Origin: Chryseobacterium gleum
GTDB lineage: Bacteria; Bacteroidota; Bacteroidia; Flavobacteriales_C; GCA-002722245
Length of the DNA stretch: 64,000 bases
Direction: 5' to 3'
Assembly: GCA_945871895.1 (NCBI GenBank)
Contig: CAMBXP010000002.1
Location: 4,308 to 68,307, forward strand
This document shows positions 1 to 64,000 of the stretch, one piece after another (the first letter of the stretch is position 1; each line of letters begins with the position of its first letter). Position numbers and translations under genes: made by a program. Below the pieces are notes generated by a model that did not search any database, was not told the DNA's origin, and saw only the letters and a list, made by a program, of their open reading frames with translations.

Positions 1-328
1 GGAATCTTTTTTTAATTTCTTTAATAGCGCGCAGGTAGAAATTTTTAGAGCTATAACTGTAGGTAGCTGTTTTGTTTTTGTGTTTTTCATCAACGCTGGG
101 GAATAGGATGAAAGCCTTTAATCCCAGTTTCATACATGAGTCAATTTCTTTGATGATGTTTTCTAACGACATTCTAAAGTTGCCCGGCAGTGAATGAATC
201 TCATCTTTGATATTAGCGCCATCCATCAAGAAAAGTGGATACACCAAGTTCGATACATCTAAATAAGTTTCTTTACTTAATTCTCTAATTCCAGAAGAAA
301 CTCTTCTGCGGCGCGGACGGATTTGCAT
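1..328 (-). CDS. hemB: Porphobilinogen synthase (delta-aminolevulinic acid dehydratase), N-terminal part only; the gene continues beyond the window start
   Basis: Minus-strand translation starting at the ATG complementary to 326-328 gives MQIRPRRRRVSSGIRELSKETYLDVSNLVYPLFLMDGANIKDEIHSLPG..., which matches the conserved HemB N-terminus (RRLRR...IRRLVRET...LIYPLFV). The ORF stays open to base 1. Confidence 0.8.
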   Translation of the reverse strand, partial: MQIRPRRRRVSSGIRELSKETYLDVSNLVYPLFLMDGANIKDEIHSLPGNFRMSLENIIKEIDSCMKLGLKAFILFPSVDEKHKNKTATYSYSSKNFYLRAIKEIKKRF

Positions 329-536
329 GGCTTAAAAATTTTGATGCTAAATTAAGTATTGGAAAGGGTTATATTGTCATTGATGTGTGAAAATTGACAA
401 AACAATAATAAAGAACATCTGTTTTTAGTTAAACTTCTGTATTTGAAGAATCGGAGTAATATCTTTTCTCAAATTCAATTGTTCAAAAAATATTCAAAAA
501 ATATTCTCTATGCCTCTGCCAATTAAGCATTAATAG

Positions 537-544
537 TATCTTTG
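537..544 (+). promoter_or_regulatory. TATCTTTG match to the Bacteroidota sigma-A -7 box (TAnnTTTG) just upstream of guaA
   Basis: Exact TAnnTTTG match 5 nt before the annotated ATG. The guaA start may instead be the Met at 558. Confidence 0.3.
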
Positions 545-548
545 CTTC

Positions 549-2078
549 ATGCAAGAAATGATACTTATTTTAGATTGTGGTTCTCAGTACACTCAGTTGA
601 TTGCTAGAAGAGTACGTGAATTAAATGTATATTGTGAAATACATCCCTACAACCATTTCCCGGCTATCACCGAGAATGTAAAAGGGGTGATTATATCGGG
701 GAGTCCCTTTTCGGTGAACGATACCGACGCTCCTCAAATTGATACATCAACTTTTAAAGGTAAGCTACCTTTGCTGGGCGTTTGCTACGGAGCTCAATAC
801 CTGGCTAAGCAAGGAGGTGGACTAGTGGGTAAATCTGCTCATCGTGAATACGGTCGTGCTAACCTAGAGAAAATTGAAAGTGCTAATCCTTTGTTGAAAG
901 GAATGAGTGTTGGTTCTCAGGTGTGGATGTCGCATGGAGATACGGTTACTCAGTTGGCCGATAATTTTGAAATCATCGCTTCAACTAAAGATGTTGCAGT
1001 TGCAGCTTATCATATTAAGGGAGAAGAAACATACTGTATTCAGTTTCATCCAGAGGTTTACCATTCTTTAGAAGGTACGACTTTATTAAAAAATTATGTG
1101 GTGAATATTTGTGGATGCTCACAAGCTTGGACTCCAGATTCGTTTGTTGAAACTACTGTGGCCGAGCTGAAAGCTAAATTGGGTGATGATAAAGTGGTGT
1201 TAGGCTTGTCGGGAGGAGTAGATTCAACTGTTGCTGCAGTGCTGTTGCACAAAGCTATAGGTAAAAATCTTTATTGCATTTTTATCGATAATGGCTTGTT
1301 GCGTAAAGATGAGTTCGGTCAGGTTTTAGAACAATACAAGCATTTAGGCCTGAATGTGAAAGGAGTTGATTCTAGTAAGAAATTCTTGGGGCAATTGAAT
1401 GGCGTTAGCGATCCTGAAACCAAAAGAAAAACAATTGGAAGAGTTTTCATTGAAGTTTTCGATGAAGAATCTCATCTGATACAAGATGTAAAATGGTTGG
1501 CGCAAGGCACCATCTATCCAGATGTTATCGAGTCGGTGTCTGTTAAAGGTCCGAGTGCAACCATTAAATCTCACCATAATGTGGGTGGTTTGCCCGACTA
1601 TATGAAATTAAAAATTGTTGAGCCACTTCGTTCTTTGTTTAAAGATGAAGTTCGTAGAGTAGGCAAGACAATGGGATTGAGCGCTGAGTTGTTGGGACGT
1701 CATCCTTTTCCCGGACCAGGTTTAGCCATTCGTGTATTAGGAGAAATCACCGAAGAAAAGGTACGCACTTTGCAAGAAGTAGATGCTATATACATCAATC
1801 TATTGAAAGAAAAAGGATTATACGATTCAGTATGGCAGGCGGGCGCGATTTTCTTGCCAGTACAAAGTGTTGGCGTAATGGGCGATGAGCGCACTTACGA
1901 AAACGCAGTGGCTTTAAGAGCGGTGTCATCAACAGATGGAATGACTGCCGACTGGGTACATTTGCCTTATGAGTTTTTAGCAGAAGTATCGAATACCATT
2001 ATCAATAGAGTGAAAGGCGTTAACAGAGTTGTTTACGATATTAGTTCAAAACCACCAGCAACAATAGAATGGGAATAA
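549..2078 (+). CDS. guaA: GMP synthase (glutamine-hydrolysing)
   Basis: 509-aa ORF. The N-terminal glutamine amidotransferase class-I region reads [26 protein letters not shown], with catalytic-Cys context GVCYGAQ. A PP-loop SGGVDS and the GMP synthase C-terminal domain follow, ending ...PPATIEWE. Confidence 0.95.
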
Positions 2079-3541
2079 AAAAAATGATAATGATGTTGGT
2101 GCTTTTTGTAAGCACCTTGTCGTCATGCACAGCGCAAAAAGATAGCCTTGTAGTAAAAGAGGGTAAGGAATATTATTCGGTTAAAGTTACGCCAAAACTT
2201 ACTTTGTATAGCTTAAGTAAAAAGTACAAAGTTCCGCAAGAGGCAATTAAAGCAGCTAATGGCGGCTTGGCTGAAGGCTTAAAAACCGATACCTATGTTT
2301 TTATTCCTGTTGCGCCTAAGGAAGAAAAGAAAGAAAAAAGAGAGGAGAGGGTGGATGAAGGATTGAGAAATTTAGATGAAATCATCAAAAATGAACAAGA
2401 TACTTTTGCTCCCCAATTGCCAAAAGAAAAGTGCCCATTGCCTAATGGCAGACATCTAAGCGTTGGCTTCATTTTACCTTTTCAACTGCATCTTTTAGAT
2501 ACTGTGCGTGCTAGAAAAAATGAGTACCAAGACTTACAAATCCCTATGGCAACTCAAGTTTTTTTAGATTTTTATGAAGGTAGTTTGATTGCGCTAGATA
2601 GCTTAAAAAAAATGGGATACCACATTGATGTTTTTGTTTATGATGATAGAGGTGATACCAATGTATTGAAGCAAATTATCGAACGTGATGAAGTATCGAA
2701 ATTGAATTTAATTATTGGTCCGGCAAATATCGAGTGTTTCAAAATTGCCTCAGAGTACCTTAAAAAGAAAAACATTTATTTAATATCTCCATTCTCTAAA
2801 AATGCAGATATCGTAAATGAGTTTGCCAATTCGGTAAAAATAGTTCCTGCTAAAAACAGTTATTTAGAAGCCATTACAAAACATGCGTTACAGAACTACA
2901 AAGGAGCTCATTTCATTGTTATAGGTGATAGAGAAGAAAGCAGAAGAAATGCCGATTTCATTGAAGCTAAGTTTGCGGGTGAAATGGTAACGGTGACCAA
3001 GTTGTATTTCGAACCAGGTAAATTAACCTTATCTGTGGAAGCTTTTTTAGCGAAGTTATCGAAAGAGCAAATCAATGTGGTGATTTATCCATCAGATAAT
3101 GAAAGCTTCATTACTAAGTTTTTAAATAGCATGTCGAAACACACCAAAGATTATCAATTTGCGGTTTATGGAATGGAAGGATGGCAAGAATATGCAAGTG
3201 TTGATGTTACACATTTTCAGGAGTTGAAGGTGCATATTCCTTCTATGTATTTAAGTCGATACGATTCTCCTTATATAGACAATATGATTTATGCTTATGT
3301 GCATCGTTTTAAAACAGAACCATCTCAATATGCATTTTTAGGATTTGATTTAACAGCTATTTTCTTGAAAGCCTTAAATAATAATACATCTCTAGATGAT
3401 AGTTCATTTTTGAATCAGAAATATAGAGGTATGATGCAAGATTACATGTTCGTGAAGAAGTCGGCACTTAGTGGATTTGAAAACACAGCTGTAGGTATGA
3501 TGGAGTTTAAAAATTACCAATTGGTGTGGATCAATGAGTAG
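2069..3541 (+). CDS. LysM-domain protein with a periplasmic-binding-protein (type 1)-like C-terminal region
   Basis: Signal peptide plus lipobox-like SSC. LysM motif [32 protein letters not shown]. The remaining ~380 aa resembles PBP1/ANF-receptor-type binding folds. Overlaps the guaA stop by 10 nt. Confidence 0.6.
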
Positions 3542-4451
3542 CCCAAACTTTAAGTTAGAGACCCAAATTTTCTTTAAAAGTTTACAAGAAAACATTTGTG
3601 CTGCTTTAGAAAAAGAAGATGGAACGGGTAAGTTTGTTCCCCATATTTGGGAGCGCGATGGTGGCGGTGGCGGACGAAGTATGGTGCTTCAAGAAGGCAC
3701 TGTGATTGAAAAAGGGGGAGTGAATTTCTCTGCAGTAGAAGGTGAATTGCCCGAAAATATCTCGAAAGCTTTAGGTGTAAAATCAAATCATTTTTTCGCA
3801 ACAGGTGTTTCTATAGTGATTCATCCCAATAATCCTTTGGTTCCCATCATTCATATGAATGTGCGCTATTTCGAAACATCTATTGATGGTAAGGTAGAAG
3901 AGCAATGGTTTGGAGGAGGAATTGATTTAACGCCTCATTACGTGAATAAAGAACAAGCTAAATTCTTTCATCAGCAATTGAAAAACACTTGCGATAAATT
4001 TGGTGCAGAGTTGTATCCCGATTTTAAAAAATGGGCCGATGATTATTTCTTTATCAAGCACAGAAATGAAACCAGGGGAGTAGGCGGCATCTTTTTCGAT
4101 AGATTAAAAACTAGCGATAAATGCAGCATGCAAGATAGATTTGAGTTTGTGAAAGCAGTGGGCAATACTTTTGCGCCCACTTACACCAATTTGATGAACA
4201 TTAATAAAGAAAAGTCTTTTACCGATGCCCATAAAAATTGGCAGTTGATTCGTCGGGGTAGATATGTAGAATTCAATTTGGTGTACGATAAAGGGACTAA
4301 GTTTGGTTTGGATACCAACGGCAGAATAGAATCGATATTGATGAGTTTGCCTAAAATGGCTTCGTGGCCTTACGATCCTCAATTTGGCGAAGACTCGAAA
4401 GAGAAAGAAACACTTGATTTACTAGTAAAAGGAATAGATTGGGTAAGTTAG
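3534..4451 (+). CDS. hemF: Oxygen-dependent coproporphyrinogen III oxidase
   Basis: 305-aa ORF with conserved HemF blocks (WERDGGGGGRSMVL, GGVNFS, HPNNPLVPIIHMNVRYFE, GGGIDLTPHY, RRGRYVEFNL). Adjacent to hemB, a heme-pathway gene. Confidence 0.9.
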   Translation: MSSPNFKLETQIFFKSLQENICAALEKEDGTGKFVPHIWERDGGGGGRSMVLQEGTVIEKGGVNFSAVEGELPENISKALGVKSNHFFATGVSIVIHPNNPLVPIIHMNVRYFETSIDGKVEEQWFGGGIDLTPHYVNKEQAKFFHQQLKNTCDKFGAELYPDFKKWADDYFFIKHRNETRGVGGIFFDRLKTSDKCSMQDRFEFVKAVGNTFAPTYTNLMNINKEKSFTDAHKNWQLIRRGRYVEFNLVYDKGTKFGLDTNGRIESILMSLPKMASWPYDPQFGEDSKEKETLDLLVKGIDWVS

Positions 4452-4452
4452 T

Positions 4453-6978
4453 TTAGAATTTAGCAAGCACCCTAAAATTTAGTAATCTTCCGGTTAAGTG
4501 ATTGGGCACCGCGTACTGCGAATTCGAAACATCTTTAATCCATAGATAACTAACAGTATTCTGAATATCTAAAAGGTTGAATACTTCTAGCCTAAACATA
4601 AGGTTGTCGCAAAATCGAAGTAGGCTGGTGGGTTTGATTGCTTTCAGTTTTTTACCTCTTCGAATCATTTTGTCCTGTATTAACTCATACGAGAAACCAA
4701 TATCAACTCTTTTGTAGTCGGGAATTCTAAATCCATTTCGATACTGAGCCGAATTCATTTGTCCGAAAGGATATCCTGTTCCATAAGTTAAATTTAAGTG
4801 CAATTTAAAAGCGGGAAATCGGGGCATTTCATCTTGAAAAAATAGACTTATGTTTACGCGTTGGTCGGTTGGTCGGTGGATATAACCAGGATTTACTAAA
4901 ACGCTATCGGCAATCAACTTACTAGTAGCAAATCCGCCATTGATTTCTTCTCCATTTGCATTGAACTTTCTATAGTAAAAATCGCTGTTTAGGTTTTCTT
5001 TTGAGGTCATATAAGTTACACTTAACCAAGATTCTAATCCTTTTACAAACTCACCATTTAACCTTCCTTCGATACCTCTTGCATAACCGCGTGCATCGTT
5101 CTTTCCAAAGTAGTTGATTTGCACTTGATCTACGTTGTATGGAATAAGGTTGTAGAGGTCTTTAAAATAGGCTTCGGTGGTCAACTTAAACGGTCGGTTC
5201 CACATGTAAAACATCATGTTCATAGCAGCACCATATTGAATAGAAGTTTGTGCCATCACTCCGCTTTGCAGCTCAAATTCTAAGTTTCTTAGTTCTTTGT
5301 ATAGCGGTGGTTGCTGGTAAACACCTACATAGGCGCGGTAAGAAAAGCGCAAAGAATCGTTGATTTTGTTGGAGGGGATGAAGGATATACTCACACGCGG
5401 ACTCACCACTACTTGTTTGTTGTAATCCCAGTAGTTAGCTCTAATACCAGCAAAAATAGAAAGGTCTCTACCTGTTTTTTTGTTTTCTAGGAGTGTCCAA
5501 TTACGCTGTAAAAACGCGCTGTATCTATTGGTTTGTAATGTGTTTTTGGCTTGAATCAAAACAGGAAGAACAATTTCATCTGTGCTCTTAGGCAGCGAGT
5601 AACCTGCAGAATCAAGGTATTGCCATTCTTTGTATGATGCATTTACCATTTCTATTTGGTATTTCAATCCAAACAGAAAAGAACCATTGCTCATTTTGTA
5701 TTCGTTGAAATTTTCGAGATTGATAATGGATGAGTTTAGCTGACTTCTAGTATGATTTAAAAATGCGCCAGTGCCTAAATTAAATGCCACTTTACCAAAG
5801 TCGGTACTACCTAAATCGGTCTCCAGTTGATTAAGTGCATATTGTCCTTCAATATCAAAGGCCACTTGCTCGTATGAGTTGAAAGCAGAAATGGTAAAAC
5901 GAGATTTGAGGCGATGATTGGGGTTGTATTCTGCCGATACAGCACCAAAATAACTTTCAAAAATATCGTTCTCTTGTCCGTTAAAATACACCTTCATTTC
6001 AAAAGCATTGTTAATCCCTCCAAAGCGTGTTGTTCTGTTTTCTGGTATAGATATATATTGATTGCGTGCCGCATTGCCTAAAAATGAAATATCCCATTTT
6101 TCGCTTAAAGGATAAGTGATATAGCTTTGAAAATCGATGAAGTTTGGTTTGTAAGTTCCTTTGGTGTCGCTGGTGTTTAAAAGATAAGCGTTAGATTTCT
6201 GGCGGAACCCCAGGAGATAAGTTCCTTTTTTGTTTAGTTTTCCTTCAGTATGTGCCCTAAAGCCTAAAAAGCTTAGGTTTAAAGAGCTAGCAGCTGAATC
6301 GGGACGCTTGTATGTGATATCTAGAACACTCGACATTTTATCGCCATAGCGCGCTTCAAATCCGCCAGCATAAAAGTTTATGTTGTCAACCATATCGGCA
6401 TTCACAAAGCTTAAGCCTTCTTGTTCGCCAGCACGCACCAGCATAGGTCTAAAAATTTCAATGCCGTTTACATATATTAAATTTTCATCGAAATTTCCTC
6501 CGCGAACAGAGTACTGACTGCTTAATTCGTTGTTGCTACTAACGCCGGGCTGCGATTTTATGATGTCGAGCGCATCACCACCTGCCGAGGGCAAATTATT
6601 TAAATGCTTGCTGTTTATTTTTATTCCTCCCGATTGCTTTTTTGCGTCAACATTAACCTTTGCAGTCATCACCAAGCTACTTTCCATGTTTAGCTTGATT
6701 TTGGTTCTATCCTTAGCGTTGATATTTATAGAAATAGGGTTGTGGGCAACATGTGAAAATTCTAGCGTAATCTTTTTATTGGCAGGAATAGCAAACTCAA
6801 AATAGCCTGAATCATTGGCGCTAAAACTTTCACGCGTTTCTAAAACGTAGATACTAACGTTACCAATTTTCTTTCCTGCAGAATCTAAAGCTGTTCCATA
6901 TACTTCAACTTTTTCTTGTGCTTGAAGATTTAAACACAAAAAAAGAAAAGCAATGATATGAAAAAATCTACTTTTCAA
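4453..6978 (-). CDS. TonB-dependent outer-membrane receptor with an N-terminal carboxypeptidase-regulatory-like domain
   Basis: 841 aa. Signal peptide, then CarbopepD_reg-like segment (VYGTALDSAGKKIGNVSIYV...SGYFEF), then plug motif (DALDIIKSQPGVSS...YSVRGG). Long beta-barrel rich in aromatic and Gly residues ending in a C-terminal F (RVLAKF). Confidence 0.85.
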   Translation of the reverse strand: MKSRFFHIIAFLFLCLNLQAQEKVEVYGTALDSAGKKIGNVSIYVLETRESFSANDSGYFEFAIPANKKITLEFSHVAHNPISININAKDRTKIKLNMESSLVMTAKVNVDAKKQSGGIKINSKHLNNLPSAGGDALDIIKSQPGVSSNNELSSQYSVRGGNFDENLIYVNGIEIFRPMLVRAGEQEGLSFVNADMVDNINFYAGGFEARYGDKMSSVLDITYKRPDSAASSLNLSFLGFRAHTEGKLNKKGTYLLGFRQKSNAYLLNTSDTKGTYKPNFIDFQSYITYPLSEKWDISFLGNAARNQYISIPENRTTRFGGINNAFEMKVYFNGQENDIFESYFGAVSAEYNPNHRLKSRFTISAFNSYEQVAFDIEGQYALNQLETDLGSTDFGKVAFNLGTGAFLNHTRSQLNSSIINLENFNEYKMSNGSFLFGLKYQIEMVNASYKEWQYLDSAGYSLPKSTDEIVLPVLIQAKNTLQTNRYSAFLQRNWTLLENKKTGRDLSIFAGIRANYWDYNKQVVVSPRVSISFIPSNKINDSLRFSYRAYVGVYQQPPLYKELRNLEFELQSGVMAQTSIQYGAAMNMMFYMWNRPFKLTTEAYFKDLYNLIPYNVDQVQINYFGKNDARGYARGIEGRLNGEFVKGLESWLSVTYMTSKENLNSDFYYRKFNANGEEINGGFATSKLIADSVLVNPGYIHRPTDQRVNISLFFQDEMPRFPAFKLHLNLTYGTGYPFGQMNSAQYRNGFRIPDYKRVDIGFSYELIQDKMIRRGKKLKAIKPTSLLRFCDNLMFRLEVFNLLDIQNTVSYLWIKDVSNSQYAVPNHLTGRLLNFRVLAKF

Positions 6979-7600
6979 TTTTAAGTTCTCCGTTTTTCCA
7001 AGCTCTTAGAAAAGATGCCCAAGCAATAGGATTTAGTAAATTGTTTGGTGGAATTTGTCCGCCATAATACAATTGACTTTTCGCTTGATTTTGAACGTAT
7101 TTATGATTTAAACTAGCGTCGGCTTTGTACTCAGAATTATTAACTTCCACGCGTTTCATGTTGCGCTGAGCATATTCGTAGTCACCTTCAGGAATAATCT
7201 TGTTTTCAAATGCATATTTAAACTGCTGGTAAGAAGGCCATCGCGTAATATTTACGGTAGGGTAAACGGCGGTATCTCTTTTCATCAACTGTATCAAAGA
7301 GTAGGAAGATTGAGTAAGTGTATCAGGTAAACGATAAGTTTCTGTTTGATAGCCAACTGAAGAGAATTTCAAAGTATCACCAGATGTAATTACCAGTGAG
7401 AAATAACCCGAAGCATCGGCCATGGTGCCTCTATTGGTACCTGCGATAAGTATGCTGGTGTAAGATACAGCTTGCATGCTATCTGCAGAAATAATGATTC
7501 CTGTAAGTTGTACAATTTTTTTCTTTTTGTCGCTTTGCGCCATGGCACAAAAGGATAAAAGCAAAAAGGAAAAGAGGAGGTATGTTAACTTTTTTTGCAT
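6968..7600 (-). CDS. Carboxypeptidase-regulatory-like domain lipoprotein
   Basis: 210 aa. Signal peptide followed by GIIISADSMQAVSYTSILIAGTNRGTMADASGYFSL, a Cna-B/CarboxypepD_reg-like fold. Overlaps the downstream receptor gene. Confidence 0.6.
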   Translation of the reverse strand: MQKKLTYLLFSFLLLSFCAMAQSDKKKKIVQLTGIIISADSMQAVSYTSILIAGTNRGTMADASGYFSLVITSGDTLKFSSVGYQTETYRLPDTLTQSSYSLIQLMKRDTAVYPTVNITRWPSYQQFKYAFENKIIPEGDYEYAQRNMKRVEVNNSEYKADASLNHKYVQNQAKSQLYYGGQIPPNNLLNPIAWASFLRAWKNGELKIEK

Positions 7601-7627
7601 AGCGTAAAGCTAACAAAAACGGCGGTA

Positions 7628-9397
7628 CTATTTAATTATTGTAAGGATTAATTCTCGCTTATTCAAATTGTTGTCGATTACCACAATACGCACAGTATGT
7701 TCACCTTCAGCAATGGCGTTTGGTATTTTCATGCTTATGGTTTTTGTTTTAGAGTCGTATTCTAAAAGTTCCCACTTCTCATCAAAATACCCGTCGAATC
7801 GAGCTATTTTCGATTGCCAATCTTCAATAGTGAATTTCAATTCTTTTAATTCTCCTATTTTTTGATTGTTCTTAACGTTTTGTGCGTGAATATAGGGAGC
7901 AAGTGTATCGATAGAAAGACAATATCTTCCAAAGTTTCTTATTTCTCCCGATGCTGTATCGTTATGTAAATCGGCAGCTTTGTACTGAACGATTACATTG
8001 TTTCCATCTAATAAGCCAATGGTGAATTTATCACGATAGCAATAAAGCGAAGTGTCAATAGAAAAACAAATCATGGCACTGTTTTGCAATGGTGTTGCAT
8101 CGTGGCAAATGGTGTGTGTGGAAGATACGCATTTGCCCACTTTCGGACCCTTCTTGTATTTCAATTTAACATCGTTATACACAGAGTAGGCTGGTAGTTT
8201 AAATTTGAAATTGCTATCGGCATATTCAAATTCTTGATTGTGTAATATATATGGAACAGTATCGTTTCTTTTACTTAATGAATAAGCTGTTTTTGGGCCC
8301 ATGATCACAGGTAAACTCACTGATGCTTTGTTGCCATGGATATCGAATACTTCTAGTTTTACCACATGAACAAGTGTGTCGTTAAACGACATCCTTCCTC
8401 TGTTGGCAACGCTATCATAAATAGTAGTAAGGTAATTTTGGTCGAGAAAACATTTTTCAATCCAACGTTTTTGCTCTCTTTTGAAAAGATAGTCGGTGTG
8501 GCTGTTGATGTATCTCCATTTGGTGTGTTCTATTTCATCTAAAGAGTGACTGTAAATTAACTTGTCATCAAAATAAACGCTGGCTTTGTATACTCCAAAG
8601 GTATTGGCTCGGCCAGTAAACTTATCGGTAGCAAAGTAGCCTATACCAAATGGTCCGTAAACTTTAGTAGTATCGGTGTATTTTACAGAATCCTTTTCGG
8701 TGTAAAATTGCACTACACCATTTATTTTTGGAGTGTGCAGATACAAAGGTGTTTTTGTTTTGTTTACCGCCGATGTGTCGGAAAGCGGATAAATTCTTAT
8801 TCCTTTAATCACTGGAGCAATATTATCTACTACTCCCCAATTGAAAAATAAAGGATTTATTTCTGTGGTACCTTTGTGAATTTCTAAATGTAAGTGTGGT
8901 GTTGGACTGTGCCCCGTGGTGCCAGAATAAGCTACAAATTGTTTTTTCTTTACGGGGTAATCTGTAGAGTCGAAATAAATATCGTTTTTGTTTTCTAGCA
9001 AAACGGTTCTTTTCGCCTTTAAAGCAGAATCTACTTTTGGGGCAAATCCATCGAGATGGCAATATACTGTTGTTAGTCCGTTTGGATGAGTAATGTAAAG
9101 TGTCTTGCCATAGCCCCAAGCCGAATTCATTGAGATTCGCGATACATAACCTTCGGCACAAGAGTATATTCTTTTACCAATTTGTCCGTCGGTAGATACA
9201 TCAATACCACCATGAAAGTGATTAGGGCGCAATTCACCAAAGTTACCAGCCAATTTAACCGGACCGTCTACTGGCGACACGAAGTAGTTTCTGTCGTAAG
9301 CAAATTTTGTAGAGTCTTTAGGCAACAGTTGCGCAAATGCACACACCCCAACCAAAAGAAAAAGCAATACTAGGGTTTTTGATTTCATTTGTTTCAC
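7628..9397 (-). CDS. M23-family metallopeptidase (LytM/lysostaphin-like)
   Basis: 589 aa. Signal peptide, then HxxxD and HxH zinc motifs (NHFHGGIDV...; TPHLHLEIH) within a typical M23 catalytic domain, followed by a long C-terminal extension. Confidence 0.85.
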   Translation of the reverse strand: MKQMKSKTLVLLFLLVGVCAFAQLLPKDSTKFAYDRNYFVSPVDGPVKLAGNFGELRPNHFHGGIDVSTDGQIGKRIYSCAEGYVSRISMNSAWGYGKTLYITHPNGLTTVYCHLDGFAPKVDSALKAKRTVLLENKNDIYFDSTDYPVKKKQFVAYSGTTGHSPTPHLHLEIHKGTTEINPLFFNWGVVDNIAPVIKGIRIYPLSDTSAVNKTKTPLYLHTPKINGVVQFYTEKDSVKYTDTTKVYGPFGIGYFATDKFTGRANTFGVYKASVYFDDKLIYSHSLDEIEHTKWRYINSHTDYLFKREQKRWIEKCFLDQNYLTTIYDSVANRGRMSFNDTLVHVVKLEVFDIHGNKASVSLPVIMGPKTAYSLSKRNDTVPYILHNQEFEYADSNFKFKLPAYSVYNDVKLKYKKGPKVGKCVSSTHTICHDATPLQNSAMICFSIDTSLYCYRDKFTIGLLDGNNVIVQYKAADLHNDTASGEIRNFGRYCLSIDTLAPYIHAQNVKNNQKIGELKELKFTIEDWQSKIARFDGYFDEKWELLEYDSKTKTISMKIPNAIAEGEHTVRIVVIDNNLNKRELILTIIK

Positions 9398-9526
9398 GTT
9401 CTCAAAAGTAATGTACTCTATTGGATGTGGGGTTTTTCATTGAGAATAATATCAACACGACATTGTTTAATTTCAATTTTCGAGCCACCCGTATGTGCTC
9501 TGGTTAGCTTTTAACCTAATTTATCT

Positions 9527-9534
9527 TATCTTTG
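9527..9534 (+). promoter_or_regulatory. TATCTTTG -7 box 24 nt upstream of the helicase start
   Basis: Exact TAnnTTTG match at an appropriate distance from the ATG. Confidence 0.4.
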
Positions 9535-9557
9535 CGCCTCATTTTAAATAATATACA

Positions 9558-11444
9558 TTGACAAATTTTACAGAACTCGGATTATCGGCGCCCCTTTTGA
9601 AGGCCTTAACAGAGATGGGTATTGAAACCCCTACACCTATTCAAGAACAAGCAATACCAATACTTATAGGAGAACCACGCAACTTTATAGGCCTTGCTCA
9701 AACTGGAACAGGTAAAACAGCCGCTTTTGGCTTACCTCTTTTGGAAGTTTTGAAACCAGAATTGAGACACACACAAGCTTTAATTTTGGCGCCAACACGT
9801 GAGCTCGGACAACAAATTGCACAGCAAATTCAGTTGTTTGCTAAGTACACAAGCACTATTAGAATCGTAGTTGTTTACGGTGGAGCATCTATCGTAGAAC
9901 AAATGCGTGCACTGAAAAACACACCGCATATCATTATCGCAACGCCTGGTAGGTTAATGGATTTGATGAGCAGAAAAGCTTTATCTATTACCAACATTAG
10001 TCACGTTATTTTAGATGAGGCCGATGAAATGTTAAACATGGGCTTTAAAGAGGATATCGATGAAATTTTATCGCATACGCCAGAAGATAAAGTTACTTGG
10101 TTGTTCTCGGCAACTATGCCTAAAGACATCAGAAGAATTGTTAGCAAATACATGCCTGAGGCTGCCGAAATAGCGGTAAACAAAGGTGGTGAGATGAACA
10201 AAAAAATAAAGCATCAATATGTTGTGGTGCGTGAATCTGATAAAACAGAGGCATTAAAAAGATTTATTGAAGCTACAGAGGAAATGCGTGGTATCGTATT
10301 CTGTCGCACTAAAATTGTTACACAACAGTTGGCTGAAGATCTTAAGAAATACGACATCAAAGCTGAACCTTTACATGGAGATTTATCTCAAAGTCAGCGC
10401 GACCAAGTAATGAAACGCTTTAAAGCCGGTGGTTTGCAGGTGTTAATTGCTACAGATGTTGCTGCGCGTGGTATCGATGTAAATGACTTAACTCACGTTT
10501 TCCATCACTCATTGCCTGATAGTTTTGCGTTCTATACACATAGAAGCGGACGAACGGCTAGAGCTGGTAAAGACGGATTGTCTATCGCTTTTGTGTCGCA
10601 AGGTGATGTTAGAAAAATCAAGATGTTGGAGAGAGAATTGAAAGTTGCTTTCGATAAAGTAATGATTCCTAGTGCTAGCAATATCTTGTTGTTGAAATTA
10701 ACACAATGGGCAGAAAAAGTGGTTGCAGCAACTCCTTTGACTAAGAAAATTGAAGAAGTTGATGCTAAGGTTCAAGAGTTATTTGCAGAATTAACAAGAG
10801 AGGAATTGATTGAAAAATTAGTTTCTATTGAGTTGAAAAAATTGTCTTTCGATAACCGCGATTTAAATGGTGGTGGCGAAAGAAGAGACGATAGAAGCAG
10901 AGAAAGAGGTGACAGAGATGGTGCCCGCGAAAGAGGCGGTGATAGATTTGAAGATAGAGGCCAGGCTCGTTCAAACGGTAAAACTCGTTTCTTCATCAAT
11001 ATCGGAGAAATGGATAGAATCGACGACAGAGAGTTGATTGAATTGGTTTCTATGCAAACGCGTTTATCTATTGATGATATTAGTGTTGATAAAATAGAAG
11101 ACAAACATTCTTACTTTGAAATTACAGAACAACATTCTGAAAAAGTAATGGATGACTTCAATGGATTTACTTTTAGAGGAAGAGATATTCGTGTTGACAA
11201 AGCTGCCAGAGGTGGCGGCGGCGGCGGCCGATACGGTGGTGGTGGAAGAGGTGGATACGGCGGCGGTGGCGGTCGTGATCGTTTCAGCAGCGCTCCAAGA
11301 GGAGGTTATGGCAGAAGAGAAGGCGGAAGCGGCGGCGGTAGCCGCGACGGCGGAAGTCGTGGTGGATTTGGCGGCGGACGTAGAGAAGGTGGTAGCGGCG
11401 GAAGCGGAAGACGCGAAGGCGGTGCACCAAGAAGAAGATTTTAA
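9558..11444 (+). CDS. deaD: DEAD-box ATP-dependent RNA helicase with DbpA-like RNA-binding domain and Gly/Arg-rich C-terminal tail
   Basis: 628 aa. Q-motif (GIETPTPIQEQAIP), motif I AQTGTGKT, PTRELGQQ, DEAD (ILDEADEM), SAT, HRSGRTARAG. A DbpA-like RNA-binding domain follows. The protein ends in an RD/RE-rich stretch and then an RGG/GGY-rich low-complexity tail. Confidence 0.9.
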   Translation: MTNFTELGLSAPLLKALTEMGIETPTPIQEQAIPILIGEPRNFIGLAQTGTGKTAAFGLPLLEVLKPELRHTQALILAPTRELGQQIAQQIQLFAKYTSTIRIVVVYGGASIVEQMRALKNTPHIIIATPGRLMDLMSRKALSITNISHVILDEADEMLNMGFKEDIDEILSHTPEDKVTWLFSATMPKDIRRIVSKYMPEAAEIAVNKGGEMNKKIKHQYVVVRESDKTEALKRFIEATEEMRGIVFCRTKIVTQQLAEDLKKYDIKAEPLHGDLSQSQRDQVMKRFKAGGLQVLIATDVAARGIDVNDLTHVFHHSLPDSFAFYTHRSGRTARAGKDGLSIAFVSQGDVRKIKMLERELKVAFDKVMIPSASNILLLKLTQWAEKVVAATPLTKKIEEVDAKVQELFAELTREELIEKLVSIELKKLSFDNRDLNGGGERRDDRSRERGDRDGARERGGDRFEDRGQARSNGKTRFFINIGEMDRIDDRELIELVSMQTRLSIDDISVDKIEDKHSYFEITEQHSEKVMDDFNGFTFRGRDIRVDKAARGGGGGGRYGGGGRGGYGGGGGRDRFSSAPRGGYGRREGGSGGGSRDGGSRGGFGGGRREGGSGGSGRREGGAPRRRF

Positions 11445-11455
11445 TCTTGTTTGAA

Positions 11456-11498
11456 AAATAGAAAAGCCTCTTGATGAAAATCGAGAGGCTTTTTGTTT
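11456..11498 (+). terminator. Intrinsic terminator hairpin after the helicase gene
   Basis: AAGCCTCTTGATGAAAATCGAGAGGCTTTTTGTTT: GC-rich stem followed by a T-run. Confidence 0.6.
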
Positions 11499-11538
11499 GG
11501 GTTTTGACAAACCAAATTCTATTTATTATCTTTGACTC

Positions 11539-11778
11539 ATGAAAAAGAATGGTGACATTATTTTGTATTTCTTTTTAGGGCTTATCTGTGGAGCAGCTAT
11601 AATTTCTTCTCTTGAAAGAAGAAAATCAAGGTTGGTTGACCTGAATTCAATGAAAAATGATTTGAATGATGGTTTGACTATAGATAGGGTTAATTTGAAT
11701 TCGGATTTAAACAATATTTATGTTGATTTAAATAAATCATATGCAAGCTTAAAAAATGAAAAATCCTCAAAAGCATAA
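11539..11778 (+). CDS. Small membrane-associated hypothetical protein
   Basis: 79-aa ORF with an N-terminal hydrophobic helix. Overlaps the next ORF by 23 nt. No recognisable domain. Confidence 0.3.
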   Translation: MKKNGDIILYFFLGLICGAAIISSLERRKSRLVDLNSMKNDLNDGLTIDRVNLNSDLNNIYVDLNKSYASLKNEKSSKA

Positions 11779-12172
11779 TCAACATTCTCAGCAGACAGTT
11801 CAGTTAACTCACACTCAAGTTTCAGTAAGTCCTTTACCAAGTCCGAATGATTTAGAAAGATATGAAGTCATTAATCCTGGATTTGCAAATAGATTGATGC
11901 AGATGGCAGAAAAGGAGCAAGAGCACAGAATGAATACTCAGCTTTTCTTAATAAACACAGAAAAAACACTTCAGACAAAAGACCTCGATAATATTAGAAG
12001 AGGACAAATATTTGCTCTTGTTTCAGTTGTTTTAGTTTTGTTATTGTGTGCATATATTGCTTATGCTGGGCAAGCGCAAGAAGCTAAGTGGGTAGCTGTG
12101 TCAGTTATTGTTGGTTTAGCGGGTGTCTTTATAACTGGTAGATTAAAAAATTCTGATAAAAAGCAAAAGTAA
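11756..12172 (+). CDS. Hypothetical membrane protein (DUF2335-like)
   Basis: 138-aa ORF with a soluble N-terminal part (PNDLERYEVINPGFANRLMQMAEKEQEHRM) followed by two transmembrane helices. Confidence 0.45.
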   Translation: MKNPQKHNQHSQQTVQLTHTQVSVSPLPSPNDLERYEVINPGFANRLMQMAEKEQEHRMNTQLFLINTEKTLQTKDLDNIRRGQIFALVSVVLVLLLCAYIAYAGQAQEAKWVAVSVIVGLAGVFITGRLKNSDKKQK

Positions 12173-12187
12173 TGAAAGTTAATAAAA

Positions 12188-12218
12188 AGAAACCCCGAAG
12201 AGCAATCTTCGGGGTTTC
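12188..12218. terminator. Bidirectional intrinsic terminator between convergent genes
   Basis: AAACCCCGAAGAGCAATCTTCGGGGTTTC perfect hairpin flanked by A/T runs. Near-identical to the hairpin at 14808-14840. Confidence 0.7.
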
Positions 12219-12270
12219 TGTATTCTATTTTGATTCTTGATATTGCCTGTTACGATGCGAACGGACTCCG

Positions 12271-13986
<1,716 letters not shown>

Positions 13987-14003
13987 TTAACGTTTAATAT
14001 TTT

Positions 14004-14789
14004 ATGAAATCATTTATTACCCGTCAATCAAAAAAAATGGCCGTTTTGGCATTAGCTGTTGGATTAATGGCTACTTCATGTAACAAAGATAAAGATGCTC
14101 CGGCATTACCAGCTGCAACATCAATGGAATTCAGTTCAACAAGTTTATCTGGAAGTAAAAAAACTGATGGATTGGCTTATGACTTAGTTTCTTTTGGAAT
14201 GACTTATTGGAACACTGTTATTGCCGCAAATATAGCTGTGCCAGTGGCATCGTTTAAAGAAGCTTTCAATCATGAAGCTAAATATTCATCAAAAGACAAA
14301 GATTATGTTTGGTCTTATGATGTTGTGGTTAACAATATTAAGTACACAGCTAACCTTCACGGTAAGGTTGATGGTGATAATGTAGCATGGAAAATGTTGG
14401 TTTCTCAACAAGGAGGTTTTCAGGATTACGAATGGTACACAGGTACTTCAAAAGTAGATGGTACTTCTGGTCAGTGGAAATTAAATAGAGGTGCAACTTC
14501 TGGCACAGTGACTTACTTAACCATTGATTGGACTAACAATTCTTCTAATTCTACGCATTCTACTAAATTTACATTGAGCGACGCAAATGATGTGAATTTT
14601 GGAAATTATATCAATTACTATGTAAACACTGATGCTGAGTTTAATGGACATTATGATGTTTATGACGCTGTAAAGAAAGAATTAATTCAAATCATGTGGA
14701 GCACTGCCGATAGACATGGTAAAGTGATTGGCGCTGATTTGGAAAGTAGCTGCTGGGATTCTGCTACAAACGATGTGAATTGCAACTAA
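14004..14789 (+). CDS. Hypothetical lipoprotein
   Basis: 261 aa. Signal peptide with lipobox (LMATSC). No recognisable domain. Confidence 0.5.
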   Translation: MKSFITRQSKKMAVLALAVGLMATSCNKDKDAPALPAATSMEFSSTSLSGSKKTDGLAYDLVSFGMTYWNTVIAANIAVPVASFKEAFNHEAKYSSKDKDYVWSYDVVVNNIKYTANLHGKVDGDNVAWKMLVSQQGGFQDYEWYTGTSKVDGTSGQWKLNRGATSGTVTYLTIDWTNNSSNSTHSTKFTLSDANDVNFGNYINYYVNTDAEFNGHYDVYDAVKKELIQIMWSTADRHGKVIGADLESSCWDSATNDVNCN

Positions 14790-14807
14790 AAAAAGACTTA
14801 CTAAAAG

Positions 14808-14840
14808 AAAACCCCGAAGAGAAATTTTCGGGGTTTTCTT
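14808..14840. terminator. Bidirectional intrinsic terminator
   Basis: AAAACCCCGAAGAGAAATTTTCGGGGTTTTCTTTTTT. Paralogous to the hairpin at 12188-12218. Confidence 0.7.
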
Positions 14841-14842
14841 TT

Positions 14843-15736
14843 TTATTTTAAAAACTGAGGGGAGACTTGTAAGTCCTTGTTCTCTGTATTGTAAATGTAA
14901 AAACCTTCTTTTGTTTTGGCACCCAATTTACCAGCTTGAACCATGTTTACCAATAGCGGACAAGCGGCATATTTTGGATTGCCAAAGCCTTCGTAAAGTA
15001 CTTTTAAGATCGATAAACATACGTCCAAACCAATAAAATCGGCTAATTGTAGCGGTCCCATAGGGTGAGCCATACCTAACTTCATAATGTTGTCTATTTC
15101 TGCTACTCCAGCTACTCCTTCGTGCAAAGTATAAATGGCTTCATTGATCATTGGCATAAGTATTCTGTTGGCTACAAAACCAGGGTAGTCGTTGGCGCAA
15201 ACAGCAATCTTATCGAGTTTTGCTGAAATAGCTAAAACATTGTCGGTGGTTTCTTTAGAGGTAGAAAAGCCCTTGATGACTTCAACTAATTTCATTAAAG
15301 GTACGGGATTCATAAAATGCATTCCAATTACTTTATCAGCTCGTTTAGTAACAGAAGCAATTTTAGTAATAGAAATTGATGAGGTGTTAGAAGCTAAAAT
15401 GGTGTTGGCTGCGGTAAACTCATCCAACTCTTTAAATATTTTCAGCTTACTGTCTATGTTTTCCGATGCTGCTTCAACCACAAGTTCAGCATCTTTTACT
15501 CCATCTTGCAAAGAAGTGTAAGTAGTGATATTGTTTAAAGTTGATTTTTTTTGCTCTTCATTGATGAGTTCCTTTTTCACCATTCTATCTAAATTCTTGT
15601 CGATGTTGACAAGTGCTTTTTTTAATGCCTCCTCTGAAATATCTATTAAAGAAACCTCAAAGCCTTTTTGAGCAAAGCAATGCGCTATGCCGTTACCCAT
15701 CGTTCCAGAACCTATAACTGCTACTTTTGTTATCAT
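14843..15736 (-). CDS. 3-hydroxyacyl-CoA / 3-hydroxybutyryl-CoA dehydrogenase
   Basis: 297 aa. N-terminal Rossmann motif VAVIGSGTMGNGIA. Conserved HFMNP and 3HCDH C-terminal domain. Confidence 0.85.
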   Translation of the reverse strand: MITKVAVIGSGTMGNGIAHCFAQKGFEVSLIDISEEALKKALVNIDKNLDRMVKKELINEEQKKSTLNNITTYTSLQDGVKDAELVVEAASENIDSKLKIFKELDEFTAANTILASNTSSISITKIASVTKRADKVIGMHFMNPVPLMKLVEVIKGFSTSKETTDNVLAISAKLDKIAVCANDYPGFVANRILMPMINEAIYTLHEGVAGVAEIDNIMKLGMAHPMGPLQLADFIGLDVCLSILKVLYEGFGNPKYAACPLLVNMVQAGKLGAKTKEGFYIYNTENKDLQVSPQFLK

Positions 15737-15838
15737 GATGTTATTTGATTATCCATCTAAAATAGAAATTTTTAATGGGCTTGTAACTTTTCCTTGTCGA
15801 GATTGTCTTAGCTACAAGAAACCTTAAAACGGAAAGTT

Positions 15839-15982
15839 ATGAATGAACTAATTAAAAAGTACCAACGCCAGCAGGTGGAGGAGTTTTTGAAAAACAATCC
15901 GGACTTAAGAAAGATTAAAGCCTTGGACCTTAAAATTGCTCAAGCTAAGAAAAAGTACGTTGAAGAGCTTAAGTACAAATAG
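15839..15982 (+). CDS. Possible small protein (47 aa, lysine-rich, coiled-coil-like)
   Basis: ATG-initiated ORF MNELIKKYQRQQVEEFLKNNPDLRKIKALDLKIAQAKKKYVEELKYK in an otherwise empty 350-bp intergenic region. No homology recognised. Confidence 0.2.
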   Translation: MNELIKKYQRQQVEEFLKNNPDLRKIKALDLKIAQAKKKYVEELKYK

Positions 15983-16087
15983 GTTAAAGGCTATACACGA
16001 AACATTTACTGAATTGCAGGCAATCTCCACGGTTGCCTGTTTTTCATTCTAATTAACCGTAATTTTCTAATAAAAAAACAATTAATA

Positions 16088-16492
16088 GTGGCGTTCTATC
16101 ATTCGCTTAATTACTTTTGTTCTATGAATAAAATACTTTTATCGGTTTCTCTATTTGCCGCACTTTGCGGATGTACCACAGATACCAAGAACCGACATGT
16201 TTTTCATTATACAATAACTGGTAGTAATATTAAGGCTGTTGATTTGTATGGTAAAATGGGACCTGGTATTGAGTTTAACTCAAAAGAAGTCGATATTCCT
16301 TTTGAGGTTAGTCATGAAGTGTATTATGTGGGCGAACCTTTAGAGTATGAATTAAGAATTAGTGATGGCGATACTGCTCATAAATACGATGTTAAGGTAT
16401 TCATAGATGATAATTTGATCAACAGTAATAACGTGTATGATAATTCCTTTAAACCAGCAAGAATAGCGGTGAAGGGTACTTATGTTCAGTAA
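16088..16492 (+). CDS. Hypothetical lipoprotein
   Basis: 134 aa. Signal peptide with lipobox (ALCGC). No recognisable domain. Confidence 0.45.
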   Translation: MAFYHSLNYFCSMNKILLSVSLFAALCGCTTDTKNRHVFHYTITGSNIKAVDLYGKMGPGIEFNSKEVDIPFEVSHEVYYVGEPLEYELRISDGDTAHKYDVKVFIDDNLINSNNVYDNSFKPARIAVKGTYVQ

Positions 16493-16512
16493 ATATAAAA
16501 CGGATTTAAATA

Positions 16513-16544
16513 AAAAAGCCCCCGTTAGTCAACGGGGGCTTTTT
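16513..16544. terminator. Intrinsic terminator shared by convergent genes
   Basis: AAAAAGCCCCCGTTAGTCAACGGGGGCTTTTTGTT. Confidence 0.7.
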
Positions 16545-16545
16545 G

Positions 16546-19113
16546 TTATTCACCTTCTTGTTCAGGTTCTTCTTTTGTTTTCTTCTTTGAATTCTTTGGT
16601 TTGGTAATCTTCAAAGTGATTTCGTTTTTCTCTTTGTCGAAATCAACTTGAATAGAATCACCTTCCTTCAAATTAGATTTGATGATTTCCTCAGCAACGG
16701 CATCTTCCAAATATTTTTGGATAGCACGTTTCAACGGACGAGCACCATATTCGCTATCGAATCCTTTGTTCTCAATATAATCTTTAGCTTCAGTAGAAAC
16801 TTTTAAAGATAAACCAAGTGCAGAAACTCTTTTGTATAATTTCTCTAGCTCAAGATCGATAATTTGGTGAATGTCTTCTTTGTTTAAAGAGTTAAACAAG
16901 ATTACATCATCAATTCTATTTAAGAACTCAGGCGCGAATGATTTTTTCAATGCGCCTGTGATTACGCTTTTCGCGTTTTCATCGGCTGCAGTTAATTTTG
17001 CATTCGTTTGGAAACCTACACCTGTGCCAAACTCTTTCAACTTACGAGTACCAATGTTAGAAGTCATAATGATTACAGAATTCTTGAAATCGATTTTTCT
17101 TCCAAGGCTATCCGTCATTTGTCCGTCATCCAAAGCTTGTAACAACAAGTTGAAAACATCGGGATGCGCTTTTTCAATCTCATCTAACAAGATGATAGAA
17201 TATGGTTTTCTTCTAACTTTTTCGGTTAACTGTCCGCCTTCTTCATAACCAACGTATCCTGGAGGTGCTCCAATCAATCTAGAAATAGCAAATTTCTCCA
17301 TGTATTCACTCATGTCAATACGAATCATTGCATCTTCAGTATCGAATAAGAATTTAGCCAATTCTTTAGCCAATTGAGTTTTACCAACCCCAGTAGGACC
17401 CAAGAAAATAAAGGAACCAATTGGTTTATTAGGATCTTTCAATCCGGCACGGTTACGTTGAATCGCTTTAACTACTTTGTCAATAGCATCGGCTTGCCCA
17501 ATTACCTTACCTTTCAATTCCTCAGGCATTCTAGATAACTTGCCGCTTTCTTTTTCGGCGATACGTTGCGTTGGTATACCAGTCATCATACCAATTACTT
17601 CAGCAACATCGTCTTCGTTTACTGTTTCGCGGTTGTTTTTAGTATCTTCTTCCCAACGTTTTTTAGCTTCTTCTAATTTTTCAATCGACTGACGTTCTTT
17701 ATCTCTTAAACGAGCTGCCTCTTCGTATTTTTGAGATTTCACCACTTTATTTTTCTCTTCCTTGATTCCTTCAATATCTTTTTCGATATCTAAGATTTCT
17801 TTAGGAACATTAATGTTGGTGATGTGCACACGAGAACCAGCCTCATCTAAAGCATCAATAGCTTTATCTGGCAAATGACGATCGGTAATGTATCTCGCAG
17901 AAAGTTTAACGCAAGCAGCGATAGCTTCTGGAGTATAGATTACGTTGTGGTGATCTTCGTATTTCTCTTTAATATTATTCAAAATTTGAATGGTCTCCTC
18001 TACAGTAGTAGGTTCAACTACTACTTTTTGGAATCTTCTTTCCAAAGCACCATCTTTTTCGATGTACTGACGGTGCTCATCTAAAGTAGTAGCACCAATA
18101 CATTGCAGTTCACCACGAGCTAAAGCTGGTTTGAACATGTTAGATGCGTCTAATGAACCAGAAGCTCCACCAGCACCAATGATAGTATGAATCTCATCAA
18201 TGAAAAGAATTACTTCTGGCGATTTCTCTAATTCGTTCATCACCGCTTTCATTCTCTCTTCGAATTGTCCGCGATACTTAGTACCCGCCACCAAAGAAGC
18301 TAAATCTAAAGTAACGATTCGTTTACCGAACAATACTCTAGACACTTTTCTTTGAATGATTCTTAAAGCTAAACCTTCGGCTATGGCTGATTTACCCACA
18401 CCTGGCTCACCAATTAATATCGGATTGTTCTTTTTTCTTCTACTTAAGATTTGAGAAACTCTCTCAATTTCTTTTTCTCTACCTACGATAGGGTCTAATC
18501 TGCCCTCGATAGCCATTTTAGTAAGGTCTCTGCCGAAGTTGTCTAGAACTGGAGTTTTAGATTTGGTATCGACTGGTTTTTTGGCTGCCGGACCAGAAGA
18601 GAATTCATTGGCATCGTCATCATTATCGTCATCGGCAGGAGTTCCTGGCAATTCAGATTTAGGGCCTGTTTCGGTTTCGTCTTCTACTACGTGCATTTCT
18701 TCTTTGATTGAATCGTAATCGATGTTGTAGTCATCAAATACTTTGGTTATTATATTGTCTTCATCTTTTAAAATGGATAAAAGCAAATGTTCTGTACCTA
18801 TCATCTGACTTTTAAAAAGCTTTGCTTCCAGGTAAGTAATTTTAAGTGCTCTTTCGGCTTGCTTCACCAAGGGAATATTTCCTGGTTGGTTAAAATTCTT
18901 AGATTTCGATTTGATATTGGTCTCGATAGATTTTCTCAACTCAGCCAAATCAACTTTAAGGTTCTTCAAAATTTTAACCGCATTACCTTCTCCTTCGCGC
19001 AAAATACCTAAAAAAAGGTGCTCTACGCCAATGTAATCGTGACCCAAACGAAGAGCTTCCTCTCTGCTGTAGGTGATGACATCTTTGACTCTTGGTGAAA
19101 ACTTTGCTTCCAT
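16546..19113 (-). CDS. clpC: Clp/Hsp100 AAA+ chaperone (ClpC/ClpB type) with double Clp_N repeat and two AAA modules
   Basis: 855 aa. Clp_N repeats ([19 protein letters not shown]; [19 protein letters not shown]). D1 [16 protein letters not shown] short middle domain, then D2 [15 protein letters not shown] and a sensor-2 region. The short middle domain favours ClpC over ClpB. Confidence 0.85.
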
Positions 19114-19292
19114 AATAAATCGTTGTTAATATAGGATAAGGGTAAAGATATTCAAAAATAAGAATACCAATAGTTTTAAGCCCTTTTTTCAATTGTTAAT
19201 TTCTAACAAAAATTTGTTAGTAAGTGAGGCATAAAAAATTCTGTAATTGGAGCCTCGATTTAGTATTTTCGTTGCCCGTTAATGAGTTTAAG

Positions 19293-19316
19293 GTTCAATG
19301 TTTAATGTTCAATGTT
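19293..19316. repeat. Tandem TTCAATGTT(T)AA repeat (family copy 1)
   Basis: GTTCAATGTTTAATGTTCAATGTT is identical to the reverse complement of the right arm of the inverted element at 33011-33041. Confidence 0.6.
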
Positions 19317-19369
19317 GTTTGGACTTTAAAATTTAAACCTTAAAATTTAAACCTTATATTATTGTATCT

Positions 19370-21931
19370 ATGGCTGAAGGCGAAAAAATTATTAGAGTAG
19401 ACATTGAAGATCAAATGAAATCATCTTACATCGATTACTCGATGTCGGTGATTGTTTCTCGTGCGTTACCTGATGTGCGTGATGGTTTGAAACCAGTACA
19501 CAGAAGAGTGTTGTTTGGTATGCTAGAGTTGGGCGTTTTGTCTAATCGTGCTTATAAAAAATCAGCGAGAATCGTTGGAGAGGTATTAGGAAAGTATCAC
19601 CCACACGGTGATACCTCAGTATATGACGCCATGGTGCGTATGGCGCAAGAGTGGTCGTTGAGATATCCACTAGTCGACGGACAAGGTAACTACGGTTCTG
19701 TAGATGGTGATAGTCCGGCAGCAATGCGTTACACCGAAGCTCGTTTGCAAAAAATTGCAGAAGAGATGATTCGTGATATCGACAAAGAAACAGTTGATTT
19801 CTCTTTAAACTTTGATGATACTTTACAAGAGCCTACGGTTATGCCAACGGTTCTTCCCAACTTATTGGTGAATGGTGCTTCTGGTATTGCCGTAGGTATG
19901 GCTACCAATATGCCTCCTCACAACTTAACAGAAATTATCAACGGCATCGTTGCTTATATTGAAAACAACGATGTTACAATTGCCGATTTAATGCAATTTG
20001 TAAAAGCTCCCGATTTCCCTACTGGCGGTACCATTTACGGTTACGACGGTGTGAAAGAAGCTTTTGAAACAGGAAGAGGTAGAGTTGTTTTACGCGCTAA
20101 ATCAGAGATTGAAGTAGAAGGCGGACGCGAAAGAATCATCGTTACTGAGATTCCTTACCAAGTGAATAAGGCAGAGATGATTAAAAAAACTGCCGACTTG
20201 ATCAACGACAAAAAATTAGAAGGTATCTCTGATATTCGCGATGAGTCGGATAGAAGCGGTATGCGTATCGTTTACGAAATTAAAAACAATGCCATTACCA
20301 ATGTGGTGTTGAATAGCTTATACAAATACACAGCATTACAATCTTCTTTTAGCGTGAACAACATTTGTTTGGTAGCGGGTCGTCCTCGCCTATTGAACTT
20401 AAAAGAAATGATTGCTTGCTTCGTTGAGCATCGTCATGAAGTGGTGGTTAGAAGAACGCAATTCGACTTAAGAAAAGCAGAAGAAAGAGCACATATTTTA
20501 GAAGGTTTAATCATTGCTTCAGATAACATCGACGAAGTAATTGCTTTAATTAAAGCGTCTAAATCTCCAGATGAAGCGCGTGAGAAATTAATTGAGCGCT
20601 TTAAATTAAGCGACATCCAATCTCGCGCTATTGTAGAGATGAGATTGCGTCAGTTAACTGGCCTCGAGCAAGATAAATTGCGTGCTGAGTACGAAGAGAT
20701 TATGGCCTTCATCAAAGAATGTCAAGATATTTTGGCTTCTAAAGAAAGACGTTTTGAAATCATCAAAGCCGAGTTAATAGAGTTGAGAGATAAATTTGGT
20801 GATGGTAGAAAAACAGAGATTGATTTCTCTGGTGGTGACTTTAGAGTAGAAGATATTATTCCTAATAAAGAAGTGGTAGTAACTATTTCTCATTTGGGTT
20901 ACATTAAGAGAACAGAATTGACAGAATACCGCCGTCAAGGTAGAGGTGGAGTTGGTTCTAAAGGATCTGCAACAAGAGATGAAGATTTCTTAGAGCATTT
21001 GTTTATCGCTAAAAACCACGATTGGTTGCTGGTGTTCACAGAAAAAGGAAAATGTTTCTGGATGAGAATTTTCGATATTCCCGAAGGAACTAAAATCTCA
21101 AAAGGAAGAGCTATCCAAAACTTAATCAACTTAGAGCGCGACGATAAGATGATGGCGTATATTAATGTAGGTGATTTAAAAGATGAAACGTACACTAATA
21201 ACAATTTCATCATTATGGTAACCAAGCAAGGCATCATCAAGAAAACAAGCTTAGAAGCTTACTCTCGTCCGCGTGCAAATGGTATTAACGCTATCAATGT
21301 TCGCGAAGGCGATCAATTGCTAGAAGCAAGATTAACAACAGGAAGCAACGAGATATTAATCGCTATCAAATCGGGTAGATGCATTCGTTTCAATGAATCA
21401 ACTGTTCGTCCGATGGGTAGAAATGCAACTGGTGTTCGTGGTGTTAACATGGATGACGATAAAGATGAAGTGGTTGGAATGATTGCTATTCAAGATCCAT
21501 CTAAAGAATCGGTATTGGTTGTTTCAGGAAAAGGATATGGTAAACGTACTTTATTGAACGACCCAGAAGATGGTGAGCCAATTTACAGAATCACCAACCG
21601 TGGTGGTAAAGGGGTTAAAACATTGAATATTACAGATAAAACCGGACCATTGGTAGCATTGAAAAGCGTAACAGATGAAGATGATTTAATGATCATCAAC
21701 CGTTCTGGTATTGCTATTCGTATTGCTGTGGCCGAATTGAGATTGATGGGTAGAGCAACACAAGGTGTTAAACTTATCAACTTAAGAGGTAGCGATGAAA
21801 TTGCTGCTGTAGCTAAAGTACCTGCTTCTGATGAAGAAGAAATAGCAGAAGGTGAAGGCGGAGCAGTAGAAGGTGGTGAAGAAGGTGAAGCACCTGCTGA
21901 ATCAGCTTCTGAAGAACCATCTGCAGAATAA
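19370..21931 (+). CDS. gyrA: DNA gyrase subunit A
   Basis: 853 aa. Conserved GyrA N-terminus ([29 protein letters not shown]), the QRDR region ([20 protein letters not shown]), a beta-pinwheel C-terminal domain, and an acidic Glu-rich tail. Confidence 0.95.
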
Positions 21932-21948
21932 TTCATAAAATTTAATTT

Positions 21949-21988
21949 AAAAAGCCCTTTCGTTTTCTAGCGAAAGGGCTTTTTTTTT
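21949..21988 (+). terminator. Intrinsic terminator after gyrA
   Basis: AAAAGCCCTTTCGTTTTCTAGCGAAAGGGCTTTTTTTTT. Confidence 0.7.
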
Positions 21989-22047
21989 GACTCTACACAA
22001 TACAATTTCTAAGCATCGCGTTACCCTTAAAACAAATACTTTTGCTT

Positions 22048-22269
22048 ATGCATAAACTTTTTACTCAGGAAAATTTAGTTAATGAAATTGATGCAACACT
22101 GGACCAACTGTTAGAGTTAGCTGCTATGCCAGACGACTACAGTAATGTAGAAGCAGATGATTTCGAAGTGCCCGGTGACCATTGTATCAACAATATCATC
22201 AATTATTCGAAAGCCTTAAGCGTACGTAATTCTAGAATGTTGGATAAGGTGAGCTTGTTGCTAAATTAG
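22048..22269 (+). CDS. Small hypothetical protein
   Basis: ORF preceded by TACTTTTG -7 box at 22037-22044. The listed start at 22042 is a TTG; the ATG at 22048 is more likely. The 3' end and terminator of this gene are duplicated 1.4 kb downstream. Confidence 0.4.
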   Translation: MHKLFTQENLVNEIDATLDQLLELAAMPDDYSNVEADDFEVPGDHCINNIINYSKALSVRNSRMLDKVSLLLN

Positions 22270-22325
22270 TTGGTTGATATTGACTATTGAAAAGCGCTTA
22301 GGGTAAAGGGTCCCTAGGCGCTTTT
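22195..22325 (+). repeat. 131-bp direct repeat, copy 1 (3' end of the ORF at 22048-22269 plus its terminator hairpin)
   Basis: Matches 23658-23788 with 3 mismatches. Contains the hairpin AAAAGCGCTTAGGGTAAAGGGTCCCTAGGCGCTTTT. Confidence 0.85.
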
Positions 22326-22478
22326 ATTTATACATTAAAATATACAACACAAAGCTTTCAAATCAAACAAATGCTTTTTAAAAACATATAATTTGTCCCT
22401 CAATACCTCGGCTATAAGAAGTTGGCGATTTCGAAGCAGAAAAACTTGGGCGCTGTCCCTCAATACCCTTAAATTATT

Positions 22479-23039
22479 ATGAAAATGCTAAAGGAAGTTG
22501 CACTTAAATTCTTAAATTTGTTAGGAGATATGGCTAAAAAACGATATATTGATATAGAAGTTGATAAGTTAACAAATTCGATAGTTAACATCATTTCACA
22601 GGAGGTCTTTGAAACAGAATTTGCGAAAGTTAGCAGTAAGGAAATTAAAAAATCGGATTGGCTTTTTGATTGGCACAAAGAGTTGAAGGATAAAAACAAT
22701 CAAGTTTACAAGATGACTACTGTTGAGAATAAGACAGTTGTTCAAGGATTGATTTCATTAACTGTTTCGGATAAATATGTTTTTGTGAATATTGTTGAGA
22801 ATGCTAAGTTTAATCGAGGAAAGCAGAAAATGTATTTAGGTGTAGGAGGAAATATGTTTGCCTTTGCGTGTAAAATTTCAAGAGATATGGGCTTTGATGG
22901 GTATGTCGGGTTTGTTGCTAAAACAGCATTGATTGAATATTATAATAAAACTCTCGGAGCGCAATTGGCAATAGGACAAAGGATGTTTATTGGCGAAGCA
23001 GCAGCAAATGAATTGATTATTCAATATTTTAAAAAATAA
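22479..23039 (+). CDS. Hypothetical protein, possibly a GNAT-fold acyltransferase
   Basis: 186 aa. The C-terminal half (VFVNIVENAKFNRGKQKMYLGVGGNMFAFACKISRDMGFDGYVGFVAKTAL) resembles a GNAT acetyl-CoA-binding core only weakly. Lies inside the repeat-flanked insert. Confidence 0.3.
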   Translation: MKMLKEVALKFLNLLGDMAKKRYIDIEVDKLTNSIVNIISQEVFETEFAKVSSKEIKKSDWLFDWHKELKDKNNQVYKMTTVENKTVVQGLISLTVSDKYVFVNIVENAKFNRGKQKMYLGVGGNMFAFACKISRDMGFDGYVGFVAKTALIEYYNKTLGAQLAIGQRMFIGEAAANELIIQYFKK

Positions 23040-23043
23040 CGTT

Positions 23044-23193
23044 ATGAAACTACAAAAAGAATCAAGAGAAATCGACCTTTATGTTTCCAATAAAAGGATG
23101 ACAGCTAAGGAAGCGAAAGAATTTAGCGATTTTATTGAACAAGTAAAGAAAAAGGAAATGCTTAAAAAAAGTAAACATAGAAAAGCAGCTTAA
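23044..23193 (+). CDS. Small lysine-rich ORF (49 aa), operonic with the preceding gene
   Basis: The ATG lies 4 nt after the upstream stop codon. MKLQKESREIDLYVSNKRMTAKEAKEFSDFIEQVKKKEMLKKSKHRKAA. No homology recognised. Confidence 0.2.
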   Translation: MKLQKESREIDLYVSNKRMTAKEAKEFSDFIEQVKKKEMLKKSKHRKAA

Positions 23194-23260
23194 TAATTAG
23201 TTAAATTTATTTGAAGCTCGAAGCAGAAATGTTTTGGGTGCAATTTAATCCATTACTTAA

Positions 23261-23626
23261 TCCAAATGCTTTAAATGTCACAACGATAATGAGCATTTGT
23301 ATGAGGCAATGCGCTATGTGGAGTTAAATCCACTTAGAGCTGGGATAGTGAATAGAATAGATGGATATCAATGGTCGAGCATGAAGGAGCATTTGAATGG
23401 AAAAGGTAAAATGCGCTTAGATGATGTAAATAAACATTTAGAAATAGATGACTGGAAAGAATGTTTGCGCGAAAAAGCTGATGAAGAATTGGTGAAAAAT
23501 AGTAGAAACAAAACCAAAGTGGGTAAGCCGCTTGGAGATGCTAAATTCATTAAGAAAATAGAAAAGCTCACAGGTAAAAGCTTCACCTTTAGAAAAAGCG
23601 GAAGACCTAAGAAAGAAATTAAATAA
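23261..23626 (+). pseudogene. 3'-terminal remnant of a RayT / IS200-like (COG1943) tyrosine transposase
   Basis: The frame reads ...HLYEAMRYVELNPLRAGIVNRIDGYQWSS..., matching the conserved C-terminal block of REP-associated tyrosine transposases (YLLELIRYIHLNPVRAGLV...YKWSS). There is no ATG and an in-frame stop at 23258. The HuH N-terminal domain is absent. Confidence 0.6.
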
Positions 23627-23657
23627 ATATTTACGGCTGTCCCGTGTGCCGAACACT

Positions 23658-23788
23658 ATCATCAATTATTCGAAAGCCTTAAGCGTACGTAATTCTAGAA
23701 TGTTGGATACGGTTAGCTTGTTGCTAAATTAGTTGGTTGATATTGACTATTGAAAAGCGCTTAGGGTAAAGGGTCCCTGAGCGCTTTT
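23658..23788 (+). repeat. 131-bp direct repeat, copy 2
   Basis: Near-identical to 22195-22325. It encodes an orphan copy of the last 24 codons of the upstream ORF plus the terminator hairpin. Confidence 0.85.
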
Positions 23789-23812
23789 TGTTTTTTGTAC
23801 TATATTTACCCA

Positions 23813-24235
23813 ATGGCAAGAGTTATAGCAATTGATTATGGCAATAAAAGAGTAGGGCTGGCAGTAACCGACCCCGATCAAATCATTGCATCGGGACTCA
23901 CCACTATTCATTCCTCAGAGTTATTTGATTTTCTTACAAAATATTTCGCCAAAGAGAAAGTGGAAGCCATTGTTTTAGGCTATCCGCGCAGATTGAATTT
24001 AGAAGCCAATCAAATGACTAAGATCGTTGAGGATTTGGCCGTGAGCTTAGGTAGAAAGTTCTCAACGATGAAGGTAGTGAAGGTTGATGAGCGCTTTACA
24101 TCGATGATGGCAGCGCAAACATTGGTGATGAGCGGCTTGAAAAAGAAAGACCGTCAGAAAAAGGAATTACTCGATGAAGTGGCCGCTACCATTATCCTTC
24201 AATCATATTTAGACCAAATTAGGCATAAATTGTAA
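23813..24235 (+). CDS. ruvX: Holliday-junction resolvase-like YqgF/RuvX (pre-16S rRNA nuclease)
   Basis: MARVIAIDYGNKRVGLAVTD... with conserved Asp and Glu residues. Length ~140 aa. The listed ORF starts at a TTG 18 nt upstream. Confidence 0.85.
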   Translation: MARVIAIDYGNKRVGLAVTDPDQIIASGLTTIHSSELFDFLTKYFAKEKVEAIVLGYPRRLNLEANQMTKIVEDLAVSLGRKFSTMKVVKVDERFTSMMAAQTLVMSGLKKKDRQKKELLDEVAATIILQSYLDQIRHKL

Positions 24236-24257
24236 ACAATTTCTTTATTTTCGCCCC

Positions 24258-24827
24258 ATGATTTTACCTATTGTAGCATACGGCGACCCAGTTTTAAGGG
24301 AAGTAGCAGTGGATATTACCAAAGATTATGAAGGCTTTGACGCTTTTTTGCAAAATATGTGGGATACTATGTACGAGGCCGATGGCGTTGGACTGGCTGC
24401 TCCTCAAGTGGGCAAAGCCATTAGATTGTTTGTGGTTGATGCCAGCACTTTTGCCGATGAAGCCCCTTCGCTAGCCGATTTTAAAAAGGTTTTTATCAAT
24501 GCCGAAATTATAGAAGAATTTGATGAAGAATGGGCGTTCAACGAAGGTTGTTTAAGTATACCGGGCGTTAGAGAAGATGTTACCAGACTTTCGAAAATTA
24601 GAATCAAATATGTAGACGAGCACTTTAAGGCGCATGAAGAAGAGTTCGATGGTATGGCCGCACGTATCATTCAGCATGAATACGACCATATTGAAGGCGT
24701 TCTTTTTACCGATCATTTGGGTGCTTTGAGAAAAAGAATGGTGAAGAAAAAATTAGAAGATATCTCAAAAGGTAACGTGAAAGTTGCGTACAAGATGAAA
24801 TTTCCTTTACTTAGAAGAATTAAATAA
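24258..24827 (+). CDS. def: Peptide deformylase
   Basis: 189 aa. Motif 1 GVGLAAPQVG, motif 2 EGCLSIPG, motif 3 QHEYDHIEG. Confidence 0.95.
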   Translation: MILPIVAYGDPVLREVAVDITKDYEGFDAFLQNMWDTMYEADGVGLAAPQVGKAIRLFVVDASTFADEAPSLADFKKVFINAEIIEEFDEEWAFNEGCLSIPGVREDVTRLSKIRIKYVDEHFKAHEEEFDGMAARIIQHEYDHIEGVLFTDHLGALRKRMVKKKLEDISKGNVKVAYKMKFPLLRRIK

Positions 24828-24842
24828 GATACAGTTAGTTAT

Positions 24843-25391
24843 ATGAAAAAAATACTTGCCCTTTCCCTTACTTTCGCTCTCTTCGCTTGCGGAGGTTCTC
24901 ACAGATCAGAAGCCGATTTAGTTATTGATTTCAAACACAAAAAAGAAGTGTTTGATATGAATTGGAATTCAGGTAAAATAGATAAGTTGAAGTTAGAAAG
25001 CGACAGCACCTTGCAAATCGCTGAAGAAATTATAGCCGAATACCCTGCTGCCGCAGAAATGCCCGATGTATTGTTTAACGCAGGTGACGTGTCTTCAAAA
25101 ATGGAAAACTACGAAAAAGCTGTTGTTTACTATTCTTCTTTCGTTGAGAAATTTCCTCAACATGAAAATGCTTCTTATGCTCTTTGGTTGTTGGCTTATC
25201 AATATGAATTGATGAACAACATCGATAAAGCGATTGAGACTTTTCAGTCGGTAAGAAAAAATTACCCCGATTCTCCTTGGGAAGAAAATGCAAAAACTAA
25301 AATTTTAGATTTGAACGATGTCAAAGAAAGAGCTAAAGAAGATGCTCAAATTAAACAAGCATTCGATTCGTTAGAATCTTCAATGAAATAG
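24843..25391 (+). CDS. TPR-like lipoprotein
   Basis: 182 aa. Lipobox LFACG. TPR-like helical repeats (KAVVYYSSFVEKFPQHENASYALWLLAYQYELMNNIDKAIETFQ). Confidence 0.55.
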   Translation: MKKILALSLTFALFACGGSHRSEADLVIDFKHKKEVFDMNWNSGKIDKLKLESDSTLQIAEEIIAEYPAAAEMPDVLFNAGDVSSKMENYEKAVVYYSSFVEKFPQHENASYALWLLAYQYELMNNIDKAIETFQSVRKNYPDSPWEENAKTKILDLNDVKERAKEDAQIKQAFDSLESSMK

Positions 25392-25537
25392 AAACTTAAT
25401 TTCACTAAAAATCCTCCGCATTAAAACGGGGGATTTTTTTTGATTTTTGCTCACAACATTATTTTAAATTTAACTTTCAAATAAGTACTTTGGTAGCACT
25501 TAATGTCGGTTAAAAACGAATTAATTTTTTATATAAA

Positions 25538-27283
25538 ATGACTATGAAGTATTTAGTTTTAGGTATCGTAAGTTTAGCATTTTTTGCTTGTGGCGGAGGG
25601 GACGGAAAAAATGAAAATAAAAAAAATGAGGTGTTGATACACGAGTTGGCAGATCCTATTACTTTAAATCCGATTCTCGAAGCCGATGCCAATACAGGTT
25701 ATATCTTAGGCAATGTTTATCAAACATTATTAGGTCACGACAGAGATGATTTTAAAACTTATCCCTTATTGGTAGATTCTTTGCCTCTTCTAACAACTAA
25801 TCTTCAAGACAGCTCAATGGAGTTTTCATTTAGATTGAGAAAAGAAGCTTCTTGGGATGACCAAACGCCATTAACCTCAGAAGATGTGGCTTTTGCTTTG
25901 AAATTATTTAAAGTACCAACTATTGAATGTGCTTCTTTGCGGTCTTATTTTGAAATGTTTGATGATATTGTTTTAGACCCAAAAAACGATAAGAAGTTTA
26001 CAATACATTGCAATAGATTGTACCATATGGCAGAAGATGCTATTGGTGGCTTAGGTTTAATGAATCCTAAGGTTTTTGACCCTAAGGGAGTTTTAAAAAA
26101 ATATACAGTGAAACAATTGTCGGAGATTAAAAAATTAGATGCAAATGCCATTAAAGAATTAGATGCTTATGCTAAGTTTTTTAATGAATCTTTTAACAAT
26201 AAGGTGCTTGCTGGTTCGGGTACCGGCCCCTACGATTTTGAAAAATGGGAGACCATGCAGCGAATTGTATTAAAGAAAAAACAAAACTGGTGGGGAGCAA
26301 AAGTGAAAGATGGCCAAAAGTATTTTCAGGCTAATCCCAATAAGTTGGTGTACGAAACCATCAAAGATTTTAATAATGCTATAGTGAAACTTAAAGGAGG
26401 AAAACTAGATGTAGTGTCTAGTATACCTAATCGAGATTTTGTTCAAGATTTACAATCCAATAAAGTAATGCAAGAGAAATTACATCTCTTTAATCCTCCT
26501 CAGTTTGCTTACGAATTTTTTGGAATGAATATGAAGCACAAGAAGTTTCATGATGTAAGGGTTCGTAAGGCAATATCGCATTTGGTAGATGTGGATAAAA
26601 TTGTAGAAGTGGTTTGTTATGGCTTAGGAGAAAGAGTTGCTAGCTTTGTACATCCATCTAAAAAAGAACAGTACAACGATAAGATTGAACTTCCCGATTA
26701 CAGTGTAGAAAAAGCAAAGAAACTATTGGCCGAAGCAGGATGGAAAGATTCTAACGGCGATGGAGTAGTAGATAAAATGATAGGAGGAGAGAAGGTAGAA
26801 CTGGAAATTAATTTGATGTACAATGTAGAAAATGAAAGAAGAAAAAAAACTTGCGTCTATTTTTTAGAAGGTGCGAAAGCAGCAGGAGTGAAGATTATCA
26901 TTCAGCCTAAGGCTTGGCCTAAAATGTTGGAAGAGAAAAATAAGCACAACTTCGAAATGTATATTGCTGGTTGGATTTCTTCTCCTTTCGAAAGTGATCC
27001 TTACCAAATATGGCATACTTCATCTTACAATGGAGGAAGCAATGATGTTGGATTTGGCAATGCCGCATCGGATGCTTTAATCGAAAAGTTGAGAACAACC
27101 ATGAACAAAGAAGAAAGAAATCAATACTATAAAGACTTGCAAATGATGATTAGTAAAGAGGTGCCTTGTGTTTTTCTTTTCTCACAAAAGGAAAGAATTG
27201 CGGTAAACAAACGCTGGACTAATGTAACGGCAAGTGGCTTGCGTCCGGGCTTTGAAGCTACAATGTTTAAACTGGTTCAATAA
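25538..27283 (+). CDS. ABC transporter substrate-binding protein, family 5 (peptide/nickel type)
   Basis: 581 aa. Lipobox signal (FFACGGG). SBP_bac_5-like architecture. Confidence 0.8.
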   Translation: MTMKYLVLGIVSLAFFACGGGDGKNENKKNEVLIHELADPITLNPILEADANTGYILGNVYQTLLGHDRDDFKTYPLLVDSLPLLTTNLQDSSMEFSFRLRKEASWDDQTPLTSEDVAFALKLFKVPTIECASLRSYFEMFDDIVLDPKNDKKFTIHCNRLYHMAEDAIGGLGLMNPKVFDPKGVLKKYTVKQLSEIKKLDANAIKELDAYAKFFNESFNNKVLAGSGTGPYDFEKWETMQRIVLKKKQNWWGAKVKDGQKYFQANPNKLVYETIKDFNNAIVKLKGGKLDVVSSIPNRDFVQDLQSNKVMQEKLHLFNPPQFAYEFFGMNMKHKKFHDVRVRKAISHLVDVDKIVEVVCYGLGERVASFVHPSKKEQYNDKIELPDYSVEKAKKLLAEAGWKDSNGDGVVDKMIGGEKVELEINLMYNVENERRKKTCVYFLEGAKAAGVKIIIQPKAWPKMLEEKNKHNFEMYIAGWISSPFESDPYQIWHTSSYNGGSNDVGFGNAASDALIEKLRTTMNKEERNQYYKDLQMMISKEVPCVFLFSQKERIAVNKRWTNVTASGLRPGFEATMFKLVQ

Positions 27284-27291
27284 ACAGAACG

Positions 27292-28701
27292 ATGTTTAAG
27301 TATCTCTTAAAACGAATTTTATTTTTTCTTCCAACCATTTGGATTATTTCGCTGCTCACCTTTAGTTTAAGCGTGAACTCTCCTGGAGATCCTGTAGAGT
27401 TGATGCTAAATATTGCGGGGGAGAGCGGTCAAAATGCCGATAAACAAGCACAGCAGTTTGAGTACGATAAAATGAGGGAGAAACTACATTTAAATCTTCC
27501 TGTTTTTTATTGCACTGTATCATCACTGGCTGAACCAGATACTCTTTATAAGGTTAAAAAGAAATTACACCGCGAAAATTTATCGCGTTTGCTTGATCAA
27601 TATGGCGATTGGCAATCGGTAAGTGATTACTATTATGCTCTTCAGGACTTAGATACAGAACTCGGTGCGCTGAGGTTAGAAGACTCTCTGCAAGATAAAC
27701 TGATTGTTTTGCGCCAAAATGTTGCCGAACTTTTTTTTAAATATGATGATGCGATCATTAGCAACAGAATAACCAAAATTGTAAAGGAGTCGAAGGCCAT
27801 TCGTGAGGCAGAATTATTGGCGATTCAACTTCAACAAAAGTATGCGCATTTAAAAATGCATGAGGTAAGTTGGACATCTTATGTGCCTTCCCTCAATTGG
27901 TATGGCACCAACAACCAATATCATATTTGGTTAAACAATTTACTGCATGGTGATTTAGGAGTCTCTTACTTTCAAAAATTGCCAGTTCTTGAAGTGATTC
28001 AAAATAGAATTATGCCTACCGTTGTTTACAGTGTGTTGTCTATTCTTATTGCTTTTATGGTGAGCATTCCATTGGGAATTAGTTCTGCTGTTAATATCAA
28101 CACTAAAAGAGATAAAATCACAACCATCACCTTATTTGTTTTGTACTCTTTGCCTTCTTTTTGGGTGGGCACTTTACTAATCAATTATTTTACGAGTCCC
28201 GAATATCTAGATTGGTTTCCAAGCACTGGTATTAAAGATTTTGATGATTCGGCTTCTTTCTCAGAGAAGCTGGGCAACTATATGCACCATATGGCGCTTC
28301 CTTTGTTTTGCTATACCTATAGTTCTTTTGCATTTATATCTCGTCAGATGAGAGGCAGTATGATACAAACGCTTAATCAAGATTATATAAGAACGGCTTG
28401 GGCTAAGGGCTTGTCGGATAAACAAGTGTATTGGAAGCATGCACTAAGAAATTCGTTGTTGCCGGTTATTACTTTGTTGGCTTCTGTTTTTCCCTCGCTA
28501 ATAGCTGGTTCGGTAGTCATAGAGCATTTGTTTACACTTCCTGGAATGGGCTTGTTGGCCTACGAATCTGTTGTTACCAAAGATTTTCCTGTCATTTATG
28601 TTATCATGTTGTTCTCTGCAATTCTAACCTTAATTGGTTACCTCGTTGCCGATATATTATATGCTATTGTTGACCCTCGAATTTCATACAGTAAAAAATA
28701 A
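27292..28701 (+). CDS. ABC transporter permease (DppB/OppB-like) with extended N-terminal periplasmic region
   Basis: 469 aa. The C-terminal six-TM permease core carries the EAA-like loop (YIRTAWAKGLSDKQVYWKHALRNSLLPVITLLA). Confidence 0.8.
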   Translation: MFKYLLKRILFFLPTIWIISLLTFSLSVNSPGDPVELMLNIAGESGQNADKQAQQFEYDKMREKLHLNLPVFYCTVSSLAEPDTLYKVKKKLHRENLSRLLDQYGDWQSVSDYYYALQDLDTELGALRLEDSLQDKLIVLRQNVAELFFKYDDAIISNRITKIVKESKAIREAELLAIQLQQKYAHLKMHEVSWTSYVPSLNWYGTNNQYHIWLNNLLHGDLGVSYFQKLPVLEVIQNRIMPTVVYSVLSILIAFMVSIPLGISSAVNINTKRDKITTITLFVLYSLPSFWVGTLLINYFTSPEYLDWFPSTGIKDFDDSASFSEKLGNYMHHMALPLFCYTYSSFAFISRQMRGSMIQTLNQDYIRTAWAKGLSDKQVYWKHALRNSLLPVITLLASVFPSLIAGSVVIEHLFTLPGMGLLAYESVVTKDFPVIYVIMLFSAILTLIGYLVADILYAIVDPRISYSKK

Positions 28702-28762
28702 ATGATTTTTATAAAAACCAAAAAACACACATAAGTGATTTTTGTAAAAACCATTTTATTTG

Positions 28763-28770
28763 TATCTTTG
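28763..28770 (+). promoter_or_regulatory. TATCTTTG -7 box 20 nt upstream of the first DUF4143 ATPase gene
   Basis: Exact TAnnTTTG match inside the 89-bp gap between the permease gene and the ATPase gene. Confidence 0.4.
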
Positions 28771-28790
28771 TTTCAAAGTAAATTTGTTTT

Positions 28791-29984
28791 ATGGATAAGC
28801 TTTATGAGAAATCGTTTAAAAAGATAGATTCTCTTTCGCACACTTATCAGCGTGATTTTATAAAAAATATATCGACTAAAGATAGGCTGATCGGGTTGAA
28901 GGGGTCTCGCGGGGTGGGTAAAACCACTATGCTTTTACAGTATATCAAATACAATTTACCTGTATCTAAAGAAACCATTTACGTGTCTCTTGATGATTTG
29001 TACTTTTCTAGAAATACTTTGATTGATTTTACTGATTCTTTTGTAAAGAATGGCGGTAAGTATTTAATTTTAGATGAGGTGCATCGCTATGCTAATTGGT
29101 CGCAAGAAATAAAAAATATTTACGACGATCACTCTGAACTTCAAATTATTTATACTGGTTCTTCCATTCTTCATTTGCACAAGGCAAAAGCCGATTTAAG
29201 TCGGCGGTCGGTAATGCATGAATTACCTGGTTTGTCATTAAGAGAATTCATAGAGCTTAACACCGGCGAGAAGTTCTCCTGTTTTTCGCTAGAAGGAATT
29301 TTAGAAAATCACGTTGATATAGCAAGAAGTATTGTAAAAAAAATTAAACCAATAGCTGAATTTAATCGCTATTTGGAGTACGGCTATTATCCCTATTTTT
29401 TAGAGAATAAAGACAGTTATTTAATGAAGGTGGCCGAAACGGTTAATCTTATTTTAGAAATGGATTTGCCGCTTTACCAGCAGCTTAATTATTCGTCGGT
29501 AGATAAGTTAAAACAATTGTTGGCGATTATAGCAGAGTCGGTTCCTTTTAAACCTAACGTGATTAAGTTGGCAGATAAAATTGGTACTACAAGAAATACC
29601 ATAAAAGATAATTTTAATTACTTACACAGTGCAAGGGTGGTGAATTTACTTTTCTCGGCAACTAAAGGAATAAGTGCCTTGCAAAAACCCGATAAGGTGT
29701 ATTTAAACAATACCAATATTGCACACGCTTTAAAATCGAGAGAGTTAGATAAAGGGAATTTACGAGAGACTTTTTTTATGAATCAGCTCTCCATTAAACA
29801 CAATGTTACCTATACAGATAAAGGAGATTTTAAAATTGATGATCAATTTGTGTTTGAAGTGGGCGGTAAAAATAAGACTAGAGAGCAGGTGAAAGAGGTG
29901 AAAAACTCTTATTTGGCTCTTGATGATATTGAAATAGGCATGAATGATAAAATACCCTTGTGGTTATTTGGCTTTTTATATTGA
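28791..29984 (+). CDS. AAA+ ATPase of the AAA_14/DUF4143 family (paralogue 1)
   Basis: 397 aa. Walker A GSRGVGKTT, Walker B ILDEVH, a DUF4143-type C-terminal region. Ends ...IPLWLFGFLY, identical to the C-terminus of the paralogue at 31337-32524. Confidence 0.8.
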   Translation: MDKLYEKSFKKIDSLSHTYQRDFIKNISTKDRLIGLKGSRGVGKTTMLLQYIKYNLPVSKETIYVSLDDLYFSRNTLIDFTDSFVKNGGKYLILDEVHRYANWSQEIKNIYDDHSELQIIYTGSSILHLHKAKADLSRRSVMHELPGLSLREFIELNTGEKFSCFSLEGILENHVDIARSIVKKIKPIAEFNRYLEYGYYPYFLENKDSYLMKVAETVNLILEMDLPLYQQLNYSSVDKLKQLLAIIAESVPFKPNVIKLADKIGTTRNTIKDNFNYLHSARVVNLLFSATKGISALQKPDKVYLNNTNIAHALKSRELDKGNLRETFFMNQLSIKHNVTYTDKGDFKIDDQFVFEVGGKNKTREQVKEVKNSYLALDDIEIGMNDKIPLWLFGFLY

Positions 29985-29996
29985 AATTAGCAATTC

Positions 29997-31277
29997 ATGA
30001 GCGAAGATAAATTCACCTACCGCAAATACGTTTGGCAGCAATTCAAAAAGAATCGCGCTGCTTTGTTTGCTTTTCGTTTCATTACCGTGATGGCTTTTAT
30101 TGCTTTGTTTGCCAACATCATTGCCAACGACAAGCCGCTTTATTGCAAATACAAAGACAATACATATTTCCCTGCTTTTAGAGAATATGCGGTGGATTTA
30201 GGTTTGGTAAATTGGCCCGAAGATTTGTTGAATATCAATTGGAAATCAGAAACTTTTGAATCGGTCATTTGGGCACCCATTCCTTATGGTTCTACCGAAT
30301 TCGATTTTATGAACGATAGATATAGGAGTCCGCTAGCCGACCAAGATGTACTAAGCACTCGCTGGCACCATTGGTTAGGTACCGATGAACAAGGTAGAGA
30401 TGTGTTGTCGGGAGTGATTCATGGCACACAAACCGCTTTTATGGTGGGTATTGTTTCGGTAAGTATAACCTTGTTAATTGGTGTTTTCTTGGGTGCTTTT
30501 GCTGGTTTTTATGGCGACCATGATTTGCAAATTTCTCGAGTTCGTTTTTGGGCGAACTTCATCTTTTTACCCATAGCATTTTTCTACGGCTTTCAAGTGC
30601 GAGGTTTTATCATTTCCGATGCCTTCGCCGAATCTGCCGTATCTGGCTTCACCCAAATCTTCATCTCATTCCTTCTCTTCACCCTCAGTCTCACTCTCCT
30701 CAACTTCCTATTGTGGCCGTTTAAGAAAATTGCTTTCCTTGGTAAGAAAGTTAATTTGCCTTTAGATATGCTCATCAATAGAGTGATTGAAATTGTGGTG
30801 AGTGTACCTGGCTTAATTTTAATTATGGCAGTGGTGGCGGTGATTGCCAAGCCATCTATTTTTGTGGTAATGATTTTAATTGGATTGATGGGGTGGACGG
30901 GTATAGCGCGTTTTGTGCGCGCCGAGATGTTGCGCGTAAAGAAGATGGAATTTATTGATGCAGCAAAAGCTTTTGGCTACTCTGATTTTAGAACTATTTT
31001 TAAGCATGCCTTGCCCAATTGCTTAACTCCTGTTTTTATTGCCGCAGCTTTTGGTGTTGCAGGAGCTATATTAACCGAATCAACACTTTCATTCTTAGGC
31101 ATTGGTGTTGCTCCCGAAGATGTAACTTGGGGTTCATTGCTAAGTGCTGGAAGAAGCAATCCGAATGCGCATTGGTTGATTTTAACTCCCGGTATCGCCA
31201 TCTTTATCGTTGTTACTTTCTTCAATTTAATTGGGGAGGGGCTGACAGATGCCTTGGATCCTAGACAGAAGAAATGA
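29997..31277 (+). CDS. ABC transporter permease (DppC/OppC-like)
   Basis: 426 aa. N-terminal TM helix, periplasmic loop, and a permease core with the EAA-like loop (IDAAKAFGYSDFRTIFKHALPNCLTPV). Confidence 0.8.
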   Translation: MSEDKFTYRKYVWQQFKKNRAALFAFRFITVMAFIALFANIIANDKPLYCKYKDNTYFPAFREYAVDLGLVNWPEDLLNINWKSETFESVIWAPIPYGSTEFDFMNDRYRSPLADQDVLSTRWHHWLGTDEQGRDVLSGVIHGTQTAFMVGIVSVSITLLIGVFLGAFAGFYGDHDLQISRVRFWANFIFLPIAFFYGFQVRGFIISDAFAESAVSGFTQIFISFLLFTLSLTLLNFLLWPFKKIAFLGKKVNLPLDMLINRVIEIVVSVPGLILIMAVVAVIAKPSIFVVMILIGLMGWTGIARFVRAEMLRVKKMEFIDAAKAFGYSDFRTIFKHALPNCLTPVFIAAAFGVAGAILTESTLSFLGIGVAPEDVTWGSLLSAGRSNPNAHWLILTPGIAIFIVVTFFNLIGEGLTDALDPRQKK

Positions 31278-31308
31278 TTTTTGGTTACTTTAATAACCAA
31301 AAAATACA

Positions 31309-31316
31309 TATATTTG
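31309..31316 (+). promoter_or_regulatory. TATATTTG -7 box 20 nt upstream of the second DUF4143 ATPase gene
   Basis: Exact TAnnTTTG match. The flanking sequence (TGATTTTT...AACCAAAAAAYACAYATA) is similar to the region upstream of paralogue 1. Confidence 0.4.
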
Positions 31317-31336
31317 GTTGTTGTAATAACTAATTT

Positions 31337-32524
31337 ATGGAAAGGCTATTTGAACTTCATGCTTCATTATTAAGAAAAACAGAGCTCAACTTTGTAAGAA
31401 GTATTGAATCACAAATCAACTGGAAGTCACGATTGATAGGAGTGATGGGTGCTAGAGGAGTTGGTAAAACCACTCTTCTTTTGCAATATATAAAGCGAAA
31501 TCTTAAATCAGATGAAGCGCTTTATGTGAGCTTAGATAATATTTGGTTTTCTAACAATCGATTGGTGGATTTGGCCGAAATGGCGATGAAGAAAGGTGTT
31601 ACGCATCTTTTTTTGGATGAAATTCATAAGTATCCCAGTTGGTCTCAAGAGCTTAAAAACATCTACGATAATTATAAAGAGTTGAAAGTTGTTTTTACTG
31701 GTTCTTCGCTTTTGGAAATATTAAATTCTCGCTCTGATTTAAGTAGAAGAGCTCTGGTTTATCGCATGCAAGGCTTGTCGTTTAGAGAATTCATTGTTCT
31801 TGAGAGTAAATTAGATTTCCCAGTTCTAAAACTAGATGACATAGTAAAGGATCATGTAATTATTAGTGAATCGATTCTTAAAAAAGTTAAACCATTAAAG
31901 TATCTTGATGCTTATTTGCATCATGGTTATTACCCTTTTTATCGTGAGTTCGATGATATGTATTTACATCAGTTACAAGCAGTAATTAATATGATAATAG
32001 AGGTGGAGCTTCCATTGTTGAGAAAGGTTGATGTTAGTTATTCCAACAAATTGAAACAGCTGTTGTACGTTATTGCGCAATCGGTTCCATTTATTCCTAA
32101 TATCTCTAAATTGAGTGAAAAGACGGGTATCAATCGACAGACTTTATTGTCGTATATGTATAACTTAGAAGAGGCTGGTTTAATTAAAAATCTTCATAGA
32201 AACAGCAAAGGAATAAGTTTACTTCAAAAGCCTGAGAAAATATTTTTAGAGAATACCAATCTCGCTTATGCTGTGTCGGCCGAAAAGCCAGATAAGGGGA
32301 GTTTACGAGAGAGTTTTTTCTATAATCAACTTTCTTATAAACACACTCTTACTTTTCCCGATAAAGCCGACTTCCTTGTGGATGGCAAAATGTTGTTTGA
32401 GATTGGTGGTGCAGGAAAAAAATCGAAAGTAGAAAATGACAAAAACTTTTATATAGCCTCAGATGATATAGAATACGGATTTAAAAACAAAATTCCTTTG
32501 TGGCTTTTTGGCTTTTTGTATTGA
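31337..32524 (+). CDS. AAA+ ATPase of the AAA_14/DUF4143 family (paralogue 2)
   Basis: 395 aa. About 50% identical to paralogue 1 along its full length (GARGVGKTTLLLQYIK; FLDEIHKY; ...IPLWLFGFLY). Confidence 0.8.
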   Translation: MERLFELHASLLRKTELNFVRSIESQINWKSRLIGVMGARGVGKTTLLLQYIKRNLKSDEALYVSLDNIWFSNNRLVDLAEMAMKKGVTHLFLDEIHKYPSWSQELKNIYDNYKELKVVFTGSSLLEILNSRSDLSRRALVYRMQGLSFREFIVLESKLDFPVLKLDDIVKDHVIISESILKKVKPLKYLDAYLHHGYYPFYREFDDMYLHQLQAVINMIIEVELPLLRKVDVSYSNKLKQLLYVIAQSVPFIPNISKLSEKTGINRQTLLSYMYNLEEAGLIKNLHRNSKGISLLQKPEKIFLENTNLAYAVSAEKPDKGSLRESFFYNQLSYKHTLTFPDKADFLVDGKMLFEIGGAGKKSKVENDKNFYIASDDIEYGFKNKIPLWLFGFLY

Positions 32525-32586
32525 TTTGTTGAAAATATACTAAGTAGTGCCTACGATTCGCAGATGGCTTTCATTATCTTTACCTC

Positions 32587-32949
32587 ATGAGCAAAAAAAC
32601 AGTTGTTATAGGCGCGTCAACCAATCCTGAGCGCTATTCATATAAAGCGACAGAGCGATTGACAGCTCACGGCCACGAAGTAGTGCCAGTGGGTTTGAAA
32701 GAAGGTGAAATTCATGGTTTGCAAATCATAAAAGGAATGCCAATCATAGAAGGTGCACATACGGTAACGATGTATGTTGGTCCGCAAAATCAAGCCTCGT
32801 ATTACGATTATATCATGAGCCTAAATCCCAAGAGAGTGGTTTTTAATCCGGGCACCGAAAATCCCGAATTTGAAGCTCAATTAGAAGCAAAAGGTATTGA
32901 AGCAATAGAAGCTTGTACCTTGGTGATGTTAAGTGTTGGGAATTATTAA
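32587..32949 (+). CDS. CoA-binding domain protein (YccU/YneT-like)
   Basis: 120 aa. VVIGASTNPERYSYKATERLTAHGHEVVPVG matches the CoA_binding_2 fold. Confidence 0.7.
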   Translation: MSKKTVVIGASTNPERYSYKATERLTAHGHEVVPVGLKEGEIHGLQIIKGMPIIEGAHTVTMYVGPQNQASYYDYIMSLNPKRVVFNPGTENPEFEAQLEAKGIEAIEACTLVMLSVGNY

Positions 32950-32953
32950 ATAT

Positions 32954-33041
32954 AGTTCAATGTTCAAAGTTCAATAGCTTGTCCGACTTTCGGCGGATTT
33001 AAGGCTAGCTAACATTGAACATTGAACATTAAACATTGAAC
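32954..33041. repeat. Large inverted repeat built from tandem TTCAATGTT-type units (family copy 2)
   Basis: Left arm AGTTCAATGTTCAAAGTTCAAT (32954-32975) and right arm AACATTGAACATTGAACATTAAACATTGAAC (33011-33041). Together they can form a ~25-bp stem around a 35-nt spacer directly upstream of recF. Confidence 0.7.
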
Positions 33042-33048
33042 GACTAGT

Positions 33049-34167
33049 ATGTATTTGAAGTCATTATCTCTTATCAATTTCAAAAATTACCGCGAGGCCG
33101 AATTCGAGTTTCACGATAAAGTGAATTGCTTTGTAGGTAATAATGGTGAGGGCAAAACCAATATTTTAGATGCTATTTATTACCTCTCTTTTTGCAAGAG
33201 TTTTTTCAATCCGTCTGATGTGCAAAACATACAACACGAAGAACCTTTCTTTGTGGTGCAAGGTGAGTTTAGCAAAGAGGGTGAAGTAGATAAAATTCAT
33301 TGTGGGGTTAAGCGCGGACAAAACAAAGTTTTCAAAAAAAACAAGAAGGAATACGAACGTTTGGCCGAGCATATTGGTGCTTATCCTTTGGTGATGATTT
33401 CTCCATCAGATAGCATTTTGATATACGAAGGAAGTGAAGAAAGACGCAAGTTTATTGATGGTATTATTGCGCAATACGACAGAGAATACCTCGATCATCT
33501 CATTCAATACAATAAAGCTTTGGCGCAAAGAAATGCCTTGCTCAAATTGTTTTTTAAAGAGCGCCGTTTCGATAGAGAATCTATCGTGATTTGGAACGAG
33601 CAGTTGGTGAAGCATGGCGTTTATCTTTTCGAAAAAAGAAAGCAATTCATTCACGATTTCGAGCCTATCTTTCAGCAATACTTCAATGTGGTATCGGGTA
33701 AAAAAGAAGTGGTGGAGTTGCAGTATGAGAGTCAGTTGTTGCATAACGATTTCAATACTTTGCTGTTAGAAGCAGAAGGTGAAGATTCGCGTAAACAATA
33801 TACCACCATTGGCGTTCATAAAGATGAGTTGCAGTTCAATATTGGCGGACACCCACTAAAGAAATTTGGTTCTCAGGGTCAGCAAAAATCATATTTAATA
33901 GCGCTTAAAATAGCTCAGTTAGAGTTTTTAAAAAGAATCAAAAAGGTTAATCCAATATTGTTACTCGACGATATTTTCGATAAGCTAGATGAGAATAGGG
34001 TGAAGCATTTGTTGGAGTTGGTGAATACAAATCAGTTCGGACAAATTTTCATTACCGACACGCATCCCGAAAGGATAGAGCAGTTGTTACAGGCGGTGCA
34101 GGGCTCACACAAAATGTTTGAGATAGAAAAAGGATCAGTTAAAAAGGTGTGGCATGAAGAAAAATAG
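33049..34167 (+). CDS. recF: DNA replication and repair protein RecF
   Basis: 372 aa. Walker A GNNGEGKTNILDAI. The SMC-like signature and D-loop (LLLDDIFDKLD) are in the C-terminal part. Confidence 0.9.
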   Translation: MYLKSLSLINFKNYREAEFEFHDKVNCFVGNNGEGKTNILDAIYYLSFCKSFFNPSDVQNIQHEEPFFVVQGEFSKEGEVDKIHCGVKRGQNKVFKKNKKEYERLAEHIGAYPLVMISPSDSILIYEGSEERRKFIDGIIAQYDREYLDHLIQYNKALAQRNALLKLFFKERRFDRESIVIWNEQLVKHGVYLFEKRKQFIHDFEPIFQQYFNVVSGKKEVVELQYESQLLHNDFNTLLLEAEGEDSRKQYTTIGVHKDELQFNIGGHPLKKFGSQGQQKSYLIALKIAQLEFLKRIKKVNPILLLDDIFDKLDENRVKHLLELVNTNQFGQIFITDTHPERIEQLLQAVQGSHKMFEIEKGSVKKVWHEEK

Positions 34168-34447
34168 CAATCAATCTTCTTTGAAAGAAGCCATACAAGA
34201 ACTACTCAATGCCTACCGCCTCAATGCTGGTATACAACAAGCAGAAGTGAAAGCCCTGTGGGATAAAATGATGGGGCCCTACATCGAAAAACAAACCGAA
34301 AAAGTGACGTTGGAGAATGGGGTACTCAATGTTAAAATCACATCAGCCGCATTAAAAAATGAATTGATGATGATGCGAAGTAAAATTGTAGAGAAATTGA
34401 ATGCGGAGTTGAAAAGGGATTTGATTAGGGAGATTAAGATTTGGTAG
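34154..34447 (+). CDS. DUF721 family protein (commonly co-transcribed with recF)
   Basis: 97 aa. Overlaps the recF stop by 14 nt. Typical size and position of the DUF721/YaaA-like gene found next to recF. Confidence 0.6.
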   Translation: MKKNSNQSSLKEAIQELLNAYRLNAGIQQAEVKALWDKMMGPYIEKQTEKVTLENGVLNVKITSAALKNELMMMRSKIVEKLNAELKRDLIREIKIW

Positions 34448-34471
34448 GCAACTATTTTTCGCCGAAAATAA

Positions 34472-34585
34472 AACAAGGGACAGATTATATGTTACGCCTC
34501 TAAGCTATTAATCTTACTGTTATTATTAACTTGCAGAAGATTAATTCTTAGAGGTTTTTTACAAACATATAATCTGTCCCCTGTT
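34472..34585. repeat. Nested inverted-repeat element (22-bp terminal IR with inner palindrome)
   Basis: AACAAGGGACAGATTATATGTT ... AACATATAATCTGTCCCCTGTT has one mismatch. The inner arms are CTCTAAGCTATTAATCTT / AAGATTAATTCTTAGAG. A 17-mer (AACATATAATYTGTCCC) recurs at 22383-22399. Confidence 0.7.
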
Positions 34586-34669
34586 TTCTAAAATCTTATA
34601 GACTGGTTGATGTGGAAGGATTAAGAGGAGCTTCCGCCGTTGGACGGACAATAATTGAGGAAGGGTTTC

Positions 34670-35026
34670 CTATTTAGATTTTAAACTTGGATTGTATAAA
34701 TGAATAGGTAGAGGTAAGAAAGTTCCTAAAATTGATTTGTTATCCCTGATTGCAATTTGAATGTGATTCTTCTCTTTGAACTCAGTACCTTCATAAAGTG
34801 AGTTCCCTTCAAAGTAAGCACCTCTAACACTATCGTAAGGCTGAATTTTTTCGAGGTGGTTAGAAGCATGAATATATTTAATGACAGCATAGTCCAAAGC
34901 TTTGTTGTTGCCCTTGTTTACAGGCATCTTTTCACCAGCTTTTTCAATGGTTTCCTTTAACCCTTTATATCCTTCTTTAATAAATTGTAATGAATTATAT
35001 TCAGTGAGGTTTAAACAGTTTCCCAA
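34670..35026 (-). CDS. Hypothetical protein
   Basis: 118-aa ORF. No recognisable domain and no signal peptide. Confidence 0.35.
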   Translation of the reverse strand: MGNCLNLTEYNSLQFIKEGYKGLKETIEKAGEKMPVNKGNNKALDYAVIKYIHASNHLEKIQPYDSVRGAYFEGNSLYEGTEFKEKNHIQIAIRDNKSILGTFLPLPIHLYNPSLKSK

Positions 35027-35096
35027 ATCAAGTATAGCTCCGATTACAAAAGGAGTTTCTATTTTAGTATTTGCTTTTTGTTTGCCTTCCGCGATA

Positions 35097-35225
35097 TTAC
35101 TTACGGATAATACCAGCAGCTTTTAAGAAATCTTTAGATGCTTGCTTAGATGACAATGCCTTTTTAGTTGCTGTCTTAATCACTTGGATTTGTTTCTTTT
35201 CAGATGGATTTAACGCTGGACTCAT
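35097..35225 (-). CDS. Possible small lysine-rich protein (42 aa) upstream of the 118-aa ORF
   Basis: ATG-initiated MSPALNPSEKKQIQVIKTATKKALSSKQASKDFLKAAGIIRK. Below the ORF-track length cutoff. Basic, histone-H1-like composition. Confidence 0.2.
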   Translation of the reverse strand: MSPALNPSEKKQIQVIKTATKKALSSKQASKDFLKAAGIIRK

Positions 35226-36077
35226 AATGTTAAATATTTTTATAAAGTTAATCAAATAGTGAACTTTCGTCAATTCAATGGCGTTTATTTATTATGAATA
35301 GCTGTTAATAACAATCAAATCAAATATTCAACATATAGACTTCAAATCAAAGAAAAGGTTTAAGCTAGAGCCTCACTCTTTGGAGGAAGTGAAACACCTC
35401 GTGTCATTGATGTCAAATGGTGTAGGTTAAATACCATTGCTCATTTCTTCATCTATCTTTACATACCAATTCTTCTTTGCCAAACCCTAAGTATTCCTTA
35501 TTTTCGTTCCTCAACTTCAGGTAGGCAAAACTTAGACTTAAAATTATGCTTAAAAATCAACGTAAACTTAAAGCGCTGTTCTTGAGAATAAAGCAAGGCA
35601 CTCAATGCTGATAAGGGTTTTAGAAAAACAAAAAGCGGACTAATACATCAAAATTTGGTGTTGTCCGCCTTGGTGGAGTCCACCGACCAACTGTCGAACC
35701 ACTTATATCAATCAATTGATGGTTTGCTGAGCTTGAGTAAGTCTTTATTACCATAGGTTGTAGCGTCCCTCGGTACTTTTCCTACTAATCTTTTTTAGGT
35801 TGAATTAATTTCTCTCAACACTGTTGAGAGTTTTGGAGGGTCTTTGTAGGTTTGATGAAATTGCTTCATTCTCTATAGATTCTTATCAGAAAAGCCTTTT
35901 ACGCTTGAATATTCGGCTAGAGGCAAAACTCCGGTATTTTCATTGGATAAACCAATTCTTAATGGGAAGCGGACAAGAGTCTATTATGTATTAACAAATT
36001 CTTTAGGAGAGATGGTTTAGAATTAAAAAATTACAAAATAAGACGACAGCAAATTAAAAATATCGTATATTCGTTAG

Positions 36078-36308
36078 ATGAGTATCGCACTTAGTAATAA
36101 CGCTCAAAGAGCATATGTAACCAAGAGAGTATTGGAAAATGCTTCTAGGAAAGCGGTTCGTATAGCTTCATTAAAAGCAATGGCCATTGCTGGTTATGTA
36201 ATTACAGTTGATAGAGGTTGGTTGATTCGCAAAGATGCAGATGGTACTATTAGCCGCTTAAAAAAAATAGCACAAACCACTTCTAGAAGAGAAATAATTC
36301 TTGACTAA
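36078..36308 (+). CDS. Small protein overlapping the downstream P-loop gene (candidate antitoxin)
   Basis: 76 aa. Its stop overlaps the next start by 8 nt, which suggests translational coupling. No recognisable domain. Confidence 0.35.
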   Translation: MSIALSNNAQRAYVTKRVLENASRKAVRIASLKAMAIAGYVITVDRGWLIRKDADGTISRLKKIAQTTSRREIILD

Positions 36309-37083
36309 TCCTACTTTAAGATTACGAGTATTTGCTGGTCCGAATGGTTCGGGAAAAAGCACTATTATTAATGCTGTGAGAGCAGCTAAGGTTAAGGATA
36401 TTCCTGTTGATTTTGGAGTTTATATTAATGCTGATGATATCGCTAAAAGCTTGAGAAAGGGTAGTTTTTCTTTCACAAAGTATAAGGTTAAAGTATCTAA
36501 TGAAGAGTTTGTAAAGGTGGTATTAGATTCGGGATTAATTAATGAGGAGTTTCCAAAGACATTATTTACCAAAAGTTATTTATTAAAAGAGAATAAGATT
36601 CAGCTCGTTAATCCTAAGGCCGATGAGCATCTGGCTCAAATTATAGCTGATTTCCTAAGGAAAAAGCTTTTGAGTGAAAAAAAGAAATTTTCTTTTGAGA
36701 CTGTCTTTTCTCATCCTTCTAAACTAGATATAATGAAACAGGCTGCAGCAGCAGGATATAAAGTTTATTTATATTTTGTTTCTACAGAAGATCCTGAAAT
36801 CAATAAGTTTAGAGTAAAAAAGGTGCGTGTTATTGAAGGAGGTCATGATGTTCCAGAGGATAAAATAATAAGTAGGTATTATCGTTCGCTTGATTTATTG
36901 TTTGAAGCGTCTCAAATAGCCTATCAAGCATATTTTTTCGACAACTCAAAAGACGGTGAGGGTTTTGAGTTATTTGCCCATTTTAAAAATGTAAAAGGGG
37001 AAAAGAAATGGGATGAAATTGATAAATCGAAAGTTCCTGCATGGTTCATTAAATACTATTCTTCTAAGGTTAGAAGAGCATAG
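36301..37083 (+). CDS. P-loop NTPase of the zeta-toxin / COG4185 (predicted ABC-type ATPase) type
   Basis: 260 aa. Walker A at residues 11-19 (VFAGPNGSGKST). The size and N-terminal P-loop placement are as in zeta/PezT-like kinases and COG4185 proteins. The Walker B-like motif is hydrophobic-D (YLYFVSTEDPE). Confidence 0.45.
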   Translation: MTNPTLRLRVFAGPNGSGKSTIINAVRAAKVKDIPVDFGVYINADDIAKSLRKGSFSFTKYKVKVSNEEFVKVVLDSGLINEEFPKTLFTKSYLLKENKIQLVNPKADEHLAQIIADFLRKKLLSEKKKFSFETVFSHPSKLDIMKQAAAAGYKVYLYFVSTEDPEINKFRVKKVRVIEGGHDVPEDKIISRYYRSLDLLFEASQIAYQAYFFDNSKDGEGFELFAHFKNVKGEKKWDEIDKSKVPAWFIKYYSSKVRRA

Positions 37084-37145
37084 TGTCAATATGTACAAAT
37101 GTTGTTTTTTCTGTACTTTCCTACACTTTTATTGTGAAAGCATAA

Positions 37146-37179
37146 AAAAAGTGTAGAAAACTAACATTTTCTACACTTT
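37146..37179. repeat. Perfect 14-bp inverted repeat AAAAGTGTAGAAAA/TTTTCTACACTTTT within a cluster of four TACACTTTT motifs
   Basis: Lies 60 nt after the stop of the P-loop gene. Additional direct copies occur at 37122-37130 and 37182-37190. Either a terminator or an operator-like site. Confidence 0.5.
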
Positions 37180-37355
37180 TGTACACTTTTGTGGAGCAAG
37201 ATAAACAAAAATCGAACTTTTTGCTTGAAGATATTGAACTTTTAATGTGGTTAAAGAAGTTTATTGCAGTTGGTTAAGTTGTCGTAAATCAGCTTTTTAT
37301 TGAAAATGAGTAATTATTCTCTATTTTCGCCGCTCGAATTTTTTAAACTAAACCG

Positions 37356-37844
37356 ATGAAAAAGATTTTTGGATTACTTCTTATTGTTCTATTTGCATCA
37401 TGTGGTGCCGGCGATAAAACAGCTTTTGTAGATATTGATAAGGTATTTAATGAGTTTGAGCTTACGAAACAGAAGAAAGCCGAATACGAGAATACACTAA
37501 ATAAAAGAAAAGAAATTACCGATAAAGAGAAATTGCGTTTGCAACAAATTGCTGGCAAACTAGAGGCTCAAAAATCTCCCGATAAAAAAGAAGTAGAGAA
37601 ATTTCAAATCGATAGAGAAATGTTGCGTCAGAAAATGCAGGCCGATGAAGAACAAAATCGTGCAATGGATGATCAGTACACTTCTGAAATCTGGAAACAG
37701 TTGAACCAATACATGCAAGATTTTCAAAAAGACAATGGCTATACTTATGTCTTTATAAAGAGTAATATCATTGGTGATGAATCGAAAGATGTTACCAAAG
37801 ATGCCCAAGAGTTTGTAAATAAGAAGTTTAAAGGAGATAAATAA
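37356..37844 (+). CDS. OmpH/Skp-like periplasmic chaperone (lipoprotein)
   Basis: 162 aa. Lipobox LFASCGAG. Long coiled-coil stretch rich in K/E/Q, typical of OmpH family proteins. Confidence 0.6.
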   Translation: MKKIFGLLLIVLFASCGAGDKTAFVDIDKVFNEFELTKQKKAEYENTLNKRKEITDKEKLRLQQIAGKLEAQKSPDKKEVEKFQIDREMLRQKMQADEEQNRAMDDQYTSEIWKQLNQYMQDFQKDNGYTYVFIKSNIIGDESKDVTKDAQEFVNKKFKGDK

Positions 37845-37859
37845 TTCTTAAATTGCAGC

Positions 37860-38522
37860 ATGCGAAATCTGTTATTAATCATATTGTTTGTAGTAAGTGC
37901 TTTGTCTCTTAAGGCCCAAAAGCAGGAAATACCTGTGTATAGAGAAGTAATTGTGGTAACGAAAGAGCAAACACTGAAATTTCAAATTAAGGTGTTAAAA
38001 CAAACTATTTCTGCCAAAAGCGATTTAACTTATTTCTGGTATTCGGCAGATAAAGTGCATAGTTCAGAAGGTTCTTATGATGGTTATTTGTTAGATGGTT
38101 ATTATAGAGTGTTTGGTTTATCCGGACAACTTATTTCTCAAGGGTCTTTTGAGAAAGGAATTAAAACTGGTGAATGGAGAACGTGGTATGATAGCGGAGT
38201 TTTAAAAGAATTAGCACAGTACAAAGACGGAAAATTACACGGAGAACAAAAGATTTACAACGACAAAGGAGAATTGGTAGAGAATTACATTTATTCTGGT
38301 GATACAAAAAGAGATTTGTTTGCTGAAGCCGCCGACGCTAAAAAGCAAAAAGAGGCTAAAGCTAACGCCGCTGCTGAAAAACAAAAATTGAAAGAAGAAC
38401 AAAAGAAATCAAAAGAAGCTACCGAAACTAGGGAGCCGAAGAAGAAGTTTAGCTTCAAATCTTTGTTCAAGAAAAAAGAAAAGAAGGCAGGCGATTCTGC
38501 TAAGCCTTCAAAATCAAAATAA
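37860..38522 (+). CDS. MORN-repeat-variant protein (YwqK-like) with lysine-rich C-terminal tail
   Basis: 220 aa. Signal peptide. Repeated G-x-W-x-x-Y/G-x-L-x-G motifs (GEWRTWYDSGVLKELAQYKDGKLHGEQKIYNDKGELVE). C-terminal KKQKEAKANAAAEKQKLKEEQKK tail. Confidence 0.6.
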   Translation: MRNLLLIILFVVSALSLKAQKQEIPVYREVIVVTKEQTLKFQIKVLKQTISAKSDLTYFWYSADKVHSSEGSYDGYLLDGYYRVFGLSGQLISQGSFEKGIKTGEWRTWYDSGVLKELAQYKDGKLHGEQKIYNDKGELVENYIYSGDTKRDLFAEAADAKKQKEAKANAAAEKQKLKEEQKKSKEATETREPKKKFSFKSLFKKKEKKAGDSAKPSKSK

Positions 38523-38524
38523 AC

Positions 38525-39769
38525 ATGTTGCGTGCCTTTGCTTTATATGTGGCACTAATGATTTCGGTGGTGGTTGCGCTTATTTGTGGCAGCTTGCTTA
38601 CTCTGTATTACCTCAACGATAAAGAGTATTACTTAGTAGAAACCGATAGGCGACTAAGAAACAATGTGGAATCGGCTTTCAACTGGGTGCGCGAAAATGA
38701 ACTAAAAGAAGGTGTTGTTGTAAAAGATTTGTTCTCAGAAAATCGCGATAGCGTTAAAGTTACCACCCGCGATTGGGGCTTTTTAAATTTAATTTCATGC
38801 AAAGCTTTTTCAGGTTCGCGAAGTAAAACCAAAAGCGCCTTGATGGGGCCATTAATGCATTCTTCGAGTGAATACGCCTTGTATATGGGCAATTCCAATA
38901 AACCTCTTTCTTTGTGTGGAGAAGTGAAGTTGATGGGCGATTGTTTTGTGCCCGATGCAGGTGTGAAAAGAGCGTATATCGAAGGTCAGAATTTTATGGG
39001 CGATAAACTCATTAACGGTGAAGAAAAAAAGAGCGCTTCTTCTTTGCCCGAAATCAACAAAGAATTTGTGACCAATGTTTTAACTTATTTAAAGGGGGAA
39101 CACCATTCCGAAGATTCTGTTTTGGCATACAGCGCCGATTCAGTTAAAGTGATTAATTTCCTGGGCGAAAAAGTTTTACTATTCAGAAGTTCTTCGCCCA
39201 TCGTGCTTTCTAATGTTCAATACAAGGGTAAAGTGATAGTGCAATCTTCGCAATGGATTCGTGTGAAAAAAGATGCTCAGCTAGAAGATGTTTTACTTTT
39301 CGCTCCAGCTATTTTTGTAGATGATGACTTTAAAGGAAGTGCTCAATTCATTGCTTCAGATTCACTCGTGGTAGGTGAAGATTGTAAGTTCTTGTACCCT
39401 TCGGTTTTAGCCTTAGTGAATGATGCGCAAGATGATAAAAGTGCTGTGCTTACTATTGGCGAAGGAACAGAGATAAAAGGAGCTGTTATTTCATACAAAG
39501 AAAAACAAAGTGTGCGCAGTAGAAATTTTGTTGCGCTGGCTAAAGAAACAGAGGTTTATGGTTTGGTTTACAGCAACGGATTTTTAGAATTGAAAGGCGA
39601 AGTTTTTGGTTCTGTAGTTTGTCAGAGTTTTATCTTGCGAACAGCATCATCTGTGTACGAAAATCATTTACTCAATACAACTATTGATATAAGTAAATTG
39701 CCCAAAAATTATGTGGGGGTAAACTGGCTCAAAAAAGAAAGTCATTACGATATTATTAAGTTTTTCTAA
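38525..39769 (+). CDS. Membrane-anchored hypothetical protein, possibly a GspK-like minor pseudopilin lacking Glu5
   Basis: 414 aa. The N-terminus MLRAFALYVALMISVVVALICGSLL resembles a prepilin-like hydrophobic segment without Glu at +5, as in GspK/PilX-type minor pilins. The large periplasmic domain is not recognised. Confidence 0.35.
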   Translation: MLRAFALYVALMISVVVALICGSLLTLYYLNDKEYYLVETDRRLRNNVESAFNWVRENELKEGVVVKDLFSENRDSVKVTTRDWGFLNLISCKAFSGSRSKTKSALMGPLMHSSSEYALYMGNSNKPLSLCGEVKLMGDCFVPDAGVKRAYIEGQNFMGDKLINGEEKKSASSLPEINKEFVTNVLTYLKGEHHSEDSVLAYSADSVKVINFLGEKVLLFRSSSPIVLSNVQYKGKVIVQSSQWIRVKKDAQLEDVLLFAPAIFVDDDFKGSAQFIASDSLVVGEDCKFLYPSVLALVNDAQDDKSAVLTIGEGTEIKGAVISYKEKQSVRSRNFVALAKETEVYGLVYSNGFLELKGEVFGSVVCQSFILRTASSVYENHLLNTTIDISKLPKNYVGVNWLKKESHYDIIKFF

Positions 39770-40092
39770 TGAAGTTAAAAGCAAGCACTATAGTAGAAGT
39801 TTTAGTAGCCATCACCATTGTGTCGATATGCTTTACTGCTTTTTATGTGTGTTTTAGCATGGTGAATTCAAGTGATAAGTCGGCAAAAATGCTACGTGCT
39901 TTAGAGTTGGTGGAAGAATTAAAAAGCAACAATGATTTGAAAGAAGAAGAATTAGAATTGGGCAATCTTCAAGTAAGTAAAATGGTGGAAGATACCGATA
40001 ATCCCGATTTAAAACTTTTGCATTTTGAAGTAACGGAAGACAGTGTAGTAATAGAAAAAATGAATTGTTTTATTGTAGTGAAAAACAGGTAG
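39769..40092 (+). CDS. Small pilin-like protein (prepilin-type N-terminal helix with Glu5)
   Basis: 107 aa. MKLKA|STIVEVLVAITIVSI has Glu at +5 relative to a putative cleavage after Ala. The start overlaps the previous stop (ATGA). Confidence 0.4.
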   Translation: MKLKASTIVEVLVAITIVSICFTAFYVCFSMVNSSDKSAKMLRALELVEELKSNNDLKEEELELGNLQVSKMVEDTDNPDLKLLHFEVTEDSVVIEKMNCFIVVKNR

Positions 40093-40185
40093 AGCCAGAT
40101 AGAATCTGGCTTAAAATAGATTAATTCCATTTCCTTTTTAATCGGAATTTTTTTCTGTTTTAAGCCAGATTCTATCTGGCTCTAC
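40089..40185. repeat. Perfect 28-bp inverted repeat with self-palindromic arms (cruciform-capable)
   Basis: GTAGAGCCAGATAGAATCTGGCTTAAAA ... TTTTAAGCCAGATTCTATCTGGCTCTAC. Each arm itself contains AGCCAGAT/ATCTGGCT. Lies between the two pilin-like genes. Confidence 0.8.
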
Positions 40186-40206
40186 GGGGAAAAGAAGAGG
40201 AATACT

Positions 40207-40695
40207 ATGAAGTTAAACCAACATATAAAAGCATTTACCATACTAGAATTCCTAGTAGTCATTTCCCTATCTGCTATAGTGATGACCATCGCATACATGG
40301 TGTGGAATCGCTCTTTGGAAAGTTTTGCATCGTACAGCGAAAATAGTTCTGAAATCAATACTTTACATCGTTTTAAAAATGCAATGGAAGATGATTTTTT
40401 TGAATCGAAAAATGTGGTGTTGAGCAATTCAGGAATAGATTGTATTTTGCCCGATGGTAAAGTAATTGAATATGTTTTCTCGGCTGGAGAGATGGTGCGA
40501 AAAGTGGATGGCGATGAGTGGACTGTAGAGGTAGATGAAGTCAATATAGAAACACTACTCAACAGCCTCAAGCAAAAAGAAACCAATGGCTTAGTTGACG
40601 AAATAAAATTAGAATTTAAAATGCCAAACGAAAAGCAATCTTATATTTGGCGAGTGAATAAGCAATATGGCTTTTCCGATTTTTGGAATGATTAG
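40207..40695 (+). CDS. Prepilin-type N-terminal cleavage/methylation domain protein (type IV pilin/pseudopilin-like)
   Basis: 162 aa. MKLNQHIKA|FTILEFLVVISLSAIV matches the class III signal-peptide consensus (F-T-L-I/L-E) with Glu at +5. Confidence 0.55.
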   Translation: MKLNQHIKAFTILEFLVVISLSAIVMTIAYMVWNRSLESFASYSENSSEINTLHRFKNAMEDDFFESKNVVLSNSGIDCILPDGKVIEYVFSAGEMVRKVDGDEWTVEVDEVNIETLLNSLKQKETNGLVDEIKLEFKMPNEKQSYIWRVNKQYGFSDFWND

Positions 40696-40732
40696 TTTTG
40701 ATACATTGAATCCGTCAGCAGACGGACAGGCA

Positions 40733-40753
40733 TTTGAACATTAAACTTTGAAC
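40733..40753. repeat. TTGAACATTAAACTTTGAAC (TTCAATGTT family copy 3) next to the small hairpin CCGTCAGCAGACGG
   Basis: Differs at two positions from TTGAACATTAAACATTGAAC at 33022-33041. Confidence 0.5.
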
Positions 40754-40758
40754 TGATT

Positions 40759-41892
40759 TTGGTTGACTTAAATAAAATATCAGCTACTAAAAAGGTTTCT
40801 ACCAAAAAAGAGGGTGGAGTGATGTCTTTTTTGAATAAGGATATTTCATTGGGTAGCAAGCAGCTTAACGACAAAAAGAAGGAAGGTTTTTACAATGAAC
40901 TTACCTTATTGTTAGATGCTGGCGTAGATATTAAATCATCTTTAGAGCTCATAGAATCAGAGCAAGTTAAAAAACAAGATAAAGAACTGTTTGCCGAAAT
41001 TCGCCGACAAGTCATCAGTGGAAAAGGAATGTCGGAGGCGATGAAGAATAGCGGCAAGTTTTCCGATTACGAATATTATTCTGTGAAGATAGGAGAGGAG
41101 AGCGGACAGCTTCTGCAAGTATTACAGCAACTTCGATTGTATTTTGAAAAGAGAATTAAACAGCGCCGACAAATTGTTGGAGCACTTACCTATCCTTTAA
41201 TAGTAATAGCTGTGGCTTTCGGCGCAGTAGCTTTTATGATAAGTTTCGTAGTGCCAGCCTTCGCCGATATCTTCAAAAGGTTTAAAGCCGATTTACCTGC
41301 AGTCACTAAGTTCATTTTAAATTTATCAGAATCATTTCCACTATATTTTGGTACCTTTCTTCTACTAGTTTTAAGTGCTGTTGTTTTTTACAGAATGAAT
41401 CGTGCTAAAGTTTGGATGCGTAAATCACTTTCTTCTTTTACGCTTAAAATTCCAGTGATTGGTAACTTAATTCAACTTAGCTATCTCTCTCGTTTTGCGC
41501 AATCCATGTCTTTGTTGATTGCAGCTAAAGTACCACTCATTGAGGCGATGTCGCTCGTTCAAAAAATGATTAATTATTATCCTATTGAAATTTCGTTAGA
41601 AGCGATGGAGCACGAGATTATGAAGGGTAAATCACTCAGTGAAAGCATGAGTAAATACAAAATTTATCCTAAAAAAATGATTTACTTAATTAAAGTGGCC
41701 GAAGAGGTAAATCAAATGGATAAAATATTTGCTCAGTTGTCTCAACAGTATTCCGATGAGGTAGAACACAAATCGGGATTGATTAGCACGGTGATAGAAC
41801 CTATCTTAATTGTGTTTTTAGGGTTTATGGTGGCTTTTATTTTGGTGGCCATGTATTTACCAATGTTTAGTTTAACAAATGTTTTAGGTTAA
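40759..41892 (+). CDS. Type II secretion / type IV pilus platform protein (GspF/PilC family)
   Basis: 377 aa. Two T2SSF-type repeats, three TM helices, and conserved blocks (LLLDAGVDIKSSLELIE; YPLIVIAVAFGAVAFMISFVVPAFADIF; LISTVIEPILIVFLGFMVAFILVAMYLPMFSL). Confidence 0.8.
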   Translation: MVDLNKISATKKVSTKKEGGVMSFLNKDISLGSKQLNDKKKEGFYNELTLLLDAGVDIKSSLELIESEQVKKQDKELFAEIRRQVISGKGMSEAMKNSGKFSDYEYYSVKIGEESGQLLQVLQQLRLYFEKRIKQRRQIVGALTYPLIVIAVAFGAVAFMISFVVPAFADIFKRFKADLPAVTKFILNLSESFPLYFGTFLLLVLSAVVFYRMNRAKVWMRKSLSSFTLKIPVIGNLIQLSYLSRFAQSMSLLIAAKVPLIEAMSLVQKMINYYPIEISLEAMEHEIMKGKSLSESMSKYKIYPKKMIYLIKVAEEVNQMDKIFAQLSQQYSDEVEHKSGLISTVIEPILIVFLGFMVAFILVAMYLPMFSLTNVLG

Positions 41893-42234
41893 TTTTTTTT
41901 CGTCGGCAATTTTCATTGATTCGTCTTTATTGTGAATTCATTCGTGTGGATAAATTCCTTAAAATCCTTGTTTTTACTACTTGTTAAGGGAACATTATTT
42001 TTCAACAATACTTTTTTGATAACAAATATTTGTTCTATTTTCGCCGCCTACTAAAAATGGATATTACTACATCGGGGATTTTTAGATTGTAGATTGTGGA
42101 TGTTGATTTCGATTATTTATTTAAAATTAATGTAACTGGTATATCAATGCCATTACAAAAGTGTTGTGAAAACTAAGTTTTGGCAATGAATTTTGTTGTG
42201 GAAATAAAATGACGACTAACTAAAAAAAGAAAAA

Positions 42235-42681
42235 ATGAAGATTTCATATATCAAAAAAAGCATTTTAGTGCTCTTGGTTTTTTGCTCTATTGCTGCGTAC
42301 AGTCAAAGTGAAATTCAAGCGCTTTTGGTAGATTTTAAGCTTGATGCTAGTAAGGCTGTTATTGAGCCCGGACAAAATGCTAGCATGCACCCAGTAACAA
42401 AATTTGAGGTGATTTACCACATTAAAATAGCCGATAGTTTGCAAGTAAATGCTGTTGTGTTAAAGCTGGGTAATACACTTAACGGTGCCGAGTTTTTTAA
42501 TTTATCATTAAATACTAATGGCCAAAATTTACCTGCTGGGGTAAGCCTAAGTTACAGCGGTAGCGATTTAATAATTAATACAGGCAAATATGCCATCACG
42601 CCGCTATACTGTGCCAGCGCAAAAGTGCAATATGTAGGTGGTGCGTTTAGCGACTGGAAAATCAATACCAATATTCAATAA
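42235..42681 (+). CDS. Small secreted protein (paralogue A)
   Basis: 148 aa. Signal peptide. Shares a conserved pattern with the next gene (FKLDxxxA...LNGxxxF...LNTNGQNLPAGV/LNLDGSNLPQGI...LIINTG/LIVNTG...ASAKVQYVGGAFSD/ASAKLQYANGSFSA). Confidence 0.5.
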   Translation: MKISYIKKSILVLLVFCSIAAYSQSEIQALLVDFKLDASKAVIEPGQNASMHPVTKFEVIYHIKIADSLQVNAVVLKLGNTLNGAEFFNLSLNTNGQNLPAGVSLSYSGSDLIINTGKYAITPLYCASAKVQYVGGAFSDWKINTNIQ

Positions 42682-42690
42682 GGAACTTTC

Positions 42691-43179
42691 ATGATAAATA
42701 GATCACTTATGCCAAGCAAGAAAATATTAGTCGATTCATTCAACACTATTTTATCATTACTCAATAGCAAATTGAGTTTTGTTTTGTTGTTTTCAGGAGT
42801 TTTGTTGTGTAATACCAGCAACGCACAATCTTCAAGCAATTCACTTAAAGTTGAATTTAAACTTGATGACGCTGTTTCAAGTGCGAACATAAGTACCATA
42901 CCAGATGTGATTTTAACAGCCAACTTTTCCGATACCACTAATGCCTCAAAACTAATTATCACTTTGGGCAGCACCTTAAATGGTACCCAACATTTTTCTT
43001 ATGCTGTAAATCTTGACGGTAGTAATTTGCCACAAGGAATTACTTTGCAAAGAGAGGGATTAAATTTAATAGTAAATACTGGTGCGCATAGCGGGGTGGT
43101 TCAATATTATGCTAGCGCTAAATTACAATATGCAAATGGGTCGTTTAGTGCCGAAGAAAAAATAAACAATGTGGAGTAG
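42691..43179 (+). CDS. Small secreted protein (paralogue B)
   Basis: 162 aa. The true start may be an internal Met. Paralogous to 42235-42681 along its whole mature region. Confidence 0.5.
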   Translation: MINRSLMPSKKILVDSFNTILSLLNSKLSFVLLFSGVLLCNTSNAQSSSNSLKVEFKLDDAVSSANISTIPDVILTANFSDTTNASKLIITLGSTLNGTQHFSYAVNLDGSNLPQGITLQREGLNLIVNTGAHSGVVQYYASAKLQYANGSFSAEEKINNVE

Positions 43180-43214
43180 CGCAAGAATAAAGGGGTGAAA
43201 AATAAAGTATACAA

Positions 43215-46200
43215 ATGAAAAGATATTTTGAGATGAATAATACAAATATTAATAAAATAGTTGGTCATTGTGGTAAATTATTTTTGGCTTTCGCCTTTCT
43301 ACTTTTCACCTTTATTTCATACGCCCAAACCACTGTGTCTTTGCAGGCGAGTGCCGATGCACGTATCGATGCTTCAGGTTATTCAACCAATTACGCAACA
43401 GAAGCTGATGTAATTACCATGCCGTGGTCATCGTTGTACTCTCGTCGTTTTGTTATTAAATTTGATTTGTCATCTATTCCTACGGGTTCAACCATTCAGT
43501 CGGCAACACTTAAATTACGAGAAACAGGTACCTATGGTTATACAAGAACTATTAACGCCCATCGTTTAACAAGAGCATGGAATGAAAGCACCGTTACATG
43601 GAACACACCTTGGAGTGCTGGTGGTGCTGATTTTATTGCCACACCAGCAGCGAGCACAGCTATTTCATGGACAGGTACTTTGAAGCAAGATTCTTGGAAT
43701 CTTACTTCCGATGTGCAAGCAATGGTAGCAGGTACTAATACTAATAACGGATGGGTAATCAAAGATAATGTTGAAGATGCGTCTCAAAGATTTTGGAAAT
43801 TCGCAAGTAAGGAAAATGCAAACTCTTCTTTACGGCCGGTTTTAGTAATCACCTACACCAACGCGATAACAGTAAATGTAACTCCTGCATCGGCAACTAT
43901 TTGTGCTGGTGCAAATACTTCACTAACTGCTTCGGGCGCTACAACTTATTCGTGGAGTCCTTCAACTGGTTTGAGCTCAACAACAGGTGCTACGGTAACA
44001 GCTAGTCCTTCAACCACCACTACATATACTGTAACAGGCAGAGGAAGTGGAGGTGCCACTGCAACCAAAACGGTAACAGTAACTGTAAATTCCTTACCTA
44101 CAATTTCTGTTGCTCCAACTACAGCAGCATTTTGTGCTGGAAGGAATGTTCAATTGACTGCATCTGGTGCATCAACTTATTCATGGAGCCCAGCAACAGG
44201 ATTGTCAGCAACAAACATTGCAAATCCAACAGCGTCACCAGCGATCACAACAACCTATACTGTTAGCGGAACAGCTGCAAATGGATGTACAGCAACAGCC
44301 AGTAAAATTGTAACAGTGAATGCATTACCAACAGTAAGTGTTAGTCCAACTACAGCAGCATTTTGTGCTGGAGGGAATGTTCAATTGACTGCATCTGGTG
44401 CATCAACTTATTCGTGGAGCCCAGCAACAGGATTGTCAGCAACAAACATTGCAAATCCAACAGCTTCACCAGCGATCACAACAACCTATACTGTTAGCGG
44501 AACAGCTGTAAATGGATGTACAGCAAGTAAAACGGTAATCGTAACAGTTAATTCCTTACCTACAATTTCTATTGCTCCAAGCACAGCAGCATTTTGTGCT
44601 GGAGGAAATGTTCAATTGACAGCAACAGGCGCAACTACTTATTCATGGAGTCCAGTAACAGGTTTAAGTGCAACAACCGGCTCAGCTGTTTCAGCGTCCC
44701 CAGCGACGTCAACGTCCTATACAGTCAATGCTACCGATGCAAATGGATGTGCAACAACAGCAATAAAAATTGTAACAGTAAATGCGCTGCCAACAGTATC
44801 TGTCTCTCCAGCATTCGCCACAATAAATTCTGGTAACAGCACAACGCTAACTGCGTCAGGTGCTTCAACGTATTCATGGACTCCATCAACTGGTTTGTCA
44901 GCTACAAATATTGCCAATCCTTCTGCTAATCCAACTTCAACAATAACTTATATAGTAACTGGAACAAGTTCTGCAGGCTGTTTAGATACTCAAAGTGTGA
45001 AGGTTACTGTTGTTAATCCAACCTTAGAATGGGCCGAGTTAAATGGCATGAATTGGGTTTCACCAACTTTAACCAAAACTACCCCAAACGACTATACTAA
45101 CGGTAGTGCCTTCAGTAAAAACCATTTAAATGTCAATCAAGATGGTTGGGTTGAATTCACCATCAAAGGAAATTTTCACGATTATTTTGGTTTTGCCATT
45201 AAGAACTATTCTGCCTATAATAAAGACTTACGCTATGGTTTTGAGTATGCAAACGGCATAGCTGTAATGCATAAGGGTTCAAGATATACAATGGGCTCAG
45301 CAACCATTAACGATAAATTGAAAGTAGAGCGTGTTGGTGCTGCTATCAATTACTATAAAAATGGTGTTTTATTAATCAGTTTACCGGCTCCAACAAGTAA
45401 TGAAGAATTGTTTATTGATCTTTCAAATTATGCTCTCAATAGTACTCAAGAGGTAAGATCTAGCTTCACGGCAGATTTTAATATTTATGCTACGATTAAC
45501 GATAACAATCCCGCTTCTGCTTCTAGAGACGGAAGTATTTCTCTAGATCCTTTAAACGAAACCGGAACAGTAAGTTTTTTATGGAGCAACGGAGCAACTA
45601 CTTCTTCTATTAGTGGCTTAACGTCAGGAATTTACTCTGTAACGGTTACCAATGGCGCACAAACCATCAACCGCACTTATACCTTATTGAATAAACCAGT
45701 GTGGACCTCTTTAAAAAATATGAATGAAATTGGTGACGCGCGCTTAACAAAAACTACTCCAACCAATAGCAACGACGAACGAGGCAATGGAATGAGTAAA
45801 GTGTTTTTGCCAGCCAATCAAGATGGTTATATCGAATTTTTAGCTACCGATAATGGTGAATCTCAATTGTACTTTGGATTCTCTTCGGTACCAACCGATT
45901 TTTCAGGACACTATTTTTCTTATTCTGATATCGACTATTCTTTCTTTTGGTTTGGTGCTTATTGTTACATTACTGAAGGAGGAGGAGATGTGTTCAACAC
46001 GCCTACTGTTCTTCGCTCTAGCAAATTGCGCATTTCCCGTGAAGGAAGCTTTATAGTGTATTACATCGATGGCTTAGAAGTGAAGAGAACTGCAAGTAAT
46101 CCTAACAAAGATTTATTTGTGAAATTCACTCAAATGGGCCAAGCCGATCAAGGTGTTATAAGAACAAGCTTTGGTGGCAGTACCACTCCGTTCTACTCTC

Positions 46201-48623
46201 TTCAAGATAACAATCCTTCAACAGCAGCCGATGGTTCTATATCTGTTGAGGCCATAGGAGGGAAAGCGCCTTATACTTATTTGTGGAGCAATGGAGCAAC
46301 TACTGCTTCTATCGCTAATCTCGCTCCCGCACTCTATACTCTTACAATTACCGATGCTAATAATATTTCAAGTTCTAAAACATTCAAAGTAATGAATAAA
46401 GTAGCTTGGAAAAATTTAAACGGTGTTGCGCTTCAAAGCAATGATCGTTTAATAAAAACCGATCAAACAGATGATAACAATTCAGGGTGGGGTAGTTCTC
46501 AAAGCTATTTGCCTGCTGGGCAAGATGGTGAGCTTATCATCAACACAACCACTATTCCTAATAACTCAATTATAGGTTTCTCTGCGCATCCCATACTCTT
46601 TGCTCCAAATTACACTGGTAATTTGATTAATTATGGTGGCTTCTTTGGCGGTAATTATTTTCATGTGTACGAAGGTGGTGGAGAGGCTACCTATAATAAT
46701 AAGTTATATGGTGGTAATGAGTTTCGAATAGCAAGAGAAACCAACGCACAAACAGGTATTGCAACCATCGCTTATTATTTAAACGGACAAGAATTACGTC
46801 GTGTGCCAACACAATTGAATCAAGATTTGTTTGTGCTTTTCTCTATGCGAACACCTAATTTCGATTTTGGTAGAATACGTGCTAGTTTCGGTCATAATTT
46901 ACAAGCAAGCTACGAAGTAACAGATAACGACCCTATGCAAACGCCTAGCGGTTCTATTGTTGCTGAGGCGCTTGGAGGTACACCTCCATATACATATGTA
47001 TGGAGCAATGGAGCAACAACGCCTTCCATCTCTAATCTCGTTCCCAATAATTACACTCTTACTATTACTGATGCTAACGGACAAACAAGTCAAAAAACAT
47101 TTAATGTAGCCAACAAACCTGTTTGGACCAACCTTAATAAATTAACTCCAGGTAGCAATGGTTATTTGATAAAAGATGGCACCAACAACGATGGTTGGGC
47201 CAATTCAGCCAACTTTATTCCTGCTGGCGATGAAGGTTTTATGGAATACGTAGGTTTTGGTAGAGTGGCTTTATCGGTTGGTTTATCAAAAGACCCCTTT
47301 GTATTTACCCCTAATCAATCGGGCGATATATCTTATGGCGTTTTCTTGTGGCAATACACACGAGTAATTTACAAAGGCTATTGGACATCAGGACTCGATG
47401 ATCCATCAAAAGGTGGTGATTTATATCGCATAGAGCGAAAAATCAATGCGCAAAGCGGTCAGGCCGAAATGATATACTATTTAAATGGGGTAGAGAAAAA
47501 CCGTTTACCAGTAAACATCAACGAAGACTTGTATATAAAAGTAATGGTTCAAATAGCCTATAGCAATTTAGGTTATGTTCGTTTGAGTCACGGACACCAA
47601 TTCAATGCATCGGCAACGGTATCACATGTTAGCGCAAAGCCTTATAACGGCGCAATAAATGTTACGCAATTTGGCGGACAAAAACCTTATCAATCCCTTT
47701 GGTCGAATGGTGCTACTACTCAAGACCTTTCTACATTAAAGAAAGGAGTTTATTCATTGCAAACCACCGATTCATTATCTGCGGTTAAAACCCGTGAATT
47801 CGAGCTTCTAAATAAAATAGAATGGGCACATGCTAGCGGTATTAGCGAACAAGACAACCTTACTAAAATAAGCTCTTCAAACGCTTTGGCGACCTCAAAA
47901 AACTATTTAGACCCACAACAAAATGGTAAAGTCGATTTTCAATTTGCAGTTGCAGGTGTAGGTAAAATGGGATTCACCACTGATGACGATATCAATAGCG
48001 GTTCCGATATTAAATACGGTTTTTACCAGTGGAATGTGTACTTGCATATGATTTATAATGGTAACGAAGTGGGTTTTCAAATACCAGGCGGACAATATTT
48101 CCAAAGTGCCAACAAGCTATCGCTCGAACGTATTGGCAATGTGATGTACTACAAGTTAAATGGAGTTGTGGTATACCAAGGGGCAGTGCCGCCAGAAGAA
48201 AAACTATATGTTGGTGTGAGTTCTTACGCTAATGGTAATAAGGTAATGAGGGTGCTGACTAATTTTGGGGAGGGGAAAGAATCTGTAGTTTCAACTTCAA
48301 AAGCATACTCTCAGCTTCAAACGGAATTAGATCATAAATACAGTAATGTGATTAACAACGAGCTATTGTTTATCTATGATGAGGAATATGAAGTTTCTGA
48401 AAATTCCAAGCTTCATTATAAAGTGTACGATAAAGACAGAAATGAGGTGATAAATGAAACAGAATTCGCAATTGCCATAAAAAGAGGTTTAAATAAAGTT
48501 GTAATTCCTTGCCTCTCAGATAAAATTGGTTCAACAGGTTTCTTCATACTAGAAGTAAAGAATGATAAAAATGATACCTGGTATCTTCGTTTTCAATTAG
48601 CAAATAGTACCAACTGTAATTAA
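43215..48623 (+). CDS. Giant secreted protein with DNRLRE domain, about five tandem Ig-like domains and four SprB repeats (candidate cell-surface adhesin)
   Basis: 1802 aa. Signal peptide. N-terminal DNRLRE-type domain (DARIDASGYSTNYATEADVI...RRFVIKFDLSSIPTGSTIQSATLKLRETG...VTWNTPWS). Tandem ~80-aa Ig-like repeats of the form STYSWSPATGLSATNIANPTASPAITTTYTVSGTA. Four SprB-type repeats (e.g. SGSIVAEALGGTPPYTYVWSNGATTPSISNLVPNNYTLTITDANGQ), each followed by a ~200-aa domain. Confidence 0.75.
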   Translation: MKRYFEMNNTNINKIVGHCGKLFLAFAFLLFTFISYAQTTVSLQASADARIDASGYSTNYATEADVITMPWSSLYSRRFVIKFDLSSIPTGSTIQSATLKLRETGTYGYTRTINAHRLTRAWNESTVTWNTPWSAGGADFIATPAASTAISWTGTLKQDSWNLTSDVQAMVAGTNTNNGWVIKDNVEDASQRFWKFASKENANSSLRPVLVITYTNAITVNVTPASATICAGANTSLTASGATTYSWSPSTGLSSTTGATVTASPSTTTTYTVTGRGSGGATATKTVTVTVNSLPTISVAPTTAAFCAGRNVQLTASGASTYSWSPATGLSATNIANPTASPAITTTYTVSGTAANGCTATASKIVTVNALPTVSVSPTTAAFCAGGNVQLTASGASTYSWSPATGLSATNIANPTASPAITTTYTVSGTAVNGCTASKTVIVTVNSLPTISIAPSTAAFCAGGNVQLTATGATTYSWSPVTGLSATTGSAVSASPATSTSYTVNATDANGCATTAIKIVTVNALPTVSVSPAFATINSGNSTTLTASGASTYSWTPSTGLSATNIANPSANPTSTITYIVTGTSSAGCLDTQSVKVTVVNPTLEWAELNGMNWVSPTLTKTTPNDYTNGSAFSKNHLNVNQDGWVEFTIKGNFHDYFGFAIKNYSAYNKDLRYGFEYANGIAVMHKGSRYTMGSATINDKLKVERVGAAINYYKNGVLLISLPAPTSNEELFIDLSNYALNSTQEVRSSFTADFNIYATINDNNPASASRDGSISLDPLNETGTVSFLWSNGATTSSISGLTSGIYSVTVTNGAQTINRTYTLLNKPVWTSLKNMNEIGDARLTKTTPTNSNDERGNGMSKVFLPANQDGYIEFLATDNGESQLYFGFSSVPTDFSGHYFSYSDIDYSFFWFGAYCYITEGGGDVFNTPTVLRSSKLRISREGSFIVYYIDGLEVKRTASNPNKDLFVKFTQMGQADQGVIRTSFGGSTTPFYSLQDNNPSTAADGSISVEAIGGKAPYTYLWSNGATTASIANLAPALYTLTITDANNISSSKTFKVMNKVAWKNLNGVALQSNDRLIKTDQTDDNNSGWGSSQSYLPAGQDGELIINTTTIPNNSIIGFSAHPILFAPNYTGNLINYGGFFGGNYFHVYEGGGEATYNNKLYGGNEFRIARETNAQTGIATIAYYLNGQELRRVPTQLNQDLFVLFSMRTPNFDFGRIRASFGHNLQASYEVTDNDPMQTPSGSIVAEALGGTPPYTYVWSNGATTPSISNLVPNNYTLTITDANGQTSQKTFNVANKPVWTNLNKLTPGSNGYLIKDGTNNDGWANSANFIPAGDEGFMEYVGFGRVALSVGLSKDPFVFTPNQSGDISYGVFLWQYTRVIYKGYWTSGLDDPSKGGDLYRIERKINAQSGQAEMIYYLNGVEKNRLPVNINEDLYIKVMVQIAYSNLGYVRLSHGHQFNASATVSHVSAKPYNGAINVTQFGGQKPYQSLWSNGATTQDLSTLKKGVYSLQTTDSLSAVKTREFELLNKIEWAHASGISEQDNLTKISSSNALATSKNYLDPQQNGKVDFQFAVAGVGKMGFTTDDDINSGSDIKYGFYQWNVYLHMIYNGNEVGFQIPGGQYFQSANKLSLERIGNVMYYKLNGVVVYQGAVPPEEKLYVGVSSYANGNKVMRVLTNFGEGKESVVSTSKAYSQLQTELDHKYSNVINNELLFIYDEEYEVSENSKLHYKVYDKDRNEVINETEFAIAIKRGLNKVVIPCLSDKIGSTGFFILEVKNDKNDTWYLRFQLANSTNCN
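43860..45010 (+). repeat. Intragenic tandem repeat array (~230-240-bp unit, about 5 copies) encoding Ig-like domains
   Basis: Copies at roughly 44087-44324 and 44325-44552 are ~97% identical at the DNA level. Flanking copies are more divergent. Confidence 0.8.
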
Positions 48624-48645
48624 AAGAATTTTAGCAAAATAGAAT

Positions 48646-51600
48646 ATGAAAGCACTAAGAAAAAATGCGAAACTAATTAGTAGTGGATTATTACTCACTA
48701 TGGTTTTCGAAATTCTTGCACCCGTTAGTTTACTAGCTAATACCGATAGTGAAAATCAAGTTGAATATTCCAATGCATCAGGTGGCGGATCTGAAATGGT
48801 GAATATGTACAATGGAGCATTAAATTACTCATTGCCTTTAATGTCAATCCCTGGTCAAAATATTGGTTATAATCTTACTCTTTCTTATAATTCCGATGAA
48901 TCGAAAATGCTCAACACATCAAGTTTTGTAGGTTTTGGTTGGAATTTGAATTTAGGTTCTATTACGCGTCAGGTTCAAGCTGTACCCGATGATTTTAAAG
49001 GAGATCAAATATTATATCGAAATCATGTTAAGCCATACAGATCTGTAGATATTGGTTTAGGCGAATTAACTAGTACCGAGTACGGTGGAATGGTTTTAAG
49101 TCTCCCAGGAGATACTAGTTGTACGCCTAAAAGTTCATATACCGGCCATCTATACTGGGATAATTATACAGGTTTAGGTGCTCGAATTGGATATAATAAA
49201 AGTGGTGCCTTGGGCCCTTTGTCTGTGGGGTTGGAAATTGATACAAAAAGAGGTGTTGGCTATAATTTAAGTGGATCGTATGGTTTTATTAATGCAGGTA
49301 TTTCGGGGCAATTTAATCAAGGATTATCCTCGGCTTCTCTTGGCTATTCTGGAACAGGATATCAAGGTTCAACAGGTATTTTGTTTAATACGATGGTTTC
49401 CGCTCCTCAAATGCCAATGCATACTAAAATTTATTCTGGTCATGCAAAATTTGGTATGAATATGAATCCTCCTTATGAGGTAACAAATCCTGATGGAAGC
49501 AAAGAGACAAATGATTTTAAAAAATATTTTAAAACTGGAGGTTTTTACATTGAGCAGCTTCAACATAAAAATTACGGATTGCTGGGGTCGTTAAAGGTTA
49601 CTTATGTTAAAAGTACAGTTAAGCAAGAATATTATTCTACTCCAGCTTATGGTTATTTGTATAAGTCTTCTGATTTAAGTGCTAATAATGTTAAAGATTT
49701 TACCCGTTATAATTTAAGTTATACAAAAGGCACTGAATTTTTGCCAGTTAGTCAGTTGGGGAATGATATTTTTGTTCAGAATGACCAAGGTTCTGGAGGT
49801 GTTTTTACGGCTAGAACAAAGAACTTTGATGTTTGGTCTACTACAGGTGTTCAGTCTACCACAAAACAAAAAGATCTTGGAGGGGAGTTTTCTATTTCTA
49901 ATTTGTTCGCAATTCTAGAAGATCCAGCAACAATTTGCCAAGAAGCTGAGCCAGTGTTAGCAAACCCTGCTTTTCACGCTGGGGTAAATTTTTTAACTGG
50001 CGATGGAATTTCGTATGGAGGTGCTTTTACAAATTCATCCACCAATAAAAGTAATCTTAAAAATATAAGCGATGATTCGTATCGTTTACCATTGGTGAAA
50101 AATTCTGAAATATATATAGAGAGAAATAATGAAAAAGCATTAATTGGTTTTGGTGATGACGAGCCTAGAAGAATGAAGGTTGATAGAAAAGGTTCCTTCA
50201 TGTCTGGTCAACAAAAATATTATGTATTGCCTGAAAATGAGAATGAAGACAAGCAAACTTCATGGGATGTTTTTTGGAATGGCGGAAATGGATCTTATGC
50301 AACAAGCAGTTCTTTTGTTAATGCAAAGGTTGCCGATTATAAACAACACTCTTATGTGCAATATTTAACTACTTCAGAAGCTATTTCTTACGGTAGATCT
50401 AAGAGCTTTGGTTATTTAAGTAAATTGAAAAGTGATGCTACGGCGAATAGGCTTAGGGCAGGCGATGTTTTGAATTCCGATTTAAGAGGAGATCGCTCTC
50501 ATCATATCGCCGAAATTAATGTTTTTGAAACCAATGGTTTAATTTATACTTACGGTGAGCCCATTTATAATATACAAAGAAACGATGCCATGTTCTCTCT
50601 TCAGCATGAAGAAGGAGGTGACTGGGAGGGTGTTGAAGTGAATCAATTTGAGAAACCATTACCATCAGCAAACAAAATAAAAAATGGTGTAACATACGGT
50701 AAAGCTAAACCTGTTAGTTCCGGCAGCGACTTGCATGCAGGTATGGAAATGTTAAATGTTTCTATGGTGCCAGAGTATGTGGCTACCTGGCCTGCATCTA
50801 TGATAACTTCAGCCGATTATGTAGACTTAACAGGTAATGGACCTTCTAAAGATGATTTAGGTGGTTGGGTTAAATTTAATTACTCTCAGCAAGATGAAAT
50901 TCAAGATTACAGATGGAGAACTCCTTATTCTAATGTTCAAGTAACCGATGGTGTTAAAGGTCAGTCGGGTGACGACATGGGGTTTTACCGCTCAGGCATT
51001 AAAGATGTGAAATACATTACTTCTATCGAAACCAAAACTCATATTGCAGTTTTTCATTATTCAGATAGGAAAGACGGACACGAAGTGGCGAGCGAGTTAG
51101 ATGGAGGCAGAGGTAGCAGATCTCTTAAGAAATTAGATTACATAGAGTTGTTTCTAAAAAGGCTTGATTTAACTGATGGCTCAACTACTTTGGTGCAAAA
51201 AGTAAACTTTGAATATGATTATTCTGTTTGCCCCAATGTGCCCGATAATAATGGTGCAACTTATCAAGTCGATATCAATGTTGATGGTGTTTTAGAAGAT
51301 GGAAATCAAAATGCAGGTAAGCTTACATTGCGAAAAGTCTATACTACATTTTATGATTCAAATAAAGGGGAAAACTACAAATACGAATTTAACTATGGAA
51401 TCAATACAACAGATACTGATCCTTTGCTTCATACTCAAGACACCCTTTTTAACCCTTCTTACAATAGAGGTAATTTAGATCGTTGGGGTAATTTCAAAAA
51501 GAATTTCGATGAAAATGGAAACCCTGTAAATGCAAATTATCCTTTTCAAGATTTTTCTTATACCGAAGAAGCAGATTCTAAAAATGCTAATTTAATAGGG

Positions 51601-54600
51601 ATGCCAGCTCCTTGGTGTTTGCGTGAAGTATTGTTGCCAACAGGAGCGTCAATGGAATTCGAATATGAAAACCGAGATTATGCTTATGTTGAAGATAAGC
51701 CTGCTACAAAGATGTACGATATAGTGAGTGTAGATAATTTGAAAGGAATAAAAAAAGCTGTTGAAAGTGGTATTGATTTAGGATTTGGTTTTGCACCTGC
51801 TCCAGCACTAACATCTTCAGCGAGCAGACATGTTACTAAAAAAAGCAATAAAGATTTAACCAATTCTTATGATGAAGATGGTTTAACAAGTATAGGTACA
51901 AGTAAAAATCATGTGGCCATTAAACTTCCTTTTCAAGAGTTCAATAATTTATATGATGACGATGCTCGACGCGACTACTTTTACAAAAATTATATTCAAG
52001 GCATAGAAAAAGAACTTTACATTAAGGCTTATGTCTTTTTAGAAGATGAGATTCATCATGCTTTAACCAGCGAGCAAGAAAAGAACTACGATTTTGTTGA
52101 GTTAATGTCAAAAATAGATGATGACACCTTGGGTGATATCCCTTACGGTGTATATCAATTTGGCAATGAATATTATGGTTTGATAGATCTAGACCCTGTA
52201 TTTCCGCAGGTAGACCCTGTAAACATTGCTAAAATGGTAGCCACTGGCAAGATTTTGTCAGCAGCGGTATGTACTGATCCTATTGGTGCTATTAAAGCTG
52301 CCGCTATCGAGCATATTAAAACCAAACGTCCAGAGTTGTATTATGGAACGCTGGGCGATAAAGCCTCTATTAATCCAATTCATGCTTTAAACTTAATTAA
52401 TACTGCAATTACTGGTATGACTTGTACTTTGTTAAGTCAAGGTTACGCAAATTATATTCGTTTCAATGGTTGGTCGAAAATTCGTTTGAAAGATCCTAGA
52501 CATATTCAAGCGGGAACGAATGTTGAAGTAAATAAAATTGGTGGTGGTTATAGAATAAAAACTGTTACTCTTAACGACAATTGGAAAGAAGATGCTCCAG
52601 AAAAACCATACTCATACAAACAAAGCTATGAATATACCATGTATGAGGGAGAAGGCACAGAAAAGCATCTTATTAGCAGTGGTGTTGCTATCGAGCCATT
52701 AACGGCGCGTGAAGAAAATGCCGATTATAAACTGTATTACTATCAAGAAAAAATTCCCTTGGCTGAAAACAATACGAGATATATTGCGGGTCATCCTCTA
52801 GACATGTACAACACAGGTGTTTCTGTGGGGTACAGAAAAGTAACAGTAAGAAATCAATATCCCGCAGGACTGGAAAGTCAAATTAAAAAATCTATTGCTC
52901 CGCATACTGTTTACGAATTCTTTACGCCAAAAGAATTTCCTATTATAAAGAAGTCAACTCAAACTACAGCACAAAATAATCCAATGAAATACATGCACAG
53001 TATTGCAGGAGTTGAGAGCACTAATATTATCGATAATATGGTGAGCCAGGGTTACACAGTTGTGAAAAATGATATGGCAGGTAAACTGAAATCGATTACA
53101 CAATTAACACGTGAAGGAGATAATGTTATTTCTAGCCAAACTTATAAGTATTTCAGCAATAATAAAACGGTAAATGAATGGAGTTATAGTCCCAATTTTA
53201 AATCTATGGAATTAGGTGGGGCAAAAGTTGTTGATCATCTTAAAAATGATGGAATCAATTCGTTGAATTCGGGAGTTGCAGATACAGCCGATAAAATGAA
53301 AATGGAAGAAATAAGAATTGGTGAAGATTATGATGTGTGGTTAGATGTAAATGAGAATAGTGAAAATATGGATGAAACAGGTTGGGTGCAATTCAATGCT
53401 GGTTTAACATCTGTACCTGCCTTGCTGTATATTATGCCAATATTTTTTATGCCTCACAATACTTCATCTTCTAGTGATAAACAGGTTGTTTTAAATAAAG
53501 TAATTAGCAGAAGAGGAATTCTGCAGCAGGTAATTACCCAGAAAGATCAGTCAGAAATTCGCACTGAATATTTGGCGTACGATCAAGAAACAGCTGCGCC
53601 ATTGCTTACGCGTGTCGACAATGAATGGCATTCAACCAATGCCCAAAAAGAGCAAAGCGCGATTACTGCAAAAGAACCTATGATTTATAAATTCACCCGT
53701 CCAGCATATTGGGAGTATAATTATAACCCAATAAATGGAGAGAGCGTTGTAGAAACACCTTTTTTAGGTGCTTACAAAACAATAGATAAATCATTTGCCA
53801 ATTTATCTATTGTTGGAGGTAATATACAGTTGGCGCCAAATACATTAACAGATGGAGATAAGGTAACGTATAAAAAAGGGAGTGTGGTGTACATAGGCTA
53901 TATTCTTCGCGATGAAGTAAGTAAGCAGTATAAATTATATAATGCCGATTTTTCTGCTATTGAAGCCAGTGACGTCAGCGAATTTAGAGTAATCCAATCA
54001 GGTAACACAAATTTAGTAAACACAACAGTAGGTGAATTGGTTTTTAAAGACACTAATTTAAGTGCTAGTAAAGTTCTGCTTCCTGTTAGCTATCTGAATG
54101 CTTCAGCAATTACCTTTGGTGGCAAGTGGGACAGGGAATGCTGCGACACTTATTTAGGTCAATTTAGCAACAATACTTTTATCAATGGTTCTCGCAATAA
54201 ATGGATGCCTTACCAATCTTTTGTTTTTCATAACAACAGAGATTATTCTGCTTCTTCATTTTCTCAAAGAGGGTTAATTTCAAATTTCACCAGCTTCAAT
54301 TGGCAAACATCTAGAAGCAACAACTGGGTTCTGTCTAGTACGGCAGTGAAATACGATTTGTGGAATAATCTTATCCAGCAAAAAGATGCTCTAGGTTTAT
54401 CATCGTCATCAATTTATGGTTATGGTAAAATGGCTGTAACAGGTGTTGCTTCTAATGCCACAAGAAAGGAGTTTGGTTTAGAGAATTTCGAAGAAAAAGG
54501 GTATATGCATTGTAATGATAATGGGAATTTAGGCATTTCTACTAATTTGCCTTTTATGGATCTTCTCAATATAAAAGGAACTATTACCAATGAAAAATCA

Positions 54601-54690
54601 CATACAGGTAAATATTCTTTAAAAGTTAATAGAGACCAAAAAATCGTGATATCCAATAAAATTGCTTGTGAATCGAATACAACGCATTAA
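48646..54690 (+). CDS. SpvB-domain (TcB/TcaC N-terminal-like) giant protein
   Basis: 2014 aa. Hydrophobic N-terminal segment, then the SpvB signature (NGALNYSLPLMSIPGQNIGYNLTLSYNSDE...FVGFGWNLNLGSITRQ), which matches the conserved pattern in Tc-toxin B subunits and Salmonella SpvB N-termini. Long beta-rich remainder with scattered YD-like motifs. Confidence 0.7.
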   Translation: MKALRKNAKLISSGLLLTMVFEILAPVSLLANTDSENQVEYSNASGGGSEMVNMYNGALNYSLPLMSIPGQNIGYNLTLSYNSDESKMLNTSSFVGFGWNLNLGSITRQVQAVPDDFKGDQILYRNHVKPYRSVDIGLGELTSTEYGGMVLSLPGDTSCTPKSSYTGHLYWDNYTGLGARIGYNKSGALGPLSVGLEIDTKRGVGYNLSGSYGFINAGISGQFNQGLSSASLGYSGTGYQGSTGILFNTMVSAPQMPMHTKIYSGHAKFGMNMNPPYEVTNPDGSKETNDFKKYFKTGGFYIEQLQHKNYGLLGSLKVTYVKSTVKQEYYSTPAYGYLYKSSDLSANNVKDFTRYNLSYTKGTEFLPVSQLGNDIFVQNDQGSGGVFTARTKNFDVWSTTGVQSTTKQKDLGGEFSISNLFAILEDPATICQEAEPVLANPAFHAGVNFLTGDGISYGGAFTNSSTNKSNLKNISDDSYRLPLVKNSEIYIERNNEKALIGFGDDEPRRMKVDRKGSFMSGQQKYYVLPENENEDKQTSWDVFWNGGNGSYATSSSFVNAKVADYKQHSYVQYLTTSEAISYGRSKSFGYLSKLKSDATANRLRAGDVLNSDLRGDRSHHIAEINVFETNGLIYTYGEPIYNIQRNDAMFSLQHEEGGDWEGVEVNQFEKPLPSANKIKNGVTYGKAKPVSSGSDLHAGMEMLNVSMVPEYVATWPASMITSADYVDLTGNGPSKDDLGGWVKFNYSQQDEIQDYRWRTPYSNVQVTDGVKGQSGDDMGFYRSGIKDVKYITSIETKTHIAVFHYSDRKDGHEVASELDGGRGSRSLKKLDYIELFLKRLDLTDGSTTLVQKVNFEYDYSVCPNVPDNNGATYQVDINVDGVLEDGNQNAGKLTLRKVYTTFYDSNKGENYKYEFNYGINTTDTDPLLHTQDTLFNPSYNRGNLDRWGNFKKNFDENGNPVNANYPFQDFSYTEEADSKNANLIGMPAPWCLREVLLPTGASMEFEYENRDYAYVEDKPATKMYDIVSVDNLKGIKKAVESGIDLGFGFAPAPALTSSASRHVTKKSNKDLTNSYDEDGLTSIGTSKNHVAIKLPFQEFNNLYDDDARRDYFYKNYIQGIEKELYIKAYVFLEDEIHHALTSEQEKNYDFVELMSKIDDDTLGDIPYGVYQFGNEYYGLIDLDPVFPQVDPVNIAKMVATGKILSAAVCTDPIGAIKAAAIEHIKTKRPELYYGTLGDKASINPIHALNLINTAITGMTCTLLSQGYANYIRFNGWSKIRLKDPRHIQAGTNVEVNKIGGGYRIKTVTLNDNWKEDAPEKPYSYKQSYEYTMYEGEGTEKHLISSGVAIEPLTAREENADYKLYYYQEKIPLAENNTRYIAGHPLDMYNTGVSVGYRKVTVRNQYPAGLESQIKKSIAPHTVYEFFTPKEFPIIKKSTQTTAQNNPMKYMHSIAGVESTNIIDNMVSQGYTVVKNDMAGKLKSITQLTREGDNVISSQTYKYFSNNKTVNEWSYSPNFKSMELGGAKVVDHLKNDGINSLNSGVADTADKMKMEEIRIGEDYDVWLDVNENSENMDETGWVQFNAGLTSVPALLYIMPIFFMPHNTSSSSDKQVVLNKVISRRGILQQVITQKDQSEIRTEYLAYDQETAAPLLTRVDNEWHSTNAQKEQSAITAKEPMIYKFTRPAYWEYNYNPINGESVVETPFLGAYKTIDKSFANLSIVGGNIQLAPNTLTDGDKVTYKKGSVVYIGYILRDEVSKQYKLYNADFSAIEASDVSEFRVIQSGNTNLVNTTVGELVFKDTNLSASKVLLPVSYLNASAITFGGKWDRECCDTYLGQFSNNTFINGSRNKWMPYQSFVFHNNRDYSASSFSQRGLISNFTSFNWQTSRSNNWVLSSTAVKYDLWNNLIQQKDALGLSSSSIYGYGKMAVTGVASNATRKEFGLENFEEKGYMHCNDNGNLGISTNLPFMDLLNIKGTITNEKSHTGKYSLKVNRDQKIVISNKIACESNTTH

Positions 54691-54701
54691 AAAATAATTT
54701 T

Positions 54702-55151
54702 ATGAAGTATATATTTTATTTATTCCTAGGATTTCCTCTTTTTACTTTTGCACAAATAAAAGTAAAAAGTAGCAGCAGTTGTGTAAGCCCTCATCGTGCC
54801 GATTTAAGTGGTACATGCGTGAAATATTATATCACAACCTTTGCAGATTCTAACTATGTTGCAAACGGAGATTCAATAATTTTTAAGGTTACAACTACTA
54901 CAAATGAAGTGTACTTGAAAAAATTATTGTTTCATATAAATCCTGAAACTGGTTCAGGTAAATTCATTCCAGTTTTTTCAGAAACAAAAGATTGTAATGT
55001 GGTTTTTTTGAACAAAAAGAATGGAGATTTTGAGGTTTCTTGTTTTAGTCCAATTCCCCAAAATTATTGTTCACTGAATTTGATTTTTATTTCAAAATCT
55101 TTAAATCAAGTTTTCTCAGCTCCTTCAATACAATTAAAAGGATGTCAGTAA
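54702..55151 (+). CDS. Small secreted hypothetical protein
   Basis: 149 aa. Signal peptide (FPLFTFAQ). Several Cys residues. No recognisable domain. Confidence 0.4.
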   Translation: MKYIFYLFLGFPLFTFAQIKVKSSSSCVSPHRADLSGTCVKYYITTFADSNYVANGDSIIFKVTTTTNEVYLKKLLFHINPETGSGKFIPVFSETKDCNVVFLNKKNGDFEVSCFSPIPQNYCSLNLIFISKSLNQVFSAPSIQLKGCQ

Positions 55152-55195
55152 TTAAATAAATGAAAAAATAATTAGTAGCTCAATAATATATTTCG

Positions 55196-56938
55196 ATGAA
55201 AACTATAAAAGATATTTTGATTCTTTTTTTATGCATTTTTTGTGCATTTGAATTAAACGCTCAGGAGCCAATTGCTCCACCACAACAATTTAGTTGTGCT
55301 TTAATTGGTGAAGAGCTGAATGGTTGGCATTTTAGCGGTGGGTCTTTTAGAGCTTGCAATGGCGGATCAACACCAGAGACTAGTTGTAATACGTGTTTAG
55401 GTACAGGAGTTCTTGCTGAATGCTGCAGGGGTATTACTTGTTTAGATAATAATATTGTAGGTAGTCAGGGGCAAAGTTCAACCGTTTTCAGAAATGTTGA
55501 AGGAATGTCATTATTACCAGACCCTCACTATGGTAAGGATCGATTGTTTCAATATATACAGAATCAAAATGCACTTGATCCAAATCATCCATGTATAAGT
55601 CAAGTTAAGCCGGGTTCTAACGCTTCAGTTCGCTTAGGGAGCTATCAACCTAGTTCCGATTTGCGGGCAGAACCTAGTAATTTAGCGCAAGTATATTTCG
55701 ACTTTATTGTTGATCCATCCAAGCCATTTTACGAATATTCATATGCATTAATTATTGGTGATAATCCCTCATTAACATACGTTGATAATGCTGGAGAAAC
55801 AGTTAATGTAATACCTCATCCACACGGTGGAAAGTCATTCTTTGAAGTTCGAGTTTACGACATTTCTAATATTAATCAGCAAAATTTGCCGCTAATTTAT
55901 GATAAGCATGTATCTAATCAAGCTGAAGAAATAATATGTGGAAGCAATTTGTATACTCCTCATTCTGAAAAAGCTGGGTTTAAGAATATAAGCACTTATC
56001 CCAATGAAAGTTGTGGTGAGGTTGATCAATTTAGTGACATTTTTGTTAAGAATTGGTCGTCAAATATTATTGATTTAAGAGCAAAGAAAAACCGTAAAAT
56101 TAGAGTAGTTTTTACAGTTACAGGTTGTGCTTATGGAGGTCATTATGCCTATGCGTACCTCGATGCTTCTTGCTTAAACAGGGTTATTAAGCCCGAAACT
56201 GTTTGTGTGGGCGATTCGGTGCAGTTAGAATTTACTGGAGTAGGAGTTGATACAAATGAGCATTTTACTTGGAATGTAGGAAATCAAGCAGTTTCACATG
56301 ACAAAAGTCCTAAGTATGTTTTTGCAAGTAGTGGTGAAAGAGATGTGAGTTTAACTGTTGTTAATGATCATCCTAATCCTTCTTGCAGGACGACGAATTT
56401 CACAGAGATTATCAATGTTATCAATTGCATTGTTTGTGATACCTGCGACATCAAATTTTCTCTCAAACCCAATCAAAAGTATGTTCTTGGCGCATGGGCT
56501 CAAGAGGGAGTAGCTCAACCTTTCAATAGTTTTGCCTTCAATGCCCCTCAAATAAAACTAATTTTTAAAGACAAGCAAGACAACATTCTATCTTCTTTTA
56601 TTTTTGGTACTTCTGGTAAAGTGGTAGATGGTTGGCAACGAATTGAAGAAGAATTTATAGTGCCTGCAGGTGCTCAAAATTTAGATATTGAATTTATCAA
56701 TACCAACTCTAGTATTCCTGTGTATTTCGATGATTTCCGTATTCATCCTTTTAATTCGAGCATGGTTACTTATGTGTATAATCAAGAAACAATGCAATTA
56801 GAGGCACAACTAGATGAGAATAATTTTTATACCCGATACATCTATGATGAGGAAGGTAATTTAGTGAAAACTACGGTAGAAACAATTGATGGAACACGAA
56901 CCGCAGCAGAGACAAGGTCTAATATTCAAAGAAAATAA
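55196..56938 (+). CDS. Secreted Cys-rich protein with PKD-like domain and a C-terminal YD repeat
   Basis: 580 aa. Signal peptide. Cys-rich N-terminal part. PKD-like segment (FTWNVGNQAVSHDKSPKYVFASSGERDVSLTVVND). The C-terminus carries a YD-repeat motif (YTRYIYDEEGNLVKTTVETIDGTRT). Confidence 0.5.
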   Translation: MKTIKDILILFLCIFCAFELNAQEPIAPPQQFSCALIGEELNGWHFSGGSFRACNGGSTPETSCNTCLGTGVLAECCRGITCLDNNIVGSQGQSSTVFRNVEGMSLLPDPHYGKDRLFQYIQNQNALDPNHPCISQVKPGSNASVRLGSYQPSSDLRAEPSNLAQVYFDFIVDPSKPFYEYSYALIIGDNPSLTYVDNAGETVNVIPHPHGGKSFFEVRVYDISNINQQNLPLIYDKHVSNQAEEIICGSNLYTPHSEKAGFKNISTYPNESCGEVDQFSDIFVKNWSSNIIDLRAKKNRKIRVVFTVTGCAYGGHYAYAYLDASCLNRVIKPETVCVGDSVQLEFTGVGVDTNEHFTWNVGNQAVSHDKSPKYVFASSGERDVSLTVVNDHPNPSCRTTNFTEIINVINCIVCDTCDIKFSLKPNQKYVLGAWAQEGVAQPFNSFAFNAPQIKLIFKDKQDNILSSFIFGTSGKVVDGWQRIEEEFIVPAGAQNLDIEFINTNSSIPVYFDDFRIHPFNSSMVTYVYNQETMQLEAQLDENNFYTRYIYDEEGNLVKTTVETIDGTRTAAETRSNIQRK

Positions 56939-56962
56939 TATAGATGTTTTGCGAATAAAATC

Positions 56963-57691
56963 ATGCAAATGAAATTGATAAATAGAACCCGGTTAGCAAA
57001 TCATAAAATGTTGCAGTCATTTTGTGTTGTTGCGTTTTTATTATTCAATGGATTGTTGTTTTCTCAAGATTTTGCTGCCGATTTTCAAGCGGTACAGAAA
57101 TTTAATCAAAATGAAATTCTTGCTTTGGAATTCACGGTTGAAAGTCATTTTAAAATGGGTGATACTGATACTCTTATTGTTTACAAAGGAAGTTCTGTAA
57201 GGTATAACGAGATGTATTATTCTAAAAATGGTAGTATAGAAATTATAGCCGATAATAATGTTATGATTACTGCCGATCATAAAAACAAAACTCTAAAATT
57301 ATATTCCCCAGCTATTTTAAAAGAGATACAAAGAAAACAAGCGATGTCTTTCAGTTTTGTGGATGAACAAAGAGATTCTGTTGTGTATTTAGGCTTGTTT
57401 GCCAACATTAAAAAGTACGAGGTCTTCACAAAAAACAATACTATAAATTCAGTTGTAGTAAAAATCGATGAACAAAACCGCTTGTGCGAATTAACTATTA
57501 ATTATTTGCCAAATCAAAGTGGTTTGCTAACCACTTCTACAAAATTCAGCAACTATAATACTCAGTTTAAAAAAAACGATTTTGTGTGGAAAACACAAGA
57601 TTTTGTGCTTCATAAAAAGAAGGAATATATTCTTACTCCTTCATTCGAAAAATATAGGCTATTTAACAACATAGAATTAGAAAAGAATTAA
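56963..57691 (+). CDS. Secreted hypothetical protein
   Basis: 242 aa. Signal peptide. No recognisable domain. Confidence 0.4.
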   Translation: MQMKLINRTRLANHKMLQSFCVVAFLLFNGLLFSQDFAADFQAVQKFNQNEILALEFTVESHFKMGDTDTLIVYKGSSVRYNEMYYSKNGSIEIIADNNVMITADHKNKTLKLYSPAILKEIQRKQAMSFSFVDEQRDSVVYLGLFANIKKYEVFTKNNTINSVVVKIDEQNRLCELTINYLPNQSGLLTTSTKFSNYNTQFKKNDFVWKTQDFVLHKKKEYILTPSFEKYRLFNNIELEKN

Positions 57692-57785
57692 AGTGCGCAG
57701 TATGAATTTTTTGAATTTACAATTTCAACAAGTCAAATGTTTAACCAACATTTTAAAATACCAGCGCAATAAAAAATCGTGTGAT

Positions 57786-60700
57786 ATGAAAAGTATTATC
57801 TCTCCTTTAAAAATTTGGCTATTTGCATTCCTTATTACTTTACCTACTTATGTTTTAAATGCGCAAGGAGATTTCTTTCGTGGTGCAAATGAATTGCAGG
57901 TGGGTTCTGTAATGGAGGTTGTTAATACTTCTAATACCCCTGTAGGAGAATATAATCCTGTAGTAATTAAACTTAAATACGATGACTTAAAAATTGAAGA
58001 ATCGGCAAGTGATTTTAAAGTTAAAATTGATTTCACTCTTAGAAAATTTAACGAGAATGGCACAGAAATCTCTACGGCCGAAAATGGCAGTTTGTATTTA
58101 CAACACATTTCTGGTAAAAAGGAAGTGGTTGATGAGCAAGTTTATGTTGGGGGTACCGCGCACAAAGCCGAGTTAACAATTACTGCTATAGCTGGAGATT
58201 ATTTTATTACCGATGATATGGTTTTGCAAATGGACATAAAGCAAAATATCACCAATACTTTTAATTCGTTACTTGCTCCCTCAGCTCTTGCTTGTGATTT
58301 TTTGAAAAAGCAAAGCGATGAAGAAATATTGTTTACATGGAATTATTTTGAGTCGGCTAATAGCTATGAATTAGAATGGGTATTTTTAAGTGATGAAGTA
58401 AGCACACCCATTACAACATTCACTAATGAATTATTTAATAAAGCGACACGTGTTGTTACTCCAAATCAACATTATAGTATTGCTGCGCCATACTCAAAAG
58501 GTGTTTTATGCTATAGAGTGCGAGCCTTAGGTGAGCAAAGTATTCCTGCTACATCACCAGCCATCTATTTCCCTATAAAAAGTGAATGGAGTACTATAGG
58601 GAATATTTCAGTTGCTACAGGGGGGAATGTAGCTGTTTTCGAAAAAGAAAAAAGCTGGAGTTATACAGCTATGTATAGTAGTAACGGACTAAAAAGTGAG
58701 CAAATATCATATGTAGATGCTACAGGTAGAGTGCGTCAACAAATTGTAAAAGACGATGCCAACGGTAATGTAATTGTAGGAGAACAAAAATACGGTTACA
58801 ATGGTGAGCCTAGTATTCAAGTTTTACCTGGTATTATTCCCGGAAAACAATTAAGTTATCGTCAGAATTTTACCAAGTACAACAATCAGCCTTTCGATAA
58901 AGAGAATTTTGCTACCGATGCTAAATTAGCTGCTCCCGACCCTTTAGATACTAATCATAATTATTTCTCATCTGCTAATCCATTTAAAACAGATGGTTTG
59001 CATAGTTATGTTGGCGATGCCGAAGGATATGGCTATGCGCAAACGCTTTTCGATGCTCAGGGCCGTGTAACAAGGGTAAGTGGCGTAGGCGTGAATCATA
59101 AAATGGGTAGCAATCACGAAGTGGAAATTTGGTACGGTAATCCCGTGCAAGATGAGTTAGATAGATTGTTTGGTAATGAGGTTGGTTATGCCGATCACTA
59201 CAGTAAGGTCATGACCAAAGATGCCAATGGTGTAGTAAGTACAAGTTACTATAATCTATCGGGCCAATTAATAGGCACTGCTTTAGCAGGTACAAAACCC
59301 GATAAATTGGAAGATTTAAGTAACGATAATTACACTGCCGAACAGCAAGTCTCGTTCAATTTAGCCGAACATAACGAATATCGTGAACAAACCAATAGCA
59401 CGGTTATCAATCACGATTTTTTAAGTAGTGTTGCTCAGCAGTACGATTTTACTTACCAAGTTACCCGAGAGTGGTATAAAAACAATTGTACAGGCTTAAC
59501 CGAATATGAGTGCAAATATATTTTAGAGGTTTACGTTACCGATAATCAAGACAATTTAATTGATCTTACTATTAATAGTGGTGGTGTTCAAACCGATTTT
59601 GCTAACGGTAAATTTACCAAACATCTATCTGGAACAGACTTTAATACTAACAATTATCAAATGAGTTTTTCTGCCAACTTTGGTATCGGCCAGTATAAAA
59701 TTTGGAAAGAATTGCGTGTTGATCCTGCTGGTTATGCAACAGCTAAAGCTAATGTTCTAGCCCAAATGCAAAGTGGTAACAGTTCTTGTGTTGAGAATTT
59801 TTCTACACTTAAACAAAAATATGAAGATAAGTATACTAGAGGTTTAAGATGTGATGGATGCGAGCAAGAGTGTGCCGAATTAGTAAATAAATATTATTCT
59901 AAATATACTCCTGCAGGTAGCACAGAAGTGCCTTTTGCAAGTGCAATAAGAAATCTTAGTACTTTCACTTTTAGTGGTGAAGTATTGAATTACGAGTTTA
60001 CCGAAGGAACAATTGTGAAACCAACTACTTGGGATCAAAACTATGCTTACTGCGTTGCCGAAAAATGTATTAAAGGAGATGTGCCAGATCCACAATTAAG
60101 CGCAGTAAATTGTGAAGGAATGAAGTTGATGTTCATGGAGGATTTGCAGCCTTACGGTCAATATTTCGACAACAGAGGTGTAAACGACTTAGATGATTTT
60201 TACAACAGTAGTTGGATGCGCGATCATATAGTTGTAGACAATAATAATGGTTTTGATGAGTTTAAATACGACGCGCCTTACGAAAAGAAATTAAAAAACA
60301 AAGGTGAGGTTGAAAGCTACGATATTGCTAAAGACAAGAATTTTGATGGAGATGGGAATGAAGAAATTGCTGATGATGAAAACGGCTATGAAACCATGCG
60401 CCGTAATTTCAAATACGGTGTTTGGGGAGGTGGCGAAATAGGTAAATTAGATCATTACGGCAACTGGTATCGTTATCACCCAGAAGTATGTGAATATATT
60501 TACTGTGATGCCACCAAAGATTATGTAAACTGGCAAGTTGGGTTTTTAGCAAAGTCATTTGCAGTTGCAGATGACGAGGTGAAATCAAAAGATAAAACTG
60601 CTAATGCTTTTGGAGGTGTTCATTTAATTGATCCTTTAAGAGAATCATCTAATAAAGATACTGTAACACAAATCATTAAGGAAAAAATAAACAAAAATGG

Positions 60701-63700
60701 TGATCGTTTTACTACAAGTAGTGATATAGATGAAACAAAAATTAATCATGCCGAGATAACTGATTTATGGGTTGAAGGTGGCATCCAGCAGCGATATGAT
60801 TCCTATTTCAACACTAATTCTGCTAATGTAACATACGGTGGGCATACAGGCACGATGTTATATGTTGCTACTCAAGTTGCCAAAGAGTTATTTAAAGTAA
60901 ATACTCCCGATAATGAGCAAATTTGGAAAATATATAAAATGTTGTATTTACAATTGCGTAATTCATTCTTAACCAACGTAAAAATTCGTTTTAAAAACCA
61001 ATATGGTGGTACTTGTAAGCAGATAATGCACCAAACAGGAGCACCTGTAATCGATCAAACGAAATTATTGTCAGGTGAAGCTTTGTATACCTACAGTGGT
61101 TCAGGCTCAAAAACTTTCGAAATTCGTATTCCCGATTTTAGTTTGTTTTCTCAAAATTCCATTCCTGCTTTAGTTGACGCACTTCCACAGCCAGCTGAGC
61201 CAAACTCGGTAGCAAATGTTATTTCAAATCCATCTAATGGTATTGTTGACAAAATGATGAATGATGGGGTGGGTTCGGCAATGCTTAATTCATGTTCTGG
61301 TCCGCACACAAACAATTGGGTTCAAGAGAGTAACTGGTATTTTGGAGATGGTTTGATGGCTAGTTTTAAAAATGGTAGAGAAGAAATGAAATTAAGTACA
61401 TATCCTTATGACCCAAATATTAAAGAAACTAGAGCCTACGAAGGAACATCTGTAGTGAGTGATAAAAATGGTAATGTATTGTTTTATACTAATGGAGTGA
61501 GATTGTGGGATGCCCTCGACAAAGAACTAACAAGTCCTGGAAATTTATTACATGCTGGGAGAGAAGAACCTTATCTGCCAACGAGTGGAACTAGCGCATT
61601 ACAAGGGGTTATGTTTGTTAAACACCCAAAAAATGATAATAAGGTATATGTATTTACAGTAGATGATAATGAAACTGATTTGGCGCATCAGCAGGGATTT
61701 AAATACCGAGTTTTAGATTTACAGTTAAACACTCTTTCTGTGGCTTATGATTTGGGTATTGCTAGAACATCAGAAAATATTGATGCTACTTTCCATAATA
61801 ATGGCACTGATGTTTGGATTACAACAAGAGAATCTGTTAAAGATCCTGCAAACGTTAGTTTAGGTCGTTCAAGGTTCTTTTCGTACTTATTAACTGCTAA
61901 TGGCTTGCAAACTACTCCGGTAATTTCAGATTTAAGTAACGAAGTTGTAGCAATGTATGAAGATAATCTAGGTAATACAGTCCCATTACTTAACAATTTT
62001 GGCAATCTAAGTAATGGTAATGGGGGGTGCATTGAACTAGAAATTGATAGAGGATGTTTAAAGTTTTCTTGGGATGGAAAGCAAGCCGTAACAACAAATC
62101 AATTGACTCAAGGGTTTCGCAATATGGTTCAGGGAATTGTTATTTACGATTTCAATAATAGCACAGGAACATTTAGCAAGCCTAAGCCTGTCGCACGAAA
62201 ATTAAATCGTTGGGGATATGGAGAACCTGTGTTTCAAGCAAATTATGATGTTGAATGGGCACCAAACAATAAAGGTTTTTATCTTTCTTCGCAAGGAAAA
62301 CTATTATATGTTCCAAGTCAATTTTCAACACAGCAAGAAATTAGTGATAGAATAGTGAGTGTTGGTGTATTGGAAGAAAGGAGTGATGTAAAAATTGGTG
62401 GCGATGGGAAATTATATGCAACAAATTGGAACAGAGATTACATTTTCGCTTTTTCAGGTGATATAAATTCACCATATGATTATCAAAAAAACAAAATGAA
62501 GCTAGTACGTTCCAAAATTAACATGCCAATCGATGCTAATGGCGTTCAAAGAACATCTGGAATGGGTTTCTCCAATCAGTTTATCCCTACTTGTAATGCT
62601 TCAGAAACTCTTTCCTCTACAAATTGTTTTTGCGATCAGTTACTGCAAATTAGAAATGAGGAATGGATGAGTCATTTTGGGGTGCCTGCCCCAGATACTA
62701 TCAATGAAAATGTTTATTTACAAGGAGACACAATCTTAGTGAATGATGCAACAGTGCGAAAATACATTTTAGAGAGATATCAAAAAATGTATCCGTATTT
62801 AAGCTCTCGCACACCTCATTACGAGAGCTACAAAGATGATTTAGAAGCAAATTATTTATCCGAACTAACCCACATTACTCCTTGGATGGCAGGATGTGCG
62901 TCGGGCAACTATTCATTTATGCAAGGCAATTATTACTTCTCGCAAGTGCCGCGACCAGCTCCAGAACTTCTAATCAAGTGCCCTCAAGTAGATTGTCACC
63001 AAGAAGCAAAAGCAAAAGCGCACAATGATGCACTTGCCGAATGGAACAGAAGTATTCATGATCATTTAGATGAATTCGAAAAAGATTATTACAAATCTTG
63101 TTTGCGTGGTACTGGTGAAATGAATGAAAACTTAACGGTAAGCTACACCAATAAAGAATACCAATATACATTATATTACTACGATTTAGCAGGTAACTTA
63201 GTAGCTACTGTTTATCCCGAAGGTGTTCGACCTATAGATGATGCAACCAAGTTGCAACAAATTAAAACATACCGCCATAAAGCTACAGGTACCCCAATTT
63301 ATTTGGCCAATCAGCATGTAATGCGACAAGTAAATTCTTTTACCTACAATACTTTAGGTGAGGTGAAAACCAGTGTAAGTGTAGACGGAGGTCCAAGTAA
63401 TTTTTATTACGATGATTTAGGCCGCCTTATGCTTAGTCAAAATGCTGAACAAATGAGTATCGATAAGAATCTAGGTCAATTTTTATATAGTTATACCACA
63501 TTCGATAAACTAGGAAGGATTAAAGAAACTGGCGAAGTATCAATTTATAGTATGCTAGAAGCCAATGATGATTTACTTAGAGGTAAAAGAAGCTTTGCAA
63601 CAGGAGGCGAAGGTTCCCTAAAAAGTTTCTATGCTTGGCTGCAATTGGGTACTAAAAAAGAAGTAACTCGGGTGCATTACGATAAACCATTGTTTAACGA

Positions 63701-64000
63701 TTACGCACACAATCAAGCATATGTGCAAGTTTTCCAAAACAATAAGGTTAACAAAGGTGATAAACACAATCGTAATAGAATTTCGGGAGTTGAGTACTTT
63801 GAAAATAGTCCATACGAAGAACTATCCGCCTCTGGTATGGCCAATTACTCAATGGCTTATTATTATGCCTACAATGAACATGGTTTAGCCCAAGTGTTTA
63901 CTCAAAATCATGCTGATTTAAAAGGAACCAAGCAACAGTTTAAAACTATAAGTTACGATTTTGATTTATTTACCGGTTTAGTTAAAAAGGTTTCTTATCA
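57786..64000 (+). CDS. RHS / YD-repeat protein (TcC- or teneurin-like), 5'-partial; continues beyond the window end
   Basis: Not in the ORF track because it has no stop inside the window. Translating by eye from the ATG at 57786 I met no in-frame stop up to 64000, which gives at least 2071 codons. Signal peptide MKSIISPLKIWLFAFLITLPTYVLNAQ. The distal part shows canonical YD repeats (YQYTLYYYDLAGNLVATVYPEG; FYYDDLGRLMLSQ; FTYNTLGEVKTS). Confidence 0.7.
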   Translation, partial: MKSIISPLKIWLFAFLITLPTYVLNAQGDFFRGANELQVGSVMEVVNTSNTPVGEYNPVVIKLKYDDLKIEESASDFKVKIDFTLRKFNENGTEISTAENGSLYLQHISGKKEVVDEQVYVGGTAHKAELTITAIAGDYFITDDMVLQMDIKQNITNTFNSLLAPSALACDFLKKQSDEEILFTWNYFESANSYELEWVFLSDEVSTPITTFTNELFNKATRVVTPNQHYSIAAPYSKGVLCYRVRALGEQSIPATSPAIYFPIKSEWSTIGNISVATGGNVAVFEKEKSWSYTAMYSSNGLKSEQISYVDATGRVRQQIVKDDANGNVIVGEQKYGYNGEPSIQVLPGIIPGKQLSYRQNFTKYNNQPFDKENFATDAKLAAPDPLDTNHNYFSSANPFKTDGLHSYVGDAEGYGYAQTLFDAQGRVTRVSGVGVNHKMGSNHEVEIWYGNPVQDELDRLFGNEVGYADHYSKVMTKDANGVVSTSYYNLSGQLIGTALAGTKPDKLEDLSNDNYTAEQQVSFNLAEHNEYREQTNSTVINHDFLSSVAQQYDFTYQVTREWYKNNCTGLTEYECKYILEVYVTDNQDNLIDLTINSGGVQTDFANGKFTKHLSGTDFNTNNYQMSFSANFGIGQYKIWKELRVDPAGYATAKANVLAQMQSGNSSCVENFSTLKQKYEDKYTRGLRCDGCEQECAELVNKYYSKYTPAGSTEVPFASAIRNLSTFTFSGEVLNYEFTEGTIVKPTTWDQNYAYCVAEKCIKGDVPDPQLSAVNCEGMKLMFMEDLQPYGQYFDNRGVNDLDDFYNSSWMRDHIVVDNNNGFDEFKYDAPYEKKLKNKGEVESYDIAKDKNFDGDGNEEIADDENGYETMRRNFKYGVWGGGEIGKLDHYGNWYRYHPEVCEYIYCDATKDYVNWQVGFLAKSFAVADDEVKSKDKTANAFGGVHLIDPLRESSNKDTVTQIIKEKINKNGDRFTTSSDIDETKINHAEITDLWVEGGIQQRYDSYFNTNSANVTYGGHTGTMLYVATQVAKELFKVNTPDNEQIWKIYKMLYLQLRNSFLTNVKIRFKNQYGGTCKQIMHQTGAPVIDQTKLLSGEALYTYSGSGSKTFEIRIPDFSLFSQNSIPALVDALPQPAEPNSVANVISNPSNGIVDKMMNDGVGSAMLNSCSGPHTNNWVQESNWYFGDGLMASFKNGREEMKLSTYPYDPNIKETRAYEGTSVVSDKNGNVLFYTNGVRLWDALDKELTSPGNLLHAGREEPYLPTSGTSALQGVMFVKHPKNDNKVYVFTVDDNETDLAHQQGFKYRVLDLQLNTLSVAYDLGIARTSENIDATFHNNGTDVWITTRESVKDPANVSLGRSRFFSYLLTANGLQTTPVISDLSNEVVAMYEDNLGNTVPLLNNFGNLSNGNGGCIELEIDRGCLKFSWDGKQAVTTNQLTQGFRNMVQGIVIYDFNNSTGTFSKPKPVARKLNRWGYGEPVFQANYDVEWAPNNKGFYLSSQGKLLYVPSQFSTQQEISDRIVSVGVLEERSDVKIGGDGKLYATNWNRDYIFAFSGDINSPYDYQKNKMKLVRSKINMPIDANGVQRTSGMGFSNQFIPTCNASETLSSTNCFCDQLLQIRNEEWMSHFGVPAPDTINENVYLQGDTILVNDATVRKYILERYQKMYPYLSSRTPHYESYKDDLEANYLSELTHITPWMAGCASGNYSFMQGNYYFSQVPRPAPELLIKCPQVDCHQEAKAKAHNDALAEWNRSIHDHLDEFEKDYYKSCLRGTGEMNENLTVSYTNKEYQYTLYYYDLAGNLVATVYPEGVRPIDDATKLQQIKTYRHKATGTPIYLANQHVMRQVNSFTYNTLGEVKTSVSVDGGPSNFYYDDLGRLMLSQNAEQMSIDKNLGQFLYSYTTFDKLGRIKETGEVSIYSMLEANDDLLRGKRSFATGGEGSLKSFYAWLQLGTKKEVTRVHYDKPLFNDYAHNQAYVQVFQNNKVNKGDKHNRNRISGVEYFENSPYEELSASGMANYSMAYYYAYNEHGLAQVFTQNHADLKGTKQQFKTISYDFDLFTGLVKKVSY

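What the first reader, a model, noticed from the sequence alone, without database searches (positions are those of the whole stretch)
37356..48623. Type IV filament-like mini-cluster (GspK-like, two Glu5 prepilins, GspF/PilC) linked to paralogous secreted proteins and a giant SprB-repeat adhesin, with no ATPase or secretin in the window
Three consecutive genes have prepilin-type N-termini: one lacks Glu5 like GspK/PilX, and two have the canonical F/S-T-I-L/V-E motif. They are followed by a clear GspF/PilC platform gene. Downstream are two small paralogous secreted proteins (candidate pilus subunits or tip factors) and a 1802-aa DNRLRE / Ig-like / SprB-repeat protein. SprB-repeat proteins are normally tied to the T9SS gliding machinery, so physical linkage to a T4P/T2SS-like module is unexpected. 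The missing GspE/PilB ATPase, prepilin peptidase and secretin imply either a trans-acting core elsewhere or a minimal non-canonical filament system.
Basis: partly seen in the sequence, partly recalled or inferred. Interest (0 to 1): 0.65.

Follow-up and report, generated by a model that had tools for sequence, protein, structure and literature searches.

The report
Half of a Bacteroidota pilus-like secretion cluster
The genes are the conserved back half of the already described pilus-like 'type II secretion' cluster of Bacteroidota; its motor, channel and main pilin genes have been separated from it by a rearrangement, and it sits next to a set of giant surface-protein genes that accompany this cluster in many distant relatives.

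Summary
At 38525-41892 there is one large Glu5-less pilin, two Glu5 minor pilins and a GspF/PilC platform gene. No ATPase, secretin or prepilin peptidase gene occurs in the window.

This is not a minimal system. It is "module B" (MORN protein, large pilin, two pilins, GspF) of the 13-gene Bacteroidota cluster known from Cytophaga hutchinsonii as a putative T2SS, which has been shown phylogenetically to group with type IVa pili. In about 100 related loci module B keeps this order. "Module A" (major pilin, peptidase, ATPase, secretin, PilMN-like and three more genes) lies before it, after it, inverted, or more than 10 kb away.

A relative with a 94%-identical large pilin, from the same sample, has module A directly after GspF. 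The window keeps a 103-bp remnant of the major-pilin gene, cut exactly at the prepilin cleavage codon.

The "GspK-like" protein is predicted to be a pilin domain plus a beta-helix, most like the Thermus tip pilin ComZ.

The downstream linkage is real and recurrent. Of 36 non-redundant loci, 24 carry at least one of these neighbour families: SpvB-N giants, a Skp-like chaperone, a ~200-aa protein, or CBM96/SprB proteins sharing an undescribed C-terminal domain. Whether these are cargo is untested.

The parts
35473..35583 (+). Remnant of the major-pilin gene of module A. It holds about 73 bp of upstream sequence plus the leader codons MLKNQRKLKA. Homology ends exactly at the codon of the -1 Ala of the prepilin cleavage site.
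   Evidence: 91% identity over 103 bp to the start of the major-pilin gene of L026. L026 continues FTLTELLVVLG..., whereas the window reads LFLRIKQGTQC*.
35598..35678 (.). Fragment matching the terminator and last ~10 nt at the 3' end of the tmRNA gene of relative L029. There it adjoins a serine-recombinase element. This marks an integration or rearrangement junction.
   Evidence: 81 bp at 91% identity to L029 16855-16935. ARAGORN finds the tmRNA at L029 16928-17326 and none in the window. Rfam finds nothing in the window stretch.
37356..37844 (+). Skp/OmpH-like periplasmic chaperone with a lipoprotein-like signal. It is the first gene of the tightly packed run that ends with GspF.
   Evidence: PF03938 45.2 bits. 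An OmpH gene adjoins the cluster in 13 of 36 non-redundant loci, usually just before the SpvB-like giant. dN/dS is 0.00-0.05 against close relatives.
37860..38522 (+). Secreted MORN-repeat protein with a Lys-rich tail. It is the conserved first gene of module B.
   Evidence: PF07661 34.5 bits. It is found directly upstream of the p414 homologue in most loci.
38525..39769 (+). Large minor pilin without Glu5 (p414). It consists of an N-terminal pilin domain (helix 2-57 plus a four-stranded sheet) and a beta-helix (about residues 119-390). It is the predicted pilus-tip subunit and is ComZ-like.
   Evidence: AlphaFold2 model with pLDDT 91.2 and pTM 0.87. The best PDB match is ComZ 6qvi (E 2.9e-4, probability 0.93), followed by ice-binding beta-helices. 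270 homologues were found, and M1 and A4 are nearly invariant.
39769..40092 (+). Small minor pilin (107 aa), MKLKA|STIVE.
   Evidence: N_methyl 19.4 bits and TIGR02532 16.0 bits, both just under threshold. The motif is kept in 75 of 84 family members, with Ala at -1 in 57.
40089..40185 (.). Palindromic insert between the two minor-pilin genes: perfect 28-nt arms with a 41-nt loop. It is absent in L026 and L028, where the genes abut, and a different ~190-bp insert occupies the same junction in L031.
   Evidence: RNA fold -62 kcal/mol.
40207..40695 (+). Minor pilin (162 aa), MKLNQHIKA|FTILE.
   Evidence: N_methyl 24.1 bits and TIGR02532 19.9 bits, both above threshold. The motif is kept in 80 of 86 family members.
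40759..41892 (+). GspF/PilC-family inner-membrane platform protein. It is complete. The start is either TTG at 40759 or ATG at 40822.
   Evidence: PF00482 152.6 bits with two domains. It scores TIGR02120 257 bits and the PilC models 209-212 bits, all below their equivalog cut-offs. It is 42-77% identical to GspF genes in complete clusters.
42235..43179 (+). Two paralogous small proteins with Sec-type N-termini by inspection (148 and 162 aa). They accompany the CBM96-type protein and are not pilins.
   Evidence: 38% identical to each other. Homologues lie immediately upstream of a CBM96 protein in L028 and L021. They have no class III motif and no family hit.
43215..48623 (+). 1802-aa CBM96/DNRLRE, Ig_7 and SprB-repeat protein. 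It ends in a conserved ~95-aa C-terminal domain (48294-48620) that no library describes.
   Evidence: The C-terminal domain is shared by differently sized proteins next to the cluster in 9 of 36 loci. It has 251 cluster representatives in a library of 1.84 billion proteins, almost always at the extreme C-terminus.
48646..54690 (+). 2014-aa giant with a SpvB-type N-terminal domain. It is the neighbour most often linked to the cluster.
   Evidence: PF03534 25.2 bits. Homologues lie within 10 kb of the cluster in 16 of 36 non-redundant loci. It is adjacent to the complete cluster in Olleya sp. CP058987.
54702..64000 (+). Rest of the accessory island. It holds a 149-aa protein; a 580-aa protein carrying the C-terminal tail that normally ends the SpvB-like giant; a LolA3-like 242-aa protein; and a 3307-aa YD/RHS-type giant that runs off the window.
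   Evidence: The same order (SpvB-like, tail protein, ~245 aa, DUF6443/RHS giant) is seen in Olleya, Mucilaginibacter and Chitinophaga.

Best explanation
Window 37356-41892 is the conserved distal module of the Bacteroidota type IVa-pilus-like machine, which the literature calls the Bacteroidetes 'T2SS'. It encodes a Skp-like chaperone, a MORN protein, the tip/initiation set of minor pilins and the PilC/GspF platform. The minor-pilin set is one large Glu5-less pilin with a beta-helix head plus two small Glu5 pilins.

Inferred mechanism:
1. The three pilins are cut by a prepilin peptidase after a conserved Ala at -1.
2. They assemble on the platform into the complex that primes the filament and caps it. 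The beta-helix sits at the tip, as proposed for ComZ and GspK.
3. The filament is polymerised from the major pilin by a PilB/GspE ATPase and passes through a secretin.

Those parts (module A) are not in the window. Rearrangement at an integration hot spot separated them from module B, so they must be supplied from elsewhere in the genome if the system still works.

The genes downstream of GspF are a local version of an accessory island that accompanies this machine across several lineages of the phylum. They are the best candidates for what the machine exports, displays or works with.

Shown here: gene identities, conserved order, modular rearrangement, the pilin remnant, purifying selection, and the recurrence of the neighbours. 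Inferred: cleavage, tip location, dependence on a distant module A, and any cargo relationship.
For: Identity of the genes.

Conserved block: MORN, p414, pilin, pilin, GspF occur in the same order in loci from Cytophagales, Chitinophagaceae, Sphingobacteriaceae and Flavobacteriales.

Complete 13-gene clusters in relatives: pilin, A24-like peptidase, T2SSE, secretin, PilN-like protein and three more genes, followed by module B.

Module A position varies. It lies upstream, downstream, inverted, or absent within 10 kb. It is absent in the cultured Pedobacter nototheniae and Lacibacter cauensis.

Close relatives:
- L026 has a p414 homologue 94% identical in amino acids and comes from the same sample. 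There the pilin, peptidase and ATPase genes directly follow GspF.
- The window holds a 103-bp remnant of the pilin gene beside a fragment of the tmRNA 3' end.

Selection: all six genes are intact, with dN/dS of 0.00-0.17 against relatives at dS up to 1.5. This includes L028, which also lacks an adjacent module A in the short contig sequence available.

Published gene order: Fjoh_0611-0622 and CHU_3191-3202 match the B-then-A layout, and mutants affect cellulose use and adhesion (PMC5553014). The system branches with T4aP (PMC6668835).

Accessory island.
Against: - Module A was not found for this organism. Only about 73 kb of its genome is available.
- The pilin remnant shows that at least one copy of module A was disrupted, so the system may be defunct in this strain.
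- Orthology to the C. hutchinsonii and F. johnsoniae genes rests on gene content and order, not on a direct sequence comparison.
- pil107 misses the curated pilin thresholds by 0.3-1.8 bits.
- No dedicated class III signal-peptide predictor was available.
- The ComZ match has low global TM-scores (0.16-0.23) and 9% sequence identity, so it is an architectural resemblance only.
Confidence: 0.8

Rival explanations
1. Orphan remnant. Module A was deleted from this strain and exists nowhere else in it. The five genes are then a recently stranded, non-functional half-system that has not yet decayed.
For: The major-pilin gene is reduced to its promoter and leader. It is fused within 14 bp to a tmRNA-3'-end fragment, followed by a zeta-toxin-type pair. 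Relative L029 shows the layout A, OmpH, B, from which a single deletion would give the window's arrangement. No module-A gene is recognisable in the 64-kb window. The gene calls for about 3 kb more of the contig show only the continuing 3307-aa giant.
Against: All six ORFs are intact, with no frameshift. L031 and L028 also lack an adjacent module A in the limited contig sequence available, yet keep module B under strong purifying selection (dN/dS 0.02-0.17 at dS 0.15-1.5). That argues that separation from module A is compatible with function. Split layouts also occur in cultured genomes.
Confidence: 0.25
2. Minimal non-canonical filament system. The pilins and platform would work without a dedicated ATPase, secretin or peptidase.
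For: Only the absence of those genes from the window.
Against: Wherever enough sequence is available, the same block is found with the full machinery either adjacent or rearranged. No known type IV filament polymerises without a PilB/GspE-family ATPase (established knowledge of the superfamily, PMC6668835).
Confidence: 0.02
3. The downstream giants are unrelated to the pilus machine. They are T9SS-secreted gliding or adhesion proteins that merely accumulate at a recombination hot spot next to it.
For: - The flanks are hypervariable among close relatives: phage-like genes in L026, tRNA-Leu in L002, and tmRNA plus a recombinase in L029.
- SprB repeats are typical of T9SS cargo.
- 2 of 9 isolated C-terminal domains give sub-threshold Por_Secre_tail matches.
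- 2 of 3 SpvB-like genes sampled from the family side are not next to pilus genes, and one lies near gldLMN.
Against: - 24 of 36 non-redundant loci from several lineages of the phylum carry at least one of the same accessory families. 16 carry the SpvB-like giant.
- In 15 of 15 interpretable cases that gene is co-directional downstream or divergent upstream, and never convergent.
- No curated T9SS C-terminal domain is detected at the C-terminus of the 1802-aa or 2014-aa proteins.
Confidence: 0.35

Closest known systems
Putative T2SS of Cytophaga hutchinsonii (CHU_3191-CHU_3202) and its counterparts Fjoh_0611-0622 and Phep_1100-1112 (Wang et al. 2017, PMC5553014). Denise, Abby and Rocha 2019 (PMC6668835) reclassified it as grouping with T4aP.
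   Same: The gene content and order of module B match: three pilin-like genes next to the T2S-F gene, followed in relatives by G, O, E, D and PilMNOP-like genes. It is specific to Bacteroidota. The minor pilins are very divergent.
   Different: Only the distal half is present here. An OmpH gene heads the block. The large pilin was not characterised in that work (CHU_3202 is listed only as hypothetical). No direct sequence comparison with the CHU or Fjoh proteins could be made.
ComZ, the competence-associated tip pilin of Thermus thermophilus (PDB 6qvi; PMC6561018)
   Same: The architecture is the same: a type IV pilin domain joined to a large beta-solenoid too bulky for the fibre body. The second-best structural matches are ice-binding beta-helices, just as reported for ComZ. 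Both are encoded beside small minor pilins.
   Different: Sequence identity is 9% and global TM-scores are low. In p414 the beta-helix follows the pilin domain rather than being inserted in it. DNA binding is unknown. The host system has been linked to protein presentation and adhesion, not competence.
GspK/PilX-type minor (pseudo)pilins of T2SS and T4aP
   Same: p414 lacks Glu5, is the largest minor pilin, is encoded with two or three small minor pilins, and is expected to cap the filament.
   Different: There is no match to the GspK family models. The extra domain is a beta-helix, not the alpha-helical insertion of GspK.
Tc-toxin TcB / SpvB N-terminal domain and RHS/YD polymorphic-toxin loci (PMC3482391)
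   Same: The 2014-aa protein has the SpvB-type N-terminal motif. The island contains YD/RHS-type giants and shows a displaced C-terminal module, which is typical of polymorphic-toxin loci.
   Different: No TcdB mid-domains, no clear RHS cocoon and no toxin domain were detected. The structure model is of low confidence (pLDDT 65). No association of such proteins with a type IV filament machine was found in the papers searched here.

Membership tests
Bacteroidota T4aP-like system ('Bacteroidetes T2SS', CHU_3191-3202 type) | Block of MORN protein, large Glu5-less pilin, two Glu5 minor pilins and T2SSF platform, in this order | tested here: met
   Same order in L002-L019 and in about 80 metagenome loci.
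Bacteroidota T4aP-like system ('Bacteroidetes T2SS', CHU_3191-3202 type) | Major pilin, A24-type peptidase, single T2SSE ATPase, secretin and PilMN-like genes in the same locus | tested here: not met
   None in the 64-kb window. Only a 103-bp pilin-gene remnant remains. These genes are present in relatives.
Bacteroidota T4aP-like system ('Bacteroidetes T2SS', CHU_3191-3202 type) | Sequence orthology to CHU_3199-3202 / Fjoh_0611-0614 | not testable with these tools
   Those sequences could not be retrieved. Equivalence rests on the published gene order and on cultured relatives such as Olleya.
Canonical type II secretion system (Gsp) | GspF equivalog score | tested here: not met
   TIGR02120 scores 257 bits against a cut-off of 424. 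The PilC and HofC models score 210-212 bits, also below their cut-offs.
Canonical type II secretion system (Gsp) | GspK-family minor pseudopilin | tested here: not met
   p414 has no Pfam or NCBIfam pilin/GspK hit. Its fold is pilin plus beta-helix.
Canonical type II secretion system (Gsp) | Phylogenetic grouping of the core proteins with the T2SS clade | not tested
   The literature places the Bacteroidetes system with T4aP (PMC6668835). No tree was built here.
Type IV pilins (class III signal, N-terminal methylation motif) | Match to PF07963 / TIGR02532 above threshold | tested here: inconclusive
   pil162 passes (24.1 and 19.9 bits). pil107 is just below (19.4 and 16.0 bits). p414 gives no hit. 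The family-wide motif [A/S/G]|x[ST]xxE is conserved in 75 of 84 and 80 of 86 members.
Type IV pilins (class III signal, N-terminal methylation motif) | Pilin fold: long N-terminal helix packed on an antiparallel sheet | tested here: met
   Met for p414 only: helix 2-57 plus strands 63-110, pLDDT about 90. The two small pilins were not modelled.
Type IV pilins (class III signal, N-terminal methylation motif) | Cleavage by a prepilin peptidase | not testable with these tools
   This needs an experiment or a dedicated predictor.
ComZ-like tip pilins | Pilin domain joined to a large beta-solenoid | tested here: met
   Foldseek top hits are 6qvi chains (E 2.9e-4 to 3.4e-3), followed by ice-binding proteins. 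This is architecture only; identity is 9%.
ComZ-like tip pilins | DNA binding and a role in natural transformation | not testable with these tools
   No evidence either way.
T9SS cargo (for the 1802-aa SprB-repeat protein) | Type A (TIGR04183 / PF18962) or type B (TIGR04131 / PF13585) sorting domain at the C-terminus | tested here: not met
   The only Por_Secre_tail signal is internal (775-819) and below or near threshold. The C-terminal 152 aa give no hit at E up to 1. 2 of 9 homologous C-terminal domains give 13-16 bits.
Tc toxin TcB / SpvB-N proteins (for the 2014-aa protein) | SpvB N-terminal domain | tested here: met
   PF03534 scores 25.2 bits against a cut-off of 22, covering residues 55-120 only. 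Foldseek matches 6p0x at E 0.036 and probability 0.94, on a low-confidence model.
Tc toxin TcB / SpvB-N proteins (for the 2014-aa protein) | TcdB mid domains and RHS cocoon | tested here: not met
   No such Pfam hits in the protein or in 10 relatives. No PDB sequence match.

The most novel reading that the evidence does not exclude
The type IVa-pilus-derived machine of Bacteroidota may be a dedicated export or display system for its conserved neighbours. These are:
- CBM96/SprB-repeat proteins of very different sizes that share an undescribed ~95-residue C-terminal domain, which would then act as a sorting or docking signal;
- giant SpvB-N/YD-type proteins, handled in the periplasm by the co-encoded Skp-like and LolA-like chaperones.

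This would define the long-missing substrates of the 'Bacteroidetes T2SS' and a second C-terminal-domain-guided secretion route in the phylum beside the T9SS.
Probability: 0.2. Interest if true: 0.8.

Novelty: new member of a known kind. Interest (0 to 1): 0.45.

Why it matters
The machine itself is known but barely studied. Its direct substrates are unidentified (PMC5553014), and its placement among type IV filaments marks it as a possible independent invention of secretion from a pilus (PMC6668835).

This analysis adds four testable points:
- The cluster is built from two modules that are shuffled and separated in evolution.
- Its largest minor pilin is predicted to be a ComZ-like beta-helix tip.
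- Its pilins use Ala rather than Gly before the cleavage site.
- A recurrent set of neighbouring genes, including a new C-terminal domain family, gives concrete candidates for cargo or partners. Several occur in cultured strains.

For the window itself the message is more modest. The apparent 'mini system' is half of a known one.

Tried and rejected
- PHROGs gave no hits for p414, the small paralogues or other unknowns.
- The sigma-70 promoter and terminator scan was uninformative. It found fewer promoter-like sites than in shuffles, and Bacteroidota promoters are not covered by the scan.
- A 14-mer (TCTATTTTCGCCGC) occurs only 22 nt before the OmpH start and 187 nt before par148. It hinted at co-regulation, but it is conserved only upstream of OmpH in the two nearest relatives. 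It is left as a lead.
- I first read the 81-bp stretch after the pilin remnant as the 3' end of a serine-recombinase gene. ARAGORN and an alignment showed that it is the terminator and 3' tip of the neighbouring tmRNA gene. Rfam did not call it in the window.
- Riemerella natural-transformation papers were checked for a link to this cluster and none was found.
- Sequence searches of the SpvB-like giant, the RHS-type giant and the new C-terminal domain against the PDB found nothing.
- The structure model of the first 1200 residues of the giant was too weak to interpret (pLDDT 65). Its best matches were a designed beta-barrel and the SpvB N-domain at E above 0.01.
- The small paralogues have only three close homologues in the indexed search, so no useful alignment could be built for a structure prediction.
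- The look-up of p242 to read beyond the window failed. The look-up of the 580-aa protein showed only that the last ORF is 3307 aa.

Full report
**What is in the interval**

The + strand between 37356 and 41892 carries six closely spaced genes:
- a Skp/OmpH-like chaperone (37356-37844; PF03938, 45 bits);
- a secreted MORN-repeat protein (37860-38522);
- a 414-aa protein with no family hit (38525-39769);
- a 107-aa protein (39769-40092);
- a 162-aa protein (40207-40695);
- a GspF/PilC platform protein (40759-41892; two T2SSF domains, 152.6 bits).

The 162-aa protein (MKLNQHIKA|FTILE) passes the curated thresholds of both prepilin models. The 107-aa protein (MKLKA|STIVE) misses them by 0.3-1.8 bits. 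The 414-aa protein starts MLRA|FALYV, which has the same basic-Ala leader but no Glu at +5.

After a 343-bp gap come two 38%-identical small proteins with Sec-type N-termini by inspection (42235-42681 and 42691-43179). An 1802-aa DNRLRE/CBM96, Ig_7 and SprB-repeat protein follows (43215-48623).

No T2SSE ATPase, secretin or A24 peptidase is encoded anywhere in the 64 kb. This rests on Pfam scans of all large ORFs and on blastp and tblastn with the corresponding proteins of relatives.

**Origin**

The window is part of a 73-kb contig of an ENA metagenome assembly (ERZ27280247). GC is about 36%. The flanking genes are ordinary chromosomal genes: gyrA, clpB, recF, dciA and an Opp-type transporter. 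The closest genome-level relatives are uncultured Bacteroidota.

**What it is**

The 414-aa protein has at least 270 homologues, all about 415-445 aa. I fetched the DNA around GspF or p414 homologues from reference genomes (19 loci) and metagenomes (80 loci), and around individual proteins. I then mapped genes by blastp and phmmer.

- The block MORN, p414, small pilin, larger pilin, GspF ("module B") appears in the same order almost everywhere. This covers MAGs assigned to Cytophagales, Chitinophagaceae and Flavobacteriales, as well as Pedobacter and Lacibacter.
- In most loci with enough sequence it is joined to "module A": a major pilin (KLKA|FTLTE), a short A24-like peptidase, one T2SSE ATPase, a secretin, a ~400-aa PilN-like protein and three further conserved genes.
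- Module A lies upstream of B (for example L004, L012, L019, L021, L023, L024), downstream of B (L008, L014, L026, L034, Olleya), or inverted upstream (L003, L006, L007, L010).
- In other loci it is not within 10 kb: the window, L002, L013 Pedobacter nototheniae, L015 Lacibacter cauensis, L016 and L017.

This 13-gene system is the one described as a putative T2SS in Cytophaga hutchinsonii (CHU_3191-3202), with counterparts Fjoh_0611-0622 and Phep_1100-1112 (PMC5553014). The published order for F. johnsoniae is three minor pseudopilins, F, G, O, E, D, then PilMNOP-like genes, which is the B-then-A layout.

Denise, Abby and Rocha found that this "so-called T2SS of Bacteroidetes" always clusters with T4aP. 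They suggested it may be a secretion system derived independently from a pilus (PMC6668835).

The window's "mini-cluster" is therefore half of a known system. I could not compare sequences directly with the CHU or Fjoh proteins.

**The pilins**

Across the fetched loci the small pilin family keeps [A/G/S]|x-[S/T]-x-x-E followed by a hydrophobic helix in 75 of 84 unique ORFs (Ala at -1 in 57). The larger pilin family keeps it in 80 of 86 (Ala 64, Ser 13, Gly 3; Phe at +1 in 71). The major pilins read KLKA|FTLTE. Ala rather than the usual Gly before the cleavage site is thus a trait of this system.

Among 91 unique full-length p414 homologues, 61 start M-[LI]-[KR]-[AGS] followed by a hydrophobic helix. 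In those 61 the +5 residue is Tyr or Val in 52 and is never Glu.

An AlphaFold2 model of p414 from a 49-sequence alignment is confident (pLDDT 91.2, pTM 0.87). It shows a 56-residue N-terminal helix packed on a four-stranded sheet, which is the type IV pilin fold. A large beta-helix follows.

Against the PDB the best matches are the three chains of ComZ, the competence-associated tip pilin of Thermus thermophilus (E 2.9e-4, probability 0.93). Ice-binding beta-helices come next. The ComZ authors reported the same pair of similarities for their protein, and they argued that such a bulky pilin can only sit at the fibre tip, like GspK (PMC6561018).

"GspK-like" is therefore right as a functional analogy but not as a family assignment. 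The resemblance to ComZ is architectural (9% identity, low global TM-score).

**Why the core is missing here**

Close relatives show how unstable the flanks are. DNA homology to L026, L028 and L031/L032 starts between 37191 and 37356 (at or shortly before the OmpH start) and stops at or within about 240 bp after the GspF stop. Upstream of this block the relatives carry different things:
- phage-like genes (L026);
- a tRNA-Leu (L002);
- a 409-aa protein of unknown function (L028).

In L029 a serine-recombinase element and the tmRNA gene lie downstream of GspF instead.

L026 comes from the same sample, and its p414 homologue is 94% identical in amino acids. There the pilin, peptidase and ATPase genes follow GspF directly.

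In the window, 1.8 kb upstream of OmpH, positions 35473-35583 are 91% identical to the promoter region and first ten codons of that pilin gene (MLKNQRKLKA). Homology stops exactly at the cleavage-site codon, and the reading frame ends 11 codons later.

Fourteen bases further on, an 81-bp stretch is 91% identical to the terminator and 3' tip of the tmRNA gene of L029. A 76-aa/zeta-toxin-type gene pair follows.

The simplest reading is that a module A once lay here, in the layout A, OmpH, B seen in L029, and was removed or displaced by events at an integration hot spot.

Whether another copy exists elsewhere cannot be decided from 73 kb. No module-A gene is recognisable in the 64-kb window. The gene calls for about 3 kb beyond its end show only the continuing 3307-aa giant. 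The rest of the contig was not examined.

Arguments for a still-functional module:
- All six ORFs are intact.
- dN/dS against L031, L026 and L028 is 0.00-0.17 at dS 0.15-1.5.
- L028 and L031 also lack an adjacent module A within the contig sequence available, which is only about 1.7-2.8 kb upstream of OmpH and about 7-8 kb downstream of GspF.
- Cultured Pedobacter and Lacibacter genomes have the split layout.

My estimates are about 0.6 for "core elsewhere", 0.25 for "recent orphan" and 0.02 for a truly minimal system.

**The downstream linkage**

I expected this to be coincidental, and it is not. I clustered loci at 90% p414 identity and kept the 36 with at least 8 kb of sequence outside the core genes. 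Counts among those 36:

| Neighbour family | Loci |
|---|---|
| Homologue of the 2014-aa protein (48646-54690) | 16 |
| OmpH gene | 13 |
| Conserved ~200-aa protein, always between OmpH and the giant | 13 |
| Protein ending in the C-terminal domain of the 1802-aa protein | 9 |
| ~320-aa family | 5 |
| Homologue of the small paralogues | 4 |
| At least one of the above | 24 |

The 2014-aa family has a weak SpvB N-terminal domain. Its gene is co-directional downstream of GspF in 12 loci, divergent upstream of module B in 3, and never convergent. One further locus is scrambled.

At chance level, a frequency of 44% within about 20 kb would need hundreds of copies per genome.

A reverse test started from three cultured carriers of the giant:
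- In Olleya sp. HaHaR_3_96 the complete cluster is followed by OmpH, 193 aa, 394 aa, the giant, an Ig_7 protein, a ~241-aa protein and a 3026-aa DUF6443/RHS protein.
- In Mucilaginibacter gotjawali and Chitinophaga lutea the giant, a ~247-aa protein and a DUF6443 giant occur together, but not next to pilus genes.

The association is therefore strong but not obligatory.

The window's island is a local version of this set: par, par, the 1802-aa protein, the 2014-aa giant, a 149-aa protein, a 580-aa protein, a LolA3-like 242-aa protein and a 3307-aa YD-type giant. The small paralogues precede a CBM96 protein also in L028 and L021. This ties them to that protein and not to the pilus.

**A new C-terminal domain**

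The last ~95 residues of the 1802-aa protein align with the C-termini of differently sized neighbours of the cluster. The consensus is YAxLKxKLDGGY...LYFxYxEEY...LxYKxYD...YGDNRY...GxYYxLEVxNxKxEKxYLRFxY.

An exhaustive phmmer search found 251 cluster representatives. In about 145 of the 150 listed, the match lies at the extreme C-terminus of proteins of 86 to 2293 aa. The carriers I scanned are CBM96, Ig_7 and SprB-repeat proteins.

Pfam and NCBIfam do not recognise the domain. The Por_Secre_tail signals in these proteins are internal, over SprB repeats. Only 2 of 9 isolated domains reach 13-16 bits. There is no PDB sequence match.

A conserved terminal domain on variable passengers is what a sorting or anchoring signal looks like. 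Which machine reads it, if any, is unknown. It could still be a divergent T9SS signal.

**How it most likely works**

Shown: gene identities, order, modularity, the remnant, selection and the recurrent neighbours.

Inferred: the three pilins are processed after Ala by the system's short A24-type peptidase. They form the priming and capping complex on the PilC/GspF platform, with the beta-helix at the tip. The ATPase then polymerises the major pilin through the secretin.

In C. hutchinsonii, mutants of the D, F and G genes change the cellulose-bound outer-membrane protein profile and reduce adhesion. The soluble secretome is unchanged and no direct substrate is known. The conserved neighbours are therefore reasonable candidates for cargo or partners, but this is a hypothesis (about 0.2).

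**Verdict**

The feature is a new member of a known, little-studied system, present here as a separated half. Interest is moderate. It rests on the comparative by-products (modularity, the ComZ-like tip pilin, the accessory island and the new C-terminal domain) and not on the window's locus itself.

Noticed in passing
window 35473-35678: A 103-bp remnant of the major-pilin gene (promoter plus leader, cut at the cleavage codon) lies 14 bp from an 81-bp copy of the terminator and 3' tip of a tmRNA gene. No intact tmRNA or tRNA gene is in the window.
   Followed up: yes
window 40089-40185: A perfect 28-nt inverted repeat with a 41-nt loop (RNA fold -62 kcal/mol) is inserted between the two minor-pilin genes. 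Relatives L026 and L028 have no insert. L031 has an unrelated ~190-bp insert at the same junction. No other copy was found in the window or in 114 loci.
   Followed up: partly
window 37320-37333 and 42034-42047: The exact 14-mer TCTATTTTCGCCGC occurs only twice in the window: 22 nt before the OmpH start and 187 nt before par148. A 2-mismatch copy abuts the def start at 24244. It contains TAttTTcG, close to the Bacteroidota -7 promoter motif, and may be a shared promoter element. It is conserved only in the two nearest relatives.
   Followed up: partly
window 48294-48620 (C-terminus of the 1802-aa protein): An undescribed ~95-aa C-terminal domain family has 251 representatives at 50% clustering, nearly always at the very end of CBM96/SprB-repeat proteins of 86-2293 aa.
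   Followed up: yes
window 48646-56938: The 2014-aa SpvB-like protein stops just after the conserved HTGxYS motif. The C-terminal tail that ends most family members (YxDDxR...LDENN...YEYDxEG) is instead at the end of the separate 580-aa protein two genes downstream. This looks like a cassette-type rearrangement, as in polymorphic-toxin loci.
   Followed up: partly
window 56963-57691 and 57702-64000 (continues about 3.6 kb beyond the window): A LolA3-like 242-aa protein is followed by a 3307-aa YD/RHS-type giant. The same pair follows SpvB-like giants in Olleya, Mucilaginibacter and Chitinophaga (there with DUF6443).
   Followed up: partly
window 36078-37083, hairpin 37147-37180: A 76-aa ORF overlaps a 260-aa zeta-toxin/AAA-type ORF, a possible toxin-antitoxin pair. 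A 15-bp-stem hairpin follows, just before the point where homology to close relatives begins.
   Followed up: no
window 25538-32524: An Opp-type ABC transporter operon (binding protein and two permeases) is interrupted twice by paralogous AAA_14/DUF4143 ATPase genes (28791-29984 and 31337-32524).
   Followed up: no
L013 3-6350 (Pedobacter nototheniae), also L002, L023, L049, L079, L112: A ~320-400-aa family with a faint YadA_head signal recurs beside the cluster. Pedobacter nototheniae has seven tandem paralogues directly upstream of module B.
   Followed up: no
window 40207-40695 / L001 11860-12171: The metagenome gene caller started the 162-aa pilin at an internal Met (103 aa), removing its class III signal. 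Automated annotation would therefore miss this pilin.
   Followed up: yes
L113 1-3292 (Mucilaginibacter gotjawali): One SpvB-like giant module lies about 7 kb from gldL, gldM and gldN (T9SS core genes). This is a single case and may be chance.
   Followed up: no

Follow-up and report, generated by a model that had tools for sequence, protein, structure and literature searches.

The described systems closest to the locus reported here are the BC pairs of Tc toxins (TcdB2-TccC3 of Photorhabdus and YenB-YenC2 of Yersinia entomophaga), the RHS toxins of type VI secretion systems (RhsA, Tse5, RhsP, Tre23-Rhs and Tse15), mosquito SGS1 (8fjp) with the teneurins and teneurin-like proteins, and the TcdB/TcaC-like export class, in which a signal peptide, an SpvB domain and an integrin-like propeller are fused to the toxin N-terminus (Zhang et al. 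2012, PMC3482391). The same survey reports an SpvB-type element with RHS toxins, with Bacteroidetes among the phyla, and does not refer to LolA or OmpH/Skp. LolA3 of Flavobacterium johnsoniae (Fjoh_0605) carries a signal peptide and has a cavity more polar than those of other LolA proteins; it showed no gliding or T9SS-amylase phenotype, was assigned no function, and was described with no mention of Rhs (PMC11885536).

We analyzed a 64,000-nucleotide stretch of DNA (hereafter the window), the distal part of which carries two giant genes separated by three smaller ones. The window matches contig ena:ERZ27280247:k141_2331638 throughout except for one base, at 54379, and coordinates past the window end are extrapolated from this source contig. 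The locus is an RHS polymorphic-toxin cassette with a conserved accessory set, and its role is probably interbacterial competition. We propose, with a probability of roughly 70%, that the region holds the first two-thirds, counted from the 5′ end, of an operon conserved in Bacteroidota whose products would form and deploy an RHS polymorphic toxin, with competing bacteria as the most likely targets. From 42235 onward, all genes lie on one strand with gaps of 9-94 nt, and no terminator-like site was found between them on that strand, which counts in favor of an operon. The gene models of the preliminary description hold: the 2014-aa ORF contains no hidden stop, as judged by ORF listing and translation, and the ORF that opens at 57786 and is still open where the window ends continues without a stop to 67625 on the source contig. 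An in-frame stop splitting the latter, which that description had named as evidence against its toxin reading, was found neither in the translation nor in the source contig. The three ORFs between the giants, described as secreted, are present (149, 580 and 240/242 aa), and the N-terminus of all three is hydrophobic and resembles a signal peptide; such N-termini were judged by eye throughout, and in these three also by hydropathy scan.

The first 2071 codons of the RHS toxin gene lie in the window (57786..64000, + strand). The whole gene (L003:10734-20657) encodes 3307 aa; counted from the ATG at 57786, the product has 3279 aa, and the alternative start chosen by the gene caller is at 57702. 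The protein opens with a signal-like N-terminus and a weak DUF6443-like segment (58668..58886, +; PF20041, 18.2 bits, cutoff 27.8). Variable, Cys-rich sequence fills the next ~1250 aa and YD repeats the ~1140 aa after that; a core with NDPLGL at its end follows, and the chain closes with a C-terminal extension of 306 aa. Most relatives of the protein carry DUF6443. As placed by motif positions, the canonical YD-repeat region opens with YYYDLAGN at 63174 (63174..64000, +) and extends past the window to the RHS core; the strings YYYDLAGNL and FYYDDLGRL noted earlier are indeed found near the window end. Profile scores for the in-window part of the ORF are 15.8 bits for Pfam RHS_repeat, under the cutoff of 22, and 19.0 bits for NCBIfam YD_repeat_2x (cutoff 15.8), with no single stretch significant, whereas a sub-piece crossing the window end exceeds both cutoffs (PF05593 RHS_repeat, 24.1 vs 22; TIGR01643 YD_repeat_2x, 30.6 vs 15.8). 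The RHS-associated core lies beyond the window at ~66462-66704 (aa ~2921-3001) and scores 38.6 bits with TIGR03696 (Rhs_assc_core), against an NCBI cutoff of 32.5. It reads …RQLDPRLGRWFSVDP…PINLNDPLGL and contains the DPxGL autoproteolysis motif, at which cleavage is predicted. The core aligns with that of SGS1, residues 604-690 of YenC2 and the end of TccC3, and a profile of the RHS region searched against the PDB matched SGS1 (5.8e-29), RhsP, Tse5, RhsA and the YenC2 core, with E-values against solved Rhs proteins from 1e-8 to 6e-29. A profile search found no SpvB match in the RHS protein. The C-terminal ends of its relatives vary and include GH-E, AHH, Tox-HNH, MPTase and other domains.

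The variable payload that had been expected beyond the window is present on the source contig as the 306 aa past the core. Its last ~110 aa are 60-75% identical to cassettes on RHS, PAAR-like (T6SS), LXG/WXG (T7SS) and HINT carriers, many of which are named GH-E/HNH-EndoVII nuclease at source. The Pfam GH-E model PF14410 gave no match to the payload even at E ≤ 1, BLASTP of the payload against two PF14410 proteins returned nothing significant, and the payload motif is ADMAH rather than the GH of the family motif GH…E…N…E. All eight retrieved homologues share ADMAH … L[ED]H/L.S.NRS.GA with the window payload. The warhead is a predicted nuclease. Four nucleotides past the RHS stop on the source contig starts a small gene of the kind that the preliminary description had suggested looking for after the toxin; it encodes a 139-aa TPR-like protein and is followed by a 136-aa gene. 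The 139-aa protein matched none of the known immunity families in a profile search and, by analogy, is likely the immunity protein. In one relative, a GH-E payload is paired with a SUFU-type protein, the immunity type listed for Tox-GH-E (PMC3482391). An orphan copy of the core, toxin and two small genes adjoins an integrase, and its DNA is identical to that of the RHS locus from the core start onward. With core, C-terminal payload, small downstream gene and unsplit ORF all present, the polymorphic-toxin reading stands.

Three genes separate the giants. The 149-aa protein (54702..55151, +) contains Cys residues and a signal-like N-terminus; it gave no Pfam or NCBIfam match and no homologue in 83 related loci. 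The 580-aa secreted protein (55196..56938, +) consists of a Cys-rich N-terminal part, a PKD-like domain (PKD_4, 23.3 bits, under the cutoff of 27), and a conserved C-terminal module reading …DDFRIHP…YIYDEEGNLVKTTVET…, which ends in a YD-like tail. Of the 80 genome loci scanned, 40 have this module fused C-terminally to the p2014 homologue (see below), and 28 have it on a gene of its own (191-2892 aa). The third protein (240 aa; 56969..57691, +) aligns over positions 7-232 of 232 with the NCBIfam LolA3_fam model (NF053579) at 39.8 bits, under the cutoff of 83, and we therefore treat it as a divergent relative rather than a scored member. The cutoff of this model is exceeded, at 133-222 bits, by the proteins that occupy this position in five loci (two Flavobacterium species, an uncultured Flavobacterium MAG, Olleya and Chitinophaga rupis). 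The end of the LolA-like gene lies less than 400 nt from the RHS ORF in 57 of 61 loci.

The 2014-aa secreted giant (p2014; 48646..54690, +), to which P0064 on the source contig is identical, is TcB-like; its family, large and unnamed, is one of Bacteroidota and comprises 4174 cluster representatives at E ≤ 1e-3. Its SpvB-type N-terminal motif spans aa 55-120 (48808..49005, +), and the strings quoted in support of it, YSLPLMSIPGQNIGYNLTLSYNS...GFGWNLNLGSITRQ, fall within aa 61-108. The signature had been called unmistakable; Pfam PF03534 does match at 25.2 bits (cutoff 22), but the match covers only profile positions 3-65 of 287, so the adjective overstates the sequence evidence. Only 3 of 23 family members match SpvB at E ≤ 0.01. 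We modeled p2014 in two halves (pLDDT 61 and 71, moderate confidence), and both gave TcB subunits, the SpvB N-domain and Rhs shells as best fold matches, with low TM-scores of 0.15-0.18 against TcB; teneurins are also among the matches. No PDB chain was matched by sequence or profile, the TcB propeller models TcdB_toxin_midN/midC did not match p2014, and YD repeats are absent at the sequence level, where hhalign against the RHS repeats gave a probability of 1.2%, that is, no relation. As judged by the models, p2014 is apparently a distant structural relative of Tc-toxin B subunits.

The fold matches raise the tentative possibility of a true split cocoon, in which p2014 would correspond to TcB and the RHS protein to TcC, the two forming one closed shell around the nuclease through periplasmic assembly and without TcA. 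In the models, both halves of p2014 resemble TcB best, over TcC or T6SS Rhs; the giant and RHS genes nearly always co-occur; and in relatives the first YD repeat and the core are only ~775-850 aa apart, nearer to a TcC chain (660-690 aa in PDB entries) than to a complete T6SS Rhs cocoon chain (1020-1085 aa). The YD region of the RHS protein studied here, however, is sufficient alone for a cocoon at its ~1140 aa, the RHS protein's own N-terminal YD-like/DUF6443 segment could start a shell, and p2014 has neither a propeller match nor sequence-level YD repeats. Moreover, a LolA3-like gene always separates the two genes, and the separate signal-like N-termini mean that the proteins would need to co-fold after export. 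It is unlikely that p2014 is instead an outer-membrane translocon or anchor, a giant β-structure for RHS exit with the Skp-like and LolA3-like proteins as biogenesis factors: barrel matches are far weaker than those to TcB, SpvB and Rhs and span only ~100-130 residues, the terminal aromatic residue typical of barrels is absent from the window p2014 and from the fused-type family consensus, and no closed barrel was reported for either model.

We then compared gene order across Bacteroidota. The recurrent arrangement is giant protein, (variable binding module), LolA3-family protein and RHS toxin, and it is kept in 54 of the 56 informative loci, i.e. those with enough DNA downstream of the giant gene, among the best 80 of at least 581 matches in Bacteroidota species-representative genomes. 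Loci approached from the RHS side show the same order in three of three cases. As judged by record titles, the arrangement spans Flavobacteriales, Chitinophagales, Cytophagales and Bacteroidales, at 24-28% protein identity, and such conservation of order and orientation is hard to explain without a functional link. The synteny of p2014 with the toxin gene is near-obligate, and a TcB-like protein and a LolA3-type protein accompany RHS toxins in most related genomes examined. The literature searched contained no such link of either protein to RHS toxins; to that extent the gene combination is, as had been stated, not a described architecture, but its order is common in Bacteroidota and not unique to the window. 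A reading in which an ordinary, self-sufficient RHS toxin gene has unrelated surface adhesins (p2014 and the small proteins) as chance neighbors is rather improbable in view of this conservation, even though relatives of p2014 carry adhesin-type add-ons (PA14, CBM_4_9 and TSP_3) and two loci (L077 and L079) have the giant protein without the LolA3 and RHS genes.

An SprB-repeat protein and a pilus-like module had been reported upstream, and both are found. The 1802-aa surface-type protein (43215..48623, +; CBM96/DNRLRE, Ig_7 and SprB repeats) ends 22 nt upstream of p2014; a C-terminal T9SS sorting domain was not detected in it, and a shorter CBM96/Ig_7 protein takes its position in the closest relative, L005. 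Before it lie ORFs for two small proteins of 148 and 162 aa with signal-like N-termini (42235..43179, +), which matched no family in profile searches and have homologues upstream of the cassette in L005, L010 and L083. These are preceded by a partial T2SS/T4P-like module (39769..41892, +) of two pilin-like genes (N_methyl, 24.1 bits, over the cutoff of 21.2, and 19.4 bits, under it) and a GspF/PilC-type platform gene (T2SSF, 152.6 bits; GspF and PilC models all under their equivalog cutoffs). No ATPase (T2SSE) or secretin was found in the window, so the module is not a full T2SS/T4P set of platform protein, pilins, prepilin peptidase, ATPase and secretin; in Olleya and some ten further related loci, the cassette does have a full T2SS/T4P-like module next to it. 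Further upstream, an OmpH/Skp-like periplasmic chaperone homologue with a lipobox-like LFASC is encoded at 37356..37844 (+; PF03938, 45.2 bits, cutoff 32.4), and in 36 of 83 loci the p2014 gene is preceded, usually at no more than ~1.2 kb, by an OmpH-like gene.

Finally, an anti-eukaryotic Tc-type (ABC) toxin with its TcA injector elsewhere in the genome, to which the SpvB-type N-terminus and TcB-like fold of p2014 and the resemblance of the RHS core to the TcC core could point, is most improbable: as noted before, no TcA-type domain was reported for the 38 window ORFs profiled, nor does one appear in the precomputed Pfam labels of those related loci whose gene tables were read, the nuclease cassette is common to antibacterial T6SS and T7SS effectors and is followed by a gene in the immunity position, a relative has a SUFU-type protein beside its GH-E payload, signal-like N-termini are found on both large proteins, and the TcB propeller models find no match.

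For the toxin operon that we propose, the solved Rhs and Tc systems suggest that the YD repeats would fold into a cocoon and that the core aspartyl protease would cut after the DPLGL motif, leaving the nuclease inside. We infer that p2014 and the RHS protein work in physical contact once outside the cytoplasm, where p2014 might (i) cap or complete the cocoon or (ii) scaffold export and display. The LolA3-family protein, joined in many genomes by the Skp-like chaperone, may handle the proteins in the periplasm, and the 580-aa and 1802-aa proteins could supply variable binding modules that dock via the conserved C-terminal module. Recombination at the core-coding sequence would swap in new toxin ends. 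More speculatively, the operon might define a dedicated, unrecognized Bacteroidota pathway for RHS toxins, in which Sec-exported TcB-like and TcC-like proteins are assembled outside the cytoplasm with LolA3 and the Skp-like chaperone, and are displayed or released without TcA or a T6SS, in some lineages via the adjacent T2SS/T4P-like machine. If true, this would provide a first function for LolA3 and define a TcA-less, Tc-like delivery system in Bacteroidota.

Compared with known systems, the locus shares with the Tc BC pairs a protein with an SpvB-type N-terminus and a TcB-like predicted fold, and an RHS protein with an aspartyl-protease core and a variable toxic C-terminus. It differs in that no TcA and no TcB propeller match were found in the searches described above, and in that both proteins have signal-like N-termini; Tc subunits are not known to carry signal peptides. 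Furthermore, a LolA3 gene always intervenes between the giant and RHS genes, so that these are never adjacent, the RHS protein is ~1750 residues longer at its N-terminus, the payload is a putative nuclease with an immunity-position gene, and the hosts are Bacteroidota, a phylum whose name is absent from the Tc and Rhs-structure literature that we found. With the T6SS RHS toxins the locus has in common the predicted YD-repeat shell, the RHS core, the swappable toxin end, the downstream candidate immunity gene and orphan cassettes, and some PAAR-like T6SS proteins carry the very nuclease cassette seen here. In contrast to those toxins, the protein here has a Sec-type N-terminus, is two to three times longer and is accompanied by dedicated TcB-like and LolA3 proteins, and the 38 window ORFs profiled include no PAAR, VgrG or other T6SS gene.

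Unlike in the TcdB/TcaC-like export class (PMC3482391), the SpvB-like element is located on a separate protein of 2014 aa, in which the propeller was not found. Among PDB sequences, SGS1, similar in size at 3364 aa, matches the RHS region best, core included (5.8e-29), but SGS1, the teneurins and teneurin-like proteins are eukaryotic or eukaryote-associated surface proteins, and the search results showed for them neither a nuclease payload nor an immunity gene nor partner genes of the LolA3 or TcB-like kind. With respect to Fjoh_0605, proteins of relatives in the same operon position are full-length LolA3_fam members, and, in contrast to that study (PMC11885536), the link between LolA3 and RHS toxins drawn here comes from synteny.

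The two long reading frames recognized in the preliminary description, one encoding a 2014-residue protein (p2014; 48646-54690) and one that starts at 57786 and has no stop before the window end, are both present on the + strand, and all of the sequence strings quoted for the region were found in the window. Three ORFs of 149, 580 and 240/242 residues lie between them. The SprB adhesin and pilus-like module reported ahead of this pair were also recovered: directly upstream of p2014 is an 1802-residue protein with CBM96/DNRLRE, Ig_7 and SprB domains, preceded by two small proteins, a GspF/PilC-type platform gene, two pilin-like genes and an OmpH/Skp-like gene. A role as T9SS cargo was considered for the 1802-residue protein and rejected, as searches gave no T9SS sorting domain at its C-terminus. 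The genes from 42235 on share one strand with intergenic gaps of 9-94 nt, and no terminator-like sites were seen between them on that strand; the promoter and terminator scans gave signals no stronger than in shuffles.

The remainder of the window contains housekeeping genes, and no Rfam families or tRNAs were detected anywhere in the window. Two stretches there are worth recording. At 27292-32524, an Opp-type ABC transporter has its two permease genes interspersed with a pair of AAA_14/DUF4143 ATPase paralogues (28791-29984 and 31337-32524), an unusual arrangement. At 34167-36301, the only ORF of at least 100 residues in about 2 kb is a 118-residue ORF on the - strand, with no Rfam or tRNA match; the stretch is flanked by a RecF/SMC-like ATPase gene and an AAA/Zeta-toxin-like gene.

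p2014 is identical to P0064 of the 73,470-nt contig ena:ERZ27280247:k141_2331638. Locus L003 of that contig, which extends past the window, shares 17,032 nt with the window; the one mismatch, at 54379 (window C, contig A), changes codon 1912 of p2014, a non-conserved position, from Q in the window to K in the contig. L003 reads the second gene, encoding the RHS protein, through to its terminal stop at the extrapolated coordinate 67625, and no in-frame stop splits the frame. The RHS protein comprises 3307 residues with the gene caller's start at 57702, or 3279 residues from the ATG at 57786, which precedes a signal-like sequence.

The full-length RHS protein gave no match to PDB sequences or Pfam, and matches were obtained only when it was searched in pieces or as a profile. 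In pieces, it scores above the curated cutoffs for RHS_repeat (24.1 versus 22) and YD_repeat_2x (30.6 versus 15.8), and the RHS-associated core anticipated beyond the window was located at residues ~2921-3001 (38.6 versus a cutoff of 32.5). The core sequence, …YTTEFRQLDPRLGRWFSVDPVFQPWQTPYCSMDNDPINLNDPLGL, can be aligned with the cores of SGS1, YenC2 and TccC3, and a profile built from 17 relatives over the YD region matches SGS1 in the PDB (5.8e-29), and also RhsP, Tse5, RhsA, YenC2 and teneurin-like proteins. The sole match in the N-terminal ~1750 residues is a weak DUF6443-like one (18.2 versus a cutoff of 27.8); DUF6443 is found in most of the relatives, the C-termini of which differ (GH-E, AHH, Tox-HNH and MPTase among them). 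The RHS protein also has an insert of ~400 residues after its last YD repeats and before the core (L003:18200-19400, ~65170-66370, beyond the window); from the first YD repeat to the core it measures ~1230 residues, compared with 775-850 in most relatives.

A C-terminal payload had been predicted outside the window, and in L003 the DPLGL motif of the core is indeed followed by 306 residues. No Pfam or NCBIfam model matches this extension, nor did BLASTP align it significantly with two annotated GH-E proteins; after family models and pairwise BLASTP had failed, it was recognized through a homologue search alone, in which its last ~110 residues share 60-75% identity with the C-termini of many proteins named GH-E or HNH/EndoVII nucleases by their sources. 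The carriers of these homologous tails are RHS, PAAR-like (DUF4150), LXG/WXG100 and HINT proteins from Proteobacteria, Firmicutes and Bacteroidota. Since a cassette common to several delivery systems is a hallmark of polymorphic toxins, we regard the payload tail as such a cassette. Tox-GH-E is listed as a toxin of the HNH/EndoVII fold (PMC3482391). The small gene expected after the RHS stop is present 4 nt downstream; it encodes 139 residues with faint TPR-type matches and is a putative immunity gene by position.

With an RHS core, a nuclease-type payload and immunity-position genes all found, the earlier reading of the region as a polymorphic-toxin locus is supported, and we conclude that it is a complete RHS polymorphic-toxin locus with these elements. 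By analogy with characterized RHS proteins, the YD repeats would form a cocoon, self-cleavage would occur at DPLGL, and the downstream gene(s) may confer immunity. Export is predicted to proceed by Sec, and we propose a putative DNase activity for the payload and a putative antibacterial role.

A scan of species-representative genomes returned at least 581 confirmed p2014-type loci, nearly all, by record title, from Bacteroidota (Flavobacteriales, Chitinophagales, Cytophagales and Bacteroidales), of which the best 80 were taken. Downstream DNA of at least 2.5 kb was available at 56 of these, and 54 of the 56 have a homologue of the RHS N-terminal region downstream on the same strand. In 57 of 61 loci, the end of a LolA-like gene is no more than 400 nt from the RHS ORF. 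Three loci reached by way of the RHS gene (Chitinophaga defluvii, Aureispira and Mucilaginibacter) all have the same order of a small protein, a giant of 2268-2415 residues, a protein of 225-268 residues and RHS, the Aureispira locus having a GH-E payload and a SUFU-type gene downstream. Upstream neighbours among 83 loci include an OmpH/Skp-like gene (36/83) and a ~190-residue protein (50/83). The RHS cassette is conserved across Bacteroidota and very common, and it is apparently unstudied. Two exceptions to the synteny, L077 (Mesonia maritima) and L079 (Pelagihabitans pacificus), have a giant homologue without LolA3 and RHS, a full T2SS-like set upstream of it and other giant proteins downstream of position 15500; in L077, two of these have tails that by eye resemble T9SS type-A sorting domains.

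In 40 of the best 80 of the at least 581 loci, the giant itself ends in the module found at the C-terminus of the 580-residue protein (55196-56938); in 28, the module lies on a separate gene for 191-2892 residues. This suggests that variable binding proteins share a conserved module for docking. In the window (56393-56935), the module is a jelly-roll-like stretch closing in DDxRxxP followed by a ~50-residue YD-like tail, and four relatives have a CBM_4_9 match.

By sequence, p2014 is nearly anonymous. The Pfam SpvB match reaches 25.2 bits across 65 of 287 positions and recurs in only 3 of 23 relatives; none of the 23 matches the TcB propeller models, FG-GAP or RHS_repeat, and neither single-sequence nor profile searches of PDB sequences gave a match. 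The possibility that p2014 is a cryptic RHS protein at the sequence level was dropped, as hhalign found no relation between its family and an RHS-repeat profile. Among 50%-identity clusters, 4174 representatives, mostly of 1.8-2.5 kaa, belong to the family at E<=1e-3. Pfam has no dedicated entry for it, and its members are mostly labelled "hypothetical" by their sources. Using a 26-sequence alignment, p2014 was modelled as two halves (N half, pLDDT 61 and pTM 0.62; C half, pLDDT 71 and pTM 0.66), and on these models both halves are predicted to be distantly related in structure to TcB, with no detectable propeller.

The fold matches of the p2014 models are TcB-specific, and the YD region is short (~800 residues) in most RHS relatives, as would suit a split BC-type cocoon in which p2014 and the RHS protein jointly build the shell. 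However, the propeller is missing from p2014, the RHS protein has an N-terminal YD-like segment of its own, separate signal-like sequences are present on both proteins, and the LolA3 gene intervenes between the two genes; we consider a shared shell less likely than not. Given this mixed evidence, we commit no further than to p2014 and the RHS protein being putative physical partners outside the cytoplasm.

The LolA-like gene is a full-length LolA3_fam member in five loci (133-222 bits versus a cutoff of 83), from two Flavobacterium species, an uncultured Flavobacterium MAG, Olleya and Chitinophaga rupis; the window copy (56969-57691) is divergent, at 39.8 bits versus 83. LolA3 (Fjoh_0605) has a signal peptide and a polar cavity, shows no gliding or T9SS-amylase phenotype and has no function assigned, and Rhs is not mentioned in its description (PMC11885536). 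About a dozen loci, that of Olleya among them, have a complete T2SS/T4P-like set (ATPase, secretin and PilMNOP-sized genes) immediately next to the cassette; the window has platform and pilin genes only. In Olleya (L007:1-9958) and about ten other loci, this set also includes a prepilin peptidase; the window counterpart is at 37356-41892. Neighbours of Fjoh_0605 may be among the T9SS-dependent proteins of an earlier secretome study of F. johnsoniae.

RHS toxins delivered by a T6SS or Tc injector are well understood; the locus bears on how those with signal peptides, of which Bacteroidota have many, exit the cell and enter their targets. The set of TcB-like giant, LolA3 protein and RHS toxin is rigidly conserved; a Skp-like gene often accompanies it, and T2SS-like genes sometimes do. 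This synteny points to functions for LolA3, deletion of which gave no phenotype in the assays tried and which may have a role in the RHS context, and for a TcB-like protein lacking TcA. It thereby yields hypotheses on LolA3 function and TcA-independent use of the TcB fold that are testable in genetically tractable Flavobacterium and Chitinophaga.

The cassette was not described in the literature searched on DUF6443, Rhs with LolA or Skp, Rhs with T9SS, and TcB/TcC in Bacteroidetes, which covered few subscription journals, so that absence is not proof. [quoted passage not shown] In Chitinophaga defluvii (L090:18503-25384), the RHS gene is followed by a long array of small genes, with a DNase_NucA_NucB fragment and an SMI1_KNR4-type protein among them, as is typical for orphan toxin/immunity arrays. 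A further locus (L009:24-2831; jgi 3300044546, Ga0453712_0032549) contains, in order, a tyrosine-recombinase gene, a stand-alone 382-residue ORF identical to residues 2926-3307 of the RHS protein and so carrying its core and nuclease payload, the 139-residue gene and a 136-residue gene. Its DNA is unrelated to the window's contig before the start of the core-coding sequence and identical from there, with zero mismatches after, which suggests that toxin ends are swapped by recombination; the arrangement is that of a classic orphan cassette of rhs loci.
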